Origin: Kayfunavirus CLBP1 | Reading direction: 5' to 3' (one strand) | DNA length: 40,216 bases | Sequence record: OZ035730.1 | In this document: positions 1-40,216 of the stretch, one piece after another | How the letters are laid out: every line of letters starts with the position of its first letter | Numbering within the stretch: position 1 is the stretch's first letter | Notes under the pieces: generated by a model | Database searches by the model: none | What the model saw: the letters and a program-made list of their open reading frames with translations, nothing else | What the model was told of the DNA's origin: nothing | Translations under genes and position numbers: made by a program

Positions 1-29
1 TACAAAACGATTAAAGGAGGAGGTAAAAC

Positions 30-293
30 ATGACGCAGATGGACTTAGAGAAGTTCCTCTTAATGCTAGATACTGAACGTGCTCGACTCATGCTGCAAGA
101 CCTGCGGGATGACTCTAAGCGTTCACCTCAGCTTTACAACGCCATTGAGAAGCTACTGGCTCGTCACAACTTCGTGCTAAGCAAGGTGTCTGTTGACGAG
201 AAGACGCTCGCTGATATGGAGGCCCTGAACGCAGAGTACGATAAGGTGCTCTCCGCTACGGAAGATAATGACACTGGGTATGGAGTGCAATAA
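30..293 (+). CDS. Small terminase subunit (T7 gp18-like, DNA maturation protein A)
   Basis: 87-aa ORF with SD GGAGGAGG upstream; translation MTQMDLEKFLLMLDTERARLMLQDL...RSPQLYNAIEKLL resembles T7 gp18 as I recall it; lies between the holin and the spanins as in T7. Confidence 0.8.
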   Translation: MTQMDLEKFLLMLDTERARLMLQDLRDDSKRSPQLYNAIEKLLARHNFVLSKVSVDEKTLADMEALNAEYDKVLSATEDNDTGYGVQ

Positions 294-302
294 ATCTCTT
301 AA

Positions 303-352
303 GTGTTAGACTCAAGGTCATTACTGTATGTAGTGGCCTTTATGGTTAACAC
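303..352 (+). promoter_or_regulatory. RNase III-type processing hairpin (R18.5-like), copy 1 of 3
   Basis: Upper stem AAGGUCAUUAC (313-323) pairs with GUAGUGGCCUU (329-339) including two G.U pairs, loop UGUAU; lower stem GUGUUA (303-308) with UAACAC (347-352). Same element recurs at 9753 and 16839 with compensatory changes. Confidence 0.6.
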
Positions 353-403
353 TAACTAGTGGAGGAGACTCTACGTGAAATCTGATAAACCGGGAGGGCA
401 CCT

Positions 404-856
404 ATGCTCGAATTTCTAAAGAGAGCGGCTCCGTGGTTACTCGCAGCAGTGATGTTTGCTGGGGGCTACCACACCGCTAACAATAAGTGGGAGGCTAAGG
501 TCAATGCAGAATACACCTCGAATCTTAAGGCATCGGAGGATACAAGGCTTGCTGTCCAAGCTGAAGTCAACAAAGTGTCCAAACGGTTTCAGGACGAAAT
601 GTCCTCGCTGGAAGGCAGCACTGATAGGATTATTGCTGACCTTCAGTCTGACAATAAGCGGTTGCGCATCCGAGTCAAACCTACGAGTGGAACCACGCAA
701 AGTGACGGTCGATGCGTCATTGATGGTTACGCCGAACTTGACGAACGAGATGCTAAACGTCTTATCGCCATCGGACTGAAAGGGGACTCTTGGATTAAAG
801 CACTACAGGATACTATTCGAAAACTTCAACAAGACAAGGAGAAAGACAATGGGTAA
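404..856 (+). CDS. Rz-like i-spanin (T7 gp18.5-like)
   Basis: 150 aa; SD GGGAGGG upstream; N-terminal hydrophobic segment LKRAAPWLLAAVMFAGG; motifs LEGSTDRIIADLQSDNKRLRIRVK and ELDERDAKRLIA match remembered T7 gp18.5. Confidence 0.85.
   Translation: MLEFLKRAAPWLLAAVMFAGGYHTANNKWEAKVNAEYTSNLKASEDTRLAVQAEVNKVSKRFQDEMSSLEGSTDRIIADLQSDNKRLRIRVKPTSGTTQSDGRCVIDGYAELDERDAKRLIAIGLKGDSWIKALQDTIRKLQQDKEKDNG
504..779 (+). CDS. Rz1-like o-spanin lipoprotein (gp18.7-like) embedded in +1 frame of gp18.5
   Basis: Embedded ORF contains hydrophobic stretch ALIGLLLTFSLTISGC with lipobox-like LTISGC followed by ASE; first ATG at 504 has SD GGGAGG. Track ORF 456 starts on TTG; true start uncertain. Confidence 0.6.
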   Translation: MQNTPRILRHRRIQGLLSKLKSTKCPNGFRTKCPRWKAALIGLLLTFSLTISGCASESNLRVEPRKVTVDASLMVTPNLTNEMLNVLSPSD

Positions 857-1640
857 TATTATTACTTTGAAAACTGACGTAGTTTGGCATTTTGCTACTG
901 GTACACCCTCTGGACTGAAGAACGCATCCGGTCACTTGTTATCTGGTACAATATACGTGAAAGTCCCAGCTAACGCCGAGTCTACAAGGATTACACTAAG
1001 CGACGGTACGTCTGCTACTGGTAATTTCTCCGATGGTGGCGGCTGGCCTCTACAATCAGGCAGTGTACGTCTGGAAGTGGTTGGTAACACAGAAGACGAC
1101 TTCCTTATTCTTAAAGTCACCAAGCTGAATGACAGTGGCGTCGGACTTGTTAAGGTAGAGTATACTTATCGGGAGTCACGTCCTGTATCCCACGCTGAGT
1201 ATTCTCTGGATACCTTCAACTGGTCAGGAACCCAAGTGTGTGCGGCTGGTCAGTTCACTAACCTAATGACTCTACCTTTAGTGAAGGGAGTGGATAGCGG
1301 CGTCGTTACTATCTCCGAAGGAAAGATGCTGTTCCCAGCTAAAGAGGGACTCAGTAGTGTAAACTTCGTCGTTCGGTTCGCTGGTGAGTTCCCTACAGCC
1401 TCAGCTCATAAGTGGCGATTGCAGCTTCGTAGACCAGATAACACTACCCTATCTTCCGTGACGGACACAGATGACCAGCAGTCATTCACCATTCGTGAGG
1501 CAGCCATCCATAGCTACATAGCTAATACAGACGACCCGTTCGTTACTACTGGCATCATGCTTGGCATTGAAGTTACCGGGTCTGAGGACCTTACTCTGTC
1601 CTCCCTGACTGTTCGCGTTGACTGCATCTTTAACTCTTAA
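849..1640 (+). CDS. Hypothetical protein (263 aa), no T7 counterpart at this position
   Basis: ATG with SD AAGGAG 7 nt upstream, overlaps gp18.5 stop by 8 nt, ends 12 nt before the large terminase start; phage-like codon usage; Ser/Thr/Gly-rich, no TM segment, no recognisable motif. Confidence 0.65.
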
Positions 1641-1651
1641 GAGGTGAAGCA

Positions 1652-3415
1652 TTGAGTAAAGACTTAGTGGCGCGTCAGGCGCTAATGACTGCACGTATGA
1701 AGGCAGACTTCGTGTTCTTCCTGTTCGTCCTGTGGAAAGCTCTGTCACTCCCAGTCCCGACTCGCTGTCAGATTGACATGGCGAAGAAACTATCGGCTGG
1801 GGACAACAGGCGCTTCATCCTACAGGCGTTCCGTGGTATAGGGAAGTCCTTCATTACGTGTGCCTTCGTTGTCTGGAAGCTATGGAACAACCCAGACTTG
1901 AAGTTCATGATTGTGTCTGCCTCAAAGGAACGAGCCGATGCTAACTCCATCTTCATCAAGCGTATCATCGACCTCATGCCTCAGCTTCGGGAACTCAAAC
2001 CTAAGCAGGGACAGCGAGATGCGGTTATCAGCTTCGACGTTGGACCAGCCAAGCCAGACCACTCACCTTCGGTTAAGTCAGTTGGTATCACAGGTCAGTT
2101 GACTGGTAGTCGTGCTGACATCTTGATTGCCGATGACGTAGAGGTTCCGAACAACTCAGCGACTCAGGCTGCACGAGACCGTCTGTCAGAGCTTGTGAAA
2201 GAGTTCGACGCTATCCTGAAGCCGGGAGGTACAATCATCTATCTGGGTACTCCTCAGAACGAGATGACCTTGTATCGTGAGCTGGAAGGCCGTGGGTACA
2301 CCACTACTATCTGGCCTGCTCGTTATCCACGCGACAGGAAGGACTGGCAGTCTTACGGCGACCGTCTGGCACCGATGCTTCAGGCAGAGCTTGAAGAGGA
2401 CCCTGAGGCCTTCTACTGGCGTCCGACCGATGAAGTTCGCTTCGACGATACTGACCTGAAGGAACGTGAGCTGTCCTATGGTAAAGCTGGCTTCGCTCTA
2501 CAGTTCATGCTTAACCCGAACCTGAGTGATGCCGAGAAGTACCCTCTGAAGCTCCGTGACCTTATCGTAGCAGACTTGGACCCAGCATCCAGCCCAATGG
2601 TCTACCAATGGTTGCCTAACCCTCAGAACAAGCGTGAGGACGTTCCTAACGTTGGACTCATGGGCGACTCATACCACACGTACCAGACTGTAGGTTCTGC
2701 CTTCAGTTCGTACACCCAGAAGATTCTGGTCATTGACCCTAGCGGTCGTGGTAAGGATGAAACTGGTTATGCGGTACTGTATCAGCTCAACGGCTACATC
2801 TTCGCTATGGAAGTCGGAGGTATGCGTGGTGGTTATGAAGACTCTACTCTGGAAGCGCTAGCTAAGATTGGTCGTAAGTGGAAGGTCAACGAATACGTCA
2901 TTGAGGGTAACTTCGGTGATGGTATGTACCTTGAGCTATTCAAGCCTGTAGCGGCCCGTATCCATCCTGCGGCTGTAACTGAAGTGAAGAGTAAGGGTCA
3001 GAAAGAACTCCGCATCTGTGACGTTCTGGAGCCTATCATGGGGTCTCACAGACTTATCGTCAACGCTGCTGCTATCGTCCAAGACTATCAGACAGCCGCT
3101 GATAAGGATGGTGTTCGTAACCCTATCTACTCTCTCTTCTACCAGATGACACGTATCTCTCGTGAACGCGGAGCCTTGGCACACGATGACCGACTTGATG
3201 CGCTGGCTATCGGTGTACAGTTCTTCGTTGAGTCTATGGCTAAGGATGCCAACAAAGGCGAACGTGAAGTCACTGAGGAGTGGCTGGAGGAACAGATGGA
3301 GAACCCACGGAAAGGCTTCGAGTCCATCCACACTGAGTTCTGGGACAATGGGGTCCGGGTAACTCACAATACGGACGACGAGCTGGGACTAGGGGCTTAC
3401 GTTACGTTCCACTAG
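1652..3415 (+). CDS. Large terminase subunit (T7 gp19-like, DNA maturation protein B)
   Basis: 587 aa; TTG start with SD GAGGTG; long collinear match to T7 gp19 ([103 protein letters not shown]). Confidence 0.95.
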
Positions 3416-3505
3416 CTGAATAACTATAGGCGAAAACTGAATTAATAAGCAGTTAGTAACCTATAGTTACTACCAGTCTAACCTACTGTTTTACAAGGAG
3501 TTTGG

Positions 3506-3528
3506 ACTTAACTATCACTATAGGGAAG
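3506..3528 (+). promoter_or_regulatory. Phage RNAP promoter (phiOR-like)
   Basis: ACTTAACTATCACTATAGGGAAG, exact match to the core repeated 11 times; +1 G at 3523; position after gene 19 as T7 phiOR. Confidence 0.75.
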
Positions 3529-3708
3529 ACCCCCGGTTACTTATAGTATTACTGTAGTGAATATACATATGCAGACTTTATGCAAGACCTTAGGAGGCAG
3601 ACTCAGAGTTCTTACCTAAGGCTTGCACCGATGGAAGGAGGGTGATATTAATCATAATCCCTCCAATACAGATAGTCACCGACCATAGATACAGGAGGTA
3701 TGTAGCAT

Positions 3709-3867
3709 ATGGAAAAGACCAAAGCTGTACTTAAAGCTCTGGCGACCAATCGAGCTACATACAGGTTTCTTGCTGCTGTTCTACTTGCTGCTGGCGTTAC
3801 TGCTGGAAGTAAGTGGGTCGGGTGGGTCGAGACTCTCGTATGTTCTCTGGTGTCTGAGTGTAATTAA
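3709..3867 (+). CDS. Small hydrophobic protein (gp19.5-like by position)
   Basis: 52 aa hand-translated MEKTKAVLKALATNRATYRFLAAVLLAAGVTAGSKWVGWVETLVCSLVSECN; strong SD AGGAGG 8 nt upstream; downstream of the phiOR-like promoter as T7 gene 19.5. Confidence 0.5.
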   Translation: MEKTKAVLKALATNRATYRFLAAVLLAAGVTAGSKWVGWVETLVCSLVSECN

Positions 3868-4104
3868 CGCAATCATGGTAACAATCAACGAAAGCAAGAC
3901 CTAAGGTCAGTTCATAGCTGACGCTACTCTACTGACCTTAGCTACTGTAGTCAAGGACTTTAGGTAACACCTTAAGAGAAGCTCACTTAGGGTCATCCTA
4001 CTGATTGGTCTATCCTAGTGTCGCCTGACCTACGGTCCTTGACCTACAGTGGCTGTGGCCTACAGTAGTGACGATGAGTTTTGGACCAAAAGTTTGAGAC
4101 CACA

Positions 4105-4295
4105 TCTCACAGTTCAAGAACCTAAAGTCTCCCCATAGGCCCTCTTTCAGTCCAGACCAAAGGCCCTACCCCAGTCTATCATAAGGTTGGACCGATGGTC
4201 AAGACGTTAGGTCGACGATAGGTTGAGGCTATGGCTTAGGGAAGGACGATAGGTTGGGACTATTGGTCTTCTTTGAGTCTCTATCTGTATAACCA
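4105..4295. repeat. Probable physical genome terminus and terminal-repeat region (one collapsed copy)
   Basis: TCTCACAGTTCAAGAACCTAAAGTCTCCCCATAGG at 4105 closely resembles the first bases of the T7 left end; GTCTCTATCTGTA near 4280 resembles the end of the T7 terminal repeat. Boundaries are approximate. Confidence 0.4.
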
Positions 4296-4440
4296 TAGGT
4301 CCTACAACCATAGGTCTAACAACCTACAGTCTCACTAACCTACAGTCACAACCATAAGACACTGACATCCTACAGTCATAGACATACAGCTAATAGACAC
4401 AAAGCCATAGACTTAAGGTCTAAGACATGTTAGTCAAAGA
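4296..4440. repeat. Array of short imperfect direct repeats (ACCATAGGTC / ACCTACAGTC family)
   Basis: Tandem-like recurrences AACCATAGGTCCTACAACCATAGGTCTAACAACCTACAGTCTCACTAACCTACAGTCACAACCATAAGAC; positional analogue of the CCTAAAG repeats after the T7 terminal repeat. Confidence 0.5.
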
Positions 4441-4694
4441 CTATATCCTCTTAGTCACTATGGGGCCGACGATAGCTTAATCAATATTATTTCAAATTAC
4501 CTATTGACTATATGTCCAGACTATGGCCTAATAGCTTCCGTCAACACGACACGGCAGTAAACGCTAGGTAACTAGCAACGACTCACCGAGATGGTGACTC
4601 ACAGTAGGTCAGGACGATAGGTTGAATGGTCTAGCCAGTACGGAAGATTGCAGAAGGAACTAAGCGTACCGACCTCAGAGCTGAAAGAAAGTAG

Positions 4695-4723
4695 TTGACA
4701 AGTAGTAAGACTTAACGTAGTAT
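4695..4723 (+). promoter_or_regulatory. Host sigma70 early promoter (T7 A3-like)
   Basis: TTGACA (4695-4700), 17-nt spacer, TAGTAT (4718-4723); downstream GTACCACAT resembles the T7 A3 promoter region. Confidence 0.6.
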
Positions 4724-4808
4724 GTACCACATCAACGAGAAACAATCCGGTAAAGTGCAATATATAAGGTGGTGCAATGGAGCAACGCCTATTAATGAGG
4801 GTAGCATC

Positions 4809-5042
4809 ATGATCAACCAAATCAAAACTACTAAATCAAATGTTAACGGCAACGTTTCTCACTTTATCGGTGATAACGAAAGAGGCACACCATACGCCGC
4901 CGTAACCGTGCAACCAAATGGCGATTATTGGTTTACCGTGTATGGATCATACTCTTTTGGACGTCCGGCGCATGATAAGATCTTGCAAGCGGTTAAGCCT
5001 ACAGGGAAGAATATTACAGCAGAAAAGTTTTATAAAAAGTAG
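4809..5042 (+). CDS. Hypothetical small protein (77 aa), AT-rich early gene upstream of ocr
   Basis: ATG with GAGG 7 nt upstream; MINQIKTTKSNVNGNVSHFIGDNERGTPYAAVTVQPNGDYWFTVYGSYSFGRPAHDKILQAVKPTGKNITAEKFYKK; visibly more AT-rich than the flanking genes. Track start 4722 overlaps the promoter -10 and has no SD. Confidence 0.5.
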   Translation: MINQIKTTKSNVNGNVSHFIGDNERGTPYAAVTVQPNGDYWFTVYGSYSFGRPAHDKILQAVKPTGKNITAEKFYKK

Positions 5043-5122
5043 CTTGCTTTGTGCGATCTGTTAACTTATAGCGGCCTGACTGATAGTCACTAACACATAC
5101 TTAACTTTGAGAGGATATAACT

Positions 5123-5611
5123 ATGGAACGTAACGCTAACGCATACTATGAGCTGCTGGCTGCAACCGTTGAAGCATTTAACGAGCGTATTCAGTACGAC
5201 GAAATAGCTGAAGGCGATGACTACCACGATGCGCTGCATGAAGTCGTAGACGGTCAGGTCCCGCACTATTACCACGAGATTTTCACGGTGATGGCTGCTG
5301 ATGGTATAGACCACGAGTTTGAGGACGCTGGGCTGATGCCTGAGACCAAGGACGTAACGCGTATACTGCAAGCTCGCATCTATGAGGCACTGTATAACGA
5401 TGTGTCTAATAGCTCGGATGTAGTCTGGTTCGAGGGCGAATACTGGGTGGTTGATGCTGAGACAGGGGCAATCATTGAGCAGGAGGGATCACTTGAGGAA
5501 GCTATTACATGCGCTAAAAAATTCTATCCGATAGGTCGCCACCTGAAGGTCGAGGACATCAACGATAACGTAGTGTTCGACCCTGCGGCTGCTGAAGAGG
5601 ACTGCGAGTGA
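5123..5611 (+). CDS. ocr: Ocr-like anti-restriction DNA mimic (gp0.3-like) with C-terminal extension
   Basis: N-terminal ~95 aa match remembered T7 Ocr ([64 protein letters not shown]); acidic; 162 aa versus 117 in T7. Confidence 0.8.
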
Positions 5612-5757
5612 TGGTAACTTATGGTATCTGCCAGTACCACGTCACCAACGCCCGGCTTATGGTCCAGACCGGGCAGTTAACCCATGACGCGGCTATGCGT
5701 CACCTGAAGGCGGTCTACGAGGGACGCAAGCGCATACACGACAGTGAGGATAAGTAA
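5611..5757 (+). CDS. Hypothetical early small protein (48 aa)
   Basis: Hand-translated [48 protein letters not shown]; ATG overlaps ocr stop (TGATG). Confidence 0.3.
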   Translation: MVTYGICQYHVTNARLMVQTGQLTHDAAMRHLKAVYEGRKRIHDSEDK

Positions 5758-5759
5758 AC

Positions 5760-5885
5760 ATGTGCCAGATAACTTATAGCAGTGAACAGGCGTTCTACGA
5801 TGGGTGCTACGAGATGATGAAGCGTGGGGCTTGCTACATAGCTAATCACCAAAGCCTGACCATAACGCTTACAGGTGGGTACTGA
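5760..5885 (+). CDS. Hypothetical early small Cys-containing protein (41 aa)
   Basis: Hand-translated MCQITYSSEQAFYDGCYEMMKRGACYIANHQSLTITLTGGY; GAGGA 9 nt upstream. Confidence 0.3.
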   Translation: MCQITYSSEQAFYDGCYEMMKRGACYIANHQSLTITLTGGY

Positions 5886-5955
5886 GTGATAGACGAGAGG
5901 TCATCGACTGATAGGTGGCCTCAAAGATTACCACTTGCATTAATAGGAGTTAACT

Positions 5956-6123
5956 ATGAAATTTACAGTCATCGCACTTTACGTAACCATTATTCTATCC
6001 TGGCTAACGGCGGTACTCATTGATGGGAACGCATTACGACTAGGCTGGCTGGCAGTGGACATTATATTCTCTCCGGTAGGGGTAGTGCGCGGCATCTTGA
6101 TGTGGATTGGACTGGCGGGATAA
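5956..6123 (+). CDS. Hypothetical small membrane protein (55 aa)
   Basis: SD AGGAG 6 nt upstream; MKFTVIALYVTIILSWLTAVLIDGNALRLGWLAVDIIFSPVGVVRGILMWIGLAG, two hydrophobic helices. Confidence 0.5.
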   Translation: MKFTVIALYVTIILSWLTAVLIDGNALRLGWLAVDIIFSPVGVVRGILMWIGLAG

Positions 6124-6126
6124 ACT

Positions 6127-6324
6127 ATGATAGCTGCACTATTGATAGCCATAGGCTATGGGCTTATCGCCTACGTGCTGGTGAGAGACATTAACAAGGC
6201 GCGTAAAGTCTACAAATTAAACTATGTACGTCTGGGTCGCTGGACTGTACGTCAACCTAACGGGCGATTCATGCGCAACTTAGCGAACGTCTGGGATATA
6301 GCAACACTTGGGAGCAAACTGTAA
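6127..6324 (+). CDS. Hypothetical small membrane-anchored protein (65 aa)
   Basis: N-terminal hydrophobic helix MIAALLIAIGYGLIAYVLV then basic region; tightly packed after the preceding ORF. Confidence 0.45.
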   Translation: MIAALLIAIGYGLIAYVLVRDINKARKVYKLNYVRLGRWTVRQPNGRFMRNLANVWDIATLGSKL

Positions 6325-6650
6325 TGAACAAGTCATACGGGATTAATCTGGTACACTCTATGGACGCAGACATGCAAATGTTAAGCCTACTGGCTACCGG
6401 GTATCGTCACGGAACGTCAAGTCACTCCGCACGTCAACAGCAGGAGCGGGACCGTGTACTACAGGCACGACTCCGGGCTGAGGGCCATAAGTCCGAACTG
6501 ATGTGTCTGGCGTATGGTGGACGACCAATCACTGATGATGGTAAACTTCTGGTCTCAGGCTGGAAGGCGATAGACCAACGGTCAACAATCCAGCACACGA
6601 CTCATGGTGACTTCAGTCATCTTCACGCTAACCCACTGATATTAAAGTGA
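6324..6650 (+). CDS. Hypothetical early protein (108 aa)
   Basis: ATG overlaps preceding stop (TAATG); occupies the slot where T7 has gene 0.7 but is far shorter and has no kinase motifs. Confidence 0.45.
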   Translation: MNKSYGINLVHSMDADMQMLSLLATGYRHGTSSHSARQQQERDRVLQARLRAEGHKSELMCLAYGGRPITDDGKLLVSGWKAIDQRSTIQHTTHGDFSHLHANPLILK

Positions 6651-6655
6651 TTCTG

Positions 6656-6678
6656 ACTTAACTATCACTATAGGACTC
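6656..6678 (+). promoter_or_regulatory. Phage RNAP promoter immediately upstream of the RNAP gene
   Basis: ACTTAACTATCACTATAGGACTC, exact core; +1 G at 6673, 75 nt upstream of the gene 1 ATG. Confidence 0.75.
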
Positions 6679-6747
6679 AAGGTCTAAGACTCCAAGTGAA
6701 AGACCAAAGAGACTTTAAGTGAAAGACTAATAACAAGGACTTTAAGT

Positions 6748-9429
6748 ATGAGCGTCATCTCTATTGACAAACACGACTTCTCTGATGTGTCGAACGCCAT
6801 TGAGCCGTTTAACCTGCTGGCTGACCACTACGGGCAAGACCTTGCAGTCAAACAGCTTCAGCTTGAGCATGAGGCATACACTGAAGGCGAGCGACGTTTC
6901 ATCAAGAACCTTGAGCGCCAGACTGAGCGCGGAGAACTGGCAGACAATCAGGTCGCCAAGCCTTTGATGCAGACTCTGGTCCCTAAGATTGCGCAAGCCG
7001 TCAAGGAGTGGCATGAAGGTCAAGACGGGAAGCTGTCAACCTCTCGTCCGAGCGTAGCGTTCACCATGTTGAGCACTGAAGAGAAGGCCGTCAAGGACCG
7101 CTCTCTGCGCATCTCCTGTGAGTCTGCTGCGGTTATCATACTGAAGGTCATCCTCTCCAAGCTGGTCAAGCCTGAAGGGATACCGATTACACCTATGGCC
7201 TCAGCGATAGGTCGCACACTTGAGGATGAAATCCGATTCGGTCGCATTCGTGACAAGGAGAAGGAGCACTTCAAGAAGGTGATAGCTGATAACCTGAACA
7301 AGAGAGCCGGGGCATCATACAAGAAAGCCTACATGCAAGCGGTCGAGACATCCATGCTGGAGCAGGGTCAACTGGAAGATGCGTGGGGAACTTGGAGTCC
7401 GACAGAAGCGGTACACGTTGGCATCAAGATGCTTGAGATTGTCATACAGTCCACACAACTGGTCGAGCTTAAGCGTTACGGTGCTGGCAATGCAGCTGCT
7501 GACGTTGAGATGGTCCACCTGTCAGACTTCTGGGTCAAGAAGATGACACAACGTGGGTTCAGCCTTGCGGGTATTGCGCCAGTCTACCAGCCTTGCGTCG
7601 TTCCACCTAAACCGTGGACTGGTGTCGTAGGAGGTGGGTACTGGGCCAAAGGTCGCAGACCACTACCACTGATTCGCTTAGGGTCTAAGTCTGCGGTGGC
7701 GCGTTACGAAGACGTGTACATGCCTGAAGTCTATGACGCTGTGAATATCATCCAGAATACACCTTGGAAAGTTAACAAGAAGGTACTGGAAGTGGTGAAC
7801 ACGGTCGAGAAGCTGAACAACACGCCTATTGACGACATCCCTCAGATGGAGCCACTGAAGCCTGAAGACTATGCGGGTGAGACTGAAGAGGAACTCAAGG
7901 CATGGAAGAAGGCTGCTGCTGGTATCTACCGCCGAGAGAAGGCCCGGCAGTCACGCAGATTGTCACTGAGCTTTATCGTTAACCAAGCGAACAAGTTTTC
8001 TCAGTTCAAGGCCATCTGGTTCCCGTACAACATGGACTGGCGCGGTCGCGTCTACGCTGTGCCGATGTTCAACCCTCAGGGTAACGACATGCAAAAGGGT
8101 CTACTGACTCTGGCAGTCGGCAAGCCTATTGGTGCCGATGGATTTAAATGGCTGAAGGTACACGGTGCAAACTGTGCGGGTGTCGATAAAGTCACCTTCG
8201 AGGAGCGCATCAAGTGGGTGGAAGACAACCACGACAACATCATGGCTGCTGCTAAGGCACCGATGGACAGCATTGAGTGGTGGGGCAAGTTAGACTCTCC
8301 GTTCTGCTTCCTTGCGTTCTGCTTCGAGTATGCTGGCGTAATGCACCACGGATTGTCTTACTCCTGCTCGCTTCCGATAGCGTTCGATGGGTCCTGCTCT
8401 GGGATTCAGCACTTCAGCGCGATGCTTCGTGACCACATCGGTGGACATGCAGTAAACCTGACGCCTTCCGGTAAGGTCCAAGACATCTACCGCATCGTGT
8501 CTGACCGCGTTGAGGAGGAGCTTAAAGTCCTGCTGGTTAACGGCACGGACAACGAGATGGTAACTCACGAGGACAAGAAAACTGGTGAGATTACCGAACG
8601 TCTCAAGCTGGGGACACGAGAGCTGGCCCGGCAGTGGCTGACTTACGGTATGTCACGCAAGGTTACTAAGCGCTCAGTCATGACTCTGGCCTACGGGTCG
8701 AAAGAGTACGGCTTCGCAGACCAAGTTTATGAGGACATCGTGATGCCAGCGATTGACTCAGGGTCTGGCGCTATGTTCACCGAGCCAAGCCAAGCGTCTC
8801 GCTTCATGGCTAAGATGATTTGGGAAGCTGTGAGTGTGACCGTAGTTGCTGCGGTTGACGCGATGAAGTGGCTTCAAGGTGCTGCCAAGCTGCTGGCTGC
8901 TGAAGTGAAGGACAAGAAGACTGGTGAAATCCTGAAGCCTTGCCTTCCGGTACACTGGGTCACGCCTGATGGTTTCCCGGTATGGCAGGAATACCGCAAG
9001 AAGGATACCACTCGTCTGAACCTGATGTTCTTAGGGTCCTTCAACCTTCAACCTACGGTCAACAAAGGTACGAAGAAAGAGCTGGATAAGCACAAGCAGG
9101 AGTCAGGCATTAGCCCAAACTTCGTCCACTCACAAGATGGTAGCCACCTACGCAAGACTGTAGTCCACACGCATCGCAAGTATGGCGTGATGTCATTCGC
9201 AGTGATTCACGATAGCTTCGGGACCATCCCGGCTGACGCTGAATATCTGTTCCGTGGTGTCCGTGAGACGATGGTTGAGACATACCGCGACAACGATGTG
9301 CTGCTTGACTTCTACGAGCAGTTTGAATGCCAGCTTCATGAGAGCCAGCGCGACAAGTTGCCTGAGCTACCGAAGAAAGGTAAACTGAATATCGAAGACA
9401 TCTTGTCTTCAGATTTTGCATTCGCTTAA
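6748..9429 (+). CDS. Single-subunit DNA-dependent RNA polymerase (T7 gp1-like)
   Basis: 893 aa; conserved T7 RNAP family motifs throughout (PMFNPQGNDMQKGLLT, HGANCAGVDK, DGSCSGIQHFSAM, SFGTIPADA, C-terminal FAFA). Confidence 0.97.
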   Translation: MSVISIDKHDFSDVSNAIEPFNLLADHYGQDLAVKQLQLEHEAYTEGERRFIKNLERQTERGELADNQVAKPLMQTLVPKIAQAVKEWHEGQDGKLSTSRPSVAFTMLSTEEKAVKDRSLRISCESAAVIILKVILSKLVKPEGIPITPMASAIGRTLEDEIRFGRIRDKEKEHFKKVIADNLNKRAGASYKKAYMQAVETSMLEQGQLEDAWGTWSPTEAVHVGIKMLEIVIQSTQLVELKRYGAGNAAADVEMVHLSDFWVKKMTQRGFSLAGIAPVYQPCVVPPKPWTGVVGGGYWAKGRRPLPLIRLGSKSAVARYEDVYMPEVYDAVNIIQNTPWKVNKKVLEVVNTVEKLNNTPIDDIPQMEPLKPEDYAGETEEELKAWKKAAAGIYRREKARQSRRLSLSFIVNQANKFSQFKAIWFPYNMDWRGRVYAVPMFNPQGNDMQKGLLTLAVGKPIGADGFKWLKVHGANCAGVDKVTFEERIKWVEDNHDNIMAAAKAPMDSIEWWGKLDSPFCFLAFCFEYAGVMHHGLSYSCSLPIAFDGSCSGIQHFSAMLRDHIGGHAVNLTPSGKVQDIYRIVSDRVEEELKVLLVNGTDNEMVTHEDKKTGEITERLKLGTRELARQWLTYGMSRKVTKRSVMTLAYGSKEYGFADQVYEDIVMPAIDSGSGAMFTEPSQASRFMAKMIWEAVSVTVVAAVDAMKWLQGAAKLLAAEVKDKKTGEILKPCLPVHWVTPDGFPVWQEYRKKDTTRLNLMFLGSFNLQPTVNKGTKKELDKHKQESGISPNFVHSQDGSHLRKTVVHTHRKYGVMSFAVIHDSFGTIPADAEYLFRGVRETMVETYRDNDVLLDFYEQFECQLHESQRDKLPELPKKGKLNIEDILSSDFAFA

Positions 9430-9441
9430 CAGGAGATAGTT

Positions 9442-9657
9442 ATGAAATTTGCACACAAGCAGGCTGGTGTTAATGGTGGGACTCAAATCGTGACCGTAAC
9501 AGAACACAACGGCAAGGGTCTGGTGAAGACCACTGTCATCCCAACTGAGATGTCCAAGCAGCTTAACGTCCCGTTCAAGACTCTTGTATATCTGGTAGAG
9601 TCCAGCCACGAGAAGTACCTAAAGGACGCAGTGTCAAAACTGGAGCAGACCAAATGA
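9442..9657 (+). CDS. Hypothetical protein (71 aa) between RNAP and the phi1.1-like promoter
   Basis: SD AGGAGA 7 nt upstream of ATG; no recognised motif; no T7 counterpart recalled here. Confidence 0.5.
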   Translation: MKFAHKQAGVNGGTQIVTVTEHNGKGLVKTTVIPTEMSKQLNVPFKTLVYLVESSHEKYLKDAVSKLEQTK

Positions 9658-9732
9658 CAGACCTACAGTTACTGGCCTTGTGGCTAGGAGCACTCGCAGT
9701 ATTCACTTTAATCCAACGCAGAAGAGGTTAAC

Positions 9733-9755
9733 CTAAACTATCACTATAGGATTAG
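9733..9755 (+). promoter_or_regulatory. Phage RNAP promoter (phi1.1-like)
   Basis: CCTAAACTATCACTATAGGATTA; +1 G at 9750. Confidence 0.8.
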
Positions 9756-9798
9756 ACTCAAGGTCATGACTCAAAGTCGTGGCCTTCATGATTAACCC
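9753..9798 (+). promoter_or_regulatory. RNase III-type processing hairpin (R1.1-like), copy 2 of 3
   Basis: AAGGUCAUGAC (9761-9771) pairs with GUCGUGGCCUU (9777-9787), loop UCAAA; flanks TTAGACTC / CATGATTAACC shared with copies 1 and 3. Confidence 0.6.
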
Positions 9799-9828
9799 TA
9801 AATAAACACTACTGGAGATTTAACCGTA

Positions 9829-9999
9829 TGTATCAGAACACTATCAACTTCGAGCGCATCCGTGAACGTCAGCAGACTGAAGGTTACATTCCTAAGGGCC
9901 GCAAGCTGAACAAAACTAAACGTGGTGGTGGTATCAAGGGCGCTTTCCGAAACGCTGAAGGTAAAGACTCTCTGGTTAACCAAGAGAAATACTTCGTAG
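9829..9999 (+). CDS. gp1.1-like small basic protein (56 aa)
   Basis: Hand-translated MYQNTINFERIRERQQTEGYIPKGRKLNKTKRGGGIKGAF...; GRKLNKTKR matches remembered T7 gp1.1. Confidence 0.55.
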
Positions 10000-10011
10000 G
10001 AGCATAACCAA

Positions 10012-10275
10012 ATGGGCCGACTTTATAGTGGCAACCTCAACGCTTTCAAAGCAGCGTGTAGCAGGCTTTATCAGTTAGACTTCGCTGTTATATCTCAGGA
10101 GTTTCAAGACAATGTGTCTCGCCAAGAGTGTATGAAACTCAGGGTGGAGGACCGAGCTGGCAACATCTTCGCGCTTGAGACCTTCGCACACTACGATGAA
10201 GACGTGCTGTATAATACTGCAACCGACTACCTCAACGGTCTCGCTGACCAACTCGATACATGGAGCAAAGCATAA
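10012..10275 (+). CDS. gp1.2-like host dGTPase inhibitor
   Basis: 87 aa; MGRLYSGNLNAFKAA...LRVEDRAGN...HYDEDVLYN matches remembered T7 gp1.2. Confidence 0.8.
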   Translation: MGRLYSGNLNAFKAACSRLYQLDFAVISQEFQDNVSRQECMKLRVEDRAGNIFALETFAHYDEDVLYNTATDYLNGLADQLDTWSKA

Positions 10276-11327
10276 TGACAACTATTAAAACCAACCCACA
10301 CCGCGCTGTAGATTACTCTGAGTCTGGCGTTAAGAAGGCACTGGAAGCAGCCGGGTCTCTGGAAGCTGAAGTGAAGTACGATGGTGTCCGGTTGAATCTT
10401 CCGGTATTCCCTACTGGTGAGACTCAATGGTTGAGCCGTGAGTCTAAACATCTCCCAGCACTTGAGTGGCTGTCAGTCCTTACCAACATCGACAACATCG
10501 TTGAGGACCAGCAAAAAGCCAGCGACTGGCGATGGTTCCTGAAGCAGGCTGGCTACGAAGGCACTGGCCTGATGATTGACGGTGAGGTCATGGTAAAGGG
10601 AGTGGACTTCAATACGTCTTCAGGTCTCATCCGAACGAAGTGGGTAAATCAAAAGAACTTTGAGTTTTCCACTGGTGAGCACTGGGGTAAGAGCTGGAAG
10701 AAAGAGAATCTACCGTTCTGTCTTGACAAGAAGTACATCAAGGTAGTCGTCTACGGTATCGTGGACCTTAACGTCATCCTCGACCCCAAGGCCGAAGGTC
10801 CTATCCATAGCGTCACCCGCCTGAAGGCCGAAGCTATCGTCCCTCTCCTCCAGAAATACTTCCCGGAAATCGAATGGGTTCTTTCGGAGTCACACACGGT
10901 CTTTGACCTTGAGTCGCTCCAATCCCTGTACGAAGAGAAGCGAGCAGAAGGTCACGAAGGACTGGTGGTGAAAGACCCACTGGGCAAGTGGAAGCGTGGC
11001 AAGAAGTCAGGCATGTGGAAAATGAAGCCGAGCGAAGAGGCAGACGGCCATGTTGTTCGTCCGGTATGGGGAACGGAAGGTCTAGCCAACGAAGGTCTGG
11101 TAATTGGCTTTGACGTTATGCTTGAGAACGGGATGGAGGTCTCCGCAACTAACATTAGTCGCGCCCTTATGTCCGAGTTCACCGAGAACGTCAAGTCGGA
11201 CCCAGATTACTACAAAGGGTGGGCCTGTCAGATTACCTACATGGAGGAGACACCAGATGGAAGTTTGCGACATCCGTCATTCGACCAATGGCGAGGTACT
11301 GAGGACAATCCTACAGTCAAGATTTAA
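10275..11327 (+). CDS. ATP-dependent DNA ligase (T7 gp1.3-like)
   Basis: Start MTTIKTNP mirrors T7 ligase MMNIKTNP; adenylation motif KYDGVR; ATG overlaps gp1.2 stop. Confidence 0.9.
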   Translation: MTTIKTNPHRAVDYSESGVKKALEAAGSLEAEVKYDGVRLNLPVFPTGETQWLSRESKHLPALEWLSVLTNIDNIVEDQQKASDWRWFLKQAGYEGTGLMIDGEVMVKGVDFNTSSGLIRTKWVNQKNFEFSTGEHWGKSWKKENLPFCLDKKYIKVVVYGIVDLNVILDPKAEGPIHSVTRLKAEAIVPLLQKYFPEIEWVLSESHTVFDLESLQSLYEEKRAEGHEGLVVKDPLGKWKRGKKSGMWKMKPSEEADGHVVRPVWGTEGLANEGLVIGFDVMLENGMEVSATNISRALMSEFTENVKSDPDYYKGWACQITYMEETPDGSLRHPSFDQWRGTEDNPTVKI

Positions 11328-11361
11328 GGTTGACCGGACGGCTCCTTCTGGAGTCGCCAAC

Positions 11362-11718
11362 ATGAAGGGTAAGCACTTAGGCTATCGACGCAAGGACGGC
11401 TACTGGGTTATAAGCACAACAAAGGGTCAACTCCTTGCTCACAGGGTAGTCTGGGAACTAACTCATGGTCCGATACCTGAAGGAATGGTGATTGACCATA
11501 TAAACCGCGACCCTTCTGATAACCGCATTGAGAACTTACGATGTGTAACCCAGGCAGTGAACCTAACAAACGTTCCCGTCCGTAGCCACTGCAAGTCTGG
11601 TGAGAAGTATGTGAACTTTGAGCCAAGGACTGGTAGATGGCAACTTCGGATAAAGCGTAAGTCATATGGTACGTTCGACACCATAGCTGAGGCGGTAGCC
11701 TTGAGAGATTCATTATGA
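11362..11718 (+). CDS. HNH homing endonuclease with AP2-like DNA-binding tail (free-standing)
   Basis: MKGKHLGYRRKDGYWVIS...LAHRVVWELTHGPIPEGMVIDHINRDPSDNRIENLRCVTQAVN...YVNFEPRTGRWQLRIKRKSYGTFDTIAEAVALRD; HNH core plus AP2-type motif. Upstream part of track ORF 11104 overlaps the ligase and is not counted. Confidence 0.75.
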   Translation: MKGKHLGYRRKDGYWVISTTKGQLLAHRVVWELTHGPIPEGMVIDHINRDPSDNRIENLRCVTQAVNLTNVPVRSHCKSGEKYVNFEPRTGRWQLRIKRKSYGTFDTIAEAVALRDSL

Positions 11719-11722
11719 CGTC

Positions 11723-11756
11723 AACCCAGTGGTCTTAGGACTGCTGGGTTTCTTTG
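11723..11756 (+). terminator. Hairpin plus U-tract (intrinsic terminator-like)
   Basis: CCCAGUGGUC (11725-11734) pairs with GACUGCUGGG (11739-11748), 10 bp with two G.U, loop UUAG, followed by UUUCUUUG. Confidence 0.5.
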
Positions 11757-11777
11757 CGTCTAGGCCACCAGCTAGAC

Positions 11778-11800
11778 CCTAAGCTATCACTATAGGACAA
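11778..11800 (+). promoter_or_regulatory. Phage RNAP promoter (phi1.5/1.6-like)
   Basis: CCTAAGCTATCACTATAGGACAA; +1 G at 11795; one mismatch to consensus at about -13. Confidence 0.7.
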
Positions 11801-11824
11801 CCATCAACTCAAAGGAGAGACTCA

Positions 11825-12085
11825 ATGTCTAAGAACTTAATGTTTAATCGCTTTACGTCTACCTTCCACCTGTCCAACAATCCGTTCGCCTGCATCAAGC
11901 GCAACGAGAAGGTAGGGTTCTTCGGCAAGGTCGTGAAGCTGTCACCTACAGTCTACGCGCTGTTGACTCCGGGCAAGATTGAAGAGGCACGCCAGAAGAA
12001 AGACTCAGCTGTGCCTGTGGTCTACACTAAGTGGCCTCGCCTGCGTCTGGTCGTAGAGTTCGCGAAGGAGGCCTACAATGACTGA
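11825..12085 (+). CDS. Hypothetical protein (gp1.6-like by position)
   Basis: 86 aa; SD AAAGGAGAGA upstream; assignment by synteny only. Confidence 0.55.
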   Translation: MSKNLMFNRFTSTFHLSNNPFACIKRNEKVGFFGKVVKLSPTVYALLTPGKIEEARQKKDSAVPVVYTKWPRLRLVVEFAKEAYND

Positions 12086-12497
12086 GCAACAGGTAGCTAT
12101 TAAACTGATTGAGCTTAACCCACAAGCCCCGAACGACCAGTGCTGTCCCGGTACTACCTGTCCGGGTATTTCCTGCGATGAATGCCCATTCGATGAAGGA
12201 GACCTGACGTTTGGCGACATTCGAAAGCAGTACGCTCCCAAGCATACGGTAGAAGACGATGGTGTTCGCAAGCCATCTCACTATCAGGTCTTTGATGGCG
12301 TGGAATCCATTGAGATTATCGCTCGGTCCATGACTGTCAGCGAGTTCCGTGGTTTCTGCATGGGTAACGTCCTTAAGTATCGACTCCGAGCTGGTAAGAA
12401 GTCCGAGCTGGCTACTTTGGAGAAGGACCTAAACAAAGCAGCCTTCTATCAGGAGCTGTTCGACCTTCATAAAGGTAAGTGCTATGACTCCAAGTAG
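12078..12497 (+). CDS. Nucleotide kinase (T7 gp1.7-like)
   Basis: C-terminal VRKPSHYQVFDGVESIEIIARSMTVSEFRGFCMGNVLKYRLRAGKKSELATLEKDLNKAAFYQELFDLHKGKCY matches remembered T7 gp1.7; Cys-rich N-terminal segment. Confidence 0.8.
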   Translation: MTEQQVAIKLIELNPQAPNDQCCPGTTCPGISCDECPFDEGDLTFGDIRKQYAPKHTVEDDGVRKPSHYQVFDGVESIEIIARSMTVSEFRGFCMGNVLKYRLRAGKKSELATLEKDLNKAAFYQELFDLHKGKCYDSK

Positions 12498-12575
12498 CTG
12501 GTGCTTTAGACAGTGGGCCTCAACCGGGAATGTGGACTACCTGTCCATGTACCATATGTGGAAGGAGAAAGGACT

Positions 12576-12734
12576 ATGAGCATTGAAGAAAAGAAATACA
12601 TCGTGGAGCTTGAGGGTCGCATTCAGTCCTTCGAGGTTCCGGTGTACGCAAAGTCTCTTGAAGAGGCTACCCTGAAGTCCCAAGAGTATGAGGATGCAGG
12701 GTTTGTGGTAGGACGGATTCGTCCTGAGACCTAA
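12576..12734 (+). CDS. Host RNA polymerase inhibitor (T7 gp2-like)
   Basis: SD GGAAGGAG upstream of ATG 12576; [33 protein letters not shown] matches remembered T7 Gp2. Track ORF start 12513 is upstream of the likely start. Confidence 0.75.
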
Positions 12735-12752
12735 ACTATCACTGTAGGACAG
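12730..12752 (+). promoter_or_regulatory. Phage RNAP promoter, variant core (phi2.5-like)
   Basis: CCTAAACTATCACTGTAGGACAG; A to G change at -3; +1 G at 12747. Confidence 0.6.
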
Positions 12753-12792
12753 ACGTCCAGTTAGTAACTTTTAAATTAGGAGATTTACACCA

Positions 12793-13494
12793 ATGGCTAA
12801 AGAGCAACTGAAGACTTTCACCACTCCGGTAGCTGGTATCGTTGAGCCTTACGCATGGCTGAACAAAGCAGACACCAAGTTCAACGAGCGTGGTGAGCAT
12901 AAAGTCAACCTGACATTCGACCTGAGCGACCCGAAGGTCCGCAAGATGATTGATGTCTTGCAGAAGATTCACGACGATGCGTATGCGAAAGCACTCGCAG
13001 ACCACGAGAAGAACCCACCTCAGGTTCAGCGTGGCAAGAAGCCTATCGAACCACGTGAAGGCGACATGCCGTGGATTGAGAACGGTGACGGCACTGTTAC
13101 CCTGAAGTTCAAATGCTTTGCGTCTTACTTGAAAGACGGCAAGTCCGAGCCTATCGTATTACGGTTCTATGACACCGATGCTAAACTCATCCGTGACGTC
13201 CCGAATATTGGCGCTGGGTCTAAGCTGAAGGTCAAGTTTAAAGTCCTGCCGTTTAAGTGGAACGCTGCGACTGGTGCAAGCGTTAAGCTCCAACTTGAGT
13301 CCTGCCTTCTGGTAGAACTGAAGGAGTGGAAAGGTGATGGCACTGGTGGTGATGGTGGTTGGGGTGACGATGAAGACATCGGCTCCGGTGGCTACAAAGC
13401 GTCAACCGACGGTGACTTCGGGTCTGATGACTTCGGTGACGATGGTTCCGAAGGTGGTGACGACTCCAGCTCTGGTGGCGATTACGACTTCTAA
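12793..13494 (+). CDS. Single-stranded DNA-binding protein (T7 gp2.5-like)
   Basis: 233 aa; Gly/Asp-rich acidic C-terminal tail ending DYDF as in gp2.5. Confidence 0.85.
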   Translation: MAKEQLKTFTTPVAGIVEPYAWLNKADTKFNERGEHKVNLTFDLSDPKVRKMIDVLQKIHDDAYAKALADHEKNPPQVQRGKKPIEPREGDMPWIENGDGTVTLKFKCFASYLKDGKSEPIVLRFYDTDAKLIRDVPNIGAGSKLKVKFKVLPFKWNAATGASVKLQLESCLLVELKEWKGDGTGGDGGWGDDEDIGSGGYKASTDGDFGSDDFGDDGSEGGDDSSSGGDYDF

Positions 13495-13946
13495 TGACCC
13501 AATGGTCTGCAAAACGGGGGCACTCTGTGGGTGCCTACCGCTCTGGACTTGAAGCCAAGAACCAGCAGTGGCTGGAACAGAACGGCGTCAAAGCGGAGTA
13601 CGAAAGCCATTATATCAACTATGTGATTCCGGCTTCCGACCACAAGTACACACCAGACTTTATCCTTCCAAACGGTATCATCGTGGAGACCAAAGGTATC
13701 TTCGATAGTGATGACCGTAAGAAGCACCTTCTGGTACGAGAACAGCACCCAGAGTTAGACATCCGGTTCGTGTTCTCAAGTTCCCGCTCCAAGTTATACA
13801 AAGGGTCTCCGACCACGTATGGCGCATGGTGCGAAAAGAACGGCTATAAGTATGCCGATAAGTTCATCCCGGTTGAGTGGCTGCGAGAGGCGACTGTACG
13901 TCTGCCTTCAGGTATACTCATCCCCAAGAAGAAAGGAGTTAAGTGA
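13494..13946 (+). CDS. Endonuclease I, Holliday junction resolvase (T7 gp3-like)
   Basis: 150 aa; YTPDFILPNGIIVETKG...DDRKKHLLVREQHPELDIRFVFSSSRSKLYKGSPTTYG matches remembered T7 gp3. Confidence 0.9.
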   Translation: MTQWSAKRGHSVGAYRSGLEAKNQQWLEQNGVKAEYESHYINYVIPASDHKYTPDFILPNGIIVETKGIFDSDDRKKHLLVREQHPELDIRFVFSSSRSKLYKGSPTTYGAWCEKNGYKYADKFIPVEWLREATVRLPSGILIPKKKGVK

Positions 13947-14170
13947 TGACTCAGGAAGTTAAGGTCGTTCGTCAGCGTCTGACCATTGATAAAATCCCGG
14001 TAGGCTATGCGTTTATCGTCCACGGTAAGCCGGGTGAAGTGTACGTGAAGATTAGTAACTCTCACGTCTTCAACCATAAGTTACTCCAGATGCACACCAC
14101 GGATGCTAACCGCTTCCAACGTCATCTGAACCTCGTAGCTGTAGAGCTGGTGGTGTATGATGGTGAGTAA
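13943..14170 (+). CDS. Hypothetical protein (75 aa) inserted between endonuclease I and lysozyme
   Basis: ATGA overlap with gp3 stop, strong SD AAAGGAG; 3' end overlaps the lysozyme start; no T7 counterpart recalled. Confidence 0.55.
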   Translation: MMTQEVKVVRQRLTIDKIPVGYAFIVHGKPGEVYVKISNSHVFNHKLLQMHTTDANRFQRHLNLVAVELVVYDGE

Positions 14171-14618
14171 GGTGCAATTCAACCCACGGTCCCGGACTGA
14201 CGCTATCTTCGTTCACTGTAGTGCAACCAAACCGTCTCAGGACATCGGGGTAGACACTATCCGCATGTGGCACAAGCAGCAGGGATGGCTGGACGTAGGC
14301 TACCACTTCGTCATCAAGCGAGATGGTACTGTGGAAGAGGGTCGCCCGGTAGATGTAGTGGGGTCCCACGTTAAGGATTGGAACTCCCGGTCCGTAGGCG
14401 TCTGCCTTGTTGGTGGAATCGACGCTAAGGGCAAGTTTGAAGCCAACTTCACGCCTGCTCAGATGAACGCTCTACGAAACAAGCTGGCTGAACTGAAGGC
14501 CCTGTACCCTCAGGCAGACATCAAGGCTCACCACGATGTAGCACCAAAGGCTTGCCCAAGTTTTGACTTACAACTCTGGCTGTCTACCAATGAACTGGTA
14601 ACTTCCGACCACGGTTAA
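14157..14618 (+). CDS. Lysozyme / N-acetylmuramoyl-L-alanine amidase (T7 gp3.5-like)
   Basis: VQF...TDAIFVHCSATKPSQ...WLDVGYHF...KRDGTVE...GVCLVGGID...FTPAQM...HHDVAPKACPSFDL...NELVTSD matches remembered T7 lysozyme. Confidence 0.93.
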   Translation: MMVSKVQFNPRSRTDAIFVHCSATKPSQDIGVDTIRMWHKQQGWLDVGYHFVIKRDGTVEEGRPVDVVGSHVKDWNSRSVGVCLVGGIDAKGKFEANFTPAQMNALRNKLAELKALYPQADIKAHHDVAPKACPSFDLQLWLSTNELVTSDHG

Positions 14619-14642
14619 TAAACTCTAAAGGAGAACAACTAA

Positions 14643-14858
14643 ATGATTAAACTTATTGAATTTCTTGGTCGTCTGGTGGTGCGTGGTTATCGTCGTGCTG
14701 CGGTACTGGAGCGAAAGGTAGAAAAGAAGACTGCTGACGGTGCGGCTGATGCTGCTGCTCTGGCTGACAAGCTGACCATCGCGTCACTGGAAGCGGGCAT
14801 GAAGGCACGTCAAGCTGACACCAAAGCTGACCAGTTGGCCCAGTTCTTCAAAGCCTAA
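14643..14858 (+). CDS. Hypothetical protein (71 aa), Ala/Lys-rich
   Basis: SD AAAGGAGAA upstream; occupies the slot of T7 gene 3.8 but has no HNH motif. Confidence 0.5.
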   Translation: MIKLIEFLGRLVVRGYRRAAVLERKVEKKTADGAADAAALADKLTIASLEAGMKARQADTKADQLAQFFKA

Positions 14859-14876
14859 ACTATCACCTTAGGGATG
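14854..14876 (+). promoter_or_regulatory. Phage RNAP promoter, variant core (phi4-like)
   Basis: CCTAAACTATCACCTTAGGGATG; two changes in the -4 to -2 region; +1 G at 14871. Confidence 0.55.
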
Positions 14877-14923
14877 GGACCATGAGTCCTGTCCCTTTGT
14901 TCGCATTTGTGATTAAGGAGTGA

Positions 14924-16627
<1,704 letters not shown>

Positions 16628-16671
16628 GCGTGATATAGCTGATTATAAGAATTTTATGGAGGACACCATTA

Positions 16672-16836
16672 GTGTTAAAGAAACTTAAAGCTCGATACCA
16701 TCGGTTCATGTACAAATGGTGGAGCGAAGAAGCAACCTGCCTGTCGAACATTCTGGGAGACCAAAGGTTCGACTCTAAGGCATGGAAGAAAGCTAACCGG
16801 AAGTTTATGTATCACTTCTTGCGTACAGACTTCTAG
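16672..16836 (+). CDS. Hypothetical small basic protein (54 aa, GTG start)
   Basis: Hand-translated VLKKLKARYHRFMYKWWSEEATCLSNILGDQRFDSKAWKKANRKFMYHFLRTDF; GGAGG 9 nt upstream; non-ATG start. Confidence 0.25.
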   Translation: MLKKLKARYHRFMYKWWSEEATCLSNILGDQRFDSKAWKKANRKFMYHFLRTDF

Positions 16837-16838
16837 GT

Positions 16839-16882
16839 CTAGACTCAAGGTCATTCACATTGAGTGGCCTTTATGATTAGAC
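16839..16882 (+). promoter_or_regulatory. RNase III-type processing hairpin (R4.7-like), copy 3 of 3
   Basis: AAGGUCAUUCA (16847-16857) pairs with UGAGUGGCCUU (16861-16871), loop CAU; compensatory base-pair changes relative to copies 1 and 2. Confidence 0.6.
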
Positions 16883-16899
16883 TAAACGGAGGATTAACC

Positions 16900-17301
16900 A
16901 TGTTTGATTGCATTGAGTGGACCGGGTGTCGAGATAGTTTCGGCTACGGTATGCGAAAGGTCAACGGGAAGGTCCGTAGACTGCATCTGATAGCCTTCGA
17001 GGAGGCGAATGGTCCGATACCAGAGGGAATGGTCGTGAGGCACAAATGCGACAACCCAGCGTGCTACAATCCAGAACACTTGGAGCTGGGGACAAGGGCT
17101 GAGAACAATCACGATAGAGACATTAGAGGTCGAACCGCTAAAGGCGTGCGACATGGAAGCTCTAAGCTTACACCTGAAATAGTACAAGAGGCCAAGGTGC
17201 TTTACGCAGGAGGTGGCTGGACTCACCGCTCCTTAGGTAAGAAGTATGGAGTGGGTCACCGCACACTGGCTAGAGCAATTGGAGGAGAAACATGGACTTA
17301 A
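16900..17301 (+). CDS. HNH endonuclease (free-standing, between primase/helicase and DNA polymerase)
   Basis: ATG 16900 with SD GGAGGA 6 nt upstream; HKCDNPACYNPEHLELGTRAENNHD motif. Track start 16864 lies inside the RNase III hairpin. Confidence 0.75.
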   Translation: MFDCIEWTGCRDSFGYGMRKVNGKVRRLHLIAFEEANGPIPEGMVVRHKCDNPACYNPEHLELGTRAENNHDRDIRGRTAKGVRHGSSKLTPEIVQEAKVLYAGGGWTHRSLGKKYGVGHRTLARAIGGETWT

Positions 17302-19304
17302 GTAACGTATATGGGTCTGACATCGAGACCAATGGTCTACTTGATACAGTCTCCCAGTTTCACTGTGGGGTCCTGATTAACGCCGAGTCGAATGAGACCC
17401 TTAAGTATGGGGTAGCTCCGATGGTCGGTATCGTCGGTGGCTTCAAAGAGTATGTTCATAAAGTGGAAGAGATTGCCGCATCTCCTGATGGTATGCTGGT
17501 ATTCCATAACGGTATCAACTATGACGTCCCGGCTATCGACAAGCTGAAGCGTCTGTACTTTGGTAAACGATTTAACTTCCCGAAACACAAGATGATTGAT
17601 ACCTTGGTGCTGGGCCGCTTGATGTATCCAAACATTAAGTTCTCAGACATGGGCGCGGTGAAAGCTGGTCGTCTGCCACCTAAGATGATGGGGCGCCAGT
17701 CTCTTGAGGCTTGGGGCTATCGTCTAGGTGAGATGAAGGGTGAGTACAAACACGATTACGTTGCCAAATGCAAGGCTGAAGGTATCGAATATAAGGCTGG
17801 GGACGAATGGTTGTTCCCGTCTCAGGAGATGCTGGACTATAACGTTCAAGACGTTGTGGTCACACTGGCGTTGTTCAAGAAGTTCCTGACTGACAAGTAT
17901 TACTTCCAGTCTGAACAGTTCGCTTTCGACCAGATTTATGCGTTGCGTCTGGAACATGATGCTGCGTGGACCTGTGCGAAGATGGAACGTAACGGCTATC
18001 CGATGAACACCGAGATGGTCGAAGGCTTATATCGTGAACTCACCGTCAAACGTGCAGAGCTGCTGGACAAGCTGCGTTCGACTTTCGGTAGCTGGTATGC
18101 ACCGAAGGGAGGCAAGGAGTTCTTCAAGCACCCACGTACAGGCAAGGACCTTCCTAAGTATCCGCGAGTCGTGTATCCTAAGGTCGGTGGCATCTTTAAG
18201 AAGCCGAAGAACAAAGCTCAACGATTAGGTCTTGAGCCTTGCGAGTTCGACTCACGAGACACGATGGAAGGAGCGCCATTCACGCCAATAACTTACGTTG
18301 AGTTTAATCCGGGAAGCGGAGACCACTTAGCGAAAGTCCTGATGGAGCGTGGCTGGGAACCTGTGGACTTCACTGACACCGGGAAGCCTGTAGTCGATGA
18401 CGAGACGTTAGAACACGTTAAGTTACCAGACGAAGAGGCTCAGGCTTGCGTAGAGCTGGTCCGTGAGTATCTGGTAGTCCAGAAGCGCATCGGTCAGGCG
18501 GCTGAAGGTAAGAACGCATGGTTGAAACTTGTAGGTCCAGACGGACGTATGCACGGTTCAATCAACCCATGTGGTGCAGTAACCGGACGTGCGACCCATA
18601 GTACACCAAACATGGCTCAGGTCCCGGCTAACGGTGCCCCATACGGTGAGACTTGCCGTGGTGCTTTCGGTGCAGCGTGGAACAAGAAGGACGGCAAGCC
18701 AGACCCTTGGATTCAAGTAGGTGTGGATGCCTCAGGTCTTGAGCTTCGTTGTCTGGGGAACCGAGCGGCTCCGTTTGATGGTGGTGACTATGCGAAGACT
18801 GTAGTCGAAGGTGACATCCACTGGGCAAACGCAGTCAACGCTGGACTAGCACCTAACGTCCCACGCGACAAGTCTAGCCATGACCATGATGCTTTCCGTA
18901 ATAACGCTAAGACGTTCATCTATGCGTTCCTGTATGGTGCAGGGGCCGCTAAGATTGGACTGATAGTCGGAGGTGGTAAGAAGGAGGGTTCAGCTCTCAT
19001 GAAGAAATTCATTGAGGGTACACCAGCTATCAAGGACCTCAGGGAAGCTGTACAGAACACGCTCATCTCCGAGTCCAAATGGGTGGACGGTGAGAACATC
19101 GTGAAGTGGAAACGTCGCTGGCTGAAAGGTCTGGATGGTAGACGCATTCACATCCGGTCGCCACACTCAGCACTTAACGCTCTACTTCAGGGTGACGGTG
19201 CGGTTGTCTGTAAACACTGGATTGTTGAGACTGAACGTATGCTTGAAGAGGCCGGGTATGTCCACGGCTGGGAAGGAGACTTTGCGTACATGGCATGGGT
19301 GCAT
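17292..19304 (+). CDS. DNA polymerase (T7 gp5-like), exon 1
   Basis: Collinear with remembered T7 DNA polymerase from DIETNGLL through FAYMAWVH; frame then hits TAA at 19305-19307, ~50 residues before the expected C-terminus. Confidence 0.9.
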
Positions 19305-19902
19305 TAACATCATGGTGCACATTAAATCTGGTGAACTCGGTGAACTCCTAATGGGACAATACCGAGCCAAGCCATAGGGAGGATGTATGAGAGGCAAGAA
19401 GTTAATTCTTGAGGCCACTGAGACTGGCTGCATAATCCCTACGTCACATAAATTGAATCAGGATGGATACTTCCGAAAGAGGACTAACGGTGTCCTTGAG
19501 ATGTATCATAGAACTGTATGGATTAAAGCTAATGGTCCAATACCTGAAGGTTTCGAAGTAGACCACAAGTGTCGTAATAGAGCTTGTTGCAACGTCGAAC
19601 ATCTACAAGTATTATACCGGGACTCACACTTAGTCAAGACCAACAAAGAGCGATACGCTGCTAGGAAGCTAGAAGCACGAGACTACTGGGTAGAGACTGG
19701 GTGTACTGGAACGAAGTTAGCCGAAGTATTCAATGTGTCGTTCTCAGCCGCCTGTGGGTGGATTAGAGAGTGGAAGGCGTAGAGACTATCCGAAAGGAGT
19801 AGGGCCGTGGGTGAGATTCCCACGTAACCCGAAGCGCCAGACAGTCACCTCAAAGACTGATGATATAGTCCGACACTTCCAGTAATGGGAGAATACAGAA
19901 AG
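19305..19902 (+). mobile_element. Group I intron (about 598 nt) interrupting the DNA polymerase gene, carrying an HNH endonuclease ORF
   Basis: Separates two polymerase segments in different frames; exon end GUGCAU (19299-19304) pairs with intron GUGCAC (19315-19320); CAUC (19308-19311) complements exon-2 GAUG; last intron base is G (19902); GATATAGTCCGAC (19862-19874) resembles the group I P7 3' strand. Confidence 0.75.
19387..19782 (+). CDS. Intron-encoded HNH homing endonuclease
   Basis: 131 aa; own SD GGGAGG; EVDHKCRNRACCNVEHLQ HNH/zinc motif; lies entirely inside the intron. Confidence 0.8.
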   Translation: MRGKKLILEATETGCIIPTSHKLNQDGYFRKRTNGVLEMYHRTVWIKANGPIPEGFEVDHKCRNRACCNVEHLQVLYRDSHLVKTNKERYAARKLEARDYWVETGCTGTKLAEVFNVSFSAACGWIREWKA

Positions 19903-20058
19903 GATGAGTTACAGATTGCTTGTCGTACTCAAGAAATAGCAGAACGTACAGTAGAAATTGCTCAACTTGCTATGCGTAAGGTGGGTGAGTTCTATAACTT
20001 TAAATGTGTCCTTGATACCGAAGGTAAGATTGGACCAACGTGGAAGGAGTGTCACTAA
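19903..20058 (+). CDS. DNA polymerase (T7 gp5-like), exon 2 (C-terminal 51 codons)
   Basis: Hand-translated DELQIACRTQEIAERTVEIAQLAMRKVGEFYNFKCVLDTEGKIGPTWKECH, aligns with T7 DNAP C-terminus DEIQVGCRTEEIAQ...DTEGKMGPNWAICH; no SD before this segment. Confidence 0.85.
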   Translation, partial: DELQIACRTQEIAERTVEIAQLAMRKVGEFYNFKCVLDTEGKIGPTWKECH

Positions 20059-20342
20059 TGGCTATTACTAAACGTATTCGTGTGAGTTTTGACCTGAAGA
20101 TGGTCGTTAGCTCAAAGGAAGAGGAGACCATGTGTCGCCAACTGGCTGAGATGACTAAAGCCTACGCTGAGGGTGAGAAGCTGGATGGACTTCAGTTGGC
20201 TCTGGTCAAAGCAGCAATCGAGTCAGGCCCTGAGTCTGCTCTTGAAATTGCCGTCAAGAAGGTCATCAAAAAGGAGCTGGTAGATGCCTTTGGTGACGAC
20301 CAGTTCGGTGTGTCAAACCTGCGATTCGAGGTCAAACGATGA
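20058..20342 (+). CDS. gp5.5-like protein
   Basis: Start MAITKRIRVSFDL resembles remembered T7 gp5.5 MAMTKKFKVSFDV; SD GGAGT upstream; ATG overlaps polymerase stop (TAATG). Confidence 0.65.
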   Translation: MAITKRIRVSFDLKMVVSSKEEETMCRQLAEMTKAYAEGEKLDGLQLALVKAAIESGPESALEIAVKKVIKKELVDAFGDDQFGVSNLRFEVKR

Positions 20343-20548
20343 GTGAATACTTACGGGTCCTTGCGGCCCTTAAGTCCTGCCCGAAGACCTTCCAGTCCAA
20401 CTACGTCCGCAACAATGCGGCACTGGTGGCTGAGGCTGCGAGTCGTGGACATCTGAGCTGCCTGTCTATGGACGGGCGTAACAACGGTGCGTGGGAGATT
20501 ACAGCTGCTGGCACCAAGTTCCTGAACCAACACGGAGGCTGTCTATGA
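20339..20548 (+). CDS. gp5.7-like protein
   Basis: 69 aa MSEYLRVLAALKSCPKTFQSNYVRNNAALVAEAASRGH...; same length and position as T7 gp5.7; ATGA overlap upstream. Confidence 0.7.
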   Translation: MSEYLRVLAALKSCPKTFQSNYVRNNAALVAEAASRGHLSCLSMDGRNNGAWEITAAGTKFLNQHGGCL

Positions 20549-20781
20549 GTGAGCTGGATTTACTGAAGAAGTTTGACGAACTTATGTCACATCTTAATGG
20601 CGAAGAGAACCCACGGGCAGAAGAGTTCCGCGAGGCGCTATGGGCGAAGTTAGACTCTGCCGCCGATGATAAACTCTGGCGTGAGTGCCTGGAGTCTGGC
20701 GGGGTGGACAACTGGTCTGGGTTCTCTGAGTCACTGTCGGAAGGTGGTTATTACAAGGAGTACGACCATGACTTCTGGTAA
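20545..20781 (+). CDS. Hypothetical acidic protein (78 aa) at the gp5.9 position
   Basis: ATG 20545 with SD GGAGG; MSELDLLKKFDELMSHLNGEENPRAEEFREALWAKLDSAADDKLWRECLESGGVDNW..., strongly acidic; overlaps gp5.7 stop and gp6 start. Confidence 0.55.
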   Translation: MSELDLLKKFDELMSHLNGEENPRAEEFREALWAKLDSAADDKLWRECLESGGVDNWSGFSESLSEGGYYKEYDHDFW

Positions 20782-21637
20782 GAAGATAGCTCTGGTGCTG
20801 GATGGTGACTATCTGGTCTTCTCTTCTATGGCTGCTGCCGAGGACGAGACAGACTGGGGTGATGACATCTGGACCCTTATCTGCGACCACGAGAAGTCCC
20901 GTCGTATCCTTGAGAACACCATCGCTGAAATCATTAAGAAGCGAAAGGCGTGGAAAGACGCTAAGATTGTGATGTGCTTCACCGACGATGAGAACTGGCG
21001 CAAGTCCATCCTGCCTACCTATAAGGCCAACCGTAAAGGTTCTCGCAAGCCTGTAGGTTACAAGAAGTTCGTAGCCGAAGTGATGGCTGACCCACGGTTC
21101 AACAGCTTCCTGCGGCCAACGCTGGAGGGAGATGACTGTATGGGTATCATCGGGACACGACCTCAGATTGTAGGTTGTGACCATGCGGTTCTGGTATCCT
21201 GCGATAAGGACTTCAAGACCATCCCTAACTGTGAGTTCTTCTGGTTAACCACTGGTGAAATCCTGAGTCATACGACTGCTGAGGCAGACTACTGGCACAT
21301 GGAGCAGACCATCAAGGGTGACACTACAGATGGCTACGGCGGGATTCCGGGGATGGGTGAGGACACCACTCGTGCGTTCCTTGACGAGCCGTACTACTTC
21401 GTGCAGGAGAGCCGTGAGCTTAAGACTGGTAAGAACAAAGGCCAGATTAAGACTGAGTGGAAGAAGTATCCAAAGCGTGAAGACATGACGCTGTGGGACT
21501 GCATGGTTACTCTGGCGGCTAAAGCTGGGATGACCGAGGAGGAACTTCTGGTCCAAGCTCAGGTCGCTCGTATTTGCCGAGCCTCCGACTATGACCCTAA
21601 GTCCAAGGAGGTCATCCTGTGGACACCATCCATGTGA
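20768..21637 (+). CDS. 5'-3' exonuclease (T7 gp6-like)
   Basis: From ATG 20768 (SD AAGGAG): LVLDGDYLVF...ICDHEKSRRILE...KANRKGSRKPVGY...LEGDDCMGIIG...SCDKDFKTIPNCEFFW...TIKGDTTDGYGGIPG...LWDCMVTLAAKAGMTEEEL matches remembered T7 gp6. Confidence 0.92.
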   Translation: MTSGKKIALVLDGDYLVFSSMAAAEDETDWGDDIWTLICDHEKSRRILENTIAEIIKKRKAWKDAKIVMCFTDDENWRKSILPTYKANRKGSRKPVGYKKFVAEVMADPRFNSFLRPTLEGDDCMGIIGTRPQIVGCDHAVLVSCDKDFKTIPNCEFFWLTTGEILSHTTAEADYWHMEQTIKGDTTDGYGGIPGMGEDTTRAFLDEPYYFVQESRELKTGKNKGQIKTEWKKYPKREDMTLWDCMVTLAAKAGMTEEELLVQAQVARICRASDYDPKSKEVILWTPSM

Positions 21638-21763
21638 TATACTGGGCCGGACTGCTGGCCCTTTACTGCATGTACAAGTGGTTCGGGTCGAACAACCGTC
21701 CTAAGCACTGAGTCTAACCGATAGTCATATCCTATCAATCCAATAGTCATCCATAGGTGAAAC

Positions 21764-21786
21764 ACTAAACTATCACTATAGGGACT
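21764..21786 (+). promoter_or_regulatory. Phage RNAP promoter (phi6.5-like)
   Basis: CTAAACTATCACTATAGGGACTT; +1 G at 21781. Confidence 0.8.
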
Positions 21787-21847
21787 TTAGGACCTAAGAT
21801 ATGACTATAAGATAGACTTTAGTCTTAACTTAAAGAGGAGATTCAAG

Positions 21848-22120
21848 ATGGCGATTAATGCTATTGAAAACGTTGTTAAGCAGTTACAGGAAGAAAGACT
21901 TGATGTCCCGAACATCTCCCAGTCTGCCATCCAGTTCATGCACGTACTGTTCAACGCAAGCTATGCTGAGAAGACGGGAGCTATCAGCCTCCTCAAGCAG
22001 CAAGGCTACAGCGATGCGTTCATTGCCGGGTTCATCAAGGGTCTCCAGTATTGTTCTGACACTCTCGACTCTGCGATTGCTATGCGTCGTGAGCTGAAAG
22101 ATACCGTTCAGTTCGATTAA
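21848..22120 (+). CDS. gp6.5-like protein
   Basis: 90 aa; SD AGAGGAG upstream; first gene after the phi6.5-like promoter; synteny only. Confidence 0.55.
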   Translation: MAINAIENVVKQLQEERLDVPNISQSAIQFMHVLFNASYAEKTGAISLLKQQGYSDAFIAGFIKGLQYCSDTLDSAIAMRRELKDTVQFD

Positions 22121-22134
22121 CTGTAGGAGGGACT

Positions 22135-22359
22135 ATGTGTTTCAGTCCAAAGATTAGCACTCCGAAGCCTTCGGTCCAAGCACCTGAACCAGCACCTCTG
22201 AGTGAGGAAGTTGCGTCAGTTGACATCGGGGCTGAATCGGATGTGGACACAAACGAGACCAAAGGTATCAAAGACCTTAAGGTTAAGAAGGAGTCTGCAC
22301 CTAAAGATAAATCGTCAGTGAGCCGCGCTATGCGAGCCTCTGGCGTAAACATGGGGTAA
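22135..22359 (+). CDS. gp6.7-like virion protein
   Basis: MCFSPKISTPKP...EPAPLSEEV matches the remembered N-terminus of T7 gp6.7. Confidence 0.75.
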   Translation: MCFSPKISTPKPSVQAPEPAPLSEEVASVDIGAESDVDTNETKGIKDLKVKKESAPKDKSSVSRAMRASGVNMG

Positions 22360-22363
22360 GACA

Positions 22364-22768
22364 ATGCTACCATATCTCAACTCACGCGAAGGTCGCCACA
22401 TGTGCGCCTGTCGCCTCTGGGAAGACGGGCAGTCTAACTTCAAGTCATTCGAGGACTTCAAGGCTCATACTTACCGTATGGCTGACGAGTTCGATGGTGA
22501 AGAGTACACAATATACGATGTCTCAGGTCAACCAGTAGCGTATCTCTACATGCTGGCTACCGCATCTTGGCACCGACCGACTCCCGGTCTTGACCTTTCA
22601 ATCGTCGCTATTCGCCGTGACTCGCAGTCCTCCCGCAAGGTTCTTGAGACTGTCAGACACATCATAGACGAAGAGTGCAAGCGTTGGGGTCTTGGCTGGT
22701 ATTCTCGTGTCAAGCATGTTTCCGGGTCGGTAGACATCGTAACAACTAAGGAGATTAATCGTGGGTAA
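22364..22768 (+). CDS. gp7-like virion protein (by position)
   Basis: 134 aa, similar in size to T7 gp7; synteny only. Confidence 0.55.
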   Translation: MLPYLNSREGRHMCACRLWEDGQSNFKSFEDFKAHTYRMADEFDGEEYTIYDVSGQPVAYLYMLATASWHRPTPGLDLSIVAIRRDSQSSRKVLETVRHIIDEECKRWGLGWYSRVKHVSGSVDIVTTKEINRG

Positions 22769-23009
22769 ATCAATCAGTAAGGCCTTCAAGAAAGTGGTGA
22801 AAAGTACGCTAGGGACCGTTGGTCTTGGCTCTGACGATGCGCCTAAGGTTGTTGAGGCTCAGACCCCAGCAGCACCAGTGGAAGTACCGAACGACAAAGT
22901 GGAGGATGTGGATACTGAAACAACCGCATCTGATGAGAAGAAAGTGAAGCGTTCTGGTAAGCGTAGCCTTCAGGTCTCTCGCACCTCTGGTGGCGGTATT
23001 TCTATTTAA
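22761..23009 (+). CDS. gp7.3-like tail/adsorption protein
   Basis: MGKSISKAFKKVVKSTLG...KRSGKRSLQVSRTSGGGISI resembles remembered T7 gp7.3 ends. Confidence 0.7.
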   Translation: MGKSISKAFKKVVKSTLGTVGLGSDDAPKVVEAQTPAAPVEVPNDKVEDVDTETTASDEKKVKRSGKRSLQVSRTSGGGISI

Positions 23010-23020
23010 GGAGGTGATTA

Positions 23021-24589
23021 ATGGCTGAACGTGAAGGGTTCGCTGCTGAAGGAGCCAAAGCGGTCTATGACCGACTGAAGAACGGTAGACAGCCATATGA
23101 GACACGCGCTCAGAACTGTGCTGCTGTCACTATCCCGTCACTGTTTCCTAAGGAGTCAGACAACTCATCTACTGAGTATACCACTCCGTGGCAATCCGTA
23201 GGTGCTCGCTGCTTGAACAACTTGGCTGCAAAGCTGATGTTGGCGTTATTCCCTCAGTCACCGTGGATGAGACTGACAGTCTCCGAATATGAGGCAAAGA
23301 CCTTGAGTCAGGACTCAGAGGCTGCTGCTCGTGTTGACGAAGGACTGGCTATGGTCGAGCGTGTATTGATGGCCTACATGGAGACTAACAGTTTCCGTGT
23401 CCCATTGTTCGAGGCCCTGAAGCAGCTTATCGTCTCAGGTAACTGCCTGCTCTACATTCCTCCTCCAGAACAAGGAACCTACAGTCCGATGCGGATGTAC
23501 CGATTAGTGTCTTACGTTGTTCAACGTGATGCGTTCGGTAACATCTTGCAGATTGTGACTCTCGACAAGGTAGCGTTTAGTGCTCTACCGGAAGACGTGA
23601 AGTCTCAACTCAACGCAGACGACTATGAGCCTGACACCGAGCTTGAAGTGTATACGCACATCTACCGTCAAGACGACGAGTATCTACGCTACGAGGAAGT
23701 GGAAGGAATTGAGGTAGCAGGGACCGATGGTTCCTACCCGCTGACTGCATGTCCGTACATCCCGGTACGAATGGTTCGACTGGATGGTGAAGACTACGGT
23801 CGTTCTTACTGCGAGGAGTATCTGGGAGACCTGAACTCTCTGGAGACGATTACAGAAGCTATCACCAAAATGGCTAAGGTAGCCTCCAAGGTGGTGGGCC
23901 TCGTTAACCCGAACGGCATCACGCAACCTCGACGTCTGAACAAGGCGGCTACAGGTGAGTTCGTGGCTGGTCGCGTTGAGGACATCAACTTCCTGCAACT
24001 GACGAAAGGTCAGGACTTTACGATTGCTAAGTCGGTGGCTGACGCTATCGAGCAACGTCTAGGCTGGGCCTTCCTTCTCAATAGTGCTGTTCAGCGTAAT
24101 GCTGAGCGAGTCACTGCCGAAGAGATTCGTTATGTTGCTGGCGAACTGGAGGCGACCTTAGGTGGCGTGTACTCAGTACAGTCACAAGAGCTTCAGTTAC
24201 CTATCGTCCGTGTGCTGATGAACCAGCTTCAGTCTGCTGGCATGATTCCTGACCTTCCGAAAGAAGCGGTAGAGCCTACTGTCTCCACTGGTCTGGAAGC
24301 GTTAGGTCGTGGTCAAGACTTAGAGAAGCTGACTCAGGCAGTCAACATGATGACCGGGCTACAGCCTCTGCAACAGGACCCAGACATTAACTTGCCGACC
24401 CTGAAGCTGCGACTGCTGAATGCCTTAGGTATTGACACTGCTGGGTTGCTGCTGACTCAGGACGAGAAGTTGCAACGTATGGCTGAACAATCCGCTCAAG
24501 GAGCTGTGGTCAACGGTGCGTCTGCTGCTGGTGCTAACATGGGAGCTACTGTTGGACAAGTAGCTGGTGAGGACGTGGCTCAAGCCTAA
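23021..24589 (+). CDS. Portal (head-to-tail connector) protein (T7 gp8-like)
   Basis: 522 aa; SD AAGGAGG upstream; size and position as T7 gp8. Confidence 0.9.
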   Translation: MAEREGFAAEGAKAVYDRLKNGRQPYETRAQNCAAVTIPSLFPKESDNSSTEYTTPWQSVGARCLNNLAAKLMLALFPQSPWMRLTVSEYEAKTLSQDSEAAARVDEGLAMVERVLMAYMETNSFRVPLFEALKQLIVSGNCLLYIPPPEQGTYSPMRMYRLVSYVVQRDAFGNILQIVTLDKVAFSALPEDVKSQLNADDYEPDTELEVYTHIYRQDDEYLRYEEVEGIEVAGTDGSYPLTACPYIPVRMVRLDGEDYGRSYCEEYLGDLNSLETITEAITKMAKVASKVVGLVNPNGITQPRRLNKAATGEFVAGRVEDINFLQLTKGQDFTIAKSVADAIEQRLGWAFLLNSAVQRNAERVTAEEIRYVAGELEATLGGVYSVQSQELQLPIVRVLMNQLQSAGMIPDLPKEAVEPTVSTGLEALGRGQDLEKLTQAVNMMTGLQPLQQDPDINLPTLKLRLLNALGIDTAGLLLTQDEKLQRMAEQSAQGAVVNGASAAGANMGATVGQVAGEDVAQA

Positions 24590-24607
24590 ACTATCACTAT
24601 AGGAACA
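24585..24607 (+). promoter_or_regulatory. Phage RNAP promoter (phi9-like)
   Basis: CCTAAACTATCACTATAGGAACA; overlaps the portal gene 3' end; +1 G at 24602. Confidence 0.8.
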
Positions 24608-24704
24608 CCGAAAGTAAGAGCGACTAAGCCGACCATATGGTAGCCGTTAGTTCCACACTGCAAGTAGGTGTTTACCTATTAACGACTTAAAGGAGAACGA
24701 CTCA

Positions 24705-25592
24705 ATGTCTCAATCAGTTTATGCCGAGTTCGGCGTTAGCTCTAATGCAATCACTGGTTCCGTTGAGGACCTGAACGAACACCAAAAGTCTATGCTTGAA
24801 CAGGACGTAGCTGTTCGTGATGGTGACGACGCTATTACCTTCAAGCAACTGGAAGCCGAAAACGAAGAGGCTACCGAAGAAGACGAGAACGTCGAAGAGG
24901 CTGAAGGTGAAGAAGAAGACCACGAGTCCGATGACGAAGAGTCTGAGACCGATGGTGAGCAGCCTGAGTTCATTGAACTGGGTGATGCACCGAAAGAGCT
25001 GACCGAAAGTGTCACCGCTCTGGATGAAAACGAAGCTGCATTCGACGACATGGTGTCTTCTGCTGTGGAAGCTGGCAAGGTCACTGCTGATGAAATTACC
25101 GCTATCAAGGCTGAATACGCCAAGGACGGTAAGCTGTCTGACGCATCCTACGCTAAGTTGCAGGAAGCAGGTTACACCAAGCGTTTCGTAGATTCGTTTG
25201 TCCGTGGTCAGGAAGCTCTGGCTGAACAGTATGCTGCTGGAGTGGTTCGCTACGCTGGTGGAGCTGAACAGTTTAACCGCATTCTGTCTCACCTTGAGTC
25301 AACCGACCCGTCAACTCGTGAGGCACTGGAAGCTGCTATCGTTCGTAAGGACATTGCGACTACCAAAGCTCTGCTGAATCTGGCTGGCAAGACTCTTGGT
25401 AAAGCTGTAGGCGTTAAACCTCAGCGTACCATCACCAATCAGGCTAAACCTGTGGTAGCACCTAAGGCTCCTAAGACCGAAGCATTCAGCTCTAAGGCTG
25501 ACATGATTAAGGCTATGAGTGACCCGCGATACCTGCGTGACGCTAAGTACACGATGGAAGTGCGCGCTAAGGTAGCTGCATCGAGCCTGTAG
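24705..25592 (+). CDS. Capsid assembly (scaffolding) protein (T7 gp9-like)
   Basis: 295 aa, highly acidic central region; SD AAGGAGAA upstream; size and position as T7 gp9. Confidence 0.85.
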   Translation: MSQSVYAEFGVSSNAITGSVEDLNEHQKSMLEQDVAVRDGDDAITFKQLEAENEEATEEDENVEEAEGEEEDHESDDEESETDGEQPEFIELGDAPKELTESVTALDENEAAFDDMVSSAVEAGKVTADEITAIKAEYAKDGKLSDASYAKLQEAGYTKRFVDSFVRGQEALAEQYAAGVVRYAGGAEQFNRILSHLESTDPSTREALEAAIVRKDIATTKALLNLAGKTLGKAVGVKPQRTITNQAKPVVAPKAPKTEAFSSKADMIKAMSDPRYLRDAKYTMEVRAKVAASSL

Positions 25593-25593
25593 G

Positions 25594-25616
25594 ACTAAAC
25601 TATCACTATAGGGAGA
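25594..25616 (+). promoter_or_regulatory. Phage RNAP promoter (phi10-like, drives major capsid gene)
   Basis: ACTAAACTATCACTATAGGGAGA; +1 G at 25611. Confidence 0.85.
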
Positions 25617-25718
25617 CCAAGAGACAGACTCAAGGTTTCCCTATTACTTCAGTCCATACGGATTGGGCGTACAGTAAGTAATAAACTTTATCTTTCAATT
25701 GAATAGGAGAATTATCAT

Positions 25719-26768
25719 ATGGCAAACGTTCCGGGTCAGAAAATTGGTACAGACCAAGGTAAAGGCAAATCCAGTTCCGACGCTCTGGCGTTGTTCCTGA
25801 AGGTCTTTGCTGGTGAAGTCCTGACCGCATTCACTCGCCGCTCTGTAACGGCTGACAAGCATATTGTCCGTACCATTCAGAACGGTAAGTCTGCTCAGTT
25901 CCCGGTCATGGGTCGCACCTCTGGTGTGTATCTGGCTCCCGGTGAGCGACTGTCCGATAAGCGCAAAGGTATCAAACATACCGAGAAAGTGATTACCATT
26001 GACGGTCTGCTGACTGCTGATGTGATGATTTTCGACATTGAAGACGCGATGAACCACTATGACGTGGCTGGTGAGTATTCCAACCAGCTAGGTGAAGCTC
26101 TGGCTATCGCTGCTGATGGTGCGGTTTTAGCTGAAATGGCTATCCTGTGCAACCTTCCGGCTGCATCCAACGAGAACATCGCTGGTCTTGGCAAAGCGTC
26201 TGTGCTGGAAGTTGGTACTAAAGCCGACCTGAACACTCCGGCTAAGCTGGGTGAAGCAATCATCGGTCAACTGACCATTGCTCGTGCGAAGCTGACATCC
26301 AACTACGTTCCTGCTGGCGACCGTTACTTCTACACCACGCCGGACAACTACTCTGCAATCCTCGCGGCTCTGATGCCGAACGCTGCTAACTATGCTGCGC
26401 TGATTGATCCAGAGACTGGTAACATCCGTAACGTAATGGGCTTCGTGGTTGTTGAAGTTCCACACTTGACTCAGGGTGGTGCTGGTGAAACTCGTGGTGA
26501 TGACGGCATCACTATCGCTTCCGGTCAGAAGCACGCCTTCCCGGCTACTGCTACTGGTGATGTTAAAGTTGCGCTGGACAACGTTGTGGGCCTGTTCTCT
26601 CACCGTTCTGCCGTAGGCACTGTTAAGCTGCGTGATTTGGCGCTGGAACGTGACCGTGACGTCGATGCTCAGGGCGACCTGATTGTTGGTAAGTACGCTA
26701 TGGGTCACGGTGGTCTGCGTCCAGAAGCAGCAGGCGCACTGGTTTTCACAGCAGCGTCAGCGGGTTAA
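25719..26768 (+). CDS. Major capsid protein (T7 gp10A-like)
   Basis: 349 aa; long collinear match to remembered T7 gp10A (SAQFPVMGRTSGVYLAPGE, HTEKVITIDGLLTADV, AILAALMPNAANYAALIDPE, SAVGTVKLRDLALER, KYAMGHGGLRPEAAG). Confidence 0.97.
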   Translation: MANVPGQKIGTDQGKGKSSSDALALFLKVFAGEVLTAFTRRSVTADKHIVRTIQNGKSAQFPVMGRTSGVYLAPGERLSDKRKGIKHTEKVITIDGLLTADVMIFDIEDAMNHYDVAGEYSNQLGEALAIAADGAVLAEMAILCNLPAASNENIAGLGKASVLEVGTKADLNTPAKLGEAIIGQLTIARAKLTSNYVPAGDRYFYTTPDNYSAILAALMPNAANYAALIDPETGNIRNVMGFVVVEVPHLTQGGAGETRGDDGITIASGQKHAFPATATGDVKVALDNVVGLFSHRSAVGTVKLRDLALERDRDVDAQGDLIVGKYAMGHGGLRPEAAGALVFTAASAG

Positions 26769-27031
26769 CGACCTTTAAGGCCCTCTCTACCGAGGGTCCT
26801 ACCTTAGAGACGTATAGTTCTACGGTGGGAACCAGCTTGAAGGTTGACTTCCCTGAGCTTTCAGATGTGACCGACTGGTCACTGCTTGATGTTGCTACGC
26901 CTGATGGTGTTAGTTACTCCCGTAGAACCAACAGTCTCTACTTCAGGGCCACCTCTGGCGTGGAAGGTCTAGTGATTGTTGAGTATGACGGTTCGCCTGT
27001 GCGTTCCTTCAACGTATCTTTCACAAACTAA
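25719..27031 (+). CDS. Minor capsid protein (gp10B-like) predicted from -1 frameshift at 26741-26747
   Basis: After slippage the -1 frame continues about 95 codons (FHSSVSGLTTFKALSTEGPTLETYSSTVGTSLKVDFPELSDV...SFNVSFTN) to TAA at 27029-27031; the C-terminal part is track ORF 26825..27031. Confidence 0.55.
26741..26747 (+). other. -1 programmed ribosomal frameshift slippery site G GUU UUC
   Basis: GGTTTTC three codons upstream region of the 10A stop, within ...ALVF, the same heptamer and context as I recall for T7 10A/10B; the -1 frame is open from here to 27031. Confidence 0.6.
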
Positions 27032-27037
27032 TTGAAA

Positions 27038-27075
27038 CCCCTTGGGTGCCTTCGGGTGCTTGAGGGGTTTTTTTT
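27038..27075 (+). terminator. Tphi-like terminator after the capsid gene
   Basis: CCCCUUGGGUGCC (27038-27050), UUCG loop, GGGUGCUUGAGGGG (27055-27067), then eight U; resembles T7 Tphi in sequence and position. Confidence 0.8.
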
Positions 27076-27090
27076 GCTTAAGGAGGGCCT

Positions 27091-27657
27091 ATGGCTCAAT
27101 ACATTCCACTAAATGCTAACGATGACTTAGATGCCATCAACGATATGTTAGCTGCTATCGGTGAACCAGCAGTCCTACAGCTTGACGAAGGTAACGCTGA
27201 CGTCTCGAACGCTCAACGTATCCTGCATCGTGTCAATCGTCAGGTCCAAGCTAAAGGCTGGAACTTTAACATCAACGAAGCTGCTGTCCTGACGCCTGAT
27301 GTCCAAGACAACAGGATTCGATTCCTGCCGTCTTACCTTCGGGTCATGACTGCTGGTGCTACCAGTTACTACAGCAACATGGGGGGCTATCTCTATGACC
27401 TGTCCACTCAGTCCACGACATTCACTGGACCAATTACAGTCGAACTGGTGGAGATGAAACCGTTCGCTGAGATGCCTGTAGTATTCCGTGACTACATCGT
27501 TACCAAGGCCAGCCGTGAGTTCAACGCTAAGTTCTTCGGTAGCCCAGAGTCTGAACTGTACCTTCGTGAGCAGGAAGCAGAACTCTATCAGCAGGTCATG
27601 GAATACGAGATGGACACTGGTCGCTACAACATGATGTCCGACATCGGGAGGGACTAA
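27091..27657 (+). CDS. Tail tubular protein A (T7 gp11-like)
   Basis: 188 aa; LAAIGEP, RQVQAKGWNFNI, IVTKASREFNAKFFG, EYEMDTGRYNM match remembered T7 gp11. Confidence 0.92.
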   Translation: MAQYIPLNANDDLDAINDMLAAIGEPAVLQLDEGNADVSNAQRILHRVNRQVQAKGWNFNINEAAVLTPDVQDNRIRFLPSYLRVMTAGATSYYSNMGGYLYDLSTQSTTFTGPITVELVEMKPFAEMPVVFRDYIVTKASREFNAKFFGSPESELYLREQEAELYQQVMEYEMDTGRYNMMSDIGRD

Positions 27658-27884
27658 TGGCTAGTCACAACCTGAAGATTCACCGCCGACACTTTGGCCC
27701 GGTACAACTAGGTCTAAAGACAGCAGAGCTGAGACTTAACGACCGGGACTTTAAGGTTGGCGACTGGCTTATCCTGAATGAGTGGGACAACGGGTATACT
27801 GGACAACAGGTAGCGCGTAAGGTTATCCACATTGCTGACGTTGGTGACATCGCTGAAGGATACGTCCTAATGAGTATGATTTAA
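27657..27884 (+). CDS. DUF3850/ASCH-like small protein inserted between gp11 and gp12
   Basis: 75 aa; KIHRRHFGPVQLGLKTAELRLNDRDFKVGDWLILNEW...GYTGQQVARKVIHI resembles the DUF3850 (PUA/ASCH-like) pattern as I recall it; ATG overlaps gp11 stop. Confidence 0.6.
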   Translation: MASHNLKIHRRHFGPVQLGLKTAELRLNDRDFKVGDWLILNEWDNGYTGQQVARKVIHIADVGDIAEGYVLMSMI

Positions 27885-27893
27885 GGAGGGCCT

Positions 27894-30251
27894 ATGCCGC
27901 TTATCACACAAAGCATAAAAAATCTTAAGGGTGGCATTAGCCAACAGCCTGACATCCTGAGGTTCTCAGACCAAGGCGAGGAGCAAGTTAACTGCTGGTC
28001 ATCAGAGAGTGATGGCCTCCAGAAGCGTCCACCTACAGTCTTCAAGAGACGTCTTAACATCGACGTTGGGAGTAACCCTAAGTTCCACCTGATTAACCGT
28101 GACGAGCATGAGCAGTATTACATCGTGTTCAATGGGTCCAACATTCAGGTAGTTGACTTGAGTGGTAATCAATACTCAGTTTCCGGTGCGGTAGATTACG
28201 TTACGTCGTCCAACCCGAGAGATGACATCCGTGTCGTTACTGTGGCAGACTATACGTTCGTCGTTAACCGTAAGGTTGTCGTTAAAGGTGGAAGCGAGAA
28301 GTCACACTCTGGTTATAATCGTAAAGCTCGTGCTTTAATTAACCTGCGTGGTGGACAGTATGGTCGCACCCTTAAGGTAGGAATCAACGGAGGAGTTAAG
28401 GTTTCGCATAAGTTGCCAGCAGGTAATGATGCCGAGAATGACCCTCCTAAGGTTGATGCTCAGGCTATCGGTGCAGCTCTAAGAGACCTTCTTGTTGCTG
28501 CTTACCCTACCTTCACGTTCGACCTTGGGTCTGGCTTCCTGTTAATCACTGCCCCTTCAGGTACTGACATTAACTCAGTGGAGACGGAGGATGGATACGC
28601 TAACCAGCTAATCAGCCCAGTCCTCGACACGGTGCAAACAATCTCTAAGTTGCCTCTTGCAGCTCCAAATGGGTACATCATTAAGATTCAAGGTGAGACC
28701 AACAGTAGCGCCGATGAATACTACGTGATGTATGACTCCAACACTAAGACGTGGAAGGAGACAGTAGAGCCGGGAGTAGTCACTGGGTTCGATAACACCA
28801 CAATGCCGCATGCTCTGGTGAGACAATCTGACGGCTCCTTTGAGTTCAAGACTCTGGACTGGTCTAAGCGTGGTGCTGGTAATGATGACACAAACCCTAT
28901 GCCTAGCTTCGTGGATGCTACGATTAACGATGTGTTCTTCTACAGGAACAGGCTAGGTTTCTTGTCAGGCGAGAACGTAATCATGAGCCGTTCAGCCAGC
29001 TACTTTGCGTTCTTCCCTAAGAGTGTGGCGACACTGAGCGATGATGATCCTATTGACGTAGCTGTAAGTCATCCTAGAATCTCAATCCTTAAGTATGCCG
29101 TTCCGTTTAGCGAGCAGCTACTACTTTGGTCGGATGAGGTGCAGTTCGTGATGACAAGCTCAGGGGTCCTTACCTCGAAGTCTATCCAGCTTGATGTAGG
29201 CTCAGAGTTTGCCTTAGGAGATAATGCCAGACCGTTCGCTGTAGGACGCTCAGTCTTCTTCTCAGCACCTCGTGGGTCATTCACCAGCATTAAGCGATAC
29301 TTCGCTGTAGCAGATGTGTCTGACGTGAAGGATGCCGATGATACCACTGGTCACGTACTGTCCTATATCCCTAACGGGGTGTTTGACATTCAGGGAACAG
29401 GAACTGAGAACTACATCTGCGTCAACTCTACAGGTGCATACAACCGAATCTACATCTACAAGTTCTTGTTTAAGGACGGCGTACAGCTTCAAGCCTCTTG
29501 GTCGCACTGGGAGTTCCATAAAGACGATAAGATTCTGGCATCTGCGTCTATTGGCTCTACCATGTTCATCGTTCGTCAGCACCAAGGTGGCGTGGATATT
29601 GAGCACCTTAAGTTCATCAAGGAGGCAACTGACTTTACGTCAGAGCCATATAGACTCCACGTTGACTCCAAGGTGTCTATGGTTATCCCAATTGGCTCAT
29701 ATAACGCTGACACCTATAAGACTACGGTGGACATTGGTACTGCTTATGGCGGCAACGCTCCGTCTCCCGGTCGGTACTATCTGATTGACAGTCAGGGTGC
29801 TTATGTAGACCTTGGTGATCTGACTAGCACCTCCACTGTTGTTACCGTTAATGGCGATTGGTCAGGACGTACAGTGTTCATCGGAAGGGCTTACCTGATG
29901 TCATACAAGTTCTCAAGGTTCCTTATTAAGATTGAAGATGATAGTGGAACTCAGTCTGAAGACACTGGTCGTCTACAGCTTCGTCGTGCTTGGGTAAACT
30001 ACAAGGACACTGGTGCTCTTAGACTCATTGTCAGAAACGGTGAGAGGGAGTTCGTGAACACCTTCAACGGGTATACCCTTGGTCAGCAAACCATAGGCAC
30101 TACCAACATTGGGGATGGTCAGTATCGCTTCGCTATGAATGGTAACGCATTAACCACGAGTCTAACCTTAGAGTCCGACTATCCTACCCCAGTGTACATC
30201 GTTGGATGTGGCTGGGAGGCTTCATACGCTAAGAAAGCTCGTTCCGTCTAA
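27894..30251 (+). CDS. Tail tubular protein B (T7 gp12-like)
   Basis: 785 aa; ITQSIKNLKGGISQQPDILRF, LINRDEHEQYY, TVADYTFVVNRKV, ILKYAVPFSEQLLLWSDE, GRLQLRRAWVNY match remembered T7 gp12. Confidence 0.97.
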   Translation: MPLITQSIKNLKGGISQQPDILRFSDQGEEQVNCWSSESDGLQKRPPTVFKRRLNIDVGSNPKFHLINRDEHEQYYIVFNGSNIQVVDLSGNQYSVSGAVDYVTSSNPRDDIRVVTVADYTFVVNRKVVVKGGSEKSHSGYNRKARALINLRGGQYGRTLKVGINGGVKVSHKLPAGNDAENDPPKVDAQAIGAALRDLLVAAYPTFTFDLGSGFLLITAPSGTDINSVETEDGYANQLISPVLDTVQTISKLPLAAPNGYIIKIQGETNSSADEYYVMYDSNTKTWKETVEPGVVTGFDNTTMPHALVRQSDGSFEFKTLDWSKRGAGNDDTNPMPSFVDATINDVFFYRNRLGFLSGENVIMSRSASYFAFFPKSVATLSDDDPIDVAVSHPRISILKYAVPFSEQLLLWSDEVQFVMTSSGVLTSKSIQLDVGSEFALGDNARPFAVGRSVFFSAPRGSFTSIKRYFAVADVSDVKDADDTTGHVLSYIPNGVFDIQGTGTENYICVNSTGAYNRIYIYKFLFKDGVQLQASWSHWEFHKDDKILASASIGSTMFIVRQHQGGVDIEHLKFIKEATDFTSEPYRLHVDSKVSMVIPIGSYNADTYKTTVDIGTAYGGNAPSPGRYYLIDSQGAYVDLGDLTSTSTVVTVNGDWSGRTVFIGRAYLMSYKFSRFLIKIEDDSGTQSEDTGRLQLRRAWVNYKDTGALRLIVRNGEREFVNTFNGYTLGQQTIGTTNIGDGQYRFAMNGNALTTSLTLESDYPTPVYIVGCGWEASYAKKARSV

Positions 30252-30275
30252 CTTATTGATTGGCCTATAGATTCA

Positions 30276-30298
30276 CCTTAACTATCACTATAGGGACT
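30276..30298 (+). promoter_or_regulatory. Phage RNAP promoter (phi13-like)
   Basis: CCTTAACTATCACTATAGGGACT; +1 G at 30293. Confidence 0.8.
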
Positions 30299-30337
30299 AT
30301 AGGCCCTTTAAGTTATAATACTTTAAGAGGAGACTTT

Positions 30338-30808
30338 ATGTATATTCGTAAAGCTACGGAACCGGATGTCCACTACTTTCTGTGGCATCTTTCAGCAGAT
30401 GATGTTAACGAATGCAAAGCAAACTACGGGTCAACCGTGGGTCTCTCTGAGAGACTGCTTAAGCATCTATCTCCATCATCTGTGGTTTTAACGAACGGTG
30501 TAGGTGAAGTGTTTGCCTATGGTGGAAACCAAGGGGATAACGTATGGTTCTTGACTTCAGGTCTGGTCTATAAGCTGAGACCTAAAGAGAAGCGAGAGTT
30601 CATAAAGTGTATCTCTGAGTACAGGGACTTAATGTTAGACCAATACGGGACCATCTGGAACTACGTGTGGTCAGGCAATAAGTCTCACATTAAATTCTTG
30701 AAGTTGCTTGGCGCTAAATTCCATGATGATTGGACTGTAAGCCCAGTAACTGGTGAGCGTTTTCAACTATTCACTATCTCTAAGGAGGACGTATGTGCGA
30801 GCCAGTAA
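30338..30808 (+). CDS. Internal virion protein A (gp13-like by position)
   Basis: ATG 30338 with SD GAGGAG; 156 aa; assignment by synteny only. Track ORF 30260 starts upstream inside the promoter. Confidence 0.55.
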   Translation: MYIRKATEPDVHYFLWHLSADDVNECKANYGSTVGLSERLLKHLSPSSVVLTNGVGEVFAYGGNQGDNVWFLTSGLVYKLRPKEKREFIKCISEYRDLMLDQYGTIWNYVWSGNKSHIKFLKLLGAKFHDDWTVSPVTGERFQLFTISKEDVCASQ

Positions 30809-31377
30809 GTATCGGCATGGGTATTATGGCTGTAGCTGGTGCCACTATGTCCGCATCCCAACAGGCCAAGGCTGAAGGAGCAGCAATTGACGCTCAGAAC
30901 CGACAGGCTCAGGAAATGGTTAAGCAGATGAACTACTCTGACGCCAACCTGAGGATGCAGGAGCGAGACCTGAAGGAGCAGCAGATGGCTGAACTGACAG
31001 AGACCACGCTCAACGGTATCCGCAATCAGGGTATGGTCCGAGCTGCGGTGTCTGAGTCCGGTCTGGAAGGTAACTCTATGGACAGGATTGAACGTCAGGT
31101 CGCAGGAGATACAGTCAAGGAGCGAGCAGGGATTACCGAAAGTTACAACCGCGACTATGCGGCTATCTTCGGGAACCGTATCGCCAACATTGAGAACACC
31201 AAGTCTGCTATCCGTGGTCAAGGTAAAATCATCAAGACCAGCCCACTGGCTCATGCACTTAATGTTGCTAGTGCCGGGATGCAGGGATACGCTGCTGGTA
31301 AGTCAATCTCTGGGGCATCAAGCTCTGGTGCTGCACCGATTAGTGCTGCTAAAGGCACGCCTACAGGTCATAGCTAA
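30793..31377 (+). CDS. Internal virion protein B (T7 gp14-like)
   Basis: 194 aa; starts MC..., central LEGNSMDRIERQ and RDYAAIFG match remembered T7 gp14. Confidence 0.85.
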   Translation: MCEPVSIGMGIMAVAGATMSASQQAKAEGAAIDAQNRQAQEMVKQMNYSDANLRMQERDLKEQQMAELTETTLNGIRNQGMVRAAVSESGLEGNSMDRIERQVAGDTVKERAGITESYNRDYAAIFGNRIANIENTKSAIRGQGKIIKTSPLAHALNVASAGMQGYAAGKSISGASSSGAAPISAAKGTPTGHS

Positions 31378-31388
31378 GAGGAGGACTA

Positions 31389-33671
31389 ATGGCTAGTAAT
31401 ATTGAATCAGCTCTGGCTAATCGGACTATGGGTCGTGGCAGAGCGCCGGGTAAAACTATCGCCGTCAACTATCAAGCAGCCAGCGTTCAGGCTCAGACTG
31501 GTGACTCCGGTCTGGCTCGTGCGTTAACCAACTTCGTTGAGTCTGGGACTGGATTGTACAAGCAGTTCAAGGACGAGGAGAAGACACGGGCCGACGAGCG
31601 GTCTAACGAGATTATCCGTAAGCTGACACCTCAGCAAAGACGTGAGGCTATCCAGAACGGCACACTGCTGTATCAGGACGACCCTTACGCTATGGAAGCA
31701 CTTCGAGTCAAGACAGGTCGTAACGCTGCCTTTGCAGTGGATGACGAGATTAACGTTAAGATTCAGAACGGTGAGTTCCGTACACGTCAGGAAATGGAAG
31801 AGTATCGCCACCAGCGACTTCAGGACGCCGCTAAGTCCTATGCTGAAGAGGCGGGTATTAACCCTACCGATGAGTTCTTCCAGCGCGGGTTCAACGATAA
31901 CATCACAGACCGCAACATCGCTATCTATGGGTCTTTCAATAAGTATTTCAGCAAGCAGTCTGAAGAGACAGCAATGTTGAACACTCGTATTGAGATGAAC
32001 TCGTTCCTTAACGATGGGGACCTGATGCGTTCGCCTGAGTCTGGAAAGACCTTCATGGCCTACCTTCGGGATGGGCTGACGACTGCTGCTATCCCTTCGG
32101 ACCAGCGAGCACGAGAGGTCATCACCCAGACTGTCCGTGACGCAATCCAGAAGTCAGGAGGCTCAAACTTCCTACAGCAAGTCCGTGGCGAGCGTATCAC
32201 CCTTAACGGCATTGATGCTACCATCGAAGAGATTGTAGGCCCTGACGTCTTCAATGCTGCTGTGGTTGAGGCTCAAGGTACTGAGTACAAGCTGGTGGCT
32301 AAGTATCAGGAAGACTTATCGTTAGGCGTTCAGTCTGCGATTCTTCAGGACGACCCAACCATCGGTCTGGCCCAGATTCAGAAACTCAAGGAGCAGAACA
32401 ACCTGCTTCAACCGGGTGAAGAACTCACTCCCCAGCGTCAGATGCTCATTAACGCCGAAGCCACCTTACTAGAAGCGGTAAAACGTAAGTCTGCTGAACA
32501 GGCGAAGGAGAACACTAAGTTAATCCAGACCCAGAACAAGCAACTGGTCATTGACCAAGTGTATCAGCGACGTCTGGCTGGGGACAACGTGTCCACCAAC
32601 TATGAGGACCTTCCGGTCTCAGATGCTACAGGAGAGTTCAAGCGTTCGGACATGAACAACTATGCGTCTGCCAAGCTACAGCAGATTGACCAGATGGACA
32701 TCCCTGAGGCCGCTAAAGACGCTCAGAAGGTGGCATTGTTAAGAGCTGACACTAACAACGGTCCTTTCCGTAATGCCTTCCAGACGCTGACTCAGGACGC
32801 TGCTGGTGAGTGGCAAGCTGCGGTCATCCGTGGGCAGTACGACCCAGACAAGATGCAACGCTTCGAATCTCTTCGTCGTGCCTACACTCAGGACCCTTCA
32901 AGTTTCGCTGCTCTGTATCCTGACCAAGCTCAGTTGTTCTCTACGTTCGACCAGATGGACAAGATGGGTCTGGACCCTCAGACGATGATTGAAGCTGATA
33001 AGCAAGCTGCAAGTCAAAGCCGTGAGATGCGAATGGAGTCAGACAAGGCGTGGCAGGAGTTGAAGAATGACTCCAAGAACACCCAGTTGTCTCGCCTACC
33101 AACGTCTCTGGACGCAAGTGCTCGTAAGGTCTGGGACTCATGGTACTATCGTACAGGTAACGCTGACGCTGCAACGCAGCAGACTCAACGCTGGCTGAAT
33201 GAGAACACCGTAACGTTCCAGTCTGAAGGTTCTGACGGTAAGTCAATCGGCATGGTGTCCAAGCACCAGCTTATGGTCGGGGATAACCCAGAGTCGTGGC
33301 AGGTGGGTCGAGACATTATCGACACAGCTCGTCAGCAACTCATTAAGGCCAACCCTTGGGTAGTGAACTCTCAGTTGTCCGTTGTTGAACAGAACGGCTC
33401 TATCTTCCTCCAAGACGCTACAGGTACTATTCGCATTCGCTACGATAAAGAACTTGTAGGTAAACTCTACCGCGAACAACAGCAGAAGGCACAAGATGCC
33501 GCATATGCTCAGGCAGAACGTGACGCTAACAAGCGAGCGCGTATCGTCGGGACTAAAGCTGCTGGTGACAAACGTCGAGCTGACCGAGAGGCCAACATCG
33601 AGAAGCGCGGTGGGATGTACAATGACGTCTCACTGGAGGGTATCGCAAACGTACTAATCGGTAAGGAGTAA
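31389..33671 (+). CDS. Internal core protein C (T7 gp15-like)
   Basis: 760 aa; ADERSNEIIRKLTPQQRREAIQNGTLLYQDDPYAMEALRVKTGRNAA nearly identical to remembered T7 gp15. Confidence 0.95.
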   Translation: MASNIESALANRTMGRGRAPGKTIAVNYQAASVQAQTGDSGLARALTNFVESGTGLYKQFKDEEKTRADERSNEIIRKLTPQQRREAIQNGTLLYQDDPYAMEALRVKTGRNAAFAVDDEINVKIQNGEFRTRQEMEEYRHQRLQDAAKSYAEEAGINPTDEFFQRGFNDNITDRNIAIYGSFNKYFSKQSEETAMLNTRIEMNSFLNDGDLMRSPESGKTFMAYLRDGLTTAAIPSDQRAREVITQTVRDAIQKSGGSNFLQQVRGERITLNGIDATIEEIVGPDVFNAAVVEAQGTEYKLVAKYQEDLSLGVQSAILQDDPTIGLAQIQKLKEQNNLLQPGEELTPQRQMLINAEATLLEAVKRKSAEQAKENTKLIQTQNKQLVIDQVYQRRLAGDNVSTNYEDLPVSDATGEFKRSDMNNYASAKLQQIDQMDIPEAAKDAQKVALLRADTNNGPFRNAFQTLTQDAAGEWQAAVIRGQYDPDKMQRFESLRRAYTQDPSSFAALYPDQAQLFSTFDQMDKMGLDPQTMIEADKQAASQSREMRMESDKAWQELKNDSKNTQLSRLPTSLDASARKVWDSWYYRTGNADAATQQTQRWLNENTVTFQSEGSDGKSIGMVSKHQLMVGDNPESWQVGRDIIDTARQQLIKANPWVVNSQLSVVEQNGSIFLQDATGTIRIRYDKELVGKLYREQQQKAQDAAYAQAERDANKRARIVGTKAAGDKRRADREANIEKRGGMYNDVSLEGIANVLIGKE

Positions 33672-33675
33672 CATA

Positions 33676-36600
33676 ATGGCGACTCGTGGTATTCGCAATA
33701 ACAATCCGGGTAACATCCGGGTAAGTAAGGACCAATGGGAAGGAATGACTGGAGATGATGGCGCATTCGTCACCTTCGATAGTCCAGAGTCTGGCGTCCG
33801 AGCTTTAGGTAAAAACCTGCTGTCCTACGGTCGCCAAGGTTATGATTCCATCGAGAAGATTATCAACAGATGGGCACCTCCTAACGAGAACGACACTAAG
33901 GCTTATATTGACTCAGTGGTGGCTGCAACTGGTATTCCAGCTACACAGAGTCTCGACCTATCGGACCCTGACACCCTGTCTTCTCTGGCACAAGCTATCA
34001 GCTTCCATGAGACAGGCTCACGGTACGACCCTGAAGTCTATCAGAAGGGAGTCGCACGGGCACTCAACGGCATTAGCCCAAAGACTCCACCAGTAAGCGC
34101 TAACGTATTTGACGCACTCACGGAAGGATTAAAGTCGAAACCTAAAGTATCTCTGGGTGAGAACCTTCCGACCGCTGCTGGTTTGAACATTGAGGGTCAA
34201 GCACCTGAAGCTCCCAACGAATCGTTCGGTGAGATGTTCTATAAGGCTACTGGAGAGACCATGCAGGAGCGAGAGGAGCGCTCTACGTGGTTCGGTTTTG
34301 GTTCTGCTACAGAAGCTGAAGTGAAGAACTCTATGGTAGGCGTGGCTATCCGCGCTGGTCAGACTGAGGACTCACTGGATGTCATTGGCGACGTGTTCAA
34401 CCCGACCCGATGGAACAACCACAAGTGGTCCCGCGAGGAGTTAGACCAGATTCGTAACGCTGGGGTCCTGCCTCAGTATTACGGGGTTATCACTGGCGGC
34501 TCCCCTCAGAACCTGACCGAGCTGATTAACTTGGCGCTGGAGAACCAGAAGTTAGACGCTGAGAAGTCTAAGGCCGGGACTGGCGCTCAACTGGCTGCTG
34601 GTGTAATTGGTGCTGGTGTGGACCCTCTAACCTACGTTCCTATCGCTGGACAGGTAGGCAAAGGTGGTAAGCTCGTCAACAAGATGTTCACCGTGGCTGC
34701 TCAATCTGGCGCTCTGGCTGGTGCCTCTGAGTTGGCTCGCACCTCAGTTGCTGGTGGTGATGCTTATGTGGCTGAGGCTATTATGGGTGGCGCTCTCTTC
34801 GGTGGCGGGATGACTGCTATCGGCGATGCTATCGGCAAGGCCCTCGGTAAGTCTACCAATGAGTTCGCTGGCCCAGCTACACGTCTGGAAGCCCGCGAGA
34901 CCGCTCGTAACGTTGATGGGCAGGACCTGTCTCGCCTACCTATTCAGGAAGGTGAGCAGACCTTTAGTCACCAAGGCGTTAAGTTCGCTGACGTGCCGAA
35001 TGAGCCGGGAAGTGTACGACTGGAAGATGGCTCAATCCTGATTGGTGAGAACCCTCTGAACCCTAAGACACGTCAAGTCTTTGACGAAGTGATTGAGCCG
35101 GAACGTGCCGCTGCTGGTGTGAACCTTGGTGGACTTACCGAGATTGGCCTGAAGCTGCTTCGGTCTGAGAACCCTGAGATTCGTGGAGTAGCTGCTGACT
35201 TAGTGCGTTCACCGACTGGTATGCAGTCTGGGGCCTCAGGTAAAATCGGGACCACTGCGTCTGACGTATTCGAGAGACTTCGTGCTGTAGACCATCGGTT
35301 CTACAACGACATCGACGATGCGGTTACTGAGGCGCTCAAAGACCCATACTTCCAGACAGCATTCTGGCGAGACTCTGGAGCATTCCGTCAGGACATCTAC
35401 CAGCGCGTGTCTATGGCTATCGAAGATGGTAGCGGAAACCTGAAGTCTGAACTGACTCCGGGAGAACTGAAAGTCTATGACCTACTGAAGAACCAGTTTG
35501 ACGCCAAGCGTGAGATGATGGAGAACCCAGCTATGTTTGGTCGGCCAGACGCTCAGTCTATCTTTCCGGGTAGCCGCTTCAAGGGAACCTACGTCCCTCA
35601 TGTGTATAGCAAACAGATGAAGGAGCTGTACATCAAGGAGCTTGGGAGTCCAGAGGCACTACAGGAGGCCATCAAGAAGTCATGGCTTACCAGCTATGCG
35701 TCTCGACCTGAAGTCAAGAAACGCGTGGACGAGGCACTCTTAGAGGCTGACCCTACGTTGACTCCAGAGGGACTTGCTGCTGCGGTCGATAAGTACGCCA
35801 ATGATAAGGCTTACGGTATCTCTCACACCGAGCAGTTCGAACGCTCCTCCGTAATGGAAGAGAACATCAACGGTCTTGTGGGTCTGGAGAACAACAGCTT
35901 CCTTGAGGCTCGTAACCTGTTTGATAGCGATATGTCAATCGTTCTGCCGAACGGTCAGACCTTCAGTGTCAACAATCTGCGTGAGTGGGACATGGATAAG
36001 ATTGTCCCTGCTTATAACCGTCGAGTTAATGGTGACATTGCTATCATGGCTGGTACAGGGAAGACTACGAAGGAAATGAAGGATTTAGTTGAGACCATGA
36101 TGAACAAGGCTGGGGATGACGGTAAGTTGAAAGGTGAGGTATCGACCTTACGTGACACCTTGAAGATTCTCACTGGTCGTGCTCGACGTGATGGGGCTGA
36201 TGATGCAGCCTTCGCTACAGTGATGCGCACAATGACAGACCTATCGTTCTTCGCTAAGAATGCCTACATGGGTGTTCAGAACTTAACGGAGATTGGTGGT
36301 ATGCTGGCCCGTGGTAACGTTCGTGCGCTGCTGCATGGAGTCCCTATTTTCCGTGACCTAGCCTTCCGTAACAAGAAGGTAGGGGCCTCAGAGATTAAGG
36401 ACCTGCACAATGTTATCTTCGGTAAGGAACTTGATGACTCAATCCGTCCGTCTAAACAGGATGTCATCGACCGACTACGAGCTTACAGCGCCTTGAGTAA
36501 ACCTACGGCTACGGCTTTAGGCTCTGCCAAGTATTACACTGGTGAACTTGCCGTACGCTCTCCGTTCACTAAAGTCCTCAACGGTACGACCAACTACCTG

Positions 36601-37563
36601 TTAGATGCTGGACGTCAAGGCTTCCTGTCTGACATCGTGGAGCATAGCCTGACTGGTAGTAAGCGTAAGTTCGATGACCGATGGCTGAAGACCGCTGGTA
36701 TCTCTGACGAGCAGTGGAATGGAATTAAGTCCCTAATCCGTGAGTCAGTGACTCGTGGTCCAGACGGGAAGTATACCATCAAGGATAAGAAGGCGTTCAG
36801 TCAGGACCCAAGGGCTATGGACCTGTGGCGTATGGGCGACACCATCGCTGACGAAACGTTACTCCGTCCTCATAAGCTGAGCAACATGGACGCCAAGGCT
36901 TATGGTCCTCTGGCTAAGACTGTCCTTCAGTTTAAGAACTTCGTCATCAAGTCCATCAATGGGCGTACCATGCGAACCTTCTATAACGCCACGAAGAACA
37001 ACCGAGCGATGGATGCTGCTCTGTCCACTGTGATGTCTATGGGTCTTGCTGGTATCTACTACATGGCTCAGGCACACATCAAGGCTTACGCTATGCAGGA
37101 TGGTCGTGACCGTGAGTACCTGAAGCAGGCCCTGAACCCTACGATGATTGGCTATGCCGCTCTGTCCCGTAGCTCCCACTTGGGTGGACCACTTGGGGTC
37201 GCTAACATTCTTGGTGGTATCGCTGGGTATGAGGACACTAAGATGCTCCGTTCATCTATCCTGCCCCGTTCGCCTACAGAGAAGCCTGAACGTGCCATCG
37301 CGTATGGTGCAGCTACAAGTGACCCTGTGATGAATGTTGTTGGTAACTTCTTGGAGCAGGTTCCAGCTTTCGGATATGCTGCTAACGTTGGCGCTTCGGC
37401 TTACAACTTGGCTGGCTACCTCAAGGCTGATACTCGTGTCAACGAGCGTGACTACATGACCGGGATGTATAATACGTTCCGTGAACTGGTTCCGAACGAC
37501 CCAATTACCCAGAAGCTGTTGCTTGGAACGTTTGAGGAGCAAGGTATCCACATCAAGGACTAA
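33676..37563 (+). CDS. Internal core protein D (T7 gp16-like, N-terminal lytic transglycosylase-type domain)
   Basis: 1295 aa; N-terminal segment GIRNNNPGNIR...AISFHETG; size and position as T7 gp16. Confidence 0.95.
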   Translation: MATRGIRNNNPGNIRVSKDQWEGMTGDDGAFVTFDSPESGVRALGKNLLSYGRQGYDSIEKIINRWAPPNENDTKAYIDSVVAATGIPATQSLDLSDPDTLSSLAQAISFHETGSRYDPEVYQKGVARALNGISPKTPPVSANVFDALTEGLKSKPKVSLGENLPTAAGLNIEGQAPEAPNESFGEMFYKATGETMQEREERSTWFGFGSATEAEVKNSMVGVAIRAGQTEDSLDVIGDVFNPTRWNNHKWSREELDQIRNAGVLPQYYGVITGGSPQNLTELINLALENQKLDAEKSKAGTGAQLAAGVIGAGVDPLTYVPIAGQVGKGGKLVNKMFTVAAQSGALAGASELARTSVAGGDAYVAEAIMGGALFGGGMTAIGDAIGKALGKSTNEFAGPATRLEARETARNVDGQDLSRLPIQEGEQTFSHQGVKFADVPNEPGSVRLEDGSILIGENPLNPKTRQVFDEVIEPERAAAGVNLGGLTEIGLKLLRSENPEIRGVAADLVRSPTGMQSGASGKIGTTASDVFERLRAVDHRFYNDIDDAVTEALKDPYFQTAFWRDSGAFRQDIYQRVSMAIEDGSGNLKSELTPGELKVYDLLKNQFDAKREMMENPAMFGRPDAQSIFPGSRFKGTYVPHVYSKQMKELYIKELGSPEALQEAIKKSWLTSYASRPEVKKRVDEALLEADPTLTPEGLAAAVDKYANDKAYGISHTEQFERSSVMEENINGLVGLENNSFLEARNLFDSDMSIVLPNGQTFSVNNLREWDMDKIVPAYNRRVNGDIAIMAGTGKTTKEMKDLVETMMNKAGDDGKLKGEVSTLRDTLKILTGRARRDGADDAAFATVMRTMTDLSFFAKNAYMGVQNLTEIGGMLARGNVRALLHGVPIFRDLAFRNKKVGASEIKDLHNVIFGKELDDSIRPSKQDVIDRLRAYSALSKPTATALGSAKYYTGELAVRSPFTKVLNGTTNYLLDAGRQGFLSDIVEHSLTGSKRKFDDRWLKTAGISDEQWNGIKSLIRESVTRGPDGKYTIKDKKAFSQDPRAMDLWRMGDTIADETLLRPHKLSNMDAKAYGPLAKTVLQFKNFVIKSINGRTMRTFYNATKNNRAMDAALSTVMSMGLAGIYYMAQAHIKAYAMQDGRDREYLKQALNPTMIGYAALSRSSHLGGPLGVANILGGIAGYEDTKMLRSSILPRSPTEKPERAIAYGAATSDPVMNVVGNFLEQVPAFGYAANVGASAYNLAGYLKADTRVNERDYMTGMYNTFRELVPNDPITQKLLLGTFEEQGIHIKD

Positions 37564-37581
37564 ACTATCACTATAGGAAAC
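37559..37581 (+). promoter_or_regulatory. Phage RNAP promoter (phi17-like)
   Basis: ACTAAACTATCACTATAGGAAAC; overlaps gp16 3' end; +1 G at 37576. Confidence 0.8.
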
Positions 37582-37627
37582 GGGAGGCGCTACCATAGGT
37601 CTCCATTTAAATCACAAAGGAGGCATA

Positions 37628-39904
37628 ATGTCCACGATTACACAATTCCCTTCAGGAAACACTCAGTACAGGATTGAGTTCGACTACCTAGCCAGAACGT
37701 TTGTTGTTGTTACGCTGGTGAATAGCTCTAACCCTACCCTTAACCGTGTACTGGAAGTTGGTCGAGATTACCGATTCCTTAATCCAACGATGATTGAGAT
37801 GTTGGTTGACCAATCAGGTTTCGACATCGTTCGTATTCACCGTCAGACTGGAACTGACTTAGTGGTAGACTTCAGGAATGGCTCAGTGTTGACAGCTAGC
37901 GACCTGACCAATGCAGAGCTTCAGGCTATCCATATTGCAGAAGAAGGTCGAGACCAAACGGTTGACTTAGCGAAGGAATATGCCGATGCTGCTGGTGACT
38001 CTGCTGGCAACGCTAAGGATAGCGAGGACGAAGCACGACGAATCGCTGAGAGTATCAAGGCAGCTGGTCGAATTGGCTATATTACCCGTCGCTCCTTCGA
38101 GAAAGGCTTCAACGTTACAACATGGAACGAGGTCCTGTTATGGGAAGAGGATGGTGAGTATTACCGCTGGGATGGTACGCTTCCAAAGAACGTTCCTGCT
38201 GGTTCAACTCCTAACACCGCTGGGGGCATTGGTTTAGGTGCGTGGGTTGGCGTTGGTGATGCATCATTGCGCAGCAATTTATCAGAAAATGATGGCGCCT
38301 TGATAGTAGGTGGAGCTATTCTTGAATGCCAAACGGTAGCACAGGCGCAAGAGATATCTGGTTTAACGGAAGGTCGAAAGGTAAGAACATACTATTATAA
38401 TGTCCCAGTTGTAACAGATTGGGTGTTCACCCCCACCGCGCCGTCCGGTGGGGTTTTCTACATTCCCGCTGTCGGTGGTTACTTGATATTAATGACGCCT
38501 AACTTCGCTTCCGCTGGCATTATTGAAGGTGAATATGTTCCGCTAAACGCCGCACATAACCGTAATGTAATTCAAAAACTGGTAAGAGACACAAGATTCA
38601 GTAAATTTGAATATGGAGCAACAGGTACTTTTTATGTTCTCGGCTCTATTCATCCATTACGAGATAATATAGAAATACACCACGAAGCTGGGGTTACAGT
38701 TATGGGGCGTTACGATGACCCCACGGTAGGTCCAGAAATTATGGGGTTAAACTCCGGCGGTATGTGGTCCTTTGCACACTTTCTCAACCCTGATGCAACG
38801 GTTTGGGATGACAATAACTACACAATTACAGCTGTTATGAAAAATGTTACCTACGTTCTTAACGGAAAGATAGGTACAGAATATAACTCCATTCATTCTA
38901 AACCGCACAACAACAACCCTATTGGTTTCTTTACTTGTGAAAACTGTAGCGTTGTCGGCTCTGGCGGGGTTATTGGGTCTGACCACAGAGGCATTAACGT
39001 AGATGGTGCAGGGGATAATTGCCGTATAGATATCGGGTACGCTACAGGAACCAGCAACAACCCGATTCAAATGAAAATAAACGCTGAACGCTACGCTTTT
39101 GTTAAAGTTGGTGCGGTCTATGGGGTTAAGTTTGATGGCGGTCAAACAAAGGCTGTGGTGTGGTGCGGCGGTGGGCGTGTTGATGTAGAAGTCGGTAACT
39201 ACAGGTGGGATGGGGTGAATAAACCAATCCTCGCTTACGGCAACGGTTGCCAGGAAATAACTTTAAAGGCTGGCATAATATCCGGCGTTTCGCAATTAAT
39301 ACGTCAGTACAATACCCCTGTAGCTAGAGTTCTGTCAGCATGGGTTAATAATACAGACTCTCTCATAAACAAAGCAGAAGATTCTGACAAGGAAGGTGTG
39401 ACCAAGATTTCTGAGATTCGAGGTGTGAACGCCGTCGACACGGTACTAACTAGCGCATTCTATGATGAAACGAAATTAGCGAATCAAGATGTTGTTACTA
39501 TAACCGGAAACGATTTCAGAAACGCTGGACCATCATTCCTTTACTTTAAAGGTAAAACAGCTGGTGGTGCTATTAGGTTGTGGAACGTTAATAACAACCT
39601 CGACCCTGTAGGTCTTGCGGACCTTTCAGACTGGAATATTTTGCTGGGGCAAAGTGTCGTTACTACAGTTTCAGCAACTTCTTTCACGTACACTATGTCC
39701 CGTAGATATGAAAATATCACAATTGCCGTAACGGAATCCGCCACCCTACGGTATGTTACGGTTAGCTTACGAGCGCACCTGTCGTCGTCAACTACGGCGT
39801 CATACATAGTCGGCGGCACGTCTATGACTGTCTCGAGGTCCGGCGATATTTTTACTTTTACGGTTAACTCCGGAACTATAAATTTTTACGTATTACATAA
39901 CTAA
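37628..39904 (+). CDS. Tail fibre / tailspike: gp17-like N-terminal anchor plus distinct C-terminal domain
   Basis: First ~150 aa resemble T7 gp17 N-terminus ([42 protein letters not shown]); from about 38270 the DNA becomes AT-rich and the protein is Gly/Asn/Val/Thr-rich and unlike T7 gp17. Confidence 0.85.
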
Positions 39905-39911
39905 AAAACAA

Positions 39912-39931
39912 AACCCCGCTTCGGTGGGGTT
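39912..39931 (+). terminator. Hairpin with UUCG tetraloop after the tail fibre gene
   Basis: AACCCCGC, UUCG loop, GUGGGGUU; weak U-tract (AGUUUAUC); could be a terminator or RNA 3'-end stabiliser. Confidence 0.4.
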
Positions 39932-40054
39932 AGTTTATCATCAGAAGGGGGTATTGAATCATCGAAGGTTGTGGAGGTAGAGGCTAACTACACGCTGACC
40001 AACGTATGGTAACAACTTTGGGTCACGGACGACCCGCTTTAAACTGGAGGTTTT

Positions 40055-40216
40055 ATGATTGAGTTAGACTTCAAGAATGAGGTCCTTAAAGCCTCTCCTA
40101 TCGTCGGGACCGCTGCGGCTGATGGTGCCAGTCGGTTCTTCTTCGGACTTACACTGAACGAATGGTTCTACGTTGCAGCTATCGCGTACACCGTTGTCCA
40201 GATTGGTGTGCTAGTC
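40055..40216 (+). CDS. Class II holin (T7 gp17.5-like), 3' end beyond the window
   Basis: SD GGAGG upstream; MIELDFKNEVLKASPIVGTAAADGASRFFFGLTLNEWFYVAAIAYTVVQIGVLV matches remembered T7 gp17.5; open to the last base. Confidence 0.85.
   Translation, partial: MIELDFKNEVLKASPIVGTAAADGASRFFFGLTLNEWFYVAAIAYTVVQIGVLV

Follow-up and report, generated by a model that had tools for sequence, protein, structure and literature searches.

Homotrimeric knobs with the TNF/C1q-like jelly-roll fold cap the distal ends of phage fibres and spikes, the heads of C1q and BclA work as trimers behind collagen stalks, and histo-blood-group sugars are ligands of the TNF-like lectins BC2L-C and PLTL. A predicted structure indicates that gene 18.8 of the Kayfunavirus CLB_P1 most likely encodes a modular accessory protein of the virion, unusual in that its TNF/C1q-like knob lacks a stalk and different from each of the closest described systems. 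The Sf6/HS1 tail-needle knob (PDB 3RWN, 4K6B) is ~14–16% identical to gp18.8, with no relationship at the Pfam or sequence level, and it caps the long trimeric coiled-coil needle (gp26) that plugs the tail, whereas gp18.8 is stalk-less and has a globular N-terminal beta domain; to our knowledge, T7-like phages lack an Sf6-type tail needle. Unlike the C1q/BclA-type proteins with collagen plus a globular head, and unlike the PRD1 spike P5, gp18.8 has neither collagen repeats nor a Pfam C1q/TNF match. The N-terminal domain of BC2L-C and Photorhabdus PLTL, both found by Foldseek with the gp18.8 model, are alike at the level of fold (E ~1e-4, TM to target 0.64–0.70) and serve as a precedent for TNF-like trimers that bind glycans at their interfaces, but at 6–7% identity the analogy is functional only. 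Hoc-like and head-fibre display proteins are dispensable and variably present, as is gp18.8, although gp18.8 carries the anchor of neither.

The DNA analysed is a stretch of 40,216 nucleotides (record OZ035730.1), referred to here as the window, in which gp18.8 is a 100% match to Escherichia phage CLB_P1, KC109329.1 (tblastn; Autographiviridae, Studiervirinae, Kayfunavirus). Relative to that record the window contains two 1-nt deletions and one substitution, all within the tail-fibre region, and is rotated so as to start at gene 18. Gene 18.8 (CLBP1_18.8), an accessory late gene, occupies 849–1640 on the + strand, with an ATG start and 263 codons followed by TAA at 1638–1640. Its Shine-Dalgarno (SD) sequence, AAGGAG (836–841, +), lies 7 nt 5’ of the ATG and within the 3’ end of gene 18.5. 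The latter (404–856, +) codes for an Rz-like i-spanin, holds the nested o-spanin gene 18.7 (~504–779, +), and overlaps the 18.8 start by 8 nt (849–856) through its stop codon. The small terminase gene is at 30–293. Downstream, 11 nt separate the 18.8 stop at 1640 from the TTG start of gene 19, the large terminase TerL (1652–3415, +), and within them is the gene 19 SD, GAGGTGA (1641–1647, +). The initial annotation, made from the sequence without database searches, described a 263-residue ORF with a good SD that overlaps the gp18.5 stop and ends just ahead of the terminase. Those features are all present, and PHROGs matches bear out its naming of the spanin and large-terminase neighbors and also identify the small terminase.

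The same annotation called the product Ser/Thr/Gly-rich and free of transmembrane segments and recognizable motifs, and the composition and library searches agree. Ser, Thr and Gly make up 30.4% of the residues; the Kyte-Doolittle mean over 19-residue windows peaks at just 1.06, so a transmembrane segment is not expected, and gp18.8 has neither a signal peptide nor a transmembrane segment. Pfam returns no families at E ≤ 1, and searches of NCBIfam, PADLOC and PDB sequences are likewise empty. The sole library match is the HMM of PHROG 17779, which covers residues 117–262 (E 2.3e-22).

Gene 18.8 is a real gene under purifying selection. Its frame is longer than the longest random-frame ORFs in the window (263 versus ~196 residues) and is conserved at a dN/dS of 0.09, and thus goes beyond chance. 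This ratio comes from comparison with P762, whose allele is 87% identical to that of CLB_P1 (dN 0.079, dS 0.85), and each half of the gene has a similarly low value. Synonymous divergence between the same two phages is 0.85 in gene 18.8 versus 0.04 and 0.21 in the flanks. Approximately 20 near-identical full-length copies are found on independent assemblies of 38–40 kb.

Tested by presence at the locus, 18.8 is not part of the conserved gene set of the T7 group (Studiervirinae). A blastn query with 404–2400 of the window matched 1355 phage records, three of them with at least 80% query coverage; among the matches listed, the closest Kayfunavirus records have flanks that are ~95–97% identical and abut each other, spanning 1195 nt rather than 1997 nt. 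Inspected directly, the junction of Citrobacter phage SH3 has a spanin stop that overlaps the TerL start, with no insert. The T7 arrangement given in the initial annotation, with gene 19 directly after 18.5/18.7, is therefore that of close relatives, and its reading of 18.8 as a gene added to the T7 plan within the late lysis-packaging transcription unit is supported; the comparison of this junction among related phages that it proposed shows that 18.8 is not a conserved T7-family gene and that the slot is vacant in the majority of Kayfunavirus records. Only four phage records carry gene 18.8, namely CLB_P1, P762, Providencia phage EPr2 and Bas105, and within the phage collection only the first three have it at full length. 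The Bas105 gene has a natural in-frame deletion of 369 nt bounded by two copies of the 9-nt direct repeat CCCAGCTAA, which in the window lie at 965–973 (+, left end point) and 1334–1342 (+, right end point). In a metagenomic contig (L018), a 1-nt deletion in codon 8 causes a frameshift. Rarity, the Bas105 deletion and this frameshift indicate that the gene is dispensable for propagation. Scans of the IMG/VR and JGI metagenomes with gp18.8 and three of its relatives (P0029, P0036, P0038) gave zero matches.

The 18.8 cassette is an optional insert that precisely separates the SD of gene 19 from its start codon. The same AAGGAG serves 18.8 in carriers and gene 19 in insert-free relatives, and the gene 19 SD is re-created to the right of the cassette as AAGAGGTGA, or as AAGGAGGTGA in other carriers. 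With GAGGTGA at 1641–1647 as the right boundary, the cassette is thus bracketed by SD-like AAGGAG/AAGAGG motifs. Other phages hold different genes at this position: EcoDS1 has an unrelated ORF of 53 residues between spanin and TerL, and Bas105 has an extra, likewise unrelated ORF of 56 residues, which makes the 18.5/19 junction a variable slot for accessory genes. This SD-bracketed junction can now be recognized as a cassette slot in T7-like phages.

Word-indexed homologue searches reached close relatives only, even with profile queries, and an exhaustive search over 1.84 billion representatives, with clusters at 50% identity, was required. It yields 53 clusters homologous to gp18.8, of which five align over both domains at 22–48% identity (P0011, P0029, P0036, P0038 and P0060). 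Two of these five occupy the same position as 18.8, between an Rz-like spanin and a T7-type TerL: P0060 (23% identity, contig L009) and P0036 (25% identity, contig L021), the latter on a T7-like contig of 38.9 kb with genes for ocr and a T7-type RNA polymerase as well. Divergence at this position is discordant with that of the flanks. CLB_P1 and EPr2 share 98.8% amino acid identity in TerL and 97.9% in Rz versus 48.9% in gp18.8, and the contigs L021 and L009 share 88% in TerL versus 36.5% in gp18.8. The 18.8 alleles are therefore far older than the flanking genes and have diverged far more, and this discordance, together with the low dN/dS, points to deeply diverged alleles swapped by recombination. 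Such allelic mosaicism is familiar from host-interaction modules, of which it is typical. By these sequence comparisons, gene 18.8 is a rare, mosaic and long-standing resident of the spanin-TerL slot.

The surrounding signals are those of a late gene. The window contains 11 copies of a phage-RNAP promoter-like element with consensus CTAAACTATCACTATAGGRA. In true genome order the nearest upstream copy (37555–37579, +) lies ahead of gene 17, and the next (3502–3526) follows gene 19; between positions 1 and 3500 there is no + strand sigma70-like promoter and no intrinsic terminator. This spacing implies late expression of 18.8, and the gene should belong to the late phi17 transcription unit with a message of 18.5-18.7-18.8-19. 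Translation of 18.8 is probably coupled to that of 18.5. A stable hairpin at 294–358 (+; -24.8 kcal/mol, z -4.2), repeated in intergenic positions at 9740–9804 and 16834–16854, has the appearance of a site processed by RNase III at the head of the 18.5-18.8-19 message, by analogy with R18.5 of T7.

An AlphaFold2 model of gp18.8 built from a 41-sequence alignment has a mean pLDDT of 92.4 and a pTM of 0.59, and consists of two all-beta domains, residues 1–~115 and ~117–263; the pTM value reflects uncertain packing between the two. A single sequence gave an unusable model (pLDDT 48). The C-terminal domain (residues 117–263, 147 residues; 1197–1637, +), which corresponds to PHROG 17779, is with high confidence a predicted TNF/C1q-like jelly-roll knob by fold, and the Foldseek search on a predicted structure that the initial annotation had proposed thus bears on its C-terminal half. 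Among the BFVD matches to the model are phage proteins whose names read “C1q domain containing”, “BclA protein” or “Sf6-type tail needle knob”. These matches belong to the C-terminal domain, since the rigid alignments cover 112–149 residues and only this domain is long enough. As a predicted model, the ~130–150-residue jelly roll superposes on TNF, C1q or phage knobs, but the trimeric stalk that precedes the head in that superfamily is missing, as gp18.8 has no G-X-Y or heptad region. Neither the Pfam HMMs for C1q, TNF and the Sf6-type tail-needle knob nor PDB sequences, queried with the single sequence or the 41-sequence profile, provide a significant match. Across the 41 sequences, R176, R194, R195, R216, D229, G235 and N242 are near-invariant.

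The N-terminal domain (residues 1–116; 849–1196, +) is all-beta with ~9 strands and contains invariant W13, G28, G33, P40 and G99. It is found only in the two-domain subfamily (EPr2, P0029, P0036, P0038, P0060), has no Pfam relative, and as a profile against the PDB matches designed Ig and cupin proteins alone, at insignificant levels. By sequence it is thus an orphan. Aligned with each other by hhalign, the two domains score a probability of 0.4%, and gp18.8 therefore has no detectable tandem duplication; paralogues of either domain are absent from the rest of the genome.

In every relative the C-terminal domain is placed at the extreme C-terminus, and the proteins that carry it are diverse. 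In nine clusters (P0009, P0021–24, P0034, P0048, P0050 and P0056) it is joined to collagen-like G-X-Y stalks, identified as PF01391 in P0009, and these collagen-type relatives often start with a “KISEMP...ELVPVVQ” N-terminus, which we take to be typical of fibre proteins. P0043, P0051, P0017, P0024 and P0033 contain Phage_fiber_rpt or regions that match PHROGs for tail fibres or the long-tail-fibre distal subunit. In Enterobacter prophages (P0016) the partner is a GDSL esterase that matches the PHROG “head decoration”. The carrier in N4-like Ithacavirus shares its N-terminal 45 residues with an adjacent protein resembling the phi29 head fibre gp8.5 (51% identity, E 9e-16). Klebsiella phage FBKp16 has four consecutive paralogues with a common ~85-residue N-domain, two of them consisting of this anchor domain only, one adding a Hoc-like Ig and one adding the 18.8-type C-terminal domain, so that the latter replaces the Ig known from T4 Hoc-like proteins. 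The epsilon15-like phages and prophages carry the gene in the head module, with portal/Bbp19 on one side and the genes for prohead peptidase, major capsid protein and cement on the other. The C-terminal domain of gp18.8 is thus shared with the distal ends of Phage_fiber_rpt, collagen and tail-fibre-PHROG proteins, but a known virion-docking N-terminal domain (e.g. PF03906, Phage_T7_tail) is missing from gp18.8, which has no Pfam match. Read from sequence, all of these contexts suggest display on the particle surface, with tails as the site in some phages and heads probably in others; in the relatives with collagen stalks, the stalk implies that the domain is trimeric. A literature search covering CLB_P1, ZPAH14, FBKp16, FSL SP-058/076 proteomics and TNF-like head fibres found nothing on this gene family, and no proteomics or cryo-EM for any of its members.

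Taken as a whole, gp18.8 has about an even chance of being a late-expressed, trimeric, virion-displayed accessory adhesin. Such a protein would be made late as a soluble two-domain all-beta product without an export signal, would trimerize through its TNF-like C-terminal domain, and would be docked by the N-terminal beta domain to the capsid or tail of the CLB_P1 particle. Once displayed, it may serve as an accessory lectin or adhesin that recognizes a glycan of the cell surface or of the environment, an advantage with certain hosts or in certain niches while plaque growth would be possible without it. Inferred in this account are the trimeric state, binding to the virion and where this takes place, and recognition of a ligand. 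With no signal peptide or transmembrane segment, gp18.8 can be outside the cell only on the particle or at lysis, and display is favored by its C-terminal domain, which is homologous, as judged from sequence, to the C-termini of collagen-like, tail-fibre-like and decoration-type proteins. Several observations speak against display. The protein has neither a stalk nor a recognizable virion-docking domain, and the fold assignment is that of a predicted model rather than a solved structure. Between CLB_P1 and EPr2, whose virion proteins are probably near-identical, the N-terminal domain is 47% identical versus ~50% for the C-terminal domain, which one would not usually see in an anchor domain. 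Gene 18.8 is located outside the genes of the structural block (6.7–17), and its relatives across lineages repeatedly adjoin lysis genes, which could mean a non-structural role. The Arg and Asp residues conserved across hosts (R176, R194, R195, R216 and D229) point to an interface or ligand that is itself conserved, not to a hypervariable receptor site specific to the host.

It is the proximity to lysis genes that gives substance to a different reading, in which gp18.8 would be a non-structural soluble lectin that acts at or after lysis. It would build up in the cytoplasm late in infection, become free or exposed once the envelope is breached, and bind peptidoglycan, LPS core or the receptor on debris, so as to assist or modulate lysis or to prevent the trapping of progeny on debris. 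The CLB_P1 gene follows the spanins, and relatives are found after endolysin and spanin in the Ithacavirus, beside holin and endolysin in pSb-1, three small genes upstream of a D-Ala-D-Ala carboxypeptidase and CwlJ in Aeromonas ZPAH14, and before an M15 peptidase in FBKp16. The conserved Arg/Asp set would suit a conserved anionic ligand, and no virion-docking domain was detected. Nevertheless, we consider this reading unlikely: relatives fuse the domain to the collagen stalks, tail-fibre repeats and decoration-type anchors that are hallmarks of particle attachment, the protein matches zero lysis-protein families, and accessory genes are commonly inserted at the borders of lysis cassettes, which also adjoin tail-fibre genes, so that the adjacency could be coincidental. 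An intracellular host-takeover or anti-defence protein that uses beta-sandwich folds and has no extracellular role is a decidedly improbable alternative. Optional, fast-diverging mosaic cassettes in T7-like phages often have counter-defence or host-modulating functions, and both the orphan N-terminal domain and an allele divergence far above that of the flanks would fit; however, such functions cluster among the early and middle genes of T7-like phages, whereas 18.8 is late, in the packaging/lysis unit. A PADLOC match is also absent, the homologues of the C-terminal domain are fibre termini, and the TNF/C1q fold is typically extracellular or surface-displayed.

A decaying remnant without function in CLB_P1 would explain why most relatives lack the gene, why the Bas105 copy carries its internal deletion, and why one metagenomic copy is frameshifted, yet it is very hard to reconcile with an intact frame, with a dN/dS of 0.09 over a dS of 0.85, with the near-identical full-length copies on independent ~40-kb assemblies, and with a two-domain architecture kept at 23–27% identity in the same slot; the selection analysis leads us to reject a pseudogene. 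Even less credible is the GenBank product name “putative protease”. It derives from the note “similar to E. coli E2348/69 predicted protease YP_002330251”, and in Salmonella phage S5 “protease” is a copied label. However, Pfam and NCBIfam peptidase families are absent and the predicted fold is a TNF/C1q-like jelly roll rather than a protease fold, so that neither supports proteolysis, and the name is rejected. Current RefSeq lists the E2348/69 homologue, a gene of an epsilon15-like prophage, as “hypothetical protein”, and the old label probably arose because this gene sits immediately upstream of a real prohead peptidase.

CLB_P1 serves as a therapeutic model against enteroaggregative O104:H4 E. 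coli and performs poorly in biofilms and in the mouse gut (PMC3594211). If gp18.8 is an optional surface adhesin, its presence could change adsorption, retention or host range. Gene 18.8 is an accessory adhesin candidate and not a new kind of system, and current understanding stands. By analogy, it might be speculated that stalk-less trimeric TNF-like lectins, swapped as cassettes, displayed on capsids and interchangeable with Hoc-like Ig domains, constitute an undescribed class that binds mucosal or bacterial glycans and, for coliphages of the gut like CLB_P1, tunes gut retention rather than host range, but this is a long shot.

The relatives extend these observations beyond CLB_P1. At least five phage lineages shuffle the knob module between proteins of tail-fibre, head-fibre-like and decoration type. 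All relatives tested match PHROG 17779 strongly; the PHROG model spans the C-terminal domain only and is annotated as “unknown function”, and the family is now tied, through a predicted structure, to the TNF/C1q knob fold. In public records gp18.8 is mislabelled as a protease. That label, the predicted C-terminal fold and the distant homologues in the same slot all lay beyond the reach of the initial annotation.

The junction between the spanin gene 18.5 and the large terminase gene 19 is a slot with variable content. Bas105 (L004, 1002–1607) carries a deleted version of gene 18.8, the accessory gene found here in CLB_P1, together with an unrelated 56-residue ORF, and EcoDS1 carries an unrelated 53-residue ORF (L015, 644–805). 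The edges of these cassettes fall at the Shine-Dalgarno motif AAGGAG(G). The large terminase apparently starts at the TTG at position 1652 of the window, in agreement with the GenBank annotation, and this start region exhibits almost no variation among the Kayfunavirus relatives compared.

The GenBank label 'protease' for CLB_P1 gene 18.8 is a mis-annotation that originates in a homologue on the E. coli E2348/69 chromosome (L013, 5001–5546) and was subsequently propagated. This homologue, which contains the C-terminal domain only, is carried by an epsilon15/BPP-1-like prophage of this EPEC strain, is 97.6% identical in nucleotide sequence to Salmonella phage PAT1, and is flanked by a Bbp19-family gene and a prohead peptidase gene. 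Klebsiella phage FBKp16 encodes four paralogues in a row (L023, 12918–14011, and L007, 13–729) that share a ~85 residue N-terminal domain, PHROG 2725; this PHROG carries the odd name 'acetyl-CoA acetyltransferase'. Two of the four consist of the anchor only; of the other two, one carries an additional Hoc-like Ig domain and the other the TNF-like domain. In appearance the series is a family, as yet uncharacterised, of modular proteins that decorate the virion and whose genes follow the terminase in SP6-like phages; these phages have only a short (328 residue) gp17-like adaptor.

A single 758-residue tail fibre/tailspike ORF is present at 37628–39904, whereas the earlier CLB_P1 record, KC109329.1, annotates two genes in the same region, gp17 (325 residues) and gp17.1 (430 residues). 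The difference is accounted for by two single-base deletions in the window, A6 to A5 and GGTT to GGT, near 38573 and 38625; the sequences also differ by a substitution at 38987. The CLB_P1 RBP has been described as 'split in two separate proteins' and considered exceptional (PMC10408124); the split may be a sequencing artefact in the original GenBank record.

Eleven copies of a conserved ~25 nt element, CTAAACTATCACTATAGG(G/A)A, are located at 3502, 6652, 9728, 11774, 12726, 14850, 21760, 24581, 25590, 30272 and 37555. They are very probably the phage RNA polymerase promoters and delimit the genome's transcription units. A hairpin with the core TAGACTCAAGGTCAT recurs in intergenic regions, at 294–358, 9740–9804 and 16834–16854, and is reminiscent of the sites at which RNase III processes T7-like late and middle mRNAs; the copy at 290–365 has a folding energy of -24.8 kcal/mol (z = -4.2).

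Follow-up and report, generated by a model that had tools for sequence, protein, structure and literature searches.

The window analysed here, the whole stretch of 40,216 nucleotides from Kayfunavirus CLBP1 (sequence record OZ035730.1), matches Escherichia phage CLB_P1 (KC109329; Autographiviridae, Kayfunavirus) at 100% over positions 4400-5700. It is circularly permuted relative to that record, the window position being the record position plus 4270, and the physical left end of the genome lies at window 4271. An open reading frame (ORF) at 4809-5042, referred to below as gene 0.15, is situated 539-772 bp from this left end; it is the first credible gene past the terminal repeat region and is found directly 5' of an ocr-like gene. 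In T7, the left part of the genome enters the cell first and is read by the host RNA polymerase. Features of the locus are collected in Table 1.

Table 1. Features assigned between the early promoter and ocr (window positions).
Feature	Position	Strand	Content and evidence
Sigma-70-type early promoter	4695..4723	+	TTGACA 4695-4700, 17-nt spacer, TAGTAT 4718-4723; Kayfunavirus backbone element
Left recombination junction	4744..4755	+	BLAST limits, backbone alignment, alignment to myoviral intergenic regions
Myovirus-type 5' leader	4756..4808	+	Hairpin 4767-4790, Shine-Dalgarno site GAGGGT 4797-4802; alignment to myoviral leader
Gene 0.15 (CLBP1_0.15), 77 codons + stop	4809..5042	+	PHROG, homologues, dN/dS, fold prediction
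3' flank of myoviral origin	5043..5071	+	Right junction 5060-5071 (GTTAACTTATAG), where myoviral and K1F-type sequences overlap
Backbone leader of ocr	5072..5122	+	Includes the 20-nt element TGACTGATAGTCACTAACAC (5075-5094)
ocr-like anti-restriction gene, 162 aa	5123..5611	+	Pfam ocr, phrog_2568; next cistron, outside the cassette

The early promoter agrees with the sigma-70 consensus at 10 of 12 positions, and was the top-scoring site of a consensus scan over 3400-7000. Promoter-like sites as a class were not enriched in the region (7 found versus 5.3 ± 2.5 expected). The -10 hexamer TAGTAT is directly followed by GTACCACATC; the promoter is credible because both hexamers and this sequence are kept in alignments with SH4, PhiNW-B1 and K1F. 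The segment 4550-4733 is 94% identical to SH4 and to a set of T7-like Salmonella ST phages. With its two hexamers, its 17-nt spacing and its conservation in relatives, the site has the attributes of an A3-like sigma-70 promoter. It resembles T7 A3, which we take to read TTGACA...TACGAT GTACCACATG, and by analogy with that promoter transcription is predicted to start near 4731. A preliminary description of this DNA had proposed a consensus-like sigma-70 promoter (TTGACA, 17 nt, TAGTAT) about 430 bp upstream of ocr. The promoter is there, 428 bp separate 4695 from the ATG of ocr (5123), and the product of 5123-5611 matches Pfam ocr (E 5e-31 over aa 8-96). The same description held that A2/A3-type promoters mapped inside the region would mark it as leader sequence; between the left end and ocr, the consensus scan found no + strand promoter-like site other than 4695-4723. 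No terminator-like site was found on the + strand ahead of ocr.

The preliminary description considered the gene undescribed, which does not hold, GenBank already listing CLBP1_0.15 as a hypothetical protein of 106 aa that starts at window 4722 and is similar to rV5 gp170. Its proposal of a 77-codon ORF with a Shine-Dalgarno site proved right, the profile match, homologues and dN/dS identifying a real gene. The profile phrog_9227 (77 positions, labelled unknown function) matches the gene end to end (E 2.5e-46), residues 1-77 being aligned with profile positions 1-76 of 77; on the 106-aa GenBank version, the match covers residues 30-106, which is exactly the 77-aa form. Every intact homologue begins at the equivalent of 4809, with MI(E/N/G)QIK, and the length is conserved as well. 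A GAGGGT Shine-Dalgarno site precedes ATG 4809, while the GenBank start, ATG 4722, falls within the -10 hexamer, lacks a Shine-Dalgarno site and adds 29 residues found in no homologue. By comparison with the homologues, the correct form is the 77-aa protein starting at ATG 4809, the GenBank start being too far upstream.

The gene was also described as visibly richer in AT than its neighbours. Its GC content (41.1%, window 50.1%) is indeed the lowest among 48 + strand ORFs, and its GC3 (41.6%) the third lowest, for a + strand ORF mean of 54.6% (sd 7.6). For 77 codons, however, this shift represents only about 2.3-2.7 binomial standard deviations by our estimate, and composition by itself is only suggestive of a foreign origin; what settles that origin is homology to sequences of foreign phages. 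Comparison of the CLB_P1 copy with two copies from myoviruses gives a dN/dS of 0.045-0.081 (16-20 synonymous versus 5-6 non-synonymous differences), which indicates that the 77-aa frame encodes a protein under purifying selection. The proteins differ at only 3-5 amino acids at a dS of 0.4-0.6. Three minus-strand ORFs (4599-4820, 4712-4852 and 4836-4913) were set aside: they span the junction between backbone and cassette, and the substitution pattern suits the + frame.

Searches by tblastn detected the protein in 223 phage records, CLB_P1 included, and wherever examined the 222 others are large E. coli myoviruses or pieces thereof. Amino-acid identity is 90-96% for homologues in the ~150-kb Stephanstirmvirinae (Phapecoctavirus, Justusliebigvirus), roughly 85% in the ~136-kb rV5-like phages, and 71-75% in jumbo phages of 310-370 kb (121Q, PBECO4 and relatives). 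The family, with more than 200 E. coli phage records, includes PaulScherrer and EduardKellenberger of the BASEL collection. A comparison of related genomes for presence or absence of the gene, as proposed in the preliminary description, gave a sharp answer: of the 238 records with the Kayfunavirus flanks, CLB_P1 alone carries it. A second T7-like carrier was sought in Logan, IMG/VR and the phage records, and none was found. IMG/VR, Logan and a clustered protein database returned further matches of the same myoviral kind only; those in IMG/VR are one 14.8-kb fragment and contigs of 137-349 kb, and a 39-kb Logan contig and a 43-kb record with the gene are small-gene arrays or unannotated assembly contigs. 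There was no match to the family in 5,426 complete E. coli genomes, and a search of plasmids gave a single match, a record of 137.5 kb that we take to be an rV5-like phage genome, so that the gene appears to belong to virulent phages.

Sorted by record name, the matches comprise 189 Escherichia, 19 Campylobacter, 5 Salmonella, 4 Acinetobacter, 2 Listeria, 2 "Phage", 1 Shigella and 1 Vequintavirinae. The Campylobacter, Acinetobacter and Listeria labels are, we suspect, wrong; the Salmonella records consist of four jumbo phages and one unannotated contig of 43 kb. Capsid relatives of the Stephanstirmvirinae and rV5-like phages were named Escherichia (218 records), Klebsiella (40), Salmonella (17), Cronobacter (15), Pectobacterium (11) and Enterobacter (7), and by name tblastn gave no match to the gene in phage records of Klebsiella, Cronobacter, Pectobacterium or Enterobacter. 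As far as record names can be trusted, the gene is therefore distributed by host species, E. coli, and not by phage lineage, which points to an E. coli-specific target. From the name counts we estimate that the gene seems to be present in a rough three quarters of the E. coli-infecting members of these myoviral groups, a high frequency that fits general host takeover as well as counter-defence.

Judged by the alignments, the segment 4744-5071 (~330 bp) is a single-gene cassette of myoviral origin, standing in place of a K1F-type gene 0.2. DNA identity to the Stephanstirmvirinae is 87-90% over 4802/4808-5071, including 29 nt beyond the stop codon. Further upstream, 4744-4811 is 78-81% identical to another intergenic leader of the same myoviruses, which in its source genomes (PaulScherrer and phiWec181) precedes a different small gene; as far as the sampled sequences go, the combination of this myovirus-type leader with gene 0.15 occurs in no other genome. 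The gene has the GC content (41%) of the myoviral copies (40-42%) and of their loci (38-41%). From the sampled myoviral copies it is separated by a dS of 0.42-0.59, versus 0.38 between two myoviral genera, suggesting that the donor is unsampled or that the transfer is not very recent. Of the "recent acquisition" first proposed, the acquisition stands, on the strength of the myoviral DNA identity and the low GC content, but "recent" is not established: the composition is unameliorated, yet such dS values do not support it.

Homology to K1F-type genomes ends near 4755 and starts again at 5060, and short sequences common to both parents are found at the two boundaries. On the left, the microhomology CGGT(A/G)AAG (4748-4755) is shared by backbone and cassette. 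It overlaps TAAAGT (4751-4756), the remnant -10 hexamer of a myoviral early promoter (TAAACT/TAAAGT in the myoviral versions) whose -35 hexamer is gone; the cassette, having lost its -35, would now depend on the Kayfunavirus promoter. On the right, GTTA.ACT..TAG (5060-5071) is present in both parents. The element TGACTGATAGTCACTAACAC of the ocr leader stands in K1F both before gene 0.2 and before ocr. RNA folding was no more stable than in shuffled sequences, neither for the predicted hairpin region of the leader (z 0.81) nor for the spacer between the gene and ocr, and we therefore make no claim of a structured RNA. Compared with its myoviral version, the leader hairpin does carry one compensatory change.

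The cassette occupies a slot whose content varies among relatives. Measured from GTACCACAT to the ATG of ocr in the relatives fetched, the slot is 198 nt long with no ORF in SH3, 399 nt with gene 0.15 in CLB_P1, 516-520 nt with gp0.2 in K1F and PhiNW-B1, and 870 nt with gp0.2 and a 92-aa phrog_9817 gene in PM129 and SHAK7854. In K1F, ~420 bp with gene 0.2 (81-84 aa, phrog_10124) are found in the place of the cassette. Flanks of the slot are 86-94% identical among relatives. The preliminary description saw a gene inserted between promoter and ocr; gene 0.15 was thus not added to empty space but replaces a K1F-type gene 0.2, in a slot with at least four states in relatives. Since the slot of SH3 is empty, no slot gene would be essential for Kayfunavirus growth. 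These four states between conserved flanks, together with horizontal transfer (myoviral identity, donor-like GC content, a lone T7-like carrier), mark it as an accessory region as defined by Silas et al.

In the myoviruses, the gene is found in another setting. At four Stephanstirmvirinae loci its own promoter, TTGACA-17-TATTAT/TAATAT, lies ~77 nt upstream and a GC hairpin comes after the promoter, and the copies sit within long arrays of small genes that are built alike. Across eight loci compared, the gene itself is the sole element common to all: neighbouring small genes recur at shifted positions and are missing from the jumbo phage, and there is no fixed partner gene. This suggests that gene 0.15 is a single-gene unit.

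The protein is basic (pI 9.65, net charge +5), as are most family members, and reading its 77-aa sequence revealed neither a signal peptide nor a membrane segment. Profile search and structure prediction, which the preliminary description had recommended, gave the phrog_9227 match and a confident fold. A first AlphaFold2 model, built with eight close homologues, reached a pLDDT of 63 and was discarded; Foldseek matches of this model in PDB all stayed at E 0.07 or above. A second AlphaFold2 run, on sixteen sequences with identities down to 36%, reached a pLDDT of 91.4 and a pTM of 0.80, and a BFVD model obtained independently for this protein superposes on it with a TM of 0.96. The model places strands at residues 6-9, 16-22, 27-34 and 40-44 and two helices at 53-62 and 70-76, with a short bridge (47-48) between the last strand and the first helix. 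The protein is thus confidently modelled as a compact, small basic alpha/beta domain, a self-contained four-strand meander capped by two helices. No confident structural relative of this fold was found, PADLOC and NCBIfam were uninformative for the protein, and a Pfam match to Peripla_BP_6 (17.8 bits versus a cut-off of 31.7) was taken as noise, like the other sub-threshold Pfam matches.

What may the gene do in CLB_P1? Almost certainly, gene 0.15 arrived by horizontal transfer as a single-gene cassette, is under selection as a protein and stands as first cistron behind a conserved early promoter. In the mechanism we propose, host RNA polymerase would transcribe it from 4695-4723 at the head of the early operon, and translation from AUG 4809 would take place in the first minutes of infection, alongside Ocr. 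The small basic protein would then work alone in the cytoplasm, binding and neutralising an E. coli-specific component, which might be a defence system or sensor, or a housekeeping factor. For the account as a whole, that is replacement by a myoviral cassette and early action of an accessory host-interference protein, we consider the chances about even. The case for an anti-defence or host-takeover role is circumstantial, drawn from the early position by ocr, the variable slot, the host-following distribution and the restriction to virulent phages; the position beside ocr is guilt by association only, and the evidence is compatible with counter-defence and with general host takeover. No similarity to a characterised anti-defence protein or to a defence component was found, and the protein is not assigned to an anti-defence family. 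In the literature, we found no report of function, expression, interaction or phenotype for any phrog_9227 member, and nothing relevant on rV5 gp170, phrog_9227, Kayfunavirus gp0.2 or phage proteins with Vgb blades. More tentatively, and with the balance of chances against it, phrog_9227 might found a new stand-alone early family of counter-defence or takeover proteins, with an E. coli-specific target and an undescribed mini-fold possibly derived from a propeller blade, exchanged among unrelated coliphages. The lineages involved in that exchange are Stephanstirmvirinae, rV5-like phages, jumbo phages of the 121Q/PBECO4 type and one Kayfunavirus.

Other explanations were considered. The gene could be a neutral passenger, brought in by illegitimate recombination during co-infection without any fitness gain in CLB_P1, its function mattering only in myoviruses. 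CLB_P1 is after all the lone T7-like carrier among the 238 records with these flanks, the slot may be empty, as in SH3, and the purifying selection could stem mostly from myoviral lineages before the transfer. Yet frame, start codon and Shine-Dalgarno site are intact, with 3-5 amino-acid differences despite a dS of 0.4-0.6, T7-like genomes are compact and packaging-limited, and the cassette took the place of another gene with no added length, so that we hold this explanation unlikely. The early protein might also be aimed at competitors, blocking superinfection or replication of rival phages in the E. coli cell. Its confinement to virulent phages, its exchange among lineages with E. coli as common host and its predicted expression from early promoters would all suit such a role, and accessory genes have been proposed to act against host defences or other viruses (Silas et al., 10.1101/2023.04.06.535777). 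Many exclusion proteins, however, work at the envelope, and no signal peptide or membrane segment is seen here; carrier phages would, moreover, have to be insensitive themselves. We find this quite unlikely. Finally, the region 4724-5122 could be an untranslated leader of ocr in which an ORF arose by chance. The shortness of the ORF, taken alone, and the lack of a further + strand promoter-like site within the region would allow it, but 223 homologous full-length frames in phage records, a dN/dS of 0.05-0.08, the end-to-end PHROG match, a confident fold prediction and flanks whose RNA folds like shuffles refute it for practical purposes, and we give it next to no chance.

Two further possibilities were weighed. 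In single-sequence phmmer searches against PDB, the protein matched virginiamycin B lyase (Vgb) and streptogramin lyases, which are seven-bladed propellers, with E 1e-9 to 2e-7, a score that sums over several blades, the single-blade i-E-value being 0.09 or worse. Scanned in full with HMMER, 1.84 billion representatives yielded about ten clusters of proteins of 76-84 aa and about fifty long multi-blade proteins, each with 3-13 matched stretches; the long proteins inspected consist of P.GITAGPDGALWFTN.G.NSIGRIT repeats. Comparison of the family with a blade profile by hhalign gave a probability of 93.6% (E 2e-7), and a blade HMM scored the CLB_P1 protein at 21.6 bits versus a maximum of 5.2 in 300 shuffles; the blade profile used in both is not independent, being built from proteins picked by similarity to the family. 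A single Vgb-type blade might on these grounds assemble into a ring-shaped homo-oligomer, serving as a binding platform or small-molecule sponge, and propellers that are homo-oligomers of fragments have been described (eLife 2019, PMC6805158). Several results oppose this. Besides the weak single-blade matches, the PDB match weakens to E 0.002 with the family profile. The blade HMM gives 20-24 bits for the CLB_P1-like subfamily, but only 0-2 bits, within shuffle range, for the divergent members P0011, P0012, P0014, P0015, P0017, P0063 and P0064, and common descent of the motif throughout the phage family is thus not borne out. The AlphaFold2 monomer is self-contained and not an open blade. We judge such a self-assembling ring very unlikely. 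Membership of the Vgb family was rejected, with scores of 18 bits versus 50 for PF24684, and of 16.3 and 13.7 bits versus 600 for NCBIfam Vgb(A) and Vgb(B), as was a complete seven-bladed propeller (~290-300 residues), the protein having 77 aa with one blade length matched and a model of meander plus two helices. The resemblance possibly reflects the evolutionary origin of one subfamily, or a motif that this subfamily reached by convergence; it carries no information on function. It is highly improbable that the protein is a minimal GNAT-like one, which would bind CoA or a nucleotide, or acetylate a host target.

We return to the reading of gene 0.15 as an early host-interference gene. No coding sequence of a T7-like phage is exposed to the host earlier than the one in the slot ahead of ocr, and a gene that selection has kept intact there after a move from unrelated giant myoviruses is for this reason a focused and cheap-to-test candidate for a new kind of host interference. 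Absence from Klebsiella, Cronobacter and Pectobacterium relatives suggests an E. coli-specific target. Independently of its role, the cassette shows cleanly how microhomology can mediate the replacement of a gene between virulent phages from different families, and the start codon in the database is corrected, from 106 aa to 77 aa. Already known from databases were the gene, the phrog_9227 family and the rV5 similarity. New are the corrected start, the limits of the cassette with its microhomology junctions, and the replacement of gene 0.2 in a multi-state slot, as well as the host-linked distribution, the confident fold and the qualified blade resemblance. If its function were trivial, this would be an ordinary mosaic accessory gene. 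As an early accessory gene beside ocr, it is a sensible candidate for screening, and will be no surprise to a specialist.

Among known systems, K1F gp0.2 (phrog_10124) and the other slot occupants are like gene 0.15 in slot, size (81-84 aa), promoter and downstream ocr. There is no sequence kinship between gp0.2 and gene 0.15, and gp0.2 is spread in Kayfunavirus like a backbone gene, whereas gene 0.15 is myoviral and unique among T7-like records. Early anti-restriction proteins have their archetype in Ocr (T7 gp0.3), a helical and highly acidic mimic of DNA. It shares with gene 0.15 the early operon, being the adjacent cistron, and both are small cytoplasmic proteins expected early. In contrast to the acidic, helical Ocr, the gene 0.15 protein is basic and is predicted to form a beta-meander with two helices; an Ocr-type DNA mimic was rejected, given the pI of 9.65, the net charge of +5 and the lack of a Pfam ocr match. 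Accessory genes of the same kind were described by Silas et al. (bioRxiv 10.1101/2023.04.06.535777), in particular the narrowly distributed orf24, found in the same accessory region as ocr and setting off cell death in one E. coli strain. Like orf24, gene 0.15 is variable between conserved flanks, horizontally exchanged and located beside ocr; those accessory genes were screened, whereas the gene 0.15 protein, absent from the files of that screen, lies outside the screened set.

At the protein level, Vgb blades (PDB 2z2n/2z2p; PF24684) have in common with gene 0.15 a motif of ~43 residues (PY..VT..PNGDYWFT..G...FGR versus P.GIT.GPDG.LWFT..G.N.IGR). Vgb contains seven repeats, whereas the gene 0.15 protein has one repeat length, in a predicted closed mini-domain with helices. 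The minimal GNAT-fold proteins YjdJ (5i0c) and At1g77540 (1xmt) are also among the closest known systems. The orthologues proper are the phrog_9227 members, such as rV5 gp170 and Bas60_0143, with 70-96% identity and equal length and start. The Stephanstirmvirinae copies have their own sigma-70 promoter within arrays of small genes, whereas the CLB_P1 copy would be driven by the early promoter of a T7-like phage.

The early region of CLB_P1 varies at more than the slot between the early promoter and ocr. The left flank of this slot resembles K1F less than it does Salmonella ST phages and Citrobacter phage SH4/SH5 (94% identity); the right flank, in contrast, is of K1F type (93%). Judged from these nucleotide identities, the early region is thus mosaic even inside its backbone. 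A second variable spot is occupied by CLBP1_0.351, a small ORF marked by the GenBank annotators as an insertion relative to K1F; its PHROG match is weak (phrog_33188, E 1.6e-6). A 20-nt element, TGACTGATAGTCACTAACAC, stands before ocr in CLB_P1 and is present twice in K1F. Its role could lie in processing, or else in recombination, as a substrate that brackets the variable slot.

Positions of the features, in the CLB_P1 window unless a locus is named
Feature	Locus	Position	Strand	Remarks
Left flank of slot		4550-4733
Leader hairpin		4767-4790
20-nt element		5075-5094		5' of ocr
20-nt element, two copies	L002 (K1F)	749-768; about 1065-1084		5' of gene 0.2; 5' of ocr
ocr-like protein		5123-5611		162 aa
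CLBP1_0.351		5760-5885		41 aa
Outlier ORF		3709-3867	+	52 aa, phrog_2193, GC3 38.5%
Outlier ORF		19885-20058	+	57 aa, GC3 33%
Outlier ORF		30338-30808	+	156 aa, GC 44%
Outlier ORF near right end		37628-39904	+	758 aa, GC 45.7%, GC3 42%
Sites in Stephanstirmvirinae cassettes	L003	5950-6001
	L004	2955-3007
	L017, L018	upstream of 3001
Further sites in Stephanstirmvirinae cassettes	L003	4282-4349
	L004	578-645

In the ocr-like protein, only residues 8-96 are matched by Pfam ocr. The C-terminal extension beyond this match (about 65 aa), for which PepSY gives a weak, sub-threshold match, is common to the CLB_P1 protein and K1F-type gp0.3, such as the 167-aa protein of PhiNW-B1.

Elsewhere in the window, four ORFs of the + strand stood out by their GC or GC3 content, and may be further horizontally acquired segments. 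The longest of them is probably the tailspike.

Near-identical copies of gp0.15, an E. coli myovirus gene, were also present in several records named after Campylobacter, Acinetobacter or Listeria, among them MG065650.1 ("Campylobacter phage B15"), OP562383.1 ("Acinetobacter phage") and OR848645.1 ("Listeria phage"). These records are probably contaminants or carry wrong host labels, and such doubtful names bear on any count of gp0.15 host distribution.

Among the Stephanstirmvirinae, which are large myoviruses, small genes are organized as repeated cassettes, in which a TTGACA-17-TATTAT promoter is followed by a GC hairpin leader, a Shine-Dalgarno site and a short ORF. One leader type recurs before different small genes, a reuse that would favour cassette shuffling. 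Compared with the myoviral hairpin, that of CLB_P1 exhibits a compensatory change, from G-C to A-U.

Follow-up and report, generated by a model that had tools for sequence, protein, structure and literature searches.

In T7 and T3, the gap equivalent to the one that holds the gene 1 promoter described here contains no phage promoter; it carries the minor host promoter C, which is weak, and the T3 record also marks the RNase III site R1 in it. Both phages have a rightward phage promoter farther upstream of gene 1, phiOL (405 in T7, 366-388 in T3), at some 2.6-2.8 kb from the gene, which is described as weakly used and as linked to polymerase-driven genome entry (PMC6171733). The first-pass annotation of the DNA analysed here stated that T7 gene 1 is transcribed only from host promoters; this is right in that no phage promoter adjoins the gene, but it is an oversimplification, because phiOL lies upstream of gene 1 in T7 and T3, in T7 co-oriented with it and 2.8 kb away.

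In the T7 autogene of Dubendorff and Studier (1991), gene 1 was reportedly placed under a T7 promoter, with autocatalytic expression as the outcome; this is said to have been an artificial plasmid construct for which lac repression and lysozyme were needed for tolerance. In the Pseudomonas phage LUZ100, a promoter with a mapped start, phi1, lies directly upstream of the single-subunit polymerase gene, and its authors propose that host polymerase primes expression and that a positive feedback loop follows; LUZ100 also has an integrase, and a MarR-like repressor that is thought to gate the promoter (PMC10134795). Upstream of the polymerase gene of the Vibrio phage phiA318, a predicted promoter, phi-A8, has likewise been read as autoregulation (PMC4099482). 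Moreover, a site orthologous to the one considered here is already annotated in related phages, as a "phi" promoter in EcoDS1 (NC_011042, 2244-2266) and as a "predicted promoter" in CR44b and CR8.

The window, that is, the whole stretch of 40,216 nucleotides that was analysed (OZ035730.1), is a rotated sequence of Escherichia phage CLB_P1, a K1F-like member of Kayfunavirus related to T7, and carries such a site immediately before gene 1 (Table 1). Re-reading of the sequence bore out its location as first proposed, the predicted start at G6673 lying 75 nt from the gene 1 ATG (6748-6750), while about 5-6 nt separate the TGA of gene 0.38 (6648-6650) from the first base of the promoter. The site has the organization of T7-group promoters, with the core CACTATAG at -7..+1, initiation at G and a specificity region at about -12..-8. 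Its description as an exact-consensus promoter holds for the published degenerate consensus CTWAACTATCACTATAGG (PMC13298934), to which the site conforms, but not more strictly, as its base at -14 is T, against A in 7 of the 10 family sites, and it has a GGA start of the middle-gene promoter type rather than the GGGAGA displayed by the capsid promoter at 25611.

Table 1. Features of the window relevant to transcription of gene 1.
Feature	Position in the window	Strand	Details
Right-end promoter, phiOR position	3506..3528	+	+1 at 3523
Two candidate early promoters of the host sigma-70 type	4504..4723	+	TTGACT at 4504; TTGACA-17-TAGTAT at 4695-4723
Gene 0.38, last early gene	6324..6650	+	ends in TGA just before the promoter
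Phage RNA polymerase promoter, -17..+6	6656..6678	+	ACTTAACTATCACTATA GGACTC; predicted start G6673
Predicted transcript 5' leader	6679..6747	+	35% GC, 45% A
Gene 1, single-subunit RNA polymerase	6748..9429	+	893 aa; 62-63% identity to T7 polymerase
Next promoter downstream	9732..9815	+	+1 at 9749; complete RNase III-type box GACTCAAGGTC...GTGGCCTTCATGATTA directly after
Feature	12576..12734	+	record 8306-8464 plus 4270 offset
Gene 3.5, lysozyme/amidase	14157..14618	+	record 9887-10348 plus 4270 offset

A search allowing up to three mismatches retrieved 10 sites in the window, every one of them on the + strand, intergenic and at a T7-like position, against 0.02 expected from shuffles. Scored with a leave-one-out profile built from the other nine, the gene 1 site reaches 31.7 bits and ranks seventh of the ten (family range 29.1-36.3). 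It shares all bases at -17..-1 with the right-end promoter, which lies ~580 bp before the physical genome end, itself at 4105 on the window. Homology maps the physical left end to position 4105 of the window, placing the gene 1 site ~2.57 kb from it and downstream of all early genes; a profile scan of 4105-6672 revealed nothing else scoring 11 bits or more, so the gene 1 site is the leftmost phage promoter, as it also is in EcoDS1, GW1 and CR8. The promoter module following gene 1 sits where T7 has phi1.1/R1.1. No terminator-like sites were detected on the + strand in 3300-12000, and hence none between promoter and gene 1; as in an autogene, a cognate promoter lies upstream of the polymerase gene, in the same orientation and with no terminator between them.

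Gene 1 upstream regions of close relatives were then compared, as the first-pass annotation had proposed, and a site in this position was present in 31 of the 31 related phages checked (Kayfunavirus and Caroctavirus). The comparison included 23 Kayfunavirus sequences (the window itself, IMG/VR loci, K1F and EcoDS1), and the same search yielded seven further GenBank phages with the site; in an eighth, SFP20, a variant core, CACTAGAGG, was read by eye. Distances from promoter to ATG are 75-81 nt in the compared Kayfunavirus sequences and, in CR8, 102 nt to the start codon used in the comparison. Among the 21 sequences sharing the same specificity, invariant columns amount to 87% in the promoter, 74% in gene 1, 59% in the leader and 32% in the 3' end of gene 0.38; the ribosome binding site of the leader is also conserved. 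Several sister lineages carry -2A, -2G or -3G, and they do so only at the gene 1 promoter. An exact-pattern scan of IMG/VR for the conserved ribosome-binding stretch returned mostly chance matches in unrelated contigs and added no diversity. On the sequences compared, a promoter before gene 1 is the rule in Kayfunavirus and Caroctavirus rather than something special to CLB_P1.

Promoter and polymerase also vary together. At positions 748, 756 and 758 of the specificity loop (T7 numbering) the residues of the window polymerase are N, N and Q, a combination that pairs with AACTA promoters. In the GW1 group the same positions are D/R/Q, as in T3, the promoters are of the AACCC type and the gene 1 site is AACCCTCACTATAGG; in CR8 the loop is K/Q/R, the promoters have GAAGGTA and the gene 1 site is GAAGGTACACTATAGG. 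In both cases the gene 1 site agrees with the other 10-11 promoters of its genome, having kept pace with two independent shifts in polymerase specificity. Biochemistry is available for a close relative, since the purified Ro45lw polymerase requires and uses ACTTAACTATCACTATAGGGA in vitro (PMC12272871). This sequence does not differ from the window gene 1 promoter at -17..+2, and the Ro45lw polymerase (locus L011) is 94% identical to that of the window, with N/N/Q at the three loop positions compared. The in vitro activity of the Ro45lw polymerase may be taken as no more than a proxy for initiation at the gene 1 site. Literature searches provided no usable transcript data for kayfunaviruses or K1F.

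In view of these features, the site probably functions as a middle-class (class II type) promoter for the single-subunit polymerase that the phage encodes, 75 nt before the gene of that enzyme. Host polymerase would start at the left-end sigma-70 promoters (~4504 and ~4695), which are orthologous to the annotated host promoters of EcoDS1 and presumably supply the earliest gene 1 transcripts, and would read through genes 0.15-0.38 into gene 1. The layout and the example of T7 suggest that the first polymerase mRNA is in this way host-made, and the sigma-70 sites would constitute a source of it independent of the phage promoter. No host-type promoter comparable to promoter C of T7 or to that of SP6 was found directly before gene 1 on the + strand in 5367-10000. 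Newly made phage polymerase would then meet the gene 1 promoter as its first cognate site and, as we infer for the situation in vivo, start at G6673, producing a leader that is rich in A, lacks structure and offers good ribosome binding (Shine-Dalgarno AAGGA at 6735-6739, 8 nt 5' of the ATG). Transcription from G6673 would cover gene 1 and later genes, no terminator-like site being present before the 9749 promoter. Polymerase synthesis would in that case become host-independent and self-reinforcing, even once the host enzyme has been shut off by the gene 2 protein; by analogy with T7, the feature at 12576..12734 would end host-driven transcription of gene 1. From then on, transcription from the gene 1 promoter probably also drives the entry of the remaining genome.

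Since a cognate, co-oriented promoter precedes gene 1 with no terminator between them, a self-amplifying loop is a reasonable inference, and positive feedback at gene 1 appears plausible. Its extent may be limited. The GGACTC start is of the weaker middle-gene type, and this, together with the lineage-specific -2A, -2G and -3G, means that the site could be weak and the feedback quantitatively small. Genes 2 and 3.5 are both present in the CLB_P1 record. In T7 the homologue of gene 3.5 is a polymerase-binding inhibitor, so that the lysozyme encoded here is a likely brake on any feedback loop. The GGA start, the -2/-3 variants of sister lineages and the lysozyme probably all restrain the loop, and lysozyme inhibition combined with a limited infection time may prevent real amplification. 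T7 has no such site, which is therefore dispensable for a T7-like life cycle.

The leftmost position of the site also fits a possible, although clearly less favored, explanation, in which an active promoter is retained chiefly as a substitute for the missing phiOL, extra polymerase being a by-product: as the first phage promoter entering the cell, it would let the fast phage polymerase pull the genome in and transcribe the middle genes. CLB_P1, EcoDS1, GW1 and CR8 have no promoter at the phiOL position, while T7-, T3- and K11-like phages show the reverse, with phiOL present and the gene 1 site absent, and the phiOL of T7 has itself been linked to polymerase-driven entry (PMC6171733). The gene 1 site does not lie where phiOL does, a few hundred bp from the left end and before the host early promoters. 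Against this explanation, gene 1 must enter and be expressed before its promoter can act, and the gain for entry would be modest because the next promoter is only 3 kb on. Local alignment of 6630-6760 with 4105-4760, bearing on the idea of a decayed phiOL, scored 48 against 31.4 +/- 4.7 for shuffles (maximum 47), a marginal value in a region rich in short repeats. A phiOL substitute is moreover compatible with feedback, which makes these two readings hard to separate.

A further proposal, which we consider unlikely, concerns RNA structure: in read-through RNA the promoter core would pair with an inverted copy in the leader, forming an RNase III type hairpin that replaces the R1 of T7/T3, while transcripts begun at 6673 would lack the 5' arm. 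In the window, AGTGA in the leader (6719-6723) is complementary to TCACT of the promoter core (6665-6669), and the predicted transcript from 6673 starts with GGACTCAAGGTC, in which GACTCAAGGTC represents the 5' half of the RNase III box of the T7 group. The window has complete boxes at roughly 305-370, 9750-9815 and 16838-16900, and the R1 of T3 is annotated in exactly the same gap. In the Ro45lw/Dev2/IME278 lineage, TATCACTAAAG is matched by CTTTAGTGATA in a perfect inverted repeat of 11 bp, one position of which is the lineage-specific -2A, and Kc166A has 7 bp. On the contrary, the window has 5 contiguous pairs only, the predicted folds of its leader and read-through region do not improve on those of shuffled sequences (z = 0.18 and -0.70) and support no claim of a structured RNA, the minimum-energy fold of the Ro45lw lineage pairs differently, and CR8 has no such repeat. 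The T7-group site consists of the box GACTCAAGGTC...GTGGCCTTTATGATTA within a long imperfect hairpin; the gene 1 leader has the 5' half of this box and lacks the canonical 3' half. An Rfam scan of 4000-10500 at E <= 1 gave no match. The inverted leader copy was also considered as a leftward promoter and rejected, its specificity bases at -17..-11 mismatching when the GenBank sequences were read by eye.

An extension of this idea, to which we attach little probability, would make the locus an expression switch, with the core as an arm of the inverted repeat, such that read-through and 6673-started mRNAs differ in folding or processing, and with promoter strength tuned by lineage at -2/-3; polymerase expression would then change in mode once the phage has taken over. 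The variants recorded at the gene 1 promoter are T, A and G at -2 and G at -3. If the switch were real, it would represent a natural, tunable autogene circuit in place of the host promoter C, RNase III site R1 and phiOL of T7/T3.

Equally improbable appears the suggestion that the promoter and the AT-rich region downstream are chiefly a replication origin, modeled on phi1.1A/B and phiOL of T7 with their adjacent AT-rich DNA. The 69 nt downstream have 35% GC, a value found in the bottom 2% of equally long windows, and in T3 the annotated primary origin immediately follows phi1.05, a promoter adjacent to gene 1. However, the leaders behind most other promoters of the genome are as AT-rich (33-39% GC), the stretch functions as a 5' UTR whose ribosome binding site is conserved, and a separate promoter, at 9749, is present at the canonical origin position immediately downstream of gene 1. 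Finally, a non-functional relic or chance resemblance is scarcely credible and was rejected on conservation, the site being more conserved than either flanking coding region, and on its co-variation with two independent changes of polymerase specificity, with just the 0.02 chance sites mentioned above to be expected.

Returning to the preferred reading, a working promoter for the phage's own polymerase, an active site would mean that K1F-like phages make their polymerase by a self-reinforcing loop, versus by the host enzyme only, as in textbook T7. Activity as predicted would also bear on the speed of takeover by therapy-candidate phages in cells with weak transcription, and on how polymerase/promoter pairs of the K1F type are used in synthetic circuits. 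Sister genomes already have the arrangement itself on record, and the concept of self-feedback has been published for other phages.

Comparison with the closest systems places the locus accordingly. EcoDS1 and K1F agree with CLB_P1 in all 23 nt of the site and in its 75-nt spacing. The Citrobacter phages CR44b and CR8 have the orthologous promoter upstream of gene 1, the preceding gene being 0.38 (0.42 in CR44b), and CR8 combines the same arrangement with its own promoter specificity. At this locus nothing of substance distinguishes EcoDS1, CR44b and CR8 from CLB_P1, whose record simply has no promoters, integrase or repressor annotated. The gene 1 promoter is real, ordinary for its genus and already known.

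Regarding more distant systems, the CLB_P1 site resembles phiOL of T7/T3 in being leftmost, rightward and upstream of gene 1, and either position would in principle allow the phage polymerase to transcribe the gene that encodes it. They differ in that phiOL is non-canonical, precedes the host promoters and stands ~400 bp from the genome end, with 2.6-2.8 kb between it and gene 1, while the CLB_P1 site scores within its family range and lies ~2.57 kb from the end, after the early genes and 75 nt from gene 1. As in LUZ100, a phage-specific promoter stands immediately before a single-subunit polymerase gene; unlike in LUZ100, the start is predicted, the promoter sequence is unrelated, and no integrase or repressor is annotated. 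The phi-A8 promoter of phiA318 is a prediction from a distant lineage and precedes a kinase-plus-polymerase pair, not directly gene 1. Like the T7 autogene, CLB_P1 has its polymerase gene behind its own promoter, but here the arrangement is natural and belongs to a lytic genome, in which runaway expression is harmless and lasts only minutes.

The putative phage promoter preceding the polymerase gene begins 6 nt beyond the point where gene 0.38 stops, with 75 nt separating it from the gene 1 ATG, and the sequence bears out the +1 at 6673 proposed in the first-pass annotation. When its 18-mer was searched for with up to three mismatches, 10 occurrences were found in the window, all on the + strand, with 0.02 expected from shuffled sequences. 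Nine of them occupy what we take to be roughly the positions of T7 phiOR, phi1.1, phi1.6, phi2.5, phi6.5, phi9, phi10, phi13 and phi17, the gene 1 site being the one member that T7 lacks. In leave-one-out profile scoring the gene 1 site reaches 31.7 bits (family range 29.1-36.3), and it is the leftmost phage promoter, the region 4105-6672 topping out at 10.3 bits. It starts with GGA, as middle-gene promoters do, the capsid promoter having GGGAGA, and carries T at -14 (relative to +1), where 7 of the 10 family sites have A. Its description as exact consensus thus holds for the published kayfunavirus consensus CTWAACTATCACTATAGG (PMC13298934), which accommodates it, but not for the exact majority consensus, owing to the T at -14 and the GGA start. 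Separately, a degenerate eleventh site resembling the family lies just upstream of gene 4; it reads CCTAAACTATCACCTTAGGGATG, scores 25 bits, has CACCTTAGG in place of CACTATAGG and probably has little or no activity.

Features of the window and of related loci (L-numbers denote gene 1 loci of related phages)
Feature	Position or loci	Strand	Remarks
Gene 1 promoter	6656-6678	+	ACTTAACTATCACTATA followed by GGACTC; predicted +1 = G6673
Promoter family, +1 positions	3523, 6673, 9749, 11795, 12747, 21781, 24602, 25611, 30293, 37576	+	
Degenerate promoter-like site	14854-14876		+1 would be 14871
Gene 1	6748-9429		893-aa single-subunit RNA polymerase, 62-63% identical to T7 polymerase
Sigma-70-type host promoter candidates	4504 and 4695-4723		counterparts of host promoters annotated in EcoDS1
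Complete T7-group RNase III boxes	about 305-370, 9750-9815, 16838-16900		GACTCAAGGTC...GTGGCCTT(T/C)ATG(A/G)TTA; 9750-9815 directly follows the promoter at 9749
-2A variant	L011-L013, L019, L020, L172-L174, L176, L177		includes Ro45lw/Dev2 lineage
-2G variant	L179 (SFP20)		CACTAGAGG
-3G variant	L178 (Kc166A)		
11-bp inverted repeat	L011, L172, L173, L174, L176, L177		about 35-90 nt upstream of gene 1
T7 record	phiOL 405; minor host promoter C 3113; gene 1 3171		
T3 record	phiOL 366-388; host promoter C 2883-2911; RNase III site R1 2908-2956; gene 1 2976		

Comparison of the regions upstream of gene 1 in close relatives located the promoter site in all the Kayfunavirus sequences compared and in Citrobacter phage CR8 (Caroctavirus). 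It lies 75-81 nt ahead of the ATG in all 23 Kayfunavirus sequences (the window, 20 IMG/VR loci, K1F and EcoDS1) and 102 nt upstream of the gene 1 start used for CR8, and 7 further GenBank kayfunaviruses also carry it; the variant core of SFP20, missed by pattern search, was identified by eye. In the 21 sequences of AACTA specificity, invariant columns make up 87% of the promoter, 74% of the gene 1 start, 59% of the leader, 32% of the final 300 nt of gene 0.38 and 25% of the 8 nt between it and the promoter. Several lineages depart from CACTATAGG at -2 or -3, and where a second promoter is visible (L011, L012, L019, L020) it retains CACTATAGG, the gene 1 promoter alone deviating; these variants may reflect tuning of promoter strength. 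In the available portion of the Ro45lw feature table (MK301532), the first regulatory feature comes after gene 1 (5483-5505) and none before it (PMC9866566). In the Ro45lw genome (locus L011) a -2A site nonetheless precedes gene 1 by 81 nt; promoter finders probably miss it because of the variant.

The site also varies together with the polymerase. At T7 positions 748, 756 and 758, within the specificity loop, the CLB_P1, K1F and Ro45lw enzymes have N, N and Q, that of the GW1 group D, R and Q, as in T3, and that of CR8 K, Q and R. The GW1-group gene 1 site, ATTAAACCCTCACTATA, resembles the 11 other sites of GW1, and that of CR8, AAGGAAGGTACACTATA, exactly matches the 10 further promoters annotated in CR8; by fitting each genome's own set, the gene 1 site has tracked at least two changes of polymerase specificity. 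Moreover, purified Ro45lw polymerase, 94% identical to that of CLB_P1, transcribes in vitro the minimal promoter ACTTAACTATCACTATAGGGA (PMC12272871), identical to the window site at -17..+2. Conservation, co-variation with the polymerase and this in vitro proxy are thus three lines of evidence for a functional site, the first two effectively excluding a chance match or relic.

Regarding its surroundings, 5800-7800 is 100% identical to CLB_P1 record KC109329.1 (Autographiviridae, Studiervirinae, Kayfunavirus, K1F group), of which the window is a rotated form (window position = record position + 4270; 1-4270 versus 4271-40216), 2 bases shorter, with a small indel near 38578. Neither begins at the physical end, the left one lying at 4105 judging from where the homologous EcoDS1 and K1F records begin. 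No terminator-like site was found on the + strand between 3300 and 12000, leaving the path clear both for host polymerase reading on into gene 1 and for phage polymerase crossing that gene from 6673. Genes 2 (host polymerase inhibitor) and 3.5 (lysozyme, T7 polymerase inhibitor) are both present in CLB_P1; gene 0.7 is absent from it and present in GW1 and CR8, so the promoter-before-gene-1 arrangement is independent of gene 0.7.

The best-supported reading is one of four steps, in which the polymerase would drive its own synthesis. Host polymerase would supply the initial gene 1 mRNA; the phage enzyme made from it would then initiate in vivo at 6673, the first promoter open to it, and transcribe gene 1 together with the genes beyond; polymerase synthesis would become self-reinforcing without the host enzyme; and transcription from 6673 would probably take over genome entry. 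Brakes on this loop would be the middle-class start sequence, the weakening changes of individual lineages (-2A in Ro45lw/Dev2, -2G in SFP20, -3G in Kc166A) and lysozyme.

As a rival or additional role, the gene 1 promoter may substitute in genome entry for phiOL, the leftmost T7/T3 promoter. In typical T7-, T3- and K11-like genomes the phiOL position, 2.5-2.9 kb before gene 1, holds a promoter, and none was found at that position in EcoDS1, GW1 or CR8. The left-end repeat region (4359-4441) shows marginal similarity to the promoter plus leader (6634-6704), with a local score of 48 (shuffles, 31.4 +/- 4.7, maximum 47), and shares with the leader the 12-mer AAGGTCTAAGAC (4415 and 6679); this could be a decayed phiOL copy or reflect the short-repeat arrays typical of T7-type ends. 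Service as a replication origin would be a further possible rival or additional role.

A processing hairpin particular to read-through transcripts, which alone would contain both arms, could also be envisaged. The Ro45lw/Dev2/IME278/SFPH2/P7124/CHRF_10022 lineage has a perfect 11-bp inverted copy of the promoter core (TATCACTAAAG / CTTTAGTGATA), its -2A included, reduced to 7 bp in Kc166A and to 5 bp in the window (TCACT 6665-6669 / AGTGA 6719-6723). The predicted transcript from 6673 also opens with the 5' half of a T7-group RNase III box (6675-6685), the 3' half being absent, which suggests a duplicated, decayed promoter-plus-site module or a remnant of R1, annotated here in T3. However, fold statistics lend the hairpin no support, the gene 1 leader showing no significant fold, and CR8 lacks the inverted copy. 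Sequence alone does not tell apart the hairpin, origin and phiOL-substitute roles. The leader itself has 35% GC and is rich in A (45%, which puts it in the top 0.09% of windows), with AAGGA 8 nt ahead of the ATG. It contains ACTTTAAG twice (6712-6719, 6739-6746), the gene 13 leader once (30320-30327); this motif is similar to TTAACTTTAAG in the leader of T7 gene 10, a known translation enhancer.

Returning to self-driven polymerase synthesis, the supposition that T7 has no equivalent promoter holds for the gap next to gene 1, its record listing phiOL farther upstream, and no cognate promoter was found near gene 1 in T7-, T3- or K11-like loci, a few contigs showing promoter-like sites 0.6-1.6 kb upstream. 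In seven K11-like Klebsiella phages (L041, L042, L043, L045, L050, L052, L066), a further site that reads AGATAACTATCACTATAGGTCTA, or nearly so, lies 56-57 nt past their own phiOL-type promoter (AATTAGG..CACTATAGGGAG), about 2.45-2.78 kb upstream of gene 1, its specificity bases being of K1F rather than K11 type. Kayfunavirus and Caroctavirus occupy the gap before gene 1 with a phage promoter, while SP6 (L180, 3310-3391) represents a third solution: its polymerase gene is immediately preceded by a sigma-70-type promoter close to consensus (TTGACT, 17 nt, TAAGAT), and none of the SP6-promoter patterns searched for matched upstream of the gene. In T7, T3, SP6, Kayfunavirus and Caroctavirus alike, this gap is thus a hot spot of regulation.

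The CLB_P1 record carries no mark at the gene 1 promoter, and its orthologues are entered as phage promoters in the records of EcoDS1 (2244-2266, gene 1 at 2336), CR44b and CR8 (3356-3378). The classic man-made counterpart of this arrangement is the engineered T7 autogene. The Sparklingdew paper lists a repeat of 18 bp where SPD_007 ends (3' end), SPD_008 being the RNA polymerase gene. For LUZ100, a promoter for its own polymerase gene was mapped and positive feedback proposed (PMC10134795), and for phiA318 both were predicted (PMC4099482). Together with the annotation in sister phages, these precedents indicate that the observation of a promoter before gene 1 is real but ordinary for the genus and already known.

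Follow-up and report, generated by a model that had tools for sequence, protein, structure and literature searches.

How is a complete DNA polymerase made from a gene 5 whose reading frame stops immediately before the codon for a catalytic aspartate? This question is raised by the genome of Escherichia phage CLB_P1 (KC109329), a T7-like coliphage and K1F-like Kayfunavirus, of which the 40,216-nucleotide stretch of DNA that we analysed as a whole is a rotated copy (record OZ035730.1; hereafter the window). Gene 5 encodes a family A DNA polymerase and lies on the + strand, as do all features of the insert described below.

The two parts of gene 5

A previous interpretation, made from the letters and their open reading frames (the sequence-only reading), had proposed that the polymerase frame ends after ...FAYMAWVH and that its C-terminus follows 598 nt downstream in a different frame, and the coordinates we obtained match this description. 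Exon 1, as given in the ORF list, occupies 17292..19304 and contains 671 codons, the last of which is the His codon CAU; the corresponding ORF (17292-19307, 671 aa) terminates with TAA at 19305-19307, and alignment of its product with T7 gp5 covers T7 residues 4-653. Exon 2 (19903..20058; 51 codons plus stop; DELQIACRTQ...GPTWKECH) begins 598 nt beyond the end of exon 1 in another reading frame (598 mod 3 = 1), and its first codon specifies the catalytic Asp that is equivalent to T7 D654. Joining positions 19304 and 19903 in silico, the splice that had been predicted earlier, yielded a protein of 722 aa that has the same sequence as AGD81054.1, the polymerase entry in GenBank, and the junction is at the same position as in the GenBank join.

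The spliced protein is collinear with T7 DNA polymerase from end to end, including across the junction (E = 4.7e-272), which corresponds to T7 H653/D654, between the H and the D of polymerase motif C and immediately before the catalytic aspartate. We take these two residues to be the counterparts of E. coli H881/D882 in the conserved H881-D882-E883 of motif C, which presumably makes this site 881. In addition, an intronless allele is found in Klebsiella phage SEA1f (L012), where WVHDELQ is encoded without a break, GGGTTCAC is directly followed by GATGAG and the intron is precisely absent. The ligated-exon sequence expected at the CLB_P1 junction is ...GGGTGCAT joined to GATGAGTTA....

Intron boundaries and guide pairings

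Based on a match to the Rfam model RF00028, covariation among 13 introns and the intronless allele, we assign the group I intron to 19305..19902 (598 nt; IA2-like, with no P2). The intron begins with UAA, a stop codon in the frame of exon 1, and ends with G; this terminal guanosine, G19902, had already been pointed out and is invariant in 13/13 introns. The P1 hairpin (19299..19320) is formed by the exon sequence GUGCAU and the first intron bases UA (19299-19306), which pair with the guide UGGUGCAC (19313-19320), resulting in GUGCAU/GUGCAC plus two intron pairs and a U19304.G19315 wobble at the 5' splice site. The sequence-only reading had drawn the same P1 ending in U.G. The wobble is invariant in all 13 introns and the flanking pairs covary with the exon: the outer pair changes from G-C to A-U in four homologs, along with the exon sequence, and the first intron pair is U.G in the window copy and A-U in 11 others.

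The P10 pairing that had been suggested at the same time, CAUC (19308-19311) with GAUG (19903-19906), can be drawn in the window copy, but 8 of the 13 homologs mismatch at one position or more, and in two further ones the pairing fails or is gapped. The homologs instead favour a register in which the guide segment UCAU (19310..19313) is predicted to pair with AUGA of exon 2 (19904-19907), with 92.5% of cells paired and compensatory changes at three pairs across the 13 introns. The window copy itself has a P10 of just 4 bp, in an ambiguous register. From host to host, changes in the exon sequences are matched by changes in both the guide sequence and the P10 loop.

A conserved group I fold

The fold was assessed in 13 introns, namely the window copy and 12 homologs, all inserted at the same site between H and DE and originating from Kayfunavirus, Teseptimavirus, other Autographiviridae, Grimontviridae, Gordonclarkvirinae and an unclassified Aeromonas phage. 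The 12 homologous introns represent at least five phage lineages and lend support to a group I fold that is complete (P1, P3-P9, P7.1/P7.2 and P10). Across the 13 introns, 97.2% of cells are paired, compared to 37-43% with slid partners. Compensatory changes occur at 30 of the 64 pairs and are distributed over P1, P3, P4, P5, P6, P6a, P7.2, P8, P9 and P10. The observed values exceeded all slid controls and were reached in 0 of 500 shuffles. RNAalifold independently recovered P1, P3, P4, P5, P6, P6a, P7.1, P8 and P9, and most helices were also recovered when the ORF-deleted intron was folded as a single sequence. The energy of this single-sequence fold was just marginally better than for shuffled sequences (z = -1.81; 8 shuffles out of 200 were equally good), and it was given no weight in the assessment. 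All core helices are intact in the window copy.

P3 and P7 together form the core pseudoknot. The 5' strand of P3, UCUGGUG (19327..19333), pairs with CGCCAGA (19835-19841) to give a helix of 7 bp that is 100% paired in the 13 sequences, with compensatory changes in five of its seven pairs. P4 (19337-19342 / 19360-19365) likewise covaries, its CGGU/ACCG being replaced by CAGG/CCUG in two homologs, and P5 (19346-19348 / 19354-19356) has two covarying pairs; within this P4/P5 region (19337..19365) the junctions J4/5 (AA) and J5/4 (CAA) are A-rich. The 5' strands of P6 (GCC) and P6a (CCAU) lie at 19366..19375 and pair with GGC (19776-19778) and GUGG (19770-19773), respectively, with compensatory changes at one pair of P6 and three of P6a. 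Since these partner strands belong to the 3'-terminal codons of the HNH ORF, the ORF is located in the loop of P6a. Further downstream, the P8 hairpin (CAGUC / GACUG with an 8-nt loop; 19842..19859) has compensatory changes at four of five pairs and 98.5% of its cells paired, and the P9 hairpin (CUUCC / GGGAG; 19876-19891) also shows such changes at four of five pairs. P9 and the 3' tail extend over 19876..19902, to the terminal G19902.

The strands of P7, GACUAU (19784-19789) and AUAGUC (19865..19870), are invariant in 13/13 introns, as is P7.1 (CC GAAA GG; 19790-19797). As a result, neither helix has covariation evidence, and P7 is consistent with the model. The 3' strand of P7 is located inside the conserved GAUAUAGUCCGAC and is contained in GATATAGTCCGAC at 19862-19874, which bears out the earlier remark that a segment near the 3' end resembles the P7/S element. 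An invariant GUA linker (19799-19801) leads to P7.2 (19802-19830), which has an inner stem with three compensatory pairs. P7.1 and P7.2 thus lie between P7 and the 3' strand of P3, linked by G-U-A, an arrangement cited as a hallmark of the IA2 class in PMC3428280.

Rfam and motif searches

A search of the window with RF00028 returned a match over the full model at 19295-19892 (35.7 bits, E = 2.5e-7). This match was found in E-value mode only, and none was obtained over the whole window at the gathering threshold of 50 bits. The sequence-only reading had named group I covariance models on 19305-19902 as a check on the intron; the outcome was a full-model match on the one hand and a score below threshold on the other. 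The low score of the window copy is likely caused by the missing P2 and the insertion of an ORF of approximately 400 nt. Four relatives pass the gathering threshold, including an intron at the same site that does possess P2 (L007, 61 bits; L047, 81.2; L011, 58.9; L090, 55.7). Failure of any group I model, which had been put forward as a refutation, would have been an ambiguous outcome without comparative data; it is the covarying fold in 13 introns together with the full-model match that upholds the group I class proposed from the single sequence. A scan of viral contigs with the 14-mer ATGATATAGTCCGA retrieved many group I introns, mostly of other kinds, and the only same-site relatives among them were L024, L053 and L088.

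The intron-encoded HNH gene

The intron carries a gene for a 131-aa HNH homing endonuclease (19387..19782) that is preceded by GGGAGG at 19377-19382, as expected from the ribosome-binding site, ATG and HNH ORF that had been recognized earlier. The product matches Pfam HNH_3 (PF13392; 57.4 bits against a cutoff of 24.8) and phrog_6254 (E = 2.1e-46), is of the K1F gp5.3 / I-TslI type and is labelled homing endonuclease in GenBank (AGD81055.1). The ORF is intact and is conserved in the 12 homologs, with H41, H60, C62, C67, N69 and H72 invariant in the 13 sequences. Searches with the protein gave nothing meaningful among PDB sequences (best E = 0.58) and no match in NCBIfam. The segment CCATAGGGAGGA upstream of the ORF was considered as a phage promoter and rejected, having more than three mismatches from the CACTATAGGGAGA core of the genome's real promoters. 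We also observed a free-standing HNH ORF at 16864-17301 of the window, just upstream of gene 5.

Splicing compared with other explanations

Our analysis established the exon/intron boundaries, a conserved covarying RNA fold and an intact HNH gene in the intron. Judged from these sequence data, gene 5 of CLB_P1 is almost certainly interrupted by a mobile IA2-type group I intron with an HNH gene. It is very improbable that the gene instead gives rise to two separate polypeptides, of 671 aa and of 57 aa from an in-frame ATG at 19885, that assemble without splicing around a free-standing HNH gene. Such an arrangement would agree with GenBank, where 19885-20058 is additionally entered as a separate CDS, 'gp5.4 DNA polymerase', and free-standing HNH genes do occur beside gene 5, as in T3 (gp5.3) and upstream of gene 5 in the window. 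However, the ATG at 19885 has no purine-rich ribosome-binding site upstream (GTCCGACACTTCCAGTA), in agreement with the earlier observation that exon 2 lacks a Shine-Dalgarno sequence, and it is buried in the P9 helix, while the break itself would split the H from the D of catalytic motif C. Moreover, across phage families the noncoding RNA retains a full group I fold, with compensatory changes at 30 pairs; conservation of this kind would serve no purpose in the absence of splicing. The guide of this RNA also covaries with the exon sequence.

We regard with similar scepticism the idea that the insert is a decayed, non-splicing remnant or an assembly artefact and that the record shows gene 5 as a pseudogene. 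The Rfam score below the gathering threshold and the weak z-score of the folding energy would fit such decay, but the core helices are undamaged, at least ten K1F-like genomes that were sequenced independently carry the same intron at 98.8-99.5% identity, and the HNH protein is found on dozens of contigs. These phages are also viable and lytic, and the gene 5 polymerase is essential in T7. Joining at the level of protein or translation, by an intein, ribosomal bypassing or frameshifting, has a negligible probability. Phage genes with inteins have been described, as has a translational bypass of 50 nt, but here the reading frames refute this explanation: the insert of 598 nt is not a multiple of three, a point already raised against an intein or readthrough, and it opens with a stop in the frame of exon 1 and has many further stops in that frame. 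Rather than an in-frame, stop-free insert with protein-splicing blocks, we found an ORF whose sole Pfam match is HNH_3, with no intein splicing domain, and a bypass of 598 nt would far exceed any case known to us.

The steps by which the group I intron would be removed can be outlined by following the usual group I mechanism and the example of the PhiI/W31 introns, which are matched to this site by motif and reportedly splice in vivo and self-splice in vitro. The pre-mRNA would fold into the P3-P9 core, and the guide at 19313-19320 would pair with the last six bases of exon 1, presenting the U19304.G19315 wobble for attack by an external guanosine 3' of U19304. Exon 2 would then be held by the guide loop via P10 while the terminal G19902 moves into the guanosine site, and ligation of the exons would restore ...WVH-DELQ... 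and the 722-aa polymerase. If splicing does not take place, translation would terminate at UAA, the first three bases of the intron, giving a product without the catalytic aspartate of motif C and without the C-terminus; one might speculate that the UAA at the splice site of the K1F type renders polymerase synthesis strictly splicing-dependent. Translation of the 131-aa HNH protein probably begins independently, at the ribosome-binding site that precedes its ORF in the P6a loop. In mixed infections the protein may, by analogy with I-TslI, nick or cut intronless gene 5 near the insertion site, and repair would copy the intron into the cut allele, resulting in homing.

Occurrence in several phage families

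The same ribozyme and HNH gene are found at the identical site between H and DE of family A polymerase genes in several phage groups that are unrelated to each other: in Kayfunavirus, Teseptimavirus and other Autographiviridae, in Grimontviridae (Vibrio phage Vp_R1), in Gordonclarkvirinae (SU7, PAS59 and PE006) and in an unclassified 63-kb Aeromonas phage. The ribozyme core is 79-85% identical in nucleotide sequence and the HNH protein 54-60%, compared to 36-45% for the flanking polymerase exons at the protein level; for these divergent exons only protein identities were used, and nucleotide values (100% over tiny overlaps) were discarded as alignment artefacts. The guide sequence fits the exon sequence of each host phage. 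An intron that is conserved above its host gene and has a guide retuned to each host points to repeated horizontal transfer across families, and such transfer of the I-TslI-type intron may so far be uncatalogued. On these sequence comparisons, we give an even chance to the I-TslI-type intron being a pan-family mobile element that is not confined to T7 relatives.

For annotation, our results mean that the 671-aa ORF and the 57-aa 'gp5.4' ORF belong together as exons of a single essential polymerase gene. Gene 5 is split by programs that call genes without regard to introns, and several related GenBank records show such splits. The CLB_P1 locus is a textbook mobile group I intron, placed directly before the codon for the catalytic aspartate, where imprecise deletion would be lethal. 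While the CLB_P1 intron reveals no new mechanism, its family is seen in several phage families, and the comparative set provides the K1F-type variant with a secondary structure that is well supported.

Relation to known introns and endonucleases

The CLB_P1 intron is a K1F-type variant of the PhiI/W31 I-TslI intron, and as such is already known and annotated in GenBank. The sequence-only reading had mentioned that group I introns in gene 5 have been reported for a few T7 relatives, and PhiI and W31 are examples (PMC3428280). According to PMC3428280 and PMC1995217, their gene 5 group I introns encode I-TslI (Bonocora & Shub 2004, J Bacteriol 186:8153); PMC3428280 places them at site 881 (E. coli Pol I numbering) and describes them as IA2 introns that have P7.1/P7.2 and carry their HNH ORF in P6a, and PMC1995217 gives 601 nt and a 131-aa I-TslI. 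Bonocora & Shub (2004, 2009) and Scholl & Merril (2005) are quoted in PMC3428280, PMC1995217, PMC4925675, PMC8845596 and PMC3984707.

Compared through these published features, PhiI/W31 (AY769989/AY769990) and CLB_P1 share a gene 5 host, a motif-matched site, P7.1-GUA-P7.2 and a 131-aa HNH ORF in P6a. Consistent with membership of this family, the CLB_P1 insert lies at the H/D site of motif C in gene 5 (site 881 by motif), with its ORF between the strands of P6a. The phage 13a intron has the sizes tabulated for PhiI/W31 (601 nt, 131-aa ORF) and is 83% identical to the window copy overall, 93% in the ribozyme core and 77% in the HNH protein. In contrast to introns of the PhiI/W31 type, which start AAAC(U/A)..., the CLB_P1 intron has 598 nt and starts UAACA, and translation therefore stops precisely where exon 1 is to be spliced. 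In P1, the first pair formed by the CLB_P1 intron is U.G instead of A-U, and its P10 comprises 4 bp instead of 5-7 bp.

Hardly any intron difference separates CLB_P1 from K1F (DQ111067 / AM084414), the two being 99.3% identical over all 598 nt, and in K1F and other Kayfunavirus genomes the same kind of CDS join and the same 131-aa gp5.3 are annotated. PMC4925675 mentions a putative group I intron in the polymerase gene of K1F. Unlike K1F, CLB_P1 has an extra HNH gene, which is free-standing and inserted immediately upstream of gene 5.

A more distant relative of the intron-encoded HNH protein is T3 gp5.3 (49% identity over 95 aa), reportedly named F-TslI by Bonocora & Shub (2009, Curr Biol 19:223). 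This 101-aa protein is encoded by a free-standing gene directly downstream of gene 5, with no intron, and lacks the C-terminal ~35 residues (...TG..LA..FGVSF..C.WIR.WK) common to every intron-borne copy. HNH enzymes in group I introns of family A polymerase genes are likewise found in the Bacillus phages SPO1, SP82 and Bastille (I-HmuI, I-HmuII and I-BasI) and in cyanophage Pf-WMP3 (I-PfoP3I). Several enzymes of this group are nicking enzymes according to PMC3428280 and PMC8845596, the latter of which also counts I-TslI among the intron-encoded nicking enzymes. These introns differ from the CLB_P1 type in that they are inserted at 674-676 (E. coli Pol I numbering) rather than 881, have larger ORFs (161-188 aa) and reside in different hosts.

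Gene 5 is interrupted directly before the motif C aspartate codon

The open reading frame of gene 5 exon 1 (17292-19307, plus strand) ends in ...GDFAYMAWVH followed by TAA, and the conserved polymerase C-terminus is encoded by exon 2 (DELQIACRTQEIAE...GPTWKECH; 19903-20058, plus strand). The gap of 598 nt between the exons changes the reading frame, and an ATG at 19885, in frame with exon 2, has no upstream ribosome-binding site. Joining nucleotide 19304 to 19903 yields a 722-aa protein identical to AGD81054.1 ('DNA polymerase [Escherichia phage CLB_P1]'), of which residues 9-722 align to T7 DNA polymerase (6n7w_H residues 4-704) with E = 4.7e-272. This alignment is gapless at the junction, where FAYMAWVH|DELQ corresponds to T7 FAYMAWVH653|D654EIQ. 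Since D654 of T7 polymerase is one of two catalytic carboxylates, the intron lies directly ahead of the codon for the motif C aspartate. We take E. coli H881-D882-E883 to be the motif matching the T7 H653|D654 junction. In E. coli Pol I numbering, the PhiI and W31 introns occupy 'site 881' (PMC3428280). Presence and absence of the intron differ precisely at this point, intronless Klebsiella phage SEA1f (Kayfunavirus) reading uninterrupted through ...GCTTGGGTTCAC GATGAGCTACAG... (AWVHDELQ). The His codon at the site is CAU in 13 of 13 intron-bearing alleles and CAC in SEA1f.

A sequence-only reading had placed the stop of the exon 1 frame right after ...FAYMAWVH and the C-terminus 598 nt downstream in another frame without a Shine-Dalgarno sequence, with an HNH ORF carrying its own Shine-Dalgarno sequence in between. 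All features that it described were found at the positions it had assigned, and its interpretation of a polymerase gene split by an intron with an HNH endonuclease, a known class, is supported.

The window corresponds to Escherichia phage CLB_P1 (KC109329.1; Autographiviridae, Studiervirinae, Kayfunavirus) in circularly permuted form, with 100% identity between 19100-20100 and KC109329.1 14830-15830. The GenBank record is linear and 2 nt longer than the window, a rotated copy in which 1-4270 corresponds to KC109329 35949-40218. Its gene 5 CDS is a two-piece join with 'homing endonuclease gp5.3' between the pieces; as this annotates the identical junction, the CLB_P1 gene 5 intron is already known. 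Annotation of gene 5 in K1F follows the same pattern, and the K1F polymerase gene intron is mentioned in the literature (PMC4925675). Alongside its joined gene 5, KC109329.1 contains a redundant 'gp5.4 DNA polymerase' CDS (MGEYRKDELQ...; 19885-20058, plus strand), which lacks a ribosome-binding site and is exon 2 preceded by six codons read from intron P9 and the 3' tail. In several related records the polymerase is annotated piecemeal, its two or three CDSs being treated as unrelated and left unjoined.

The intron has a conserved and covarying group I fold

A search of a phage collection with the intron gave matches in 69 records, in 43 of which a single match covered at least 80% of it. Introns at ...H|DE... 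were retrieved from Salmonella phage CHRF_10037, coliphage 13a, Aeromonas phages PT2 and MQM1, Vibrio phage Vp_R1 (Grimontviridae), Edwardsiella phage DT115P1, coliphages PE006, SU7 and PAS59 (Gordonclarkvirinae) and three uncultivated viral contigs. We drew a structure on the window sequence, comprising P1, P3, P4, P5, P6, P6a, P7, P7.1, P7.2, P8, P9 and P10, and counted its pairs in an alignment of 13 introns from which the ORFs had been cut out beforehand. Standard pairs filled 97.2% of cells across the 13 introns, compared to 36.6-42.6% when the 3' partners were slid by 1-3 columns. Both sides had changed in 30 of 64 pairs (shuffle mean 16.8; none of 500 shuffles reached 30) and in 107 cells (shuffle mean 28.3). 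Compensatory changes affected 5/7 pairs in P3, 4/5 in both P8 and P9, 3/4 in P6a, 2/6 in P4, 2/3 in P5 and 3/6 in the inner stem of P7.2; P7 and P7.1 are invariant, fitting the model and leaving covariation uninformative there. RNAalifold, run on the alignment with no structure supplied, recovered P1, P3, P4, P5, P6, P6a, P7.1, P8 and P9. Folding the ORF-deleted window intron for minimum free energy also gave most helices, but the fold was only marginally better than shuffles (z = -1.81), so that thermodynamics alone is unconvincing.

At gathering thresholds, the whole window gave no match to Rfam. With E-value reporting, the group I catalytic intron model RF00028 aligned over its full length (1-253) to 19295-19892 with 35.7 bits and E = 2.5e-7, the ORF forming a single long insertion and P2 being deleted. 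The group I assignment of the sequence-only reading thus has a full-length model match, but one below the 50-bit gathering threshold. The same-site intron of MQM1 (L007), which has P2, scored 61 bits, and related introns without an ORF scored 81.2 (L047), 58.9 (Salmonella phage Arash, L011) and 55.7 bits (L090).

P2 is missing from the window intron and forms a hairpin in MQM1 and DT115P1. The GUA at 19799-19801 joins P7.1 to P7.2, a linkage that is an IA2 signature (PMC3428280). The HNH ORF is hosted by the P6a loop; in its final codons, GAG UGG AAG GCG UAG, it contributes the 3' strand of P6a as well as that of P6, and P7 begins two bases past its stop codon. In MQM1, the ORF of the H|DE intron extends through P7 into P7.1, and the polymerase CDS is a join of three pieces, implying two introns.

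The guide sequence fits exon 1 of its own host in every case: exon GUGCAU pairs with GUGCAC in Studiervirinae, AUGCAU with GUGCAU in Vp_R1 and Gordonclarkvirinae, and CCAU with GUGG in MQM1. The U.G pair at the splice site is invariant, and the P1 drawn in the sequence-only reading, GUGCAU with GUGCAC ending in U.G, was recovered. In P10, loop bases directly 5' of the guide pair with exon 2 from position +2; the helix is 5-7 bp long in most homologs, and its pairing changes along with exon 2. In the window copy this register gives U19310-C-A-U19313 with A19904-U-G-A19907. The P10 proposed earlier, CAUC (19308-19311) with GAUG (19903-19906), matches it in length there but is mismatched in most homologs.

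Gene 5 is associated with two HNH endonuclease genes

The intronic ORF (19387-19782, plus strand; 131 aa) is preceded by GGGAGG at 19377-19382 and matches Pfam HNH_3 with 57.4 bits (cut-off 24.8) and PHROG 6254 'HNH endonuclease' with E = 2.1e-46. It is intact in all 13 introns. The intron-borne proteins share invariant H41, H60, C62, C67, N69 and H72, along with a conserved C-terminal segment, ...TG..LA..FGVSF..C.WIR.WK.

A second, free-standing HNH endonuclease gene ('gp7.7-like', 145 aa; 16864-17301, plus strand; HNH_3 63.1 bits) adjoins gene 5 upstream, overlapping its start by 10 nt, so that two homing-endonuclease genes are associated with gene 5. About 400 nt here (roughly 16908-17312) are absent from K1F and thus an insertion relative to it.

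A search for the T7-type promoter core found no phage promoter within the intron. Eight plus-strand copies, CACTATAGG(G/A) with 0-3 mismatches to CACTATAGGGAGA, lie at 3516, 9742, 11788, 21774, 24595, 25604, 30286 and 37569 and are likely phage RNA polymerase promoters, as predicted from the core.

Group I splicing and homing best explain the split gene

The best explanation is that gene 5 is restored by ordinary group I self-splicing, combined with endonuclease-driven homing. The intron RNA would splice itself out to give an intact gene 5 message, and the intron-encoded endonuclease would drive homing; catalysis, its timing and endonuclease activity are presumed for CLB_P1. Production of the polymerase as two polypeptides without RNA splicing is highly improbable, as the gene is broken inside the catalytic motif, exon 2 lacks a ribosome-binding site and conservation of the ribozyme fold would go unexplained. 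Joining of the parts by an intein, bypass or frameshift is excluded, being contradicted by the reading frames; the frame shift across the 598-nt gap bears out the earlier dismissal of an intein. A decayed intron or an artefact is unlikely because the same intron occurs in at least 10 independent K1F-like genomes at 98.8-99.5% identity.

The CLB_P1 intron belongs to the PhiI/W31 family

The 2004 paper on the PhiI/W31 introns reportedly demonstrated self-splicing. The family to which the CLB_P1 intron belongs was first described in that year (PMC3428280). The PhiI and W31 introns are tabulated as 601 nt with a 131-aa I-TslI (PMC1995217), which is among the intron-encoded nicking enzymes (PMC8845596). 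The 13a intron has the same sizes (601 nt, 131-aa ORF) and shares 83% identity with the window intron overall and 93% in the ribozyme core. The window intron departs from the PhiI/13a type in minor respects: it is 598 nt long, its P1 has U.G as the first intron pair, its P10 is shorter, and it starts UAACA, which puts a stop codon exactly at the splice site.

Free-standing T3 gene 5.3 (L134 537-842), immediately downstream of T3 gene 5, encodes a protein 49% identical to the intron-encoded HNH protein over 95 residues, without the C-terminal ~35 residues conserved in intron-borne proteins. This likeness fits the idea, said to be that of Bonocora and Shub in 2009, that a free-standing endonuclease pre-adapted to the site invaded an intron. 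In Salmonella phage CHRF_10037 (L003, Kayfunavirus SH4), the ribozyme core is 97% identical to that of the window and the HNH protein only 81%, which suggests that ORF and ribozyme may have had separate histories through recombination inside the intron. The related group I introns of Arash (L011 849-1120; 74% match to the 3' part of the window intron) and an uncultivated viral contig (L049, about 3270-3990) occupy a different position in family A polymerase genes, just ahead of ...GLLYGATVN in the motif B region.

The same intron and HNH gene are found at the identical polymerase site in phages of 75-112 kb unrelated to T7 (PE006, SU7, PAS59 and Vp_R1), whose records carry the pieces as separate, unjoined 'DNA polymerase' and 'hypothetical' CDSs. 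In the unrelated families with this intron, identity is 79-85% in the ribozyme core (nucleotide), 54-60% in the HNH protein and 36-45% in the flanking exons (protein); judged by these values, conservation of the intron exceeds that of its host gene. The breadth of this distribution, with the same intron and endonuclease at one site in several unrelated families, may go beyond published descriptions.

Follow-up and report, generated by a model that had tools for sequence, protein, structure and literature searches.

A probable T7-type -1 ribosomal frameshift at the end of gene 10 of Kayfunavirus CLB_P1, with a predicted Ig-like domain in the extended capsid protein

Two capsid proteins are very probably made from a single gene 10 mRNA in Kayfunavirus CLB_P1, a T7-like Escherichia phage, and a T7-type -1 ribosomal slip is the best explanation for the sequence analyzed here. 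Most ribosomes would stay in the zero frame up to the stop codon at 26766-26768 and yield 10A with 349 aa. A minority would move one base back while decoding G_GUU_UUC (26741-26747), with tRNA-Phe re-pairing from UUC to UUU. The slipped ribosomes would continue with CAC at 26747, translate 94 more codons and yield 10B with 437 aa and 46 kDa. The extra segment of 10B would consist of a flexible linker of about 20 residues and an Ig-like beta-sandwich of 74 residues. Since the C-terminus of gp10 points outward in T7-family capsids, this domain would be displayed on the outside of the head, in sub-stoichiometric amounts and with a copy number set by the frameshift efficiency. We infer both the slippage in CLB_P1 and its efficiency; in T7, the frameshift efficiency is about 10%. 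The features of the region are listed below; positions refer to the window, i.e., the whole stretch of 40,216 nucleotides that was analyzed (OZ035730.1).

25594-25616, plus strand: phage RNA-polymerase promoter, equivalent of phi10, upstream of gene 10 (match to the EcoDS1 promoter)
25719-26768, plus strand: gene 10A, major capsid protein, 349 aa, 36.4 kDa (open reading frame list; zero frame)
26693-26765, plus strand: overlap zone where a -1 shift would lead from 10A into the extension frame (stop positions in both frames)
26741-26747, plus strand: slippery heptamer G_GTT_TTC at the Val341-Phe342 codons of 10A (in register; the T7 site)
26747-27031, plus strand: -1 frame extension, 94 sense codons plus TAA (translation)
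26747-26806, plus strand: linker, extension residues 1-20, low confidence or disordered (AlphaFold2)
26753-26859, plus strand: predicted stable mRNA structure, candidate frameshift stimulator (folding energy)
26807-27028, plus strand: predicted Ig-like beta-sandwich domain, extension residues 21-94 (predicted fold)
26825-27031, plus strand: open reading frame "hypothetical gp10.1", 68 aa, GTG start (GenBank annotation; regarded here as the 3' portion of 10B and not as a separate gene)
27034-27075, plus strand: Tphi-type intrinsic terminator, hairpin and T-run with a CCCC motif inside at 27037-27040 (terminator scan)

The 10A protein matched the Pfam family Gp10A-like (PF21703, E=1.5e-105) and the T7 gp10A structure 2xvr in the PDB (E=3e-146), and it is annotated as major capsid protein in KC109329. 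By these matches, 10A of CLB_P1 is assigned as the homologue of T7 gp10A. The promoter is identical in 23/23 positions to the one annotated upstream of gene 10A in phage EcoDS1. The terminator, a GC-rich hairpin of 17 bp followed by a T-run, is identical in 36/36 positions to the EcoDS1 terminator annotated as phiTE.

Since gene 10A starts at 25719, the zero-frame codons at the slip site are CTG (26739), GTT (26742) and TTC (26745), and the heptamer is read in the register G_GTT_TTC. The 10A protein ends here with ...AAGAL-V-F-TAASAG*. The earlier note had seen GGTTTTC in an ...ALVF context at the 3' end of the capsid gene and had equated it with the T7 10A/10B site. Both points held: the heptamer occupies the same position in 10A of CLB_P1, T7 and K1F, and in T7 (NC_001604) it lies at the homologous codons in the context ...AAGAV-V-F-KVE*. 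The overlap zone is limited by the -1 frame stop at 26690-26692 and the 10A stop at 26766; its length is 73 nt in CLB_P1 and about 40 nt in the related loci L008, L018, L023 and L024. GGTTTTC is the sole in-register YYY heptamer inside this zone, and it does not follow the canonical X_XXY_YYZ pattern. In the window, GGTTTTC was counted twice versus 4.0 expected occurrences, i.e., without excess over chance, and since the second copy (38452) is also in register, the motif by itself is not diagnostic. Measured from random coding positions of this genome, open -1 runs averaged 12 codons, and an empirical fraction of 0.016 reached 94 codons or more. As the heptamer alone is at chance level, the case is carried by comparative evidence.

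Related loci with an extension in this frame (n=32) were compared from Kayfunavirus, Przondovirus, Caroctavirus and Teseptimavirus. NGTTTTC was found at the homologous codons in all 32, as GGTTTTC in 31 and AGTTTTC in one. The Val codon of the slip site is always GTT, while neighbouring Val codons vary synonymously. Starting from the heptamer, the -1 frame runs on without interruption in 32/32 loci and ends shortly ahead of the terminator. Linker length varies among lineages only by whole codons and without stops, with extension totals of 91, 93, 94, 96 and 103 codons. In CLB_P1, the first codon after the slip is CAC at 26747 and the stop is at 27029-27031, so that the approximately 95 open codons of the earlier note are 94 sense codons and a stop codon. 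The terminator hairpin, which that note had placed immediately downstream, starts three bases further on, at 27034; the terminator is kept behind the extension stop in all loci but the deletion variant L024. This natural variant also lacks the distal half of the domain, which indicates that the extension is probably dispensable.

Purifying selection acts on the -1 frame: dN/dS was 0.37 in this frame versus 1.06 and 1.45 in the other two frames. Within the extension, constraint was stronger in the domain (0.27) than in residues 9-26 (0.62). A tblastn search with the extension peptide found 454 phage records, 338 of which covered at least 80% of it, and the Przondovirus matches at about 40% identity span residues 1-94, i.e., back to the shift site. 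The long extension occurs in roughly 150 Kayfunavirus and 285 Klebsiella phage sequences. A MAFFT alignment for full-length 10B was rejected; it misplaced short extension homologues in the capsid part (16-23% identity). The predicted 10B comprises 343 + 94 = 437 aa (46.0 kDa), and the predicted tryptic peptide across the junction of 10A and the extension is YAMGHGGLRPEAAGALVFHSSVSGLTTFK.

The region has been annotated differently in close relatives. In the CLB_P1 record, it is split into two genes, whereas Peacock and CR8 are annotated with the frameshift product. In Escherichia phage Peacock (MK903279), the region is 96.7% identical, and the length of the joined CDS fits a 437-aa product. Citrobacter phage CR8 (HG818824) carries a homologous 91-aa extension after the same heptamer, annotated as 10B formed by a -1 frameshift; the note in its record, "matches in mass spectrometry analysis", may refer to peptides that 10A also contains. 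No structural description of either extension was found, and the CR8 genome announcement gives no detail on 10B. Literature searches for capsid frameshifting in Kayfunavirus and Przondovirus returned no dedicated description. Judged by sequence, a frameshifted 10B in CLB_P1 is a well-founded prediction, though not a surprising one; close relatives already carry this annotation.

It was considered whether the extension frame instead holds a small gene of its own, gp10.1 (26825-27031), whose translation would begin at a GTG and give a free 68-aa protein. The CLB_P1 GenBank record is drawn in this way, with 10A and "hypothetical gp10.1", and many automated annotations call a short open reading frame here. 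However, GTG 26825 lacks a Shine-Dalgarno sequence, unlike gene 10A (AGGAG) and gene 11 (AAGGAGG). The start is not conserved either; the choices of the gene callers give products of 49-87 aa, and in EcpYZU01 and Oda, no candidate start is reached until codon 31-33, which already lies within the domain. Among the relatives examined, no conserved ATG, GTG or TTG with a Shine-Dalgarno sequence was found for the extension. In every lineage, the frame continues from the GTG upstream to the heptamer without a stop or a change of phase, and a start at the GTG would cut off predicted strand 1 of the domain (residues 22-26). An independent gene is thus improbable.

Protein databases gave a matching picture. 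When the fused 437-aa sequence was searched against 5.8 billion proteins, every top match was a 10A of about 340-350 aa that covered at most 80% of the query; fused 10B products are essentially absent from automated gene calls. An HMM of the domain, searched exhaustively against 1.84 billion proteins, matched strongly only orphan open reading frames of 49-84 aa with ragged N-termini and never a domain inside a longer in-frame protein. Such orphans with ragged starts are the gene-caller output expected from an exon that depends on a frameshift. The proposal of the earlier note that a -1 frameshift yields a longer capsid variant is thus supported by the conservation across 32 loci, the purifying selection, the lack of a conserved start and the annotation of Peacock and CR8.

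RNA elements downstream of the slip site may contribute to frameshifting. The predicted structure at 26753-26859 starts 6 nt 3' of the heptamer and has an MFE of -47 kcal/mol (z=-3.2 to -3.3); none of 118 background folding windows of this genome reached that z (minimum -2.59). RNAalifold of 12 close relatives gave a consensus equal to the single-sequence fold, with a covariation term of +0.23. Since double changes occurred in only 2/36 pairs, conservation of the structure is not demonstrated. Distant lineages are not alignable at the nucleotide level in this region and their folds differ; some lineages have little or no such structure (EV136_1, z=-0.76; T7, z=+0.10). An Rfam scan of 26600-27120 gave only sub-threshold chance matches and did not identify a known frameshift element. 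CLB_P1 has the CCCC-containing terminator, which is conserved among the related loci. A frameshifting role of a distal 3' stimulator that includes the CCCC of the terminator is known for T7 only (PMC5009743). The structure at 26753-26859, the terminator or both may act as stimulators in CLB_P1.

A shift at the RNA level would lead to the same protein: if the phage RNA polymerase slipped on the T-run, a fraction of the mRNA would be one base shorter and normal translation of this fraction would give an identical 10B. A run of four T is present at the site, and the annotators of CR8 marked "tttt" as the shift feature. However, four T in a row are few for productive transcriptional slippage. Moreover, the identical T7 site is treated as ribosomal in the literature (PMC5009743). 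Slippage by the polymerase is regarded as very unlikely, and slippage by the ribosome is preferred.

AlphaFold2 returned for the extension a disordered linker of about 20 residues (pLDDT <50 for residues 1-17) followed by a 7-strand Ig-like beta-sandwich of 74 residues. An Ig-like sandwich at the C-terminus of the capsid protein is thus confidently predicted. The suggestion that the extension is a surface-exposed decoration domain is supported by this fold on a linker and by the tolerated 10B fusions of K1F and T7 described below. Comparison with other Ig-like domains in phages suggests that the domain may be a weak adhesin or a decoration.

The CLB_P1 extension had no Pfam match at E<=1. Among 25 family members, Pfam assigned no family, with a weak Big_3 match in just 5/25 (best E=0.0025). 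By its sequence, the domain appears to fall outside the recognised Ig-like families Big_2, I-set and FN3. It corresponds to PHROG 7473, annotated as of unknown function, and a PDB sequence search with the family profile gave no match. A possible similarity to BACON domains (PF13004 / PF19190) was seen: the extension HMM scored 21-25 bits per repeat against the BACON-repeat protein P0036, the only long protein aligning over most of the domain, and hhalign gave a probability of 51% (E=1.6e-4). Direct Pfam scans of the extension and the 25 family members gave no BACON match. Most other long-protein matches of the family HMM were summed weak hits of repetitive proteins to a beta-hairpin segment of 25 residues, and homology was rejected for these.

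That the open -1 frame is a relic or by-product, e.g., of constraints on the mRNA 3' region or the terminator, and has no meaningful expression would fit the variant L024, the dispensability of 10B in T7 and the chance-level heptamer count, but it is the least probable explanation, given purifying selection specific to the -1 frame, a protein of about 40% identity kept across genera in 454 phage records and a confidently predicted folded domain.

With frameshifting as the preferred explanation, the annotation is corrected for CLB_P1, which has been studied as a means to clear E. coli O104:H4 from the gut. The correction extends to hundreds of related therapeutic-candidate phages, in which the exon is listed as a separate "hypothetical protein" or as an orphan "minor capsid protein". 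The comparison also shows that the T7-family capsid protein has, in its variable tail behind the frameshift, a swappable module; in most Kayfunavirus genomes and in many of Klebsiella Przondovirus, it is a predicted Ig-like domain instead of the short tail seen in T7. The predicted Ig-like domain would occupy a natural display position on the capsid as a plausible weak adhesin, and so it could influence how well phages are retained on mucus or capsule and be relevant to phage-display engineering. As a mechanism, frameshifting is not seen in a new light. A wider reading is put forward tentatively and is rather doubtful. The domain may represent an undescribed Ig-like, possibly BACON-related, family for capsid display that is found only behind the gene 10 frameshift site. 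Its cassette may be exchanged between slip site and terminator among Kayfunavirus, Przondovirus, Caroctavirus and relatives, alternating with a T7/K1F-type tail or, in T3-like phages, with Big_2. In contrast to T7, it may bring its own local RNA stimulator, and it may be a low-copy glycan adhesin on the head (capsule, LPS or gut mucus).

The -1 programmed ribosomal frameshift of T7 gene 10A/10B (Condron, Atkins & Gesteland 1991), as summarised in a review (PMC5009743), is the closest model. T7 and CLB_P1 share a homologous capsid protein, G_GUU_UUC at homologous Val-Phe codons that precede the 10A stop by a few codons, and a -1 open reading frame that ends just before a Tphi-type terminator with the same CCCC motif. 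However, the extensions are unrelated in sequence and differ in length, with 56 codons in T7 and 94 in CLB_P1. The ratio is 1.7, and the earlier description of the extension as roughly twice that of T7 was slightly too high. The T7 tail is not Ig-like (PMC5009743), whereas that of CLB_P1 is a linker with a predicted Ig-like sandwich. The distance from shift site to terminator is about 200 nt in T7 and about 290 nt in CLB_P1, and the unusually stable fold predicted immediately 3' of the slip site in CLB_P1 (z about -3.2) has no counterpart in T7 (z +0.1).

K1F, the type species of Kayfunavirus, is closer still. Both T7 and K1F possess a frameshift-derived 10B (PMC6277420; PMC1635266; PMC5009743). 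T7 virions tolerate EYFP on the C-terminus of 10B (PMC1635266), and a K1F g10b::gfp fusion gave fluorescent virions (PMC6277420). The latter indicates that the shift works in Kayfunavirus and that the C-terminus is displayed. K1F and CLB_P1 share 84-98% nucleotide identity through 10A, the same heptamer and an identical terminator, but K1F carries a short, non-Ig T7-like tail (48 codons as counted here; 44 in the paper). Nucleotide identity is lost about 10 nt past the heptamer and returns precisely with the last codon and the stop. Thus, on sequence grounds, the extension is taken to be a swapped cassette, with the conserved slip site on one side and the terminator on the other. CR44b carries a short tail of the K1F type.

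In T3, 10B acquires an Ig-like (Big_2) capsid extension by -1 frameshift, according to Fraser et al. 2006 as cited in PMC5009743. T3 resembles CLB_P1 in the C-terminal Ig-like domain gained by a -1 frameshift and in two capsid species from one gene. However, T3 shifts at C_CCA_AAG, a few codons further 3' than the G_GUU_UUC of CLB_P1. Its domain has a classic Big_2-type sequence, related to parts of tail and fibre proteins from many phages, in contrast to the CLB_P1 domain without a Pfam match. T3-type extension peptides formed a separate set of 404 records. Since site and extension sequence differ, assignment of CLB_P1 to the T3 type of 10B (Big_2 via C_CCA_AAG) was rejected. Ig-like domains as a class are described in PMC5009743 as being appended to phage structural proteins by frameshifting.

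The gene 10 region (25600-27100) was 100% identical to KC109329 (Escherichia phage CLB_P1; Autographiviridae, Studiervirinae, Kayfunavirus; KC109329 position + 4270 = window position) and shared 94-97% identity with a large number of K1F-like coliphages as well as Salmonella and Enterobacter phages. CLB_P1 is a T7-like phage with the isolation host E. coli 55989 (O104:H4), and was employed in mouse-gut experiments (PMC3594211). The region contains the following features:

25594-25616: promoter, identical to the EcoDS1 promoter at 23/23 positions
25719-26768: gene 10A, open reading frame of 349 aa (36.4 kDa)
26741-26747: GGTTTTC heptamer
26747-27031: extension in the -1 frame
From three bases past the extension stop: terminator, 17-bp hairpin and T-run, identical to the annotated EcoDS1 terminator at 36/36 positions

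The gene 10A product matched Pfam Gp10A-like (E=1.5e-105) and solved T7-family capsid proteins (T7 2xvr, E=3e-146).

A -1 frameshift producing a longer capsid variant, as the earlier note had predicted, was supported by slip-site conservation, by constraint in the -1 frame and by the absence of a conserved start. From the gene phase at 25719, the heptamer is read in the register G_GTT_TTC (codons CTG GTT TTC; C-terminal context of 10A, AAGAL-VF-TAASAG-stop). The proposed equivalence to the T7 10A/10B site was confirmed, with T7 and K1F carrying the identical heptamer at homologous Val-Phe codons. Starting at CAC (26747), the -1 frame indeed has 94 sense codons and ends with TAA (27029-27031) immediately before the terminator; the coordinates given in the earlier note were accurate. 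An extension twice as long as the short tail was found relative to K1F (48 codons), but the ratio to T7 (56 codons), for which it had been claimed, is 1.7. The predicted 10B comprises 343 + 94 = 437 aa (46.0 kDa, compared with 36.4 kDa for 10A).

The heptamer by itself is not above chance, with two copies observed in the window and about four expected. The second copy (38452-38458, within the ORF 37577-39904) is also in register G_GTT_TTC, and thus the heptamer alone is not diagnostic; with a -1 frame open for 14 codons only, it is probably a chance occurrence. Open -1 runs of at least 94 codons start from random coding positions of the CLB_P1 genome at a frequency of 0.016. Within the zone where a -1 shift can join the frames (73 nt in CLB_P1, about 40 nt in some relatives), GGTTTTC is the sole slippery heptamer.

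The comparison covered 33 loci, taken from IMG/VR and from annotated phage records and spanning Kayfunavirus, Przondovirus, Caroctavirus CR8, T7, K1F, EcoDS1 and CR44b. GGTTTTC was present at homologous codons in every locus with an extension in the -1 frame, with one exception (AGTTTTC), and in each of these the -1 frame was uninterrupted from the heptamer to a stop just 5' of the terminator. Extensions measured 91-103 codons in the CLB_P1-like long type and 48-56 codons in the T7/K1F type. The slip-site Val was GTT in 29/29 unique sequences while other Val codons within the 40 positions before it varied synonymously, a count that is supporting evidence only, since the loci were located via the heptamer itself. 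When 25 unique long-type extensions were aligned by codon, dN/dS was 0.37 in the -1 frame (0.62 for residues 9-26 and 0.27 for residues 27-94), and 1.06 and 1.45 for the same columns in the other two frames. Linker length differences were whole codons throughout. A tblastn search with the extension peptide matched 454 phage records, among them 285 of Klebsiella, 54 of Escherichia and 35 of Salmonella phages, and many Przondovirus matches of about 40% identity begin at residue 1, directly 3' of the shift site.

GenBank annotates 26825-27031 as an independent gene, 'hypothetical gp10.1'. This reading is very unlikely. Its GTG start lacks a Shine-Dalgarno sequence, while strong ones precede genes 10A and 11, and predicted beta-strand 1 (residues 22-26) lies upstream of it. 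Start candidates are unconserved: annotators and gene callers differ, with products of 49-87 aa, and in EcpYZU01 and Oda the first candidate does not occur before codon 31-33, within the folded domain. When 1.84 billion representative proteins were searched exhaustively by HMM, strong matches occurred only as orphan short ORFs, and the domain was not found inside any longer in-frame protein; with the fused 437-aa sequence as query, the matches listed were all of 10A length. Such a pattern would follow from an exon accessible solely by frameshifting. Across databases, the same exon is named 'hypothetical protein', 'gp10.1', a stand-alone 64-87-aa 'minor capsid protein' or 'unknown function'; some records, e.g., vB_EcoP-U8, call the 10A-length CDS itself 'minor capsid protein 10B', and PDB 9vvq contains a 347-aa chain labelled 'Minor capsid protein'.

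The structure prediction suggested in the earlier note was performed with AlphaFold2 on a 25-sequence family alignment. It returned a low-confidence N-terminal part (residues 1-17, pLDDT <50) and an Ig-like, seven-strand beta-sandwich (residues 21-94, pLDDT 87-91). The top Foldseek match in the PDB was the Ig-like domain at the C-terminus of gpV, the tail tube protein of lambda (2l04; E=2e-3, TM 0.56-0.58), followed by filamin repeats. BFVD gave one strong match, an orphan protein of 76 aa from Pectobacterium phage PP81 labelled 'minor capsid protein', the remainder being assorted Ig-like proteins. The extension was assigned to PHROG 7473 ('unknown function'); no Pfam family was found for it, and a PDB search found no solved structure containing the domain. 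A remote relation to BACON repeats is no more than a possibility (hhalign probability 51%, E=1.6e-4). Virions of K1F can carry GFP at the C-terminus of 10B (PMC6277420), and those of T7 can carry EYFP at the corresponding position (PMC1635266). By analogy, the extension would be surface-exposed, as the earlier note had proposed, and other phage Ig-like domains suggest that it might act as a weak adhesin.

By homology with T7, some ribosomes would slip by -1 on G_GUU_UUC. In T7, the shifting level is about 10% (PMC1635266). There, the X_XX position is taken by G_GU, which is non-canonical, and shifting depends on a distal element, the CCCC of the terminator, which lies over 200 nt further 3' (PMC5009743). 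The terminator is likewise retained in CLB_P1, about 290 nt from the slip site. A divergent relative (L029:1399-1720, IMGVR_UViG_2974609768_000001) has the slip site A_GTT_TTC, a 103-codon extension and a longer linker, so G_GU is apparently not required for P-site re-pairing. In CLB_P1, the heptamer is followed immediately by 123 nt with a predicted folding energy of -47 kcal/mol (z=-3.2 to -3.3 versus dinucleotide shuffles), a z reached by 0/118 background windows across the genome (mean -0.19, minimum -2.59). The outer stem of the predicted structure (26753-26859) begins 6 nt past the heptamer. Other long-type lineages gave z of -3.65, -2.46, -4.02, -1.90 and -0.76; K1F gave -1.5, whereas T7 (+0.10) has no counterpart of this structure. 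A role as local frameshift stimulator is a hypothesis and not a finding, because the predicted structures differ from lineage to lineage and no covariation support was found among close relatives.

A natural deletion variant (L024:1495-1840, IMGVR_UViG_2974604219_000001; matching window ~26905-27075) retains about 53 intact extension codons and has lost the distal 41 domain codons and most of the terminator, its frame continuing past the deletion into a hydrophobic tail. Given this natural loss, the phage can probably do without the Ig-like domain, as T7 can without 10B. Just 5' of gene 11, the variant also contains a mini-ORF for a hydrophobic peptide of 29 aa (MFYLLTALGLFVSFWAIILLTGPCSPYDR), with a Shine-Dalgarno sequence of its own. 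HC12/U8-type relatives have about 160 nt of additional spacer between terminator and gene 11, which CLB_P1 lacks.

Existing records bear on the annotation. Peacock (96.7% identical) has a joined CDS, named 'minor capsid protein', of a length consistent with the 437-aa product and with a note citing CR8. In the CR8 record, 10B is annotated as arising by -1 frameshifting at 'tttt' and bears the remark 'matches in mass spectrometry analysis'; its extension is an approximately 50%-identical homologue; the CR8 genome announcement holds no details on 10B. Kayfunavirus-type gene 10 (71-97% identity) also occurs in OR786095 (Staphylococcus phage MBBL139, which carries the long extension), MT350292 and MT350293 (Enterococcus phages EFA-1 and EFA-2); these Gram-positive host labels look doubtful, suggesting contamination or mislabelling.

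CLB_P1 is thus supported as a new, wrongly annotated member of a well-known system, the 10A/10B frameshift of the T7 family. The sequence family of its Ig-like tail is not yet described, no paper on the long-type family or fold being found in the open-access literature, while the general kind is known. The main value lies in the annotation, the testable proposal that an RNA structure stimulates the shift locally and the picture of a tail cassette. Between K1F and CLB_P1, identity is 84-98% through 10A, collapses about 10 nt past the heptamer and returns precisely with the final codon and the stop (AAC TAA TTGAAACCCC...), the terminator being near-identical; window 26748-27028 and K1F (L004) 1166-1305 differ by the clean substitution of one 10B-tail cassette for another. 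At least three gene-10 tail types exist within the T7 subfamily. The T7/K1F tail is short (K1F-type peptide in 35 records) and, in T7, not Ig-like (Atkins et al., PMC5009743). T3 gains an Ig-like capsid extension through -1 frameshifting, and Ig-like domains of that class spread by non-homologous recombination (Atkins et al., PMC5009743). The T3 tail is a Big_2 domain reached via another heptamer, C_CCA_AAG, whereas the CLB_P1-type tail, with 454 records, is a third kind.

Follow-up and report, generated by a model that had tools for sequence, protein, structure and literature searches.

We conclude with good confidence that gene 17 of the Kayfunavirus CLB_P1 encodes a 758-residue tailspike in which a Kayfunavirus anchor carries an acquired beta-helix cassette that binds, and probably cleaves, the O104 polymer, with a host range of O104. 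A mosaic spike of this kind is textbook, and both the specificity and the modular origin have been published for CLB_P1 (Pas et al. 2023); what is new here are the exact coordinates of the junctions, a quantified composition shift, the distribution of the cassette behind three anchors and the evidence for a single open reading frame. The DNA analysed (the window, 40,216 nucleotides) is the whole ~40.2-kb CLB_P1 genome, rotated relative to GenBank KC109329.1 (CLB_P1; Autographiviridae, Studiervirinae, Kayfunavirus), which the gene matches at 99.9% over its full length by megablast. The exact 758-aa protein is also found in public collections, and a close relative, P0047 (758 aa, 94% identical), is encoded with conserved gene order on a second Kayfunavirus-like contig of 39.9 kb.

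Anchor, junctions and composition of gene 17

In the KC109329.1 annotation and in relatives, gene 17 lies between the gene for the internal virion protein gp16 and those for holin/terminase, as part of a late operon of T7 type. The gene, its signals and the features that divide it are as follows.

37555..37579, + strand: copy of the phage-RNA-polymerase promoter motif CTAAACTATCACTATAGGAA, overlapping the gene 16 stop codon directly 5' of gene 17
37617..37623, + strand: Shine-Dalgarno AAGGAGG, 4 nt 5' of the ATG (read from the sequence)
37628..39904, + strand: gene 17, a continuous open reading frame for the 758-aa tailspike (ORF list)
37655..37987, + strand: T7 gp17-type N-terminal tail-attachment domain, aa 10-120 (PF03906 Phage_T7_tail, E 1.5e-15)
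38081..38260, + strand: Tail_spike_N domain, aa 152-211, a second genus-conserved anchor domain (PF18668, E 4.5e-19)
38262..38306, + strand: 5' recombination junction in the linker, aa ~212-227, with IVGG on its 3' side
39907..39969, + strand: 3' recombination junction just past the stop at 39904, where Kayfunavirus backbone similarity resumes
39912..39931, + strand: GC-rich, terminator-like hairpin AACCCCGCTTCGGTGGGGTT, 8 nt past the stop and inside the 3' junction (terminator-like scan)

The motif upstream of the gene belongs to a direct-repeat family (D1, ~25 nt) with 10 copies genome-wide, and from the T7-like layout the copy at 37555..37579 would act as a promoter; the Shine-Dalgarno of gene 17 is strong. 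Rfam gave zero structured-RNA matches in 37000-40216, and sigma-70 promoters showed no enrichment (3 seen against 4.5 expected). Minus-strand and nested ORFs inside the gene (e.g. 38747-39145, 132 aa) are unsupported and were treated as spurious, because, over the 12.9 kb examined, every annotated gene is on a single strand.

Judged by domain matches and conservation, aa 1-~222 are the genus-conserved tail-attachment head of Kayfunavirus. PF03906 scores 57.7 bits against a gathering cut-off of 25.2, and the T7 gp17 chains 7boz, 8dsp and 8e4g in PDB align to aa 6-125; PF18668 scores 68.8 bits (cut-off 25), and its region also matches the N-terminal domains of CBA120 TSP1/3/4 and of G7C gp63.1 in a PDB sequence search. 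The Kayfunavirus-type spike 9vvr (18 chains) is near-identical to aa 1-226 (E 1e-135), and a match confined to the anchor (gene nt 1-~645, 94-96% nucleotide identity) was returned by megablast for 160 of the 162 phage records. The spike is presumably trimeric and, from the biology of P22, HK620, CBA120 and T7, the combined T7 gp17-type and Tail_spike_N anchor would hold six such trimers on the tail, for which the 18 chains of 9vvr give indirect support.

The limits of the cassette were located by pairwise blastn and megablast. On the 5' side, similarity to the backbone phage Baskent_phicoli_1 ends at 38295, similarity to a prophage of E. coli 55989 starts at 38294 and that to a siphovirus-type contig at 38306, and the megablast matches mostly end at gene nt 635-655. 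On the 3' side, siphovirus-contig similarity stops at 39908, megablast matches restart at 39907-39927 and that of Baskent_phicoli_1 at 39969. The cassette would have been recombined in at two points, the linker that follows Tail_spike_N and the sequence just past the stop codon; Pas et al. discuss recombination at conserved motifs on either side of RBDs, and describe a conserved terminator-like 20-nt motif 3' of RBP genes (PMC10408124).

The ~1.6 kb between the junctions is compositionally foreign, with an AT-richness well beyond chance. Its GC content is 44.3%, within the lowest 0.7% of all 1632-nt genome windows, and its GC3 is 40.7%, compared with a mean of 55.6% (sd 3.6, minimum 48.9) among 544-codon blocks of the other 30 genes, none of which is as low; the synonymous-codon chi-square against genome usage is 253 for the cassette, versus 50 on average and at most 113 for the blocks. 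The encoded residues comprise 10.7% G, 10.3% V, 8.7% T and 8.1% N. An earlier note on this DNA had delimited the same reading frame exactly and had set a break at about 38270, which is right to ~30 nt; it had further described AT-richer DNA and a Gly/Asn/Val/Thr-rich protein beyond that point, both of which we recover, and the GC and codon-usage comparison that it proposed returns a significant shift. Its likening of the first ~150 residues to T7 gp17 stands for the PF03906 domain at aa 10-120, and falls short in extent, since the presence of Tail_spike_N at aa 152-211, a domain that it missed, brings the conserved head to ~220 residues.

Fold and carriers of the cassette

A homologue search yielded 40 proteins, 35 of which were aligned with the window protein, and the AlphaFold model built from this alignment covers aa 145-758 as a monomer (model residue = protein residue minus 144) with a mean pLDDT of 90.3. 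The model runs from the Tail_spike_N beta domain through a short helical linker, a small alpha/beta domain, a cap helix and a beta-helix to a C-terminal beta-sandwich, and the acquired module accounts for three of the features.

38321..38494, + strand: small alpha/beta domain with which the acquired module opens, aa ~232-289 (AlphaFold secondary structure and pLDDT)
38540..39469, + strand: cap helix (aa 305-319) and right-handed parallel beta-helix running to ~614 in the AlphaFold model, together aa ~305-614, the presumed O104-binding/cleaving body
39485..39901, + strand: aa ~620-758, C-terminal beta-sandwich domain(s) close to those of the siphovirus contig and divergent from those of the prophage

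In this model the body of the spike is a right-handed parallel beta-helix (pectin-lyase fold). The best Foldseek matches are CBA120 TSP4/2/3, and the other fold matches are mostly enzymes or enzymatic tailspikes, glycosidase folds included. At the level of sequence, matches were found only in the N-terminal adaptor domains, the acquired body having no Pfam, NCBIfam or PDB sequence match (phmmer and profile search of PDB). Invariant polar residues in the beta-helix region include N311, R312, R323, R345, N428-N430, S451, D452, D459 and D604; the NNN at 428-430, the SDH at 451-453, D459, D364 and D604 do not vary even among homologues of only 30% identity, and D364, D452, D459, D604 and E614 are invariant or near-invariant in the homologue alignment. 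Conservation alone thus nominates N428-N430, S451-D452-H453, D459, D364, D604 and E614 as candidate active-site residues.

The cassette was found behind three or four different anchors. Among the 36 aligned proteins, Tail_spike_N is present in 20, a P22 head-binding domain in 5 and a T7-type domain in 2, the rest having no recognised N-terminal family; proteins with Tail_spike_N only also carry the cassette family, and homologues occur in Hafnia and Providencia. Of 5426 complete E. coli genomes, only 24 have the cassette at nucleotide level; among the matches listed, most are named O104:H4 strains, including the host 55989. In E. coli O104:H4 prophages the cassette lies behind a P22-type head-binding domain (86.7% nucleotide identity over 38294-39559), and in strain 55989 the copy (WP_000129896.1) is the tailspike of a remnant P22-like prophage, with an acyltransferase gene, intS and a tRNA-Arg gene as neighbours. 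The siphovirus-type contig carries a cassette 94% identical (92.7% nt over 38306-39908) behind yet another anchor, 5' of which are encoded tail-assembly chaperones, a tape-measure-sized protein (769 aa), DUF1833 and an 854-aa protein. The same cassette behind P22-type, siphovirus-contig and Tail_spike_N-only N-termini demonstrates directly, at the level of sequence comparison, the horizontal exchange of the receptor-binding part.

Comparison with the spike of the 55989 prophage suggests how old this exchange may be. Protein identity is ~0 in the anchor, 57-80% at aa 211-300 and 90-100% at aa 301-600, and falls to 23-57% after aa 630 (92% overall for aa 225-620, 96% for aa 301-600). At the nucleotide level the cores of phage and prophage are 92% identical, and the 55 codons that differ only synonymously, against 11 that change the amino acid, indicate purifying selection on the core, so that the alignment points to an old relationship maintained under such selection. 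A recent capture from the host's own prophage is ruled out, since nucleotide identity is only 87-92%, the differences are mostly synonymous and the 3' ~350 nt are not common to both. The GC3 of the prophage copy is 32%, and the CLB_P1 copy is therefore intermediate between it and the phage backbone.

The O104 polymer and its probable cleavage

The isolation host of CLB_P1 is the enteroaggregative E. coli O104:H4 strain 55989, and clones of the 2011 outbreak are infected as well (PMC3594211); a later study, citing Lourenco et al. 2022, reports that the phage targets the O104 O-antigen of 55989 (PMC11990801). The specificity of the related prophage spike was established by Scholl et al. 2012, who fused aa 114-659 of the outbreak-strain protein to an R-type pyocin; the resulting AvR2-O104 killed all O104 strains tested, including 55989, and one O9:K9 strain, with no other serogroup affected, and pyocin-resistant mutants had lost or shortened their LPS O-antigen (PMC3303846). 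Pas et al. 2023 place the CLB_P1 RBP in the O104 subtype, under a rule that asks for an RBD with at least 30% aa identity and at least 60% coverage to a validated member and for a host of that serogroup (PMC10408124). We find 78% identity and 100% coverage to P0003, the experimentally O104-specific prophage spike, and the published work documents an O104 host. The target polymer is the O-antigen, whose repeat is identical to that of the K9 capsule (PMC3303846), and not generic capsule.

The beta-helix would thus bind the sialic-acid-containing O104 O-antigen, and the cassette would set the host range to O104 strains. Since the C-terminal ~130 aa differ strongly from those of the tested prophage spike, this transfer of specificity rests on the beta-helix as the determinant. 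In these respects the analysis agrees with what the earlier note had anticipated for the C-terminal part, namely a horizontally exchanged receptor-binding domain, a beta-helical tailspike, for which the structure prediction and Foldseek search that it proposed gave tailspike and glycosidase fold matches, and a role in host range, which is upheld by the O104/K9 specificity of the homologue mounted on the pyocin and by the reported O104 targeting of CLB_P1 itself.

With regard to activity, the repeat contains an internal Neu5Ac that is substituted at C-4 by Gal (PMC9631793). By analogy with enzymatic tailspikes, we infer that the spike most likely cleaves the O104 polymer as an endoglycosidase, in line with the depolymerase activity that the earlier note had thought possible. 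With the polymer cut in this way, a virion with a short tail could advance across the LPS layer as far as the outer membrane, and DNA ejection would, from the biology of P22, HK620, CBA120 and T7, be triggered there. To our knowledge the O104 repeat is without uronic acid, and lyase chemistry is therefore unlikely. No cleavage assay of O104-subtype spikes was found in the literature searched. More tentatively, the beta-helix may be an endoglycosidase for an internal 4-substituted Neu5Ac polymer (O104/K9) lying outside the described glycoside-hydrolase families, a possibility that we put forward as short of probable; the sequence of the beta-helix has no counterpart in Pfam, NCBIfam or PDB. If true, this would add a new catalytic family and, beside the K1F beta-propeller, a second and structurally unrelated Kayfunavirus route against sialic-acid glycans, and the Hafnia and Providencia homologues would extend the activity to other sialylated or related O-antigens.

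The conserved residues also bear on whether the spike is an enzyme at all, as a beta-helix adhesin could bind the O104 O-antigen and leave it uncleaved, the LPS layer being penetrated by reversible binding only. We regard this as improbable: polar and acidic residues that are invariant down to 30% identity are the pattern expected of an active site, the fold comparison otherwise points mainly to enzymes or enzymatic tailspikes, and the podovirus beta-helix O-antigen spikes studied so far that we know of (P22, HK620, Sf6, CBA120) are all enzymes. Somewhat less probable again is that the relevant target is a K9-type (O-antigen) capsule and the spike a capsule depolymerase, as the identity of the two repeats and the killing of the O9:K9 strain by the homologous spike would allow (PMC3303846); the resistant O104 mutants, however, were altered in their LPS O-antigen, and a passage of PMC11990801 describes CLB_P1 as O-antigen dependent. 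A capsular target would hardly alter the mechanism, since the polymer would be the same and its anchoring alone would differ.

One polypeptide, and its relation to known spikes

In KC109329.1 the gene is annotated as two coding sequences, gp17 (325 aa, 'tail fiber') and gp17.1 (430 aa, 'hypothetical'), and Pas et al. 2023 read these as an adapter/RBD pair like those of SP6, K1-5 and KP34 (PMC10408124). The window differs from this record by one synonymous substitution at 38987 and at two frameshifting sites, defined by pairwise alignment and comparison with four relatives.

38574..38578, + strand: run of A5, which is A6 in KC109329.1 (first frameshifting difference)
38624..38626, + strand: GGT, which is GGTT in KC109329.1 (second frameshifting difference)

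The two extra bases in KC109329.1 are what break the gene into gp17 and gp17.1. All four relatives (the second Kayfunavirus-like 39.9-kb contig, the ECO104 4-5-2 phage contig, the 55989 prophage and the siphovirus contig) have the window version at both sites; the gene is a single ORF in the window and in these relatives, and is split in KC109329.1 only. A true division into an adapter gp17 and a separate receptor-binding gp17.1, although annotated, published and known in kind from SP6/K1-5/KP34-type phages, is highly improbable, given that the frame reads through in the window, that the relatives side with it, that the 17 residues between the sites are identical to homologues in the fused frame only, that a split at aa ~316-334 would cut through the cap helix and the first rung of the beta-helix, which are modelled at pLDDT ~95 and form no domain boundary, and that gp17.1 alone would be without an anchoring domain. 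Because four independent relatives share the fused frame, the split in the 2012-13 record most probably reflects an error of sequencing; that two mutations arose very recently is much less likely.

Correcting the two-protein reading in the public record and in the 2023 paper is the practical gain of this work, and matters for cloning, modelling and classifying the spike as one polypeptide. The wider interest is already in the literature: gut-decolonisation experiments against O104:H4 E. coli have employed CLB_P1, whose host range the cassette would set, and the cassette could serve engineered phages or tailocins as a ready-made O104-targeting module.

Among known systems, the P22-like (Lederbergvirus-type) prophage spike (EGR74047 / WP_000129896.1) has the same beta-helix receptor-binding body, but its own N-terminus is the P22 head-binding domain PF09008, in place of the T7-type anchor and Tail_spike_N of CLB_P1, and its last ~130 aa are only 23-57% identical. 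The opposite holds for the gp17 spikes of other Kayfunavirus phages (K1F, Baskent_phicoli_1, 9vvr), in which the anchor is near-identical and the gene site between gp16 and holin and the promoter context are alike, whereas the Baskent_phicoli_1 spike has 7-30% identity to CLB_P1 past aa ~225 and is unrelated there in sequence, and K1F-type phages (e.g. vB_EcoP_F) match gene nt 1-635 only. The K1F spike is a beta-propeller endosialidase with a cleaved C-terminal chaperone; CLB_P1 does not belong to this type (GH58), as Pfam gave no endosialidase family match and the model predicts a beta-helix. T7 gp17 has the PF03906 attachment domain and the gene position in common with the CLB_P1 spike. Finally, the spikes of CBA120 (TSP2-4), HK620, P22 and Sf6 resemble that of CLB_P1 in combining adaptor domain(s), a beta-helix and a C-terminal beta-sandwich, and the Tail_spike_N domain of the CBA120 proteins is homologous to its own; their beta-helices are nonetheless without detectable sequence similarity to that of CLB_P1, whose Neu5Ac-containing substrate differs from those of all four.

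Reading frame of gene 17 and its upstream repeat

In the window, the tailspike gene is read as a single uninterrupted frame:
37628-39904 (+), gene 17, 758-aa tailspike

The public GenBank record of CLB_P1 (KC109329.1) carries two additional bases, at ~34303 and ~34357 (window 38574-38578 and 38624-38626), which break gene 17 into gp17 and gp17.1. At both sites the frame is also uninterrupted in four relatives, namely a second Kayfunavirus-like contig, the ECO104 4-5-2 phage contig, the E. coli 55989 prophage and a siphovirus contig. The 'split RBP' interpretation of a 2023 paper rested on KC109329.1 (PMC10408124). Immediately 5' of gene 17, overlapping the gene 16 stop codon, lies one copy of a ~25-nt repeat family, CTAAACTATCACTATAGG(G/A)A, found at 10 sites across window 3502-37579; these repeats are presumably promoters for the phage RNA polymerase.

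Composition of the cassette and the tailspike of the host prophage

The host's own O104-type tailspike is contained in a P22-like prophage remnant of E. coli 55989 (L002:5620-9580), where it directly adjoins an acyltransferase-family gene, intS and tRNA-Arg. This acyltransferase-family gene is a possible O-antigen modification gene, and such modification, if true, could alter how susceptible lysogens are to O104-type spikes. GC3 rises from 32% in the prophage copy (L002:5962-7599) through 40.7% in the phage cassette (38273-39901) to 55.6% in the phage backbone, and the intermediate value of the cassette fits either partial amelioration or a different donor. Relative to the prophage spike, the beta-helix retains >90% identity while the C-terminal beta-sandwich (window 39485-39901) shows 23-57%, a drop near aa 620-630 which is a second mosaic boundary, internal to the cassette. 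A conserved ...HN forms the C-terminal end in all homologues.

Other AT-rich or possibly acquired DNA

The sole other stretch of the genome matching the AT-richness of the cassette is a 1632-nt segment of 43.4% GC at 3411-5042, including an ORF (4722-5042) of 41.5% GC. Once the shift in numbering between the window and KC109329.1 is applied, this segment matches the ends of the GenBank genome and its early region. In addition, one gene looks like another acquired gene of CLB_P1, besides the cassette:
849-1640, gene 18.8, 'putative protease', 263 aa, GC3 46%

On one side of gene 18.8 is the Rz-like lysis gene, on the other the large terminase. It is annotated in GenBank as similar to an E. coli O127:H6 protein, and is missing from both the close relative on contig L005 and Baskent_phicoli_1 (L003).

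Homologues of the cassette elsewhere

On an ENA metagenome contig (L006:7742-9754), an O104-type cassette at 94% identity, preceded by an anchor without a Pfam match, lies in a siphovirus-type tail gene cluster comprising chaperones, a tape-measure-sized protein (769 aa), DUF1833 and an 854-aa protein. Furthermore, cassette homologues at 57-71% identity (P0006, P0011 and P0012) come from Hafnia paralvei and Providencia genomes. Since an O-antigen containing sialic acid has been reported for a Hafnia alvei strain (PMC9631793), these homologues raise the prospect that the cassette subfamily may follow sialylated O-antigens from genus to genus.
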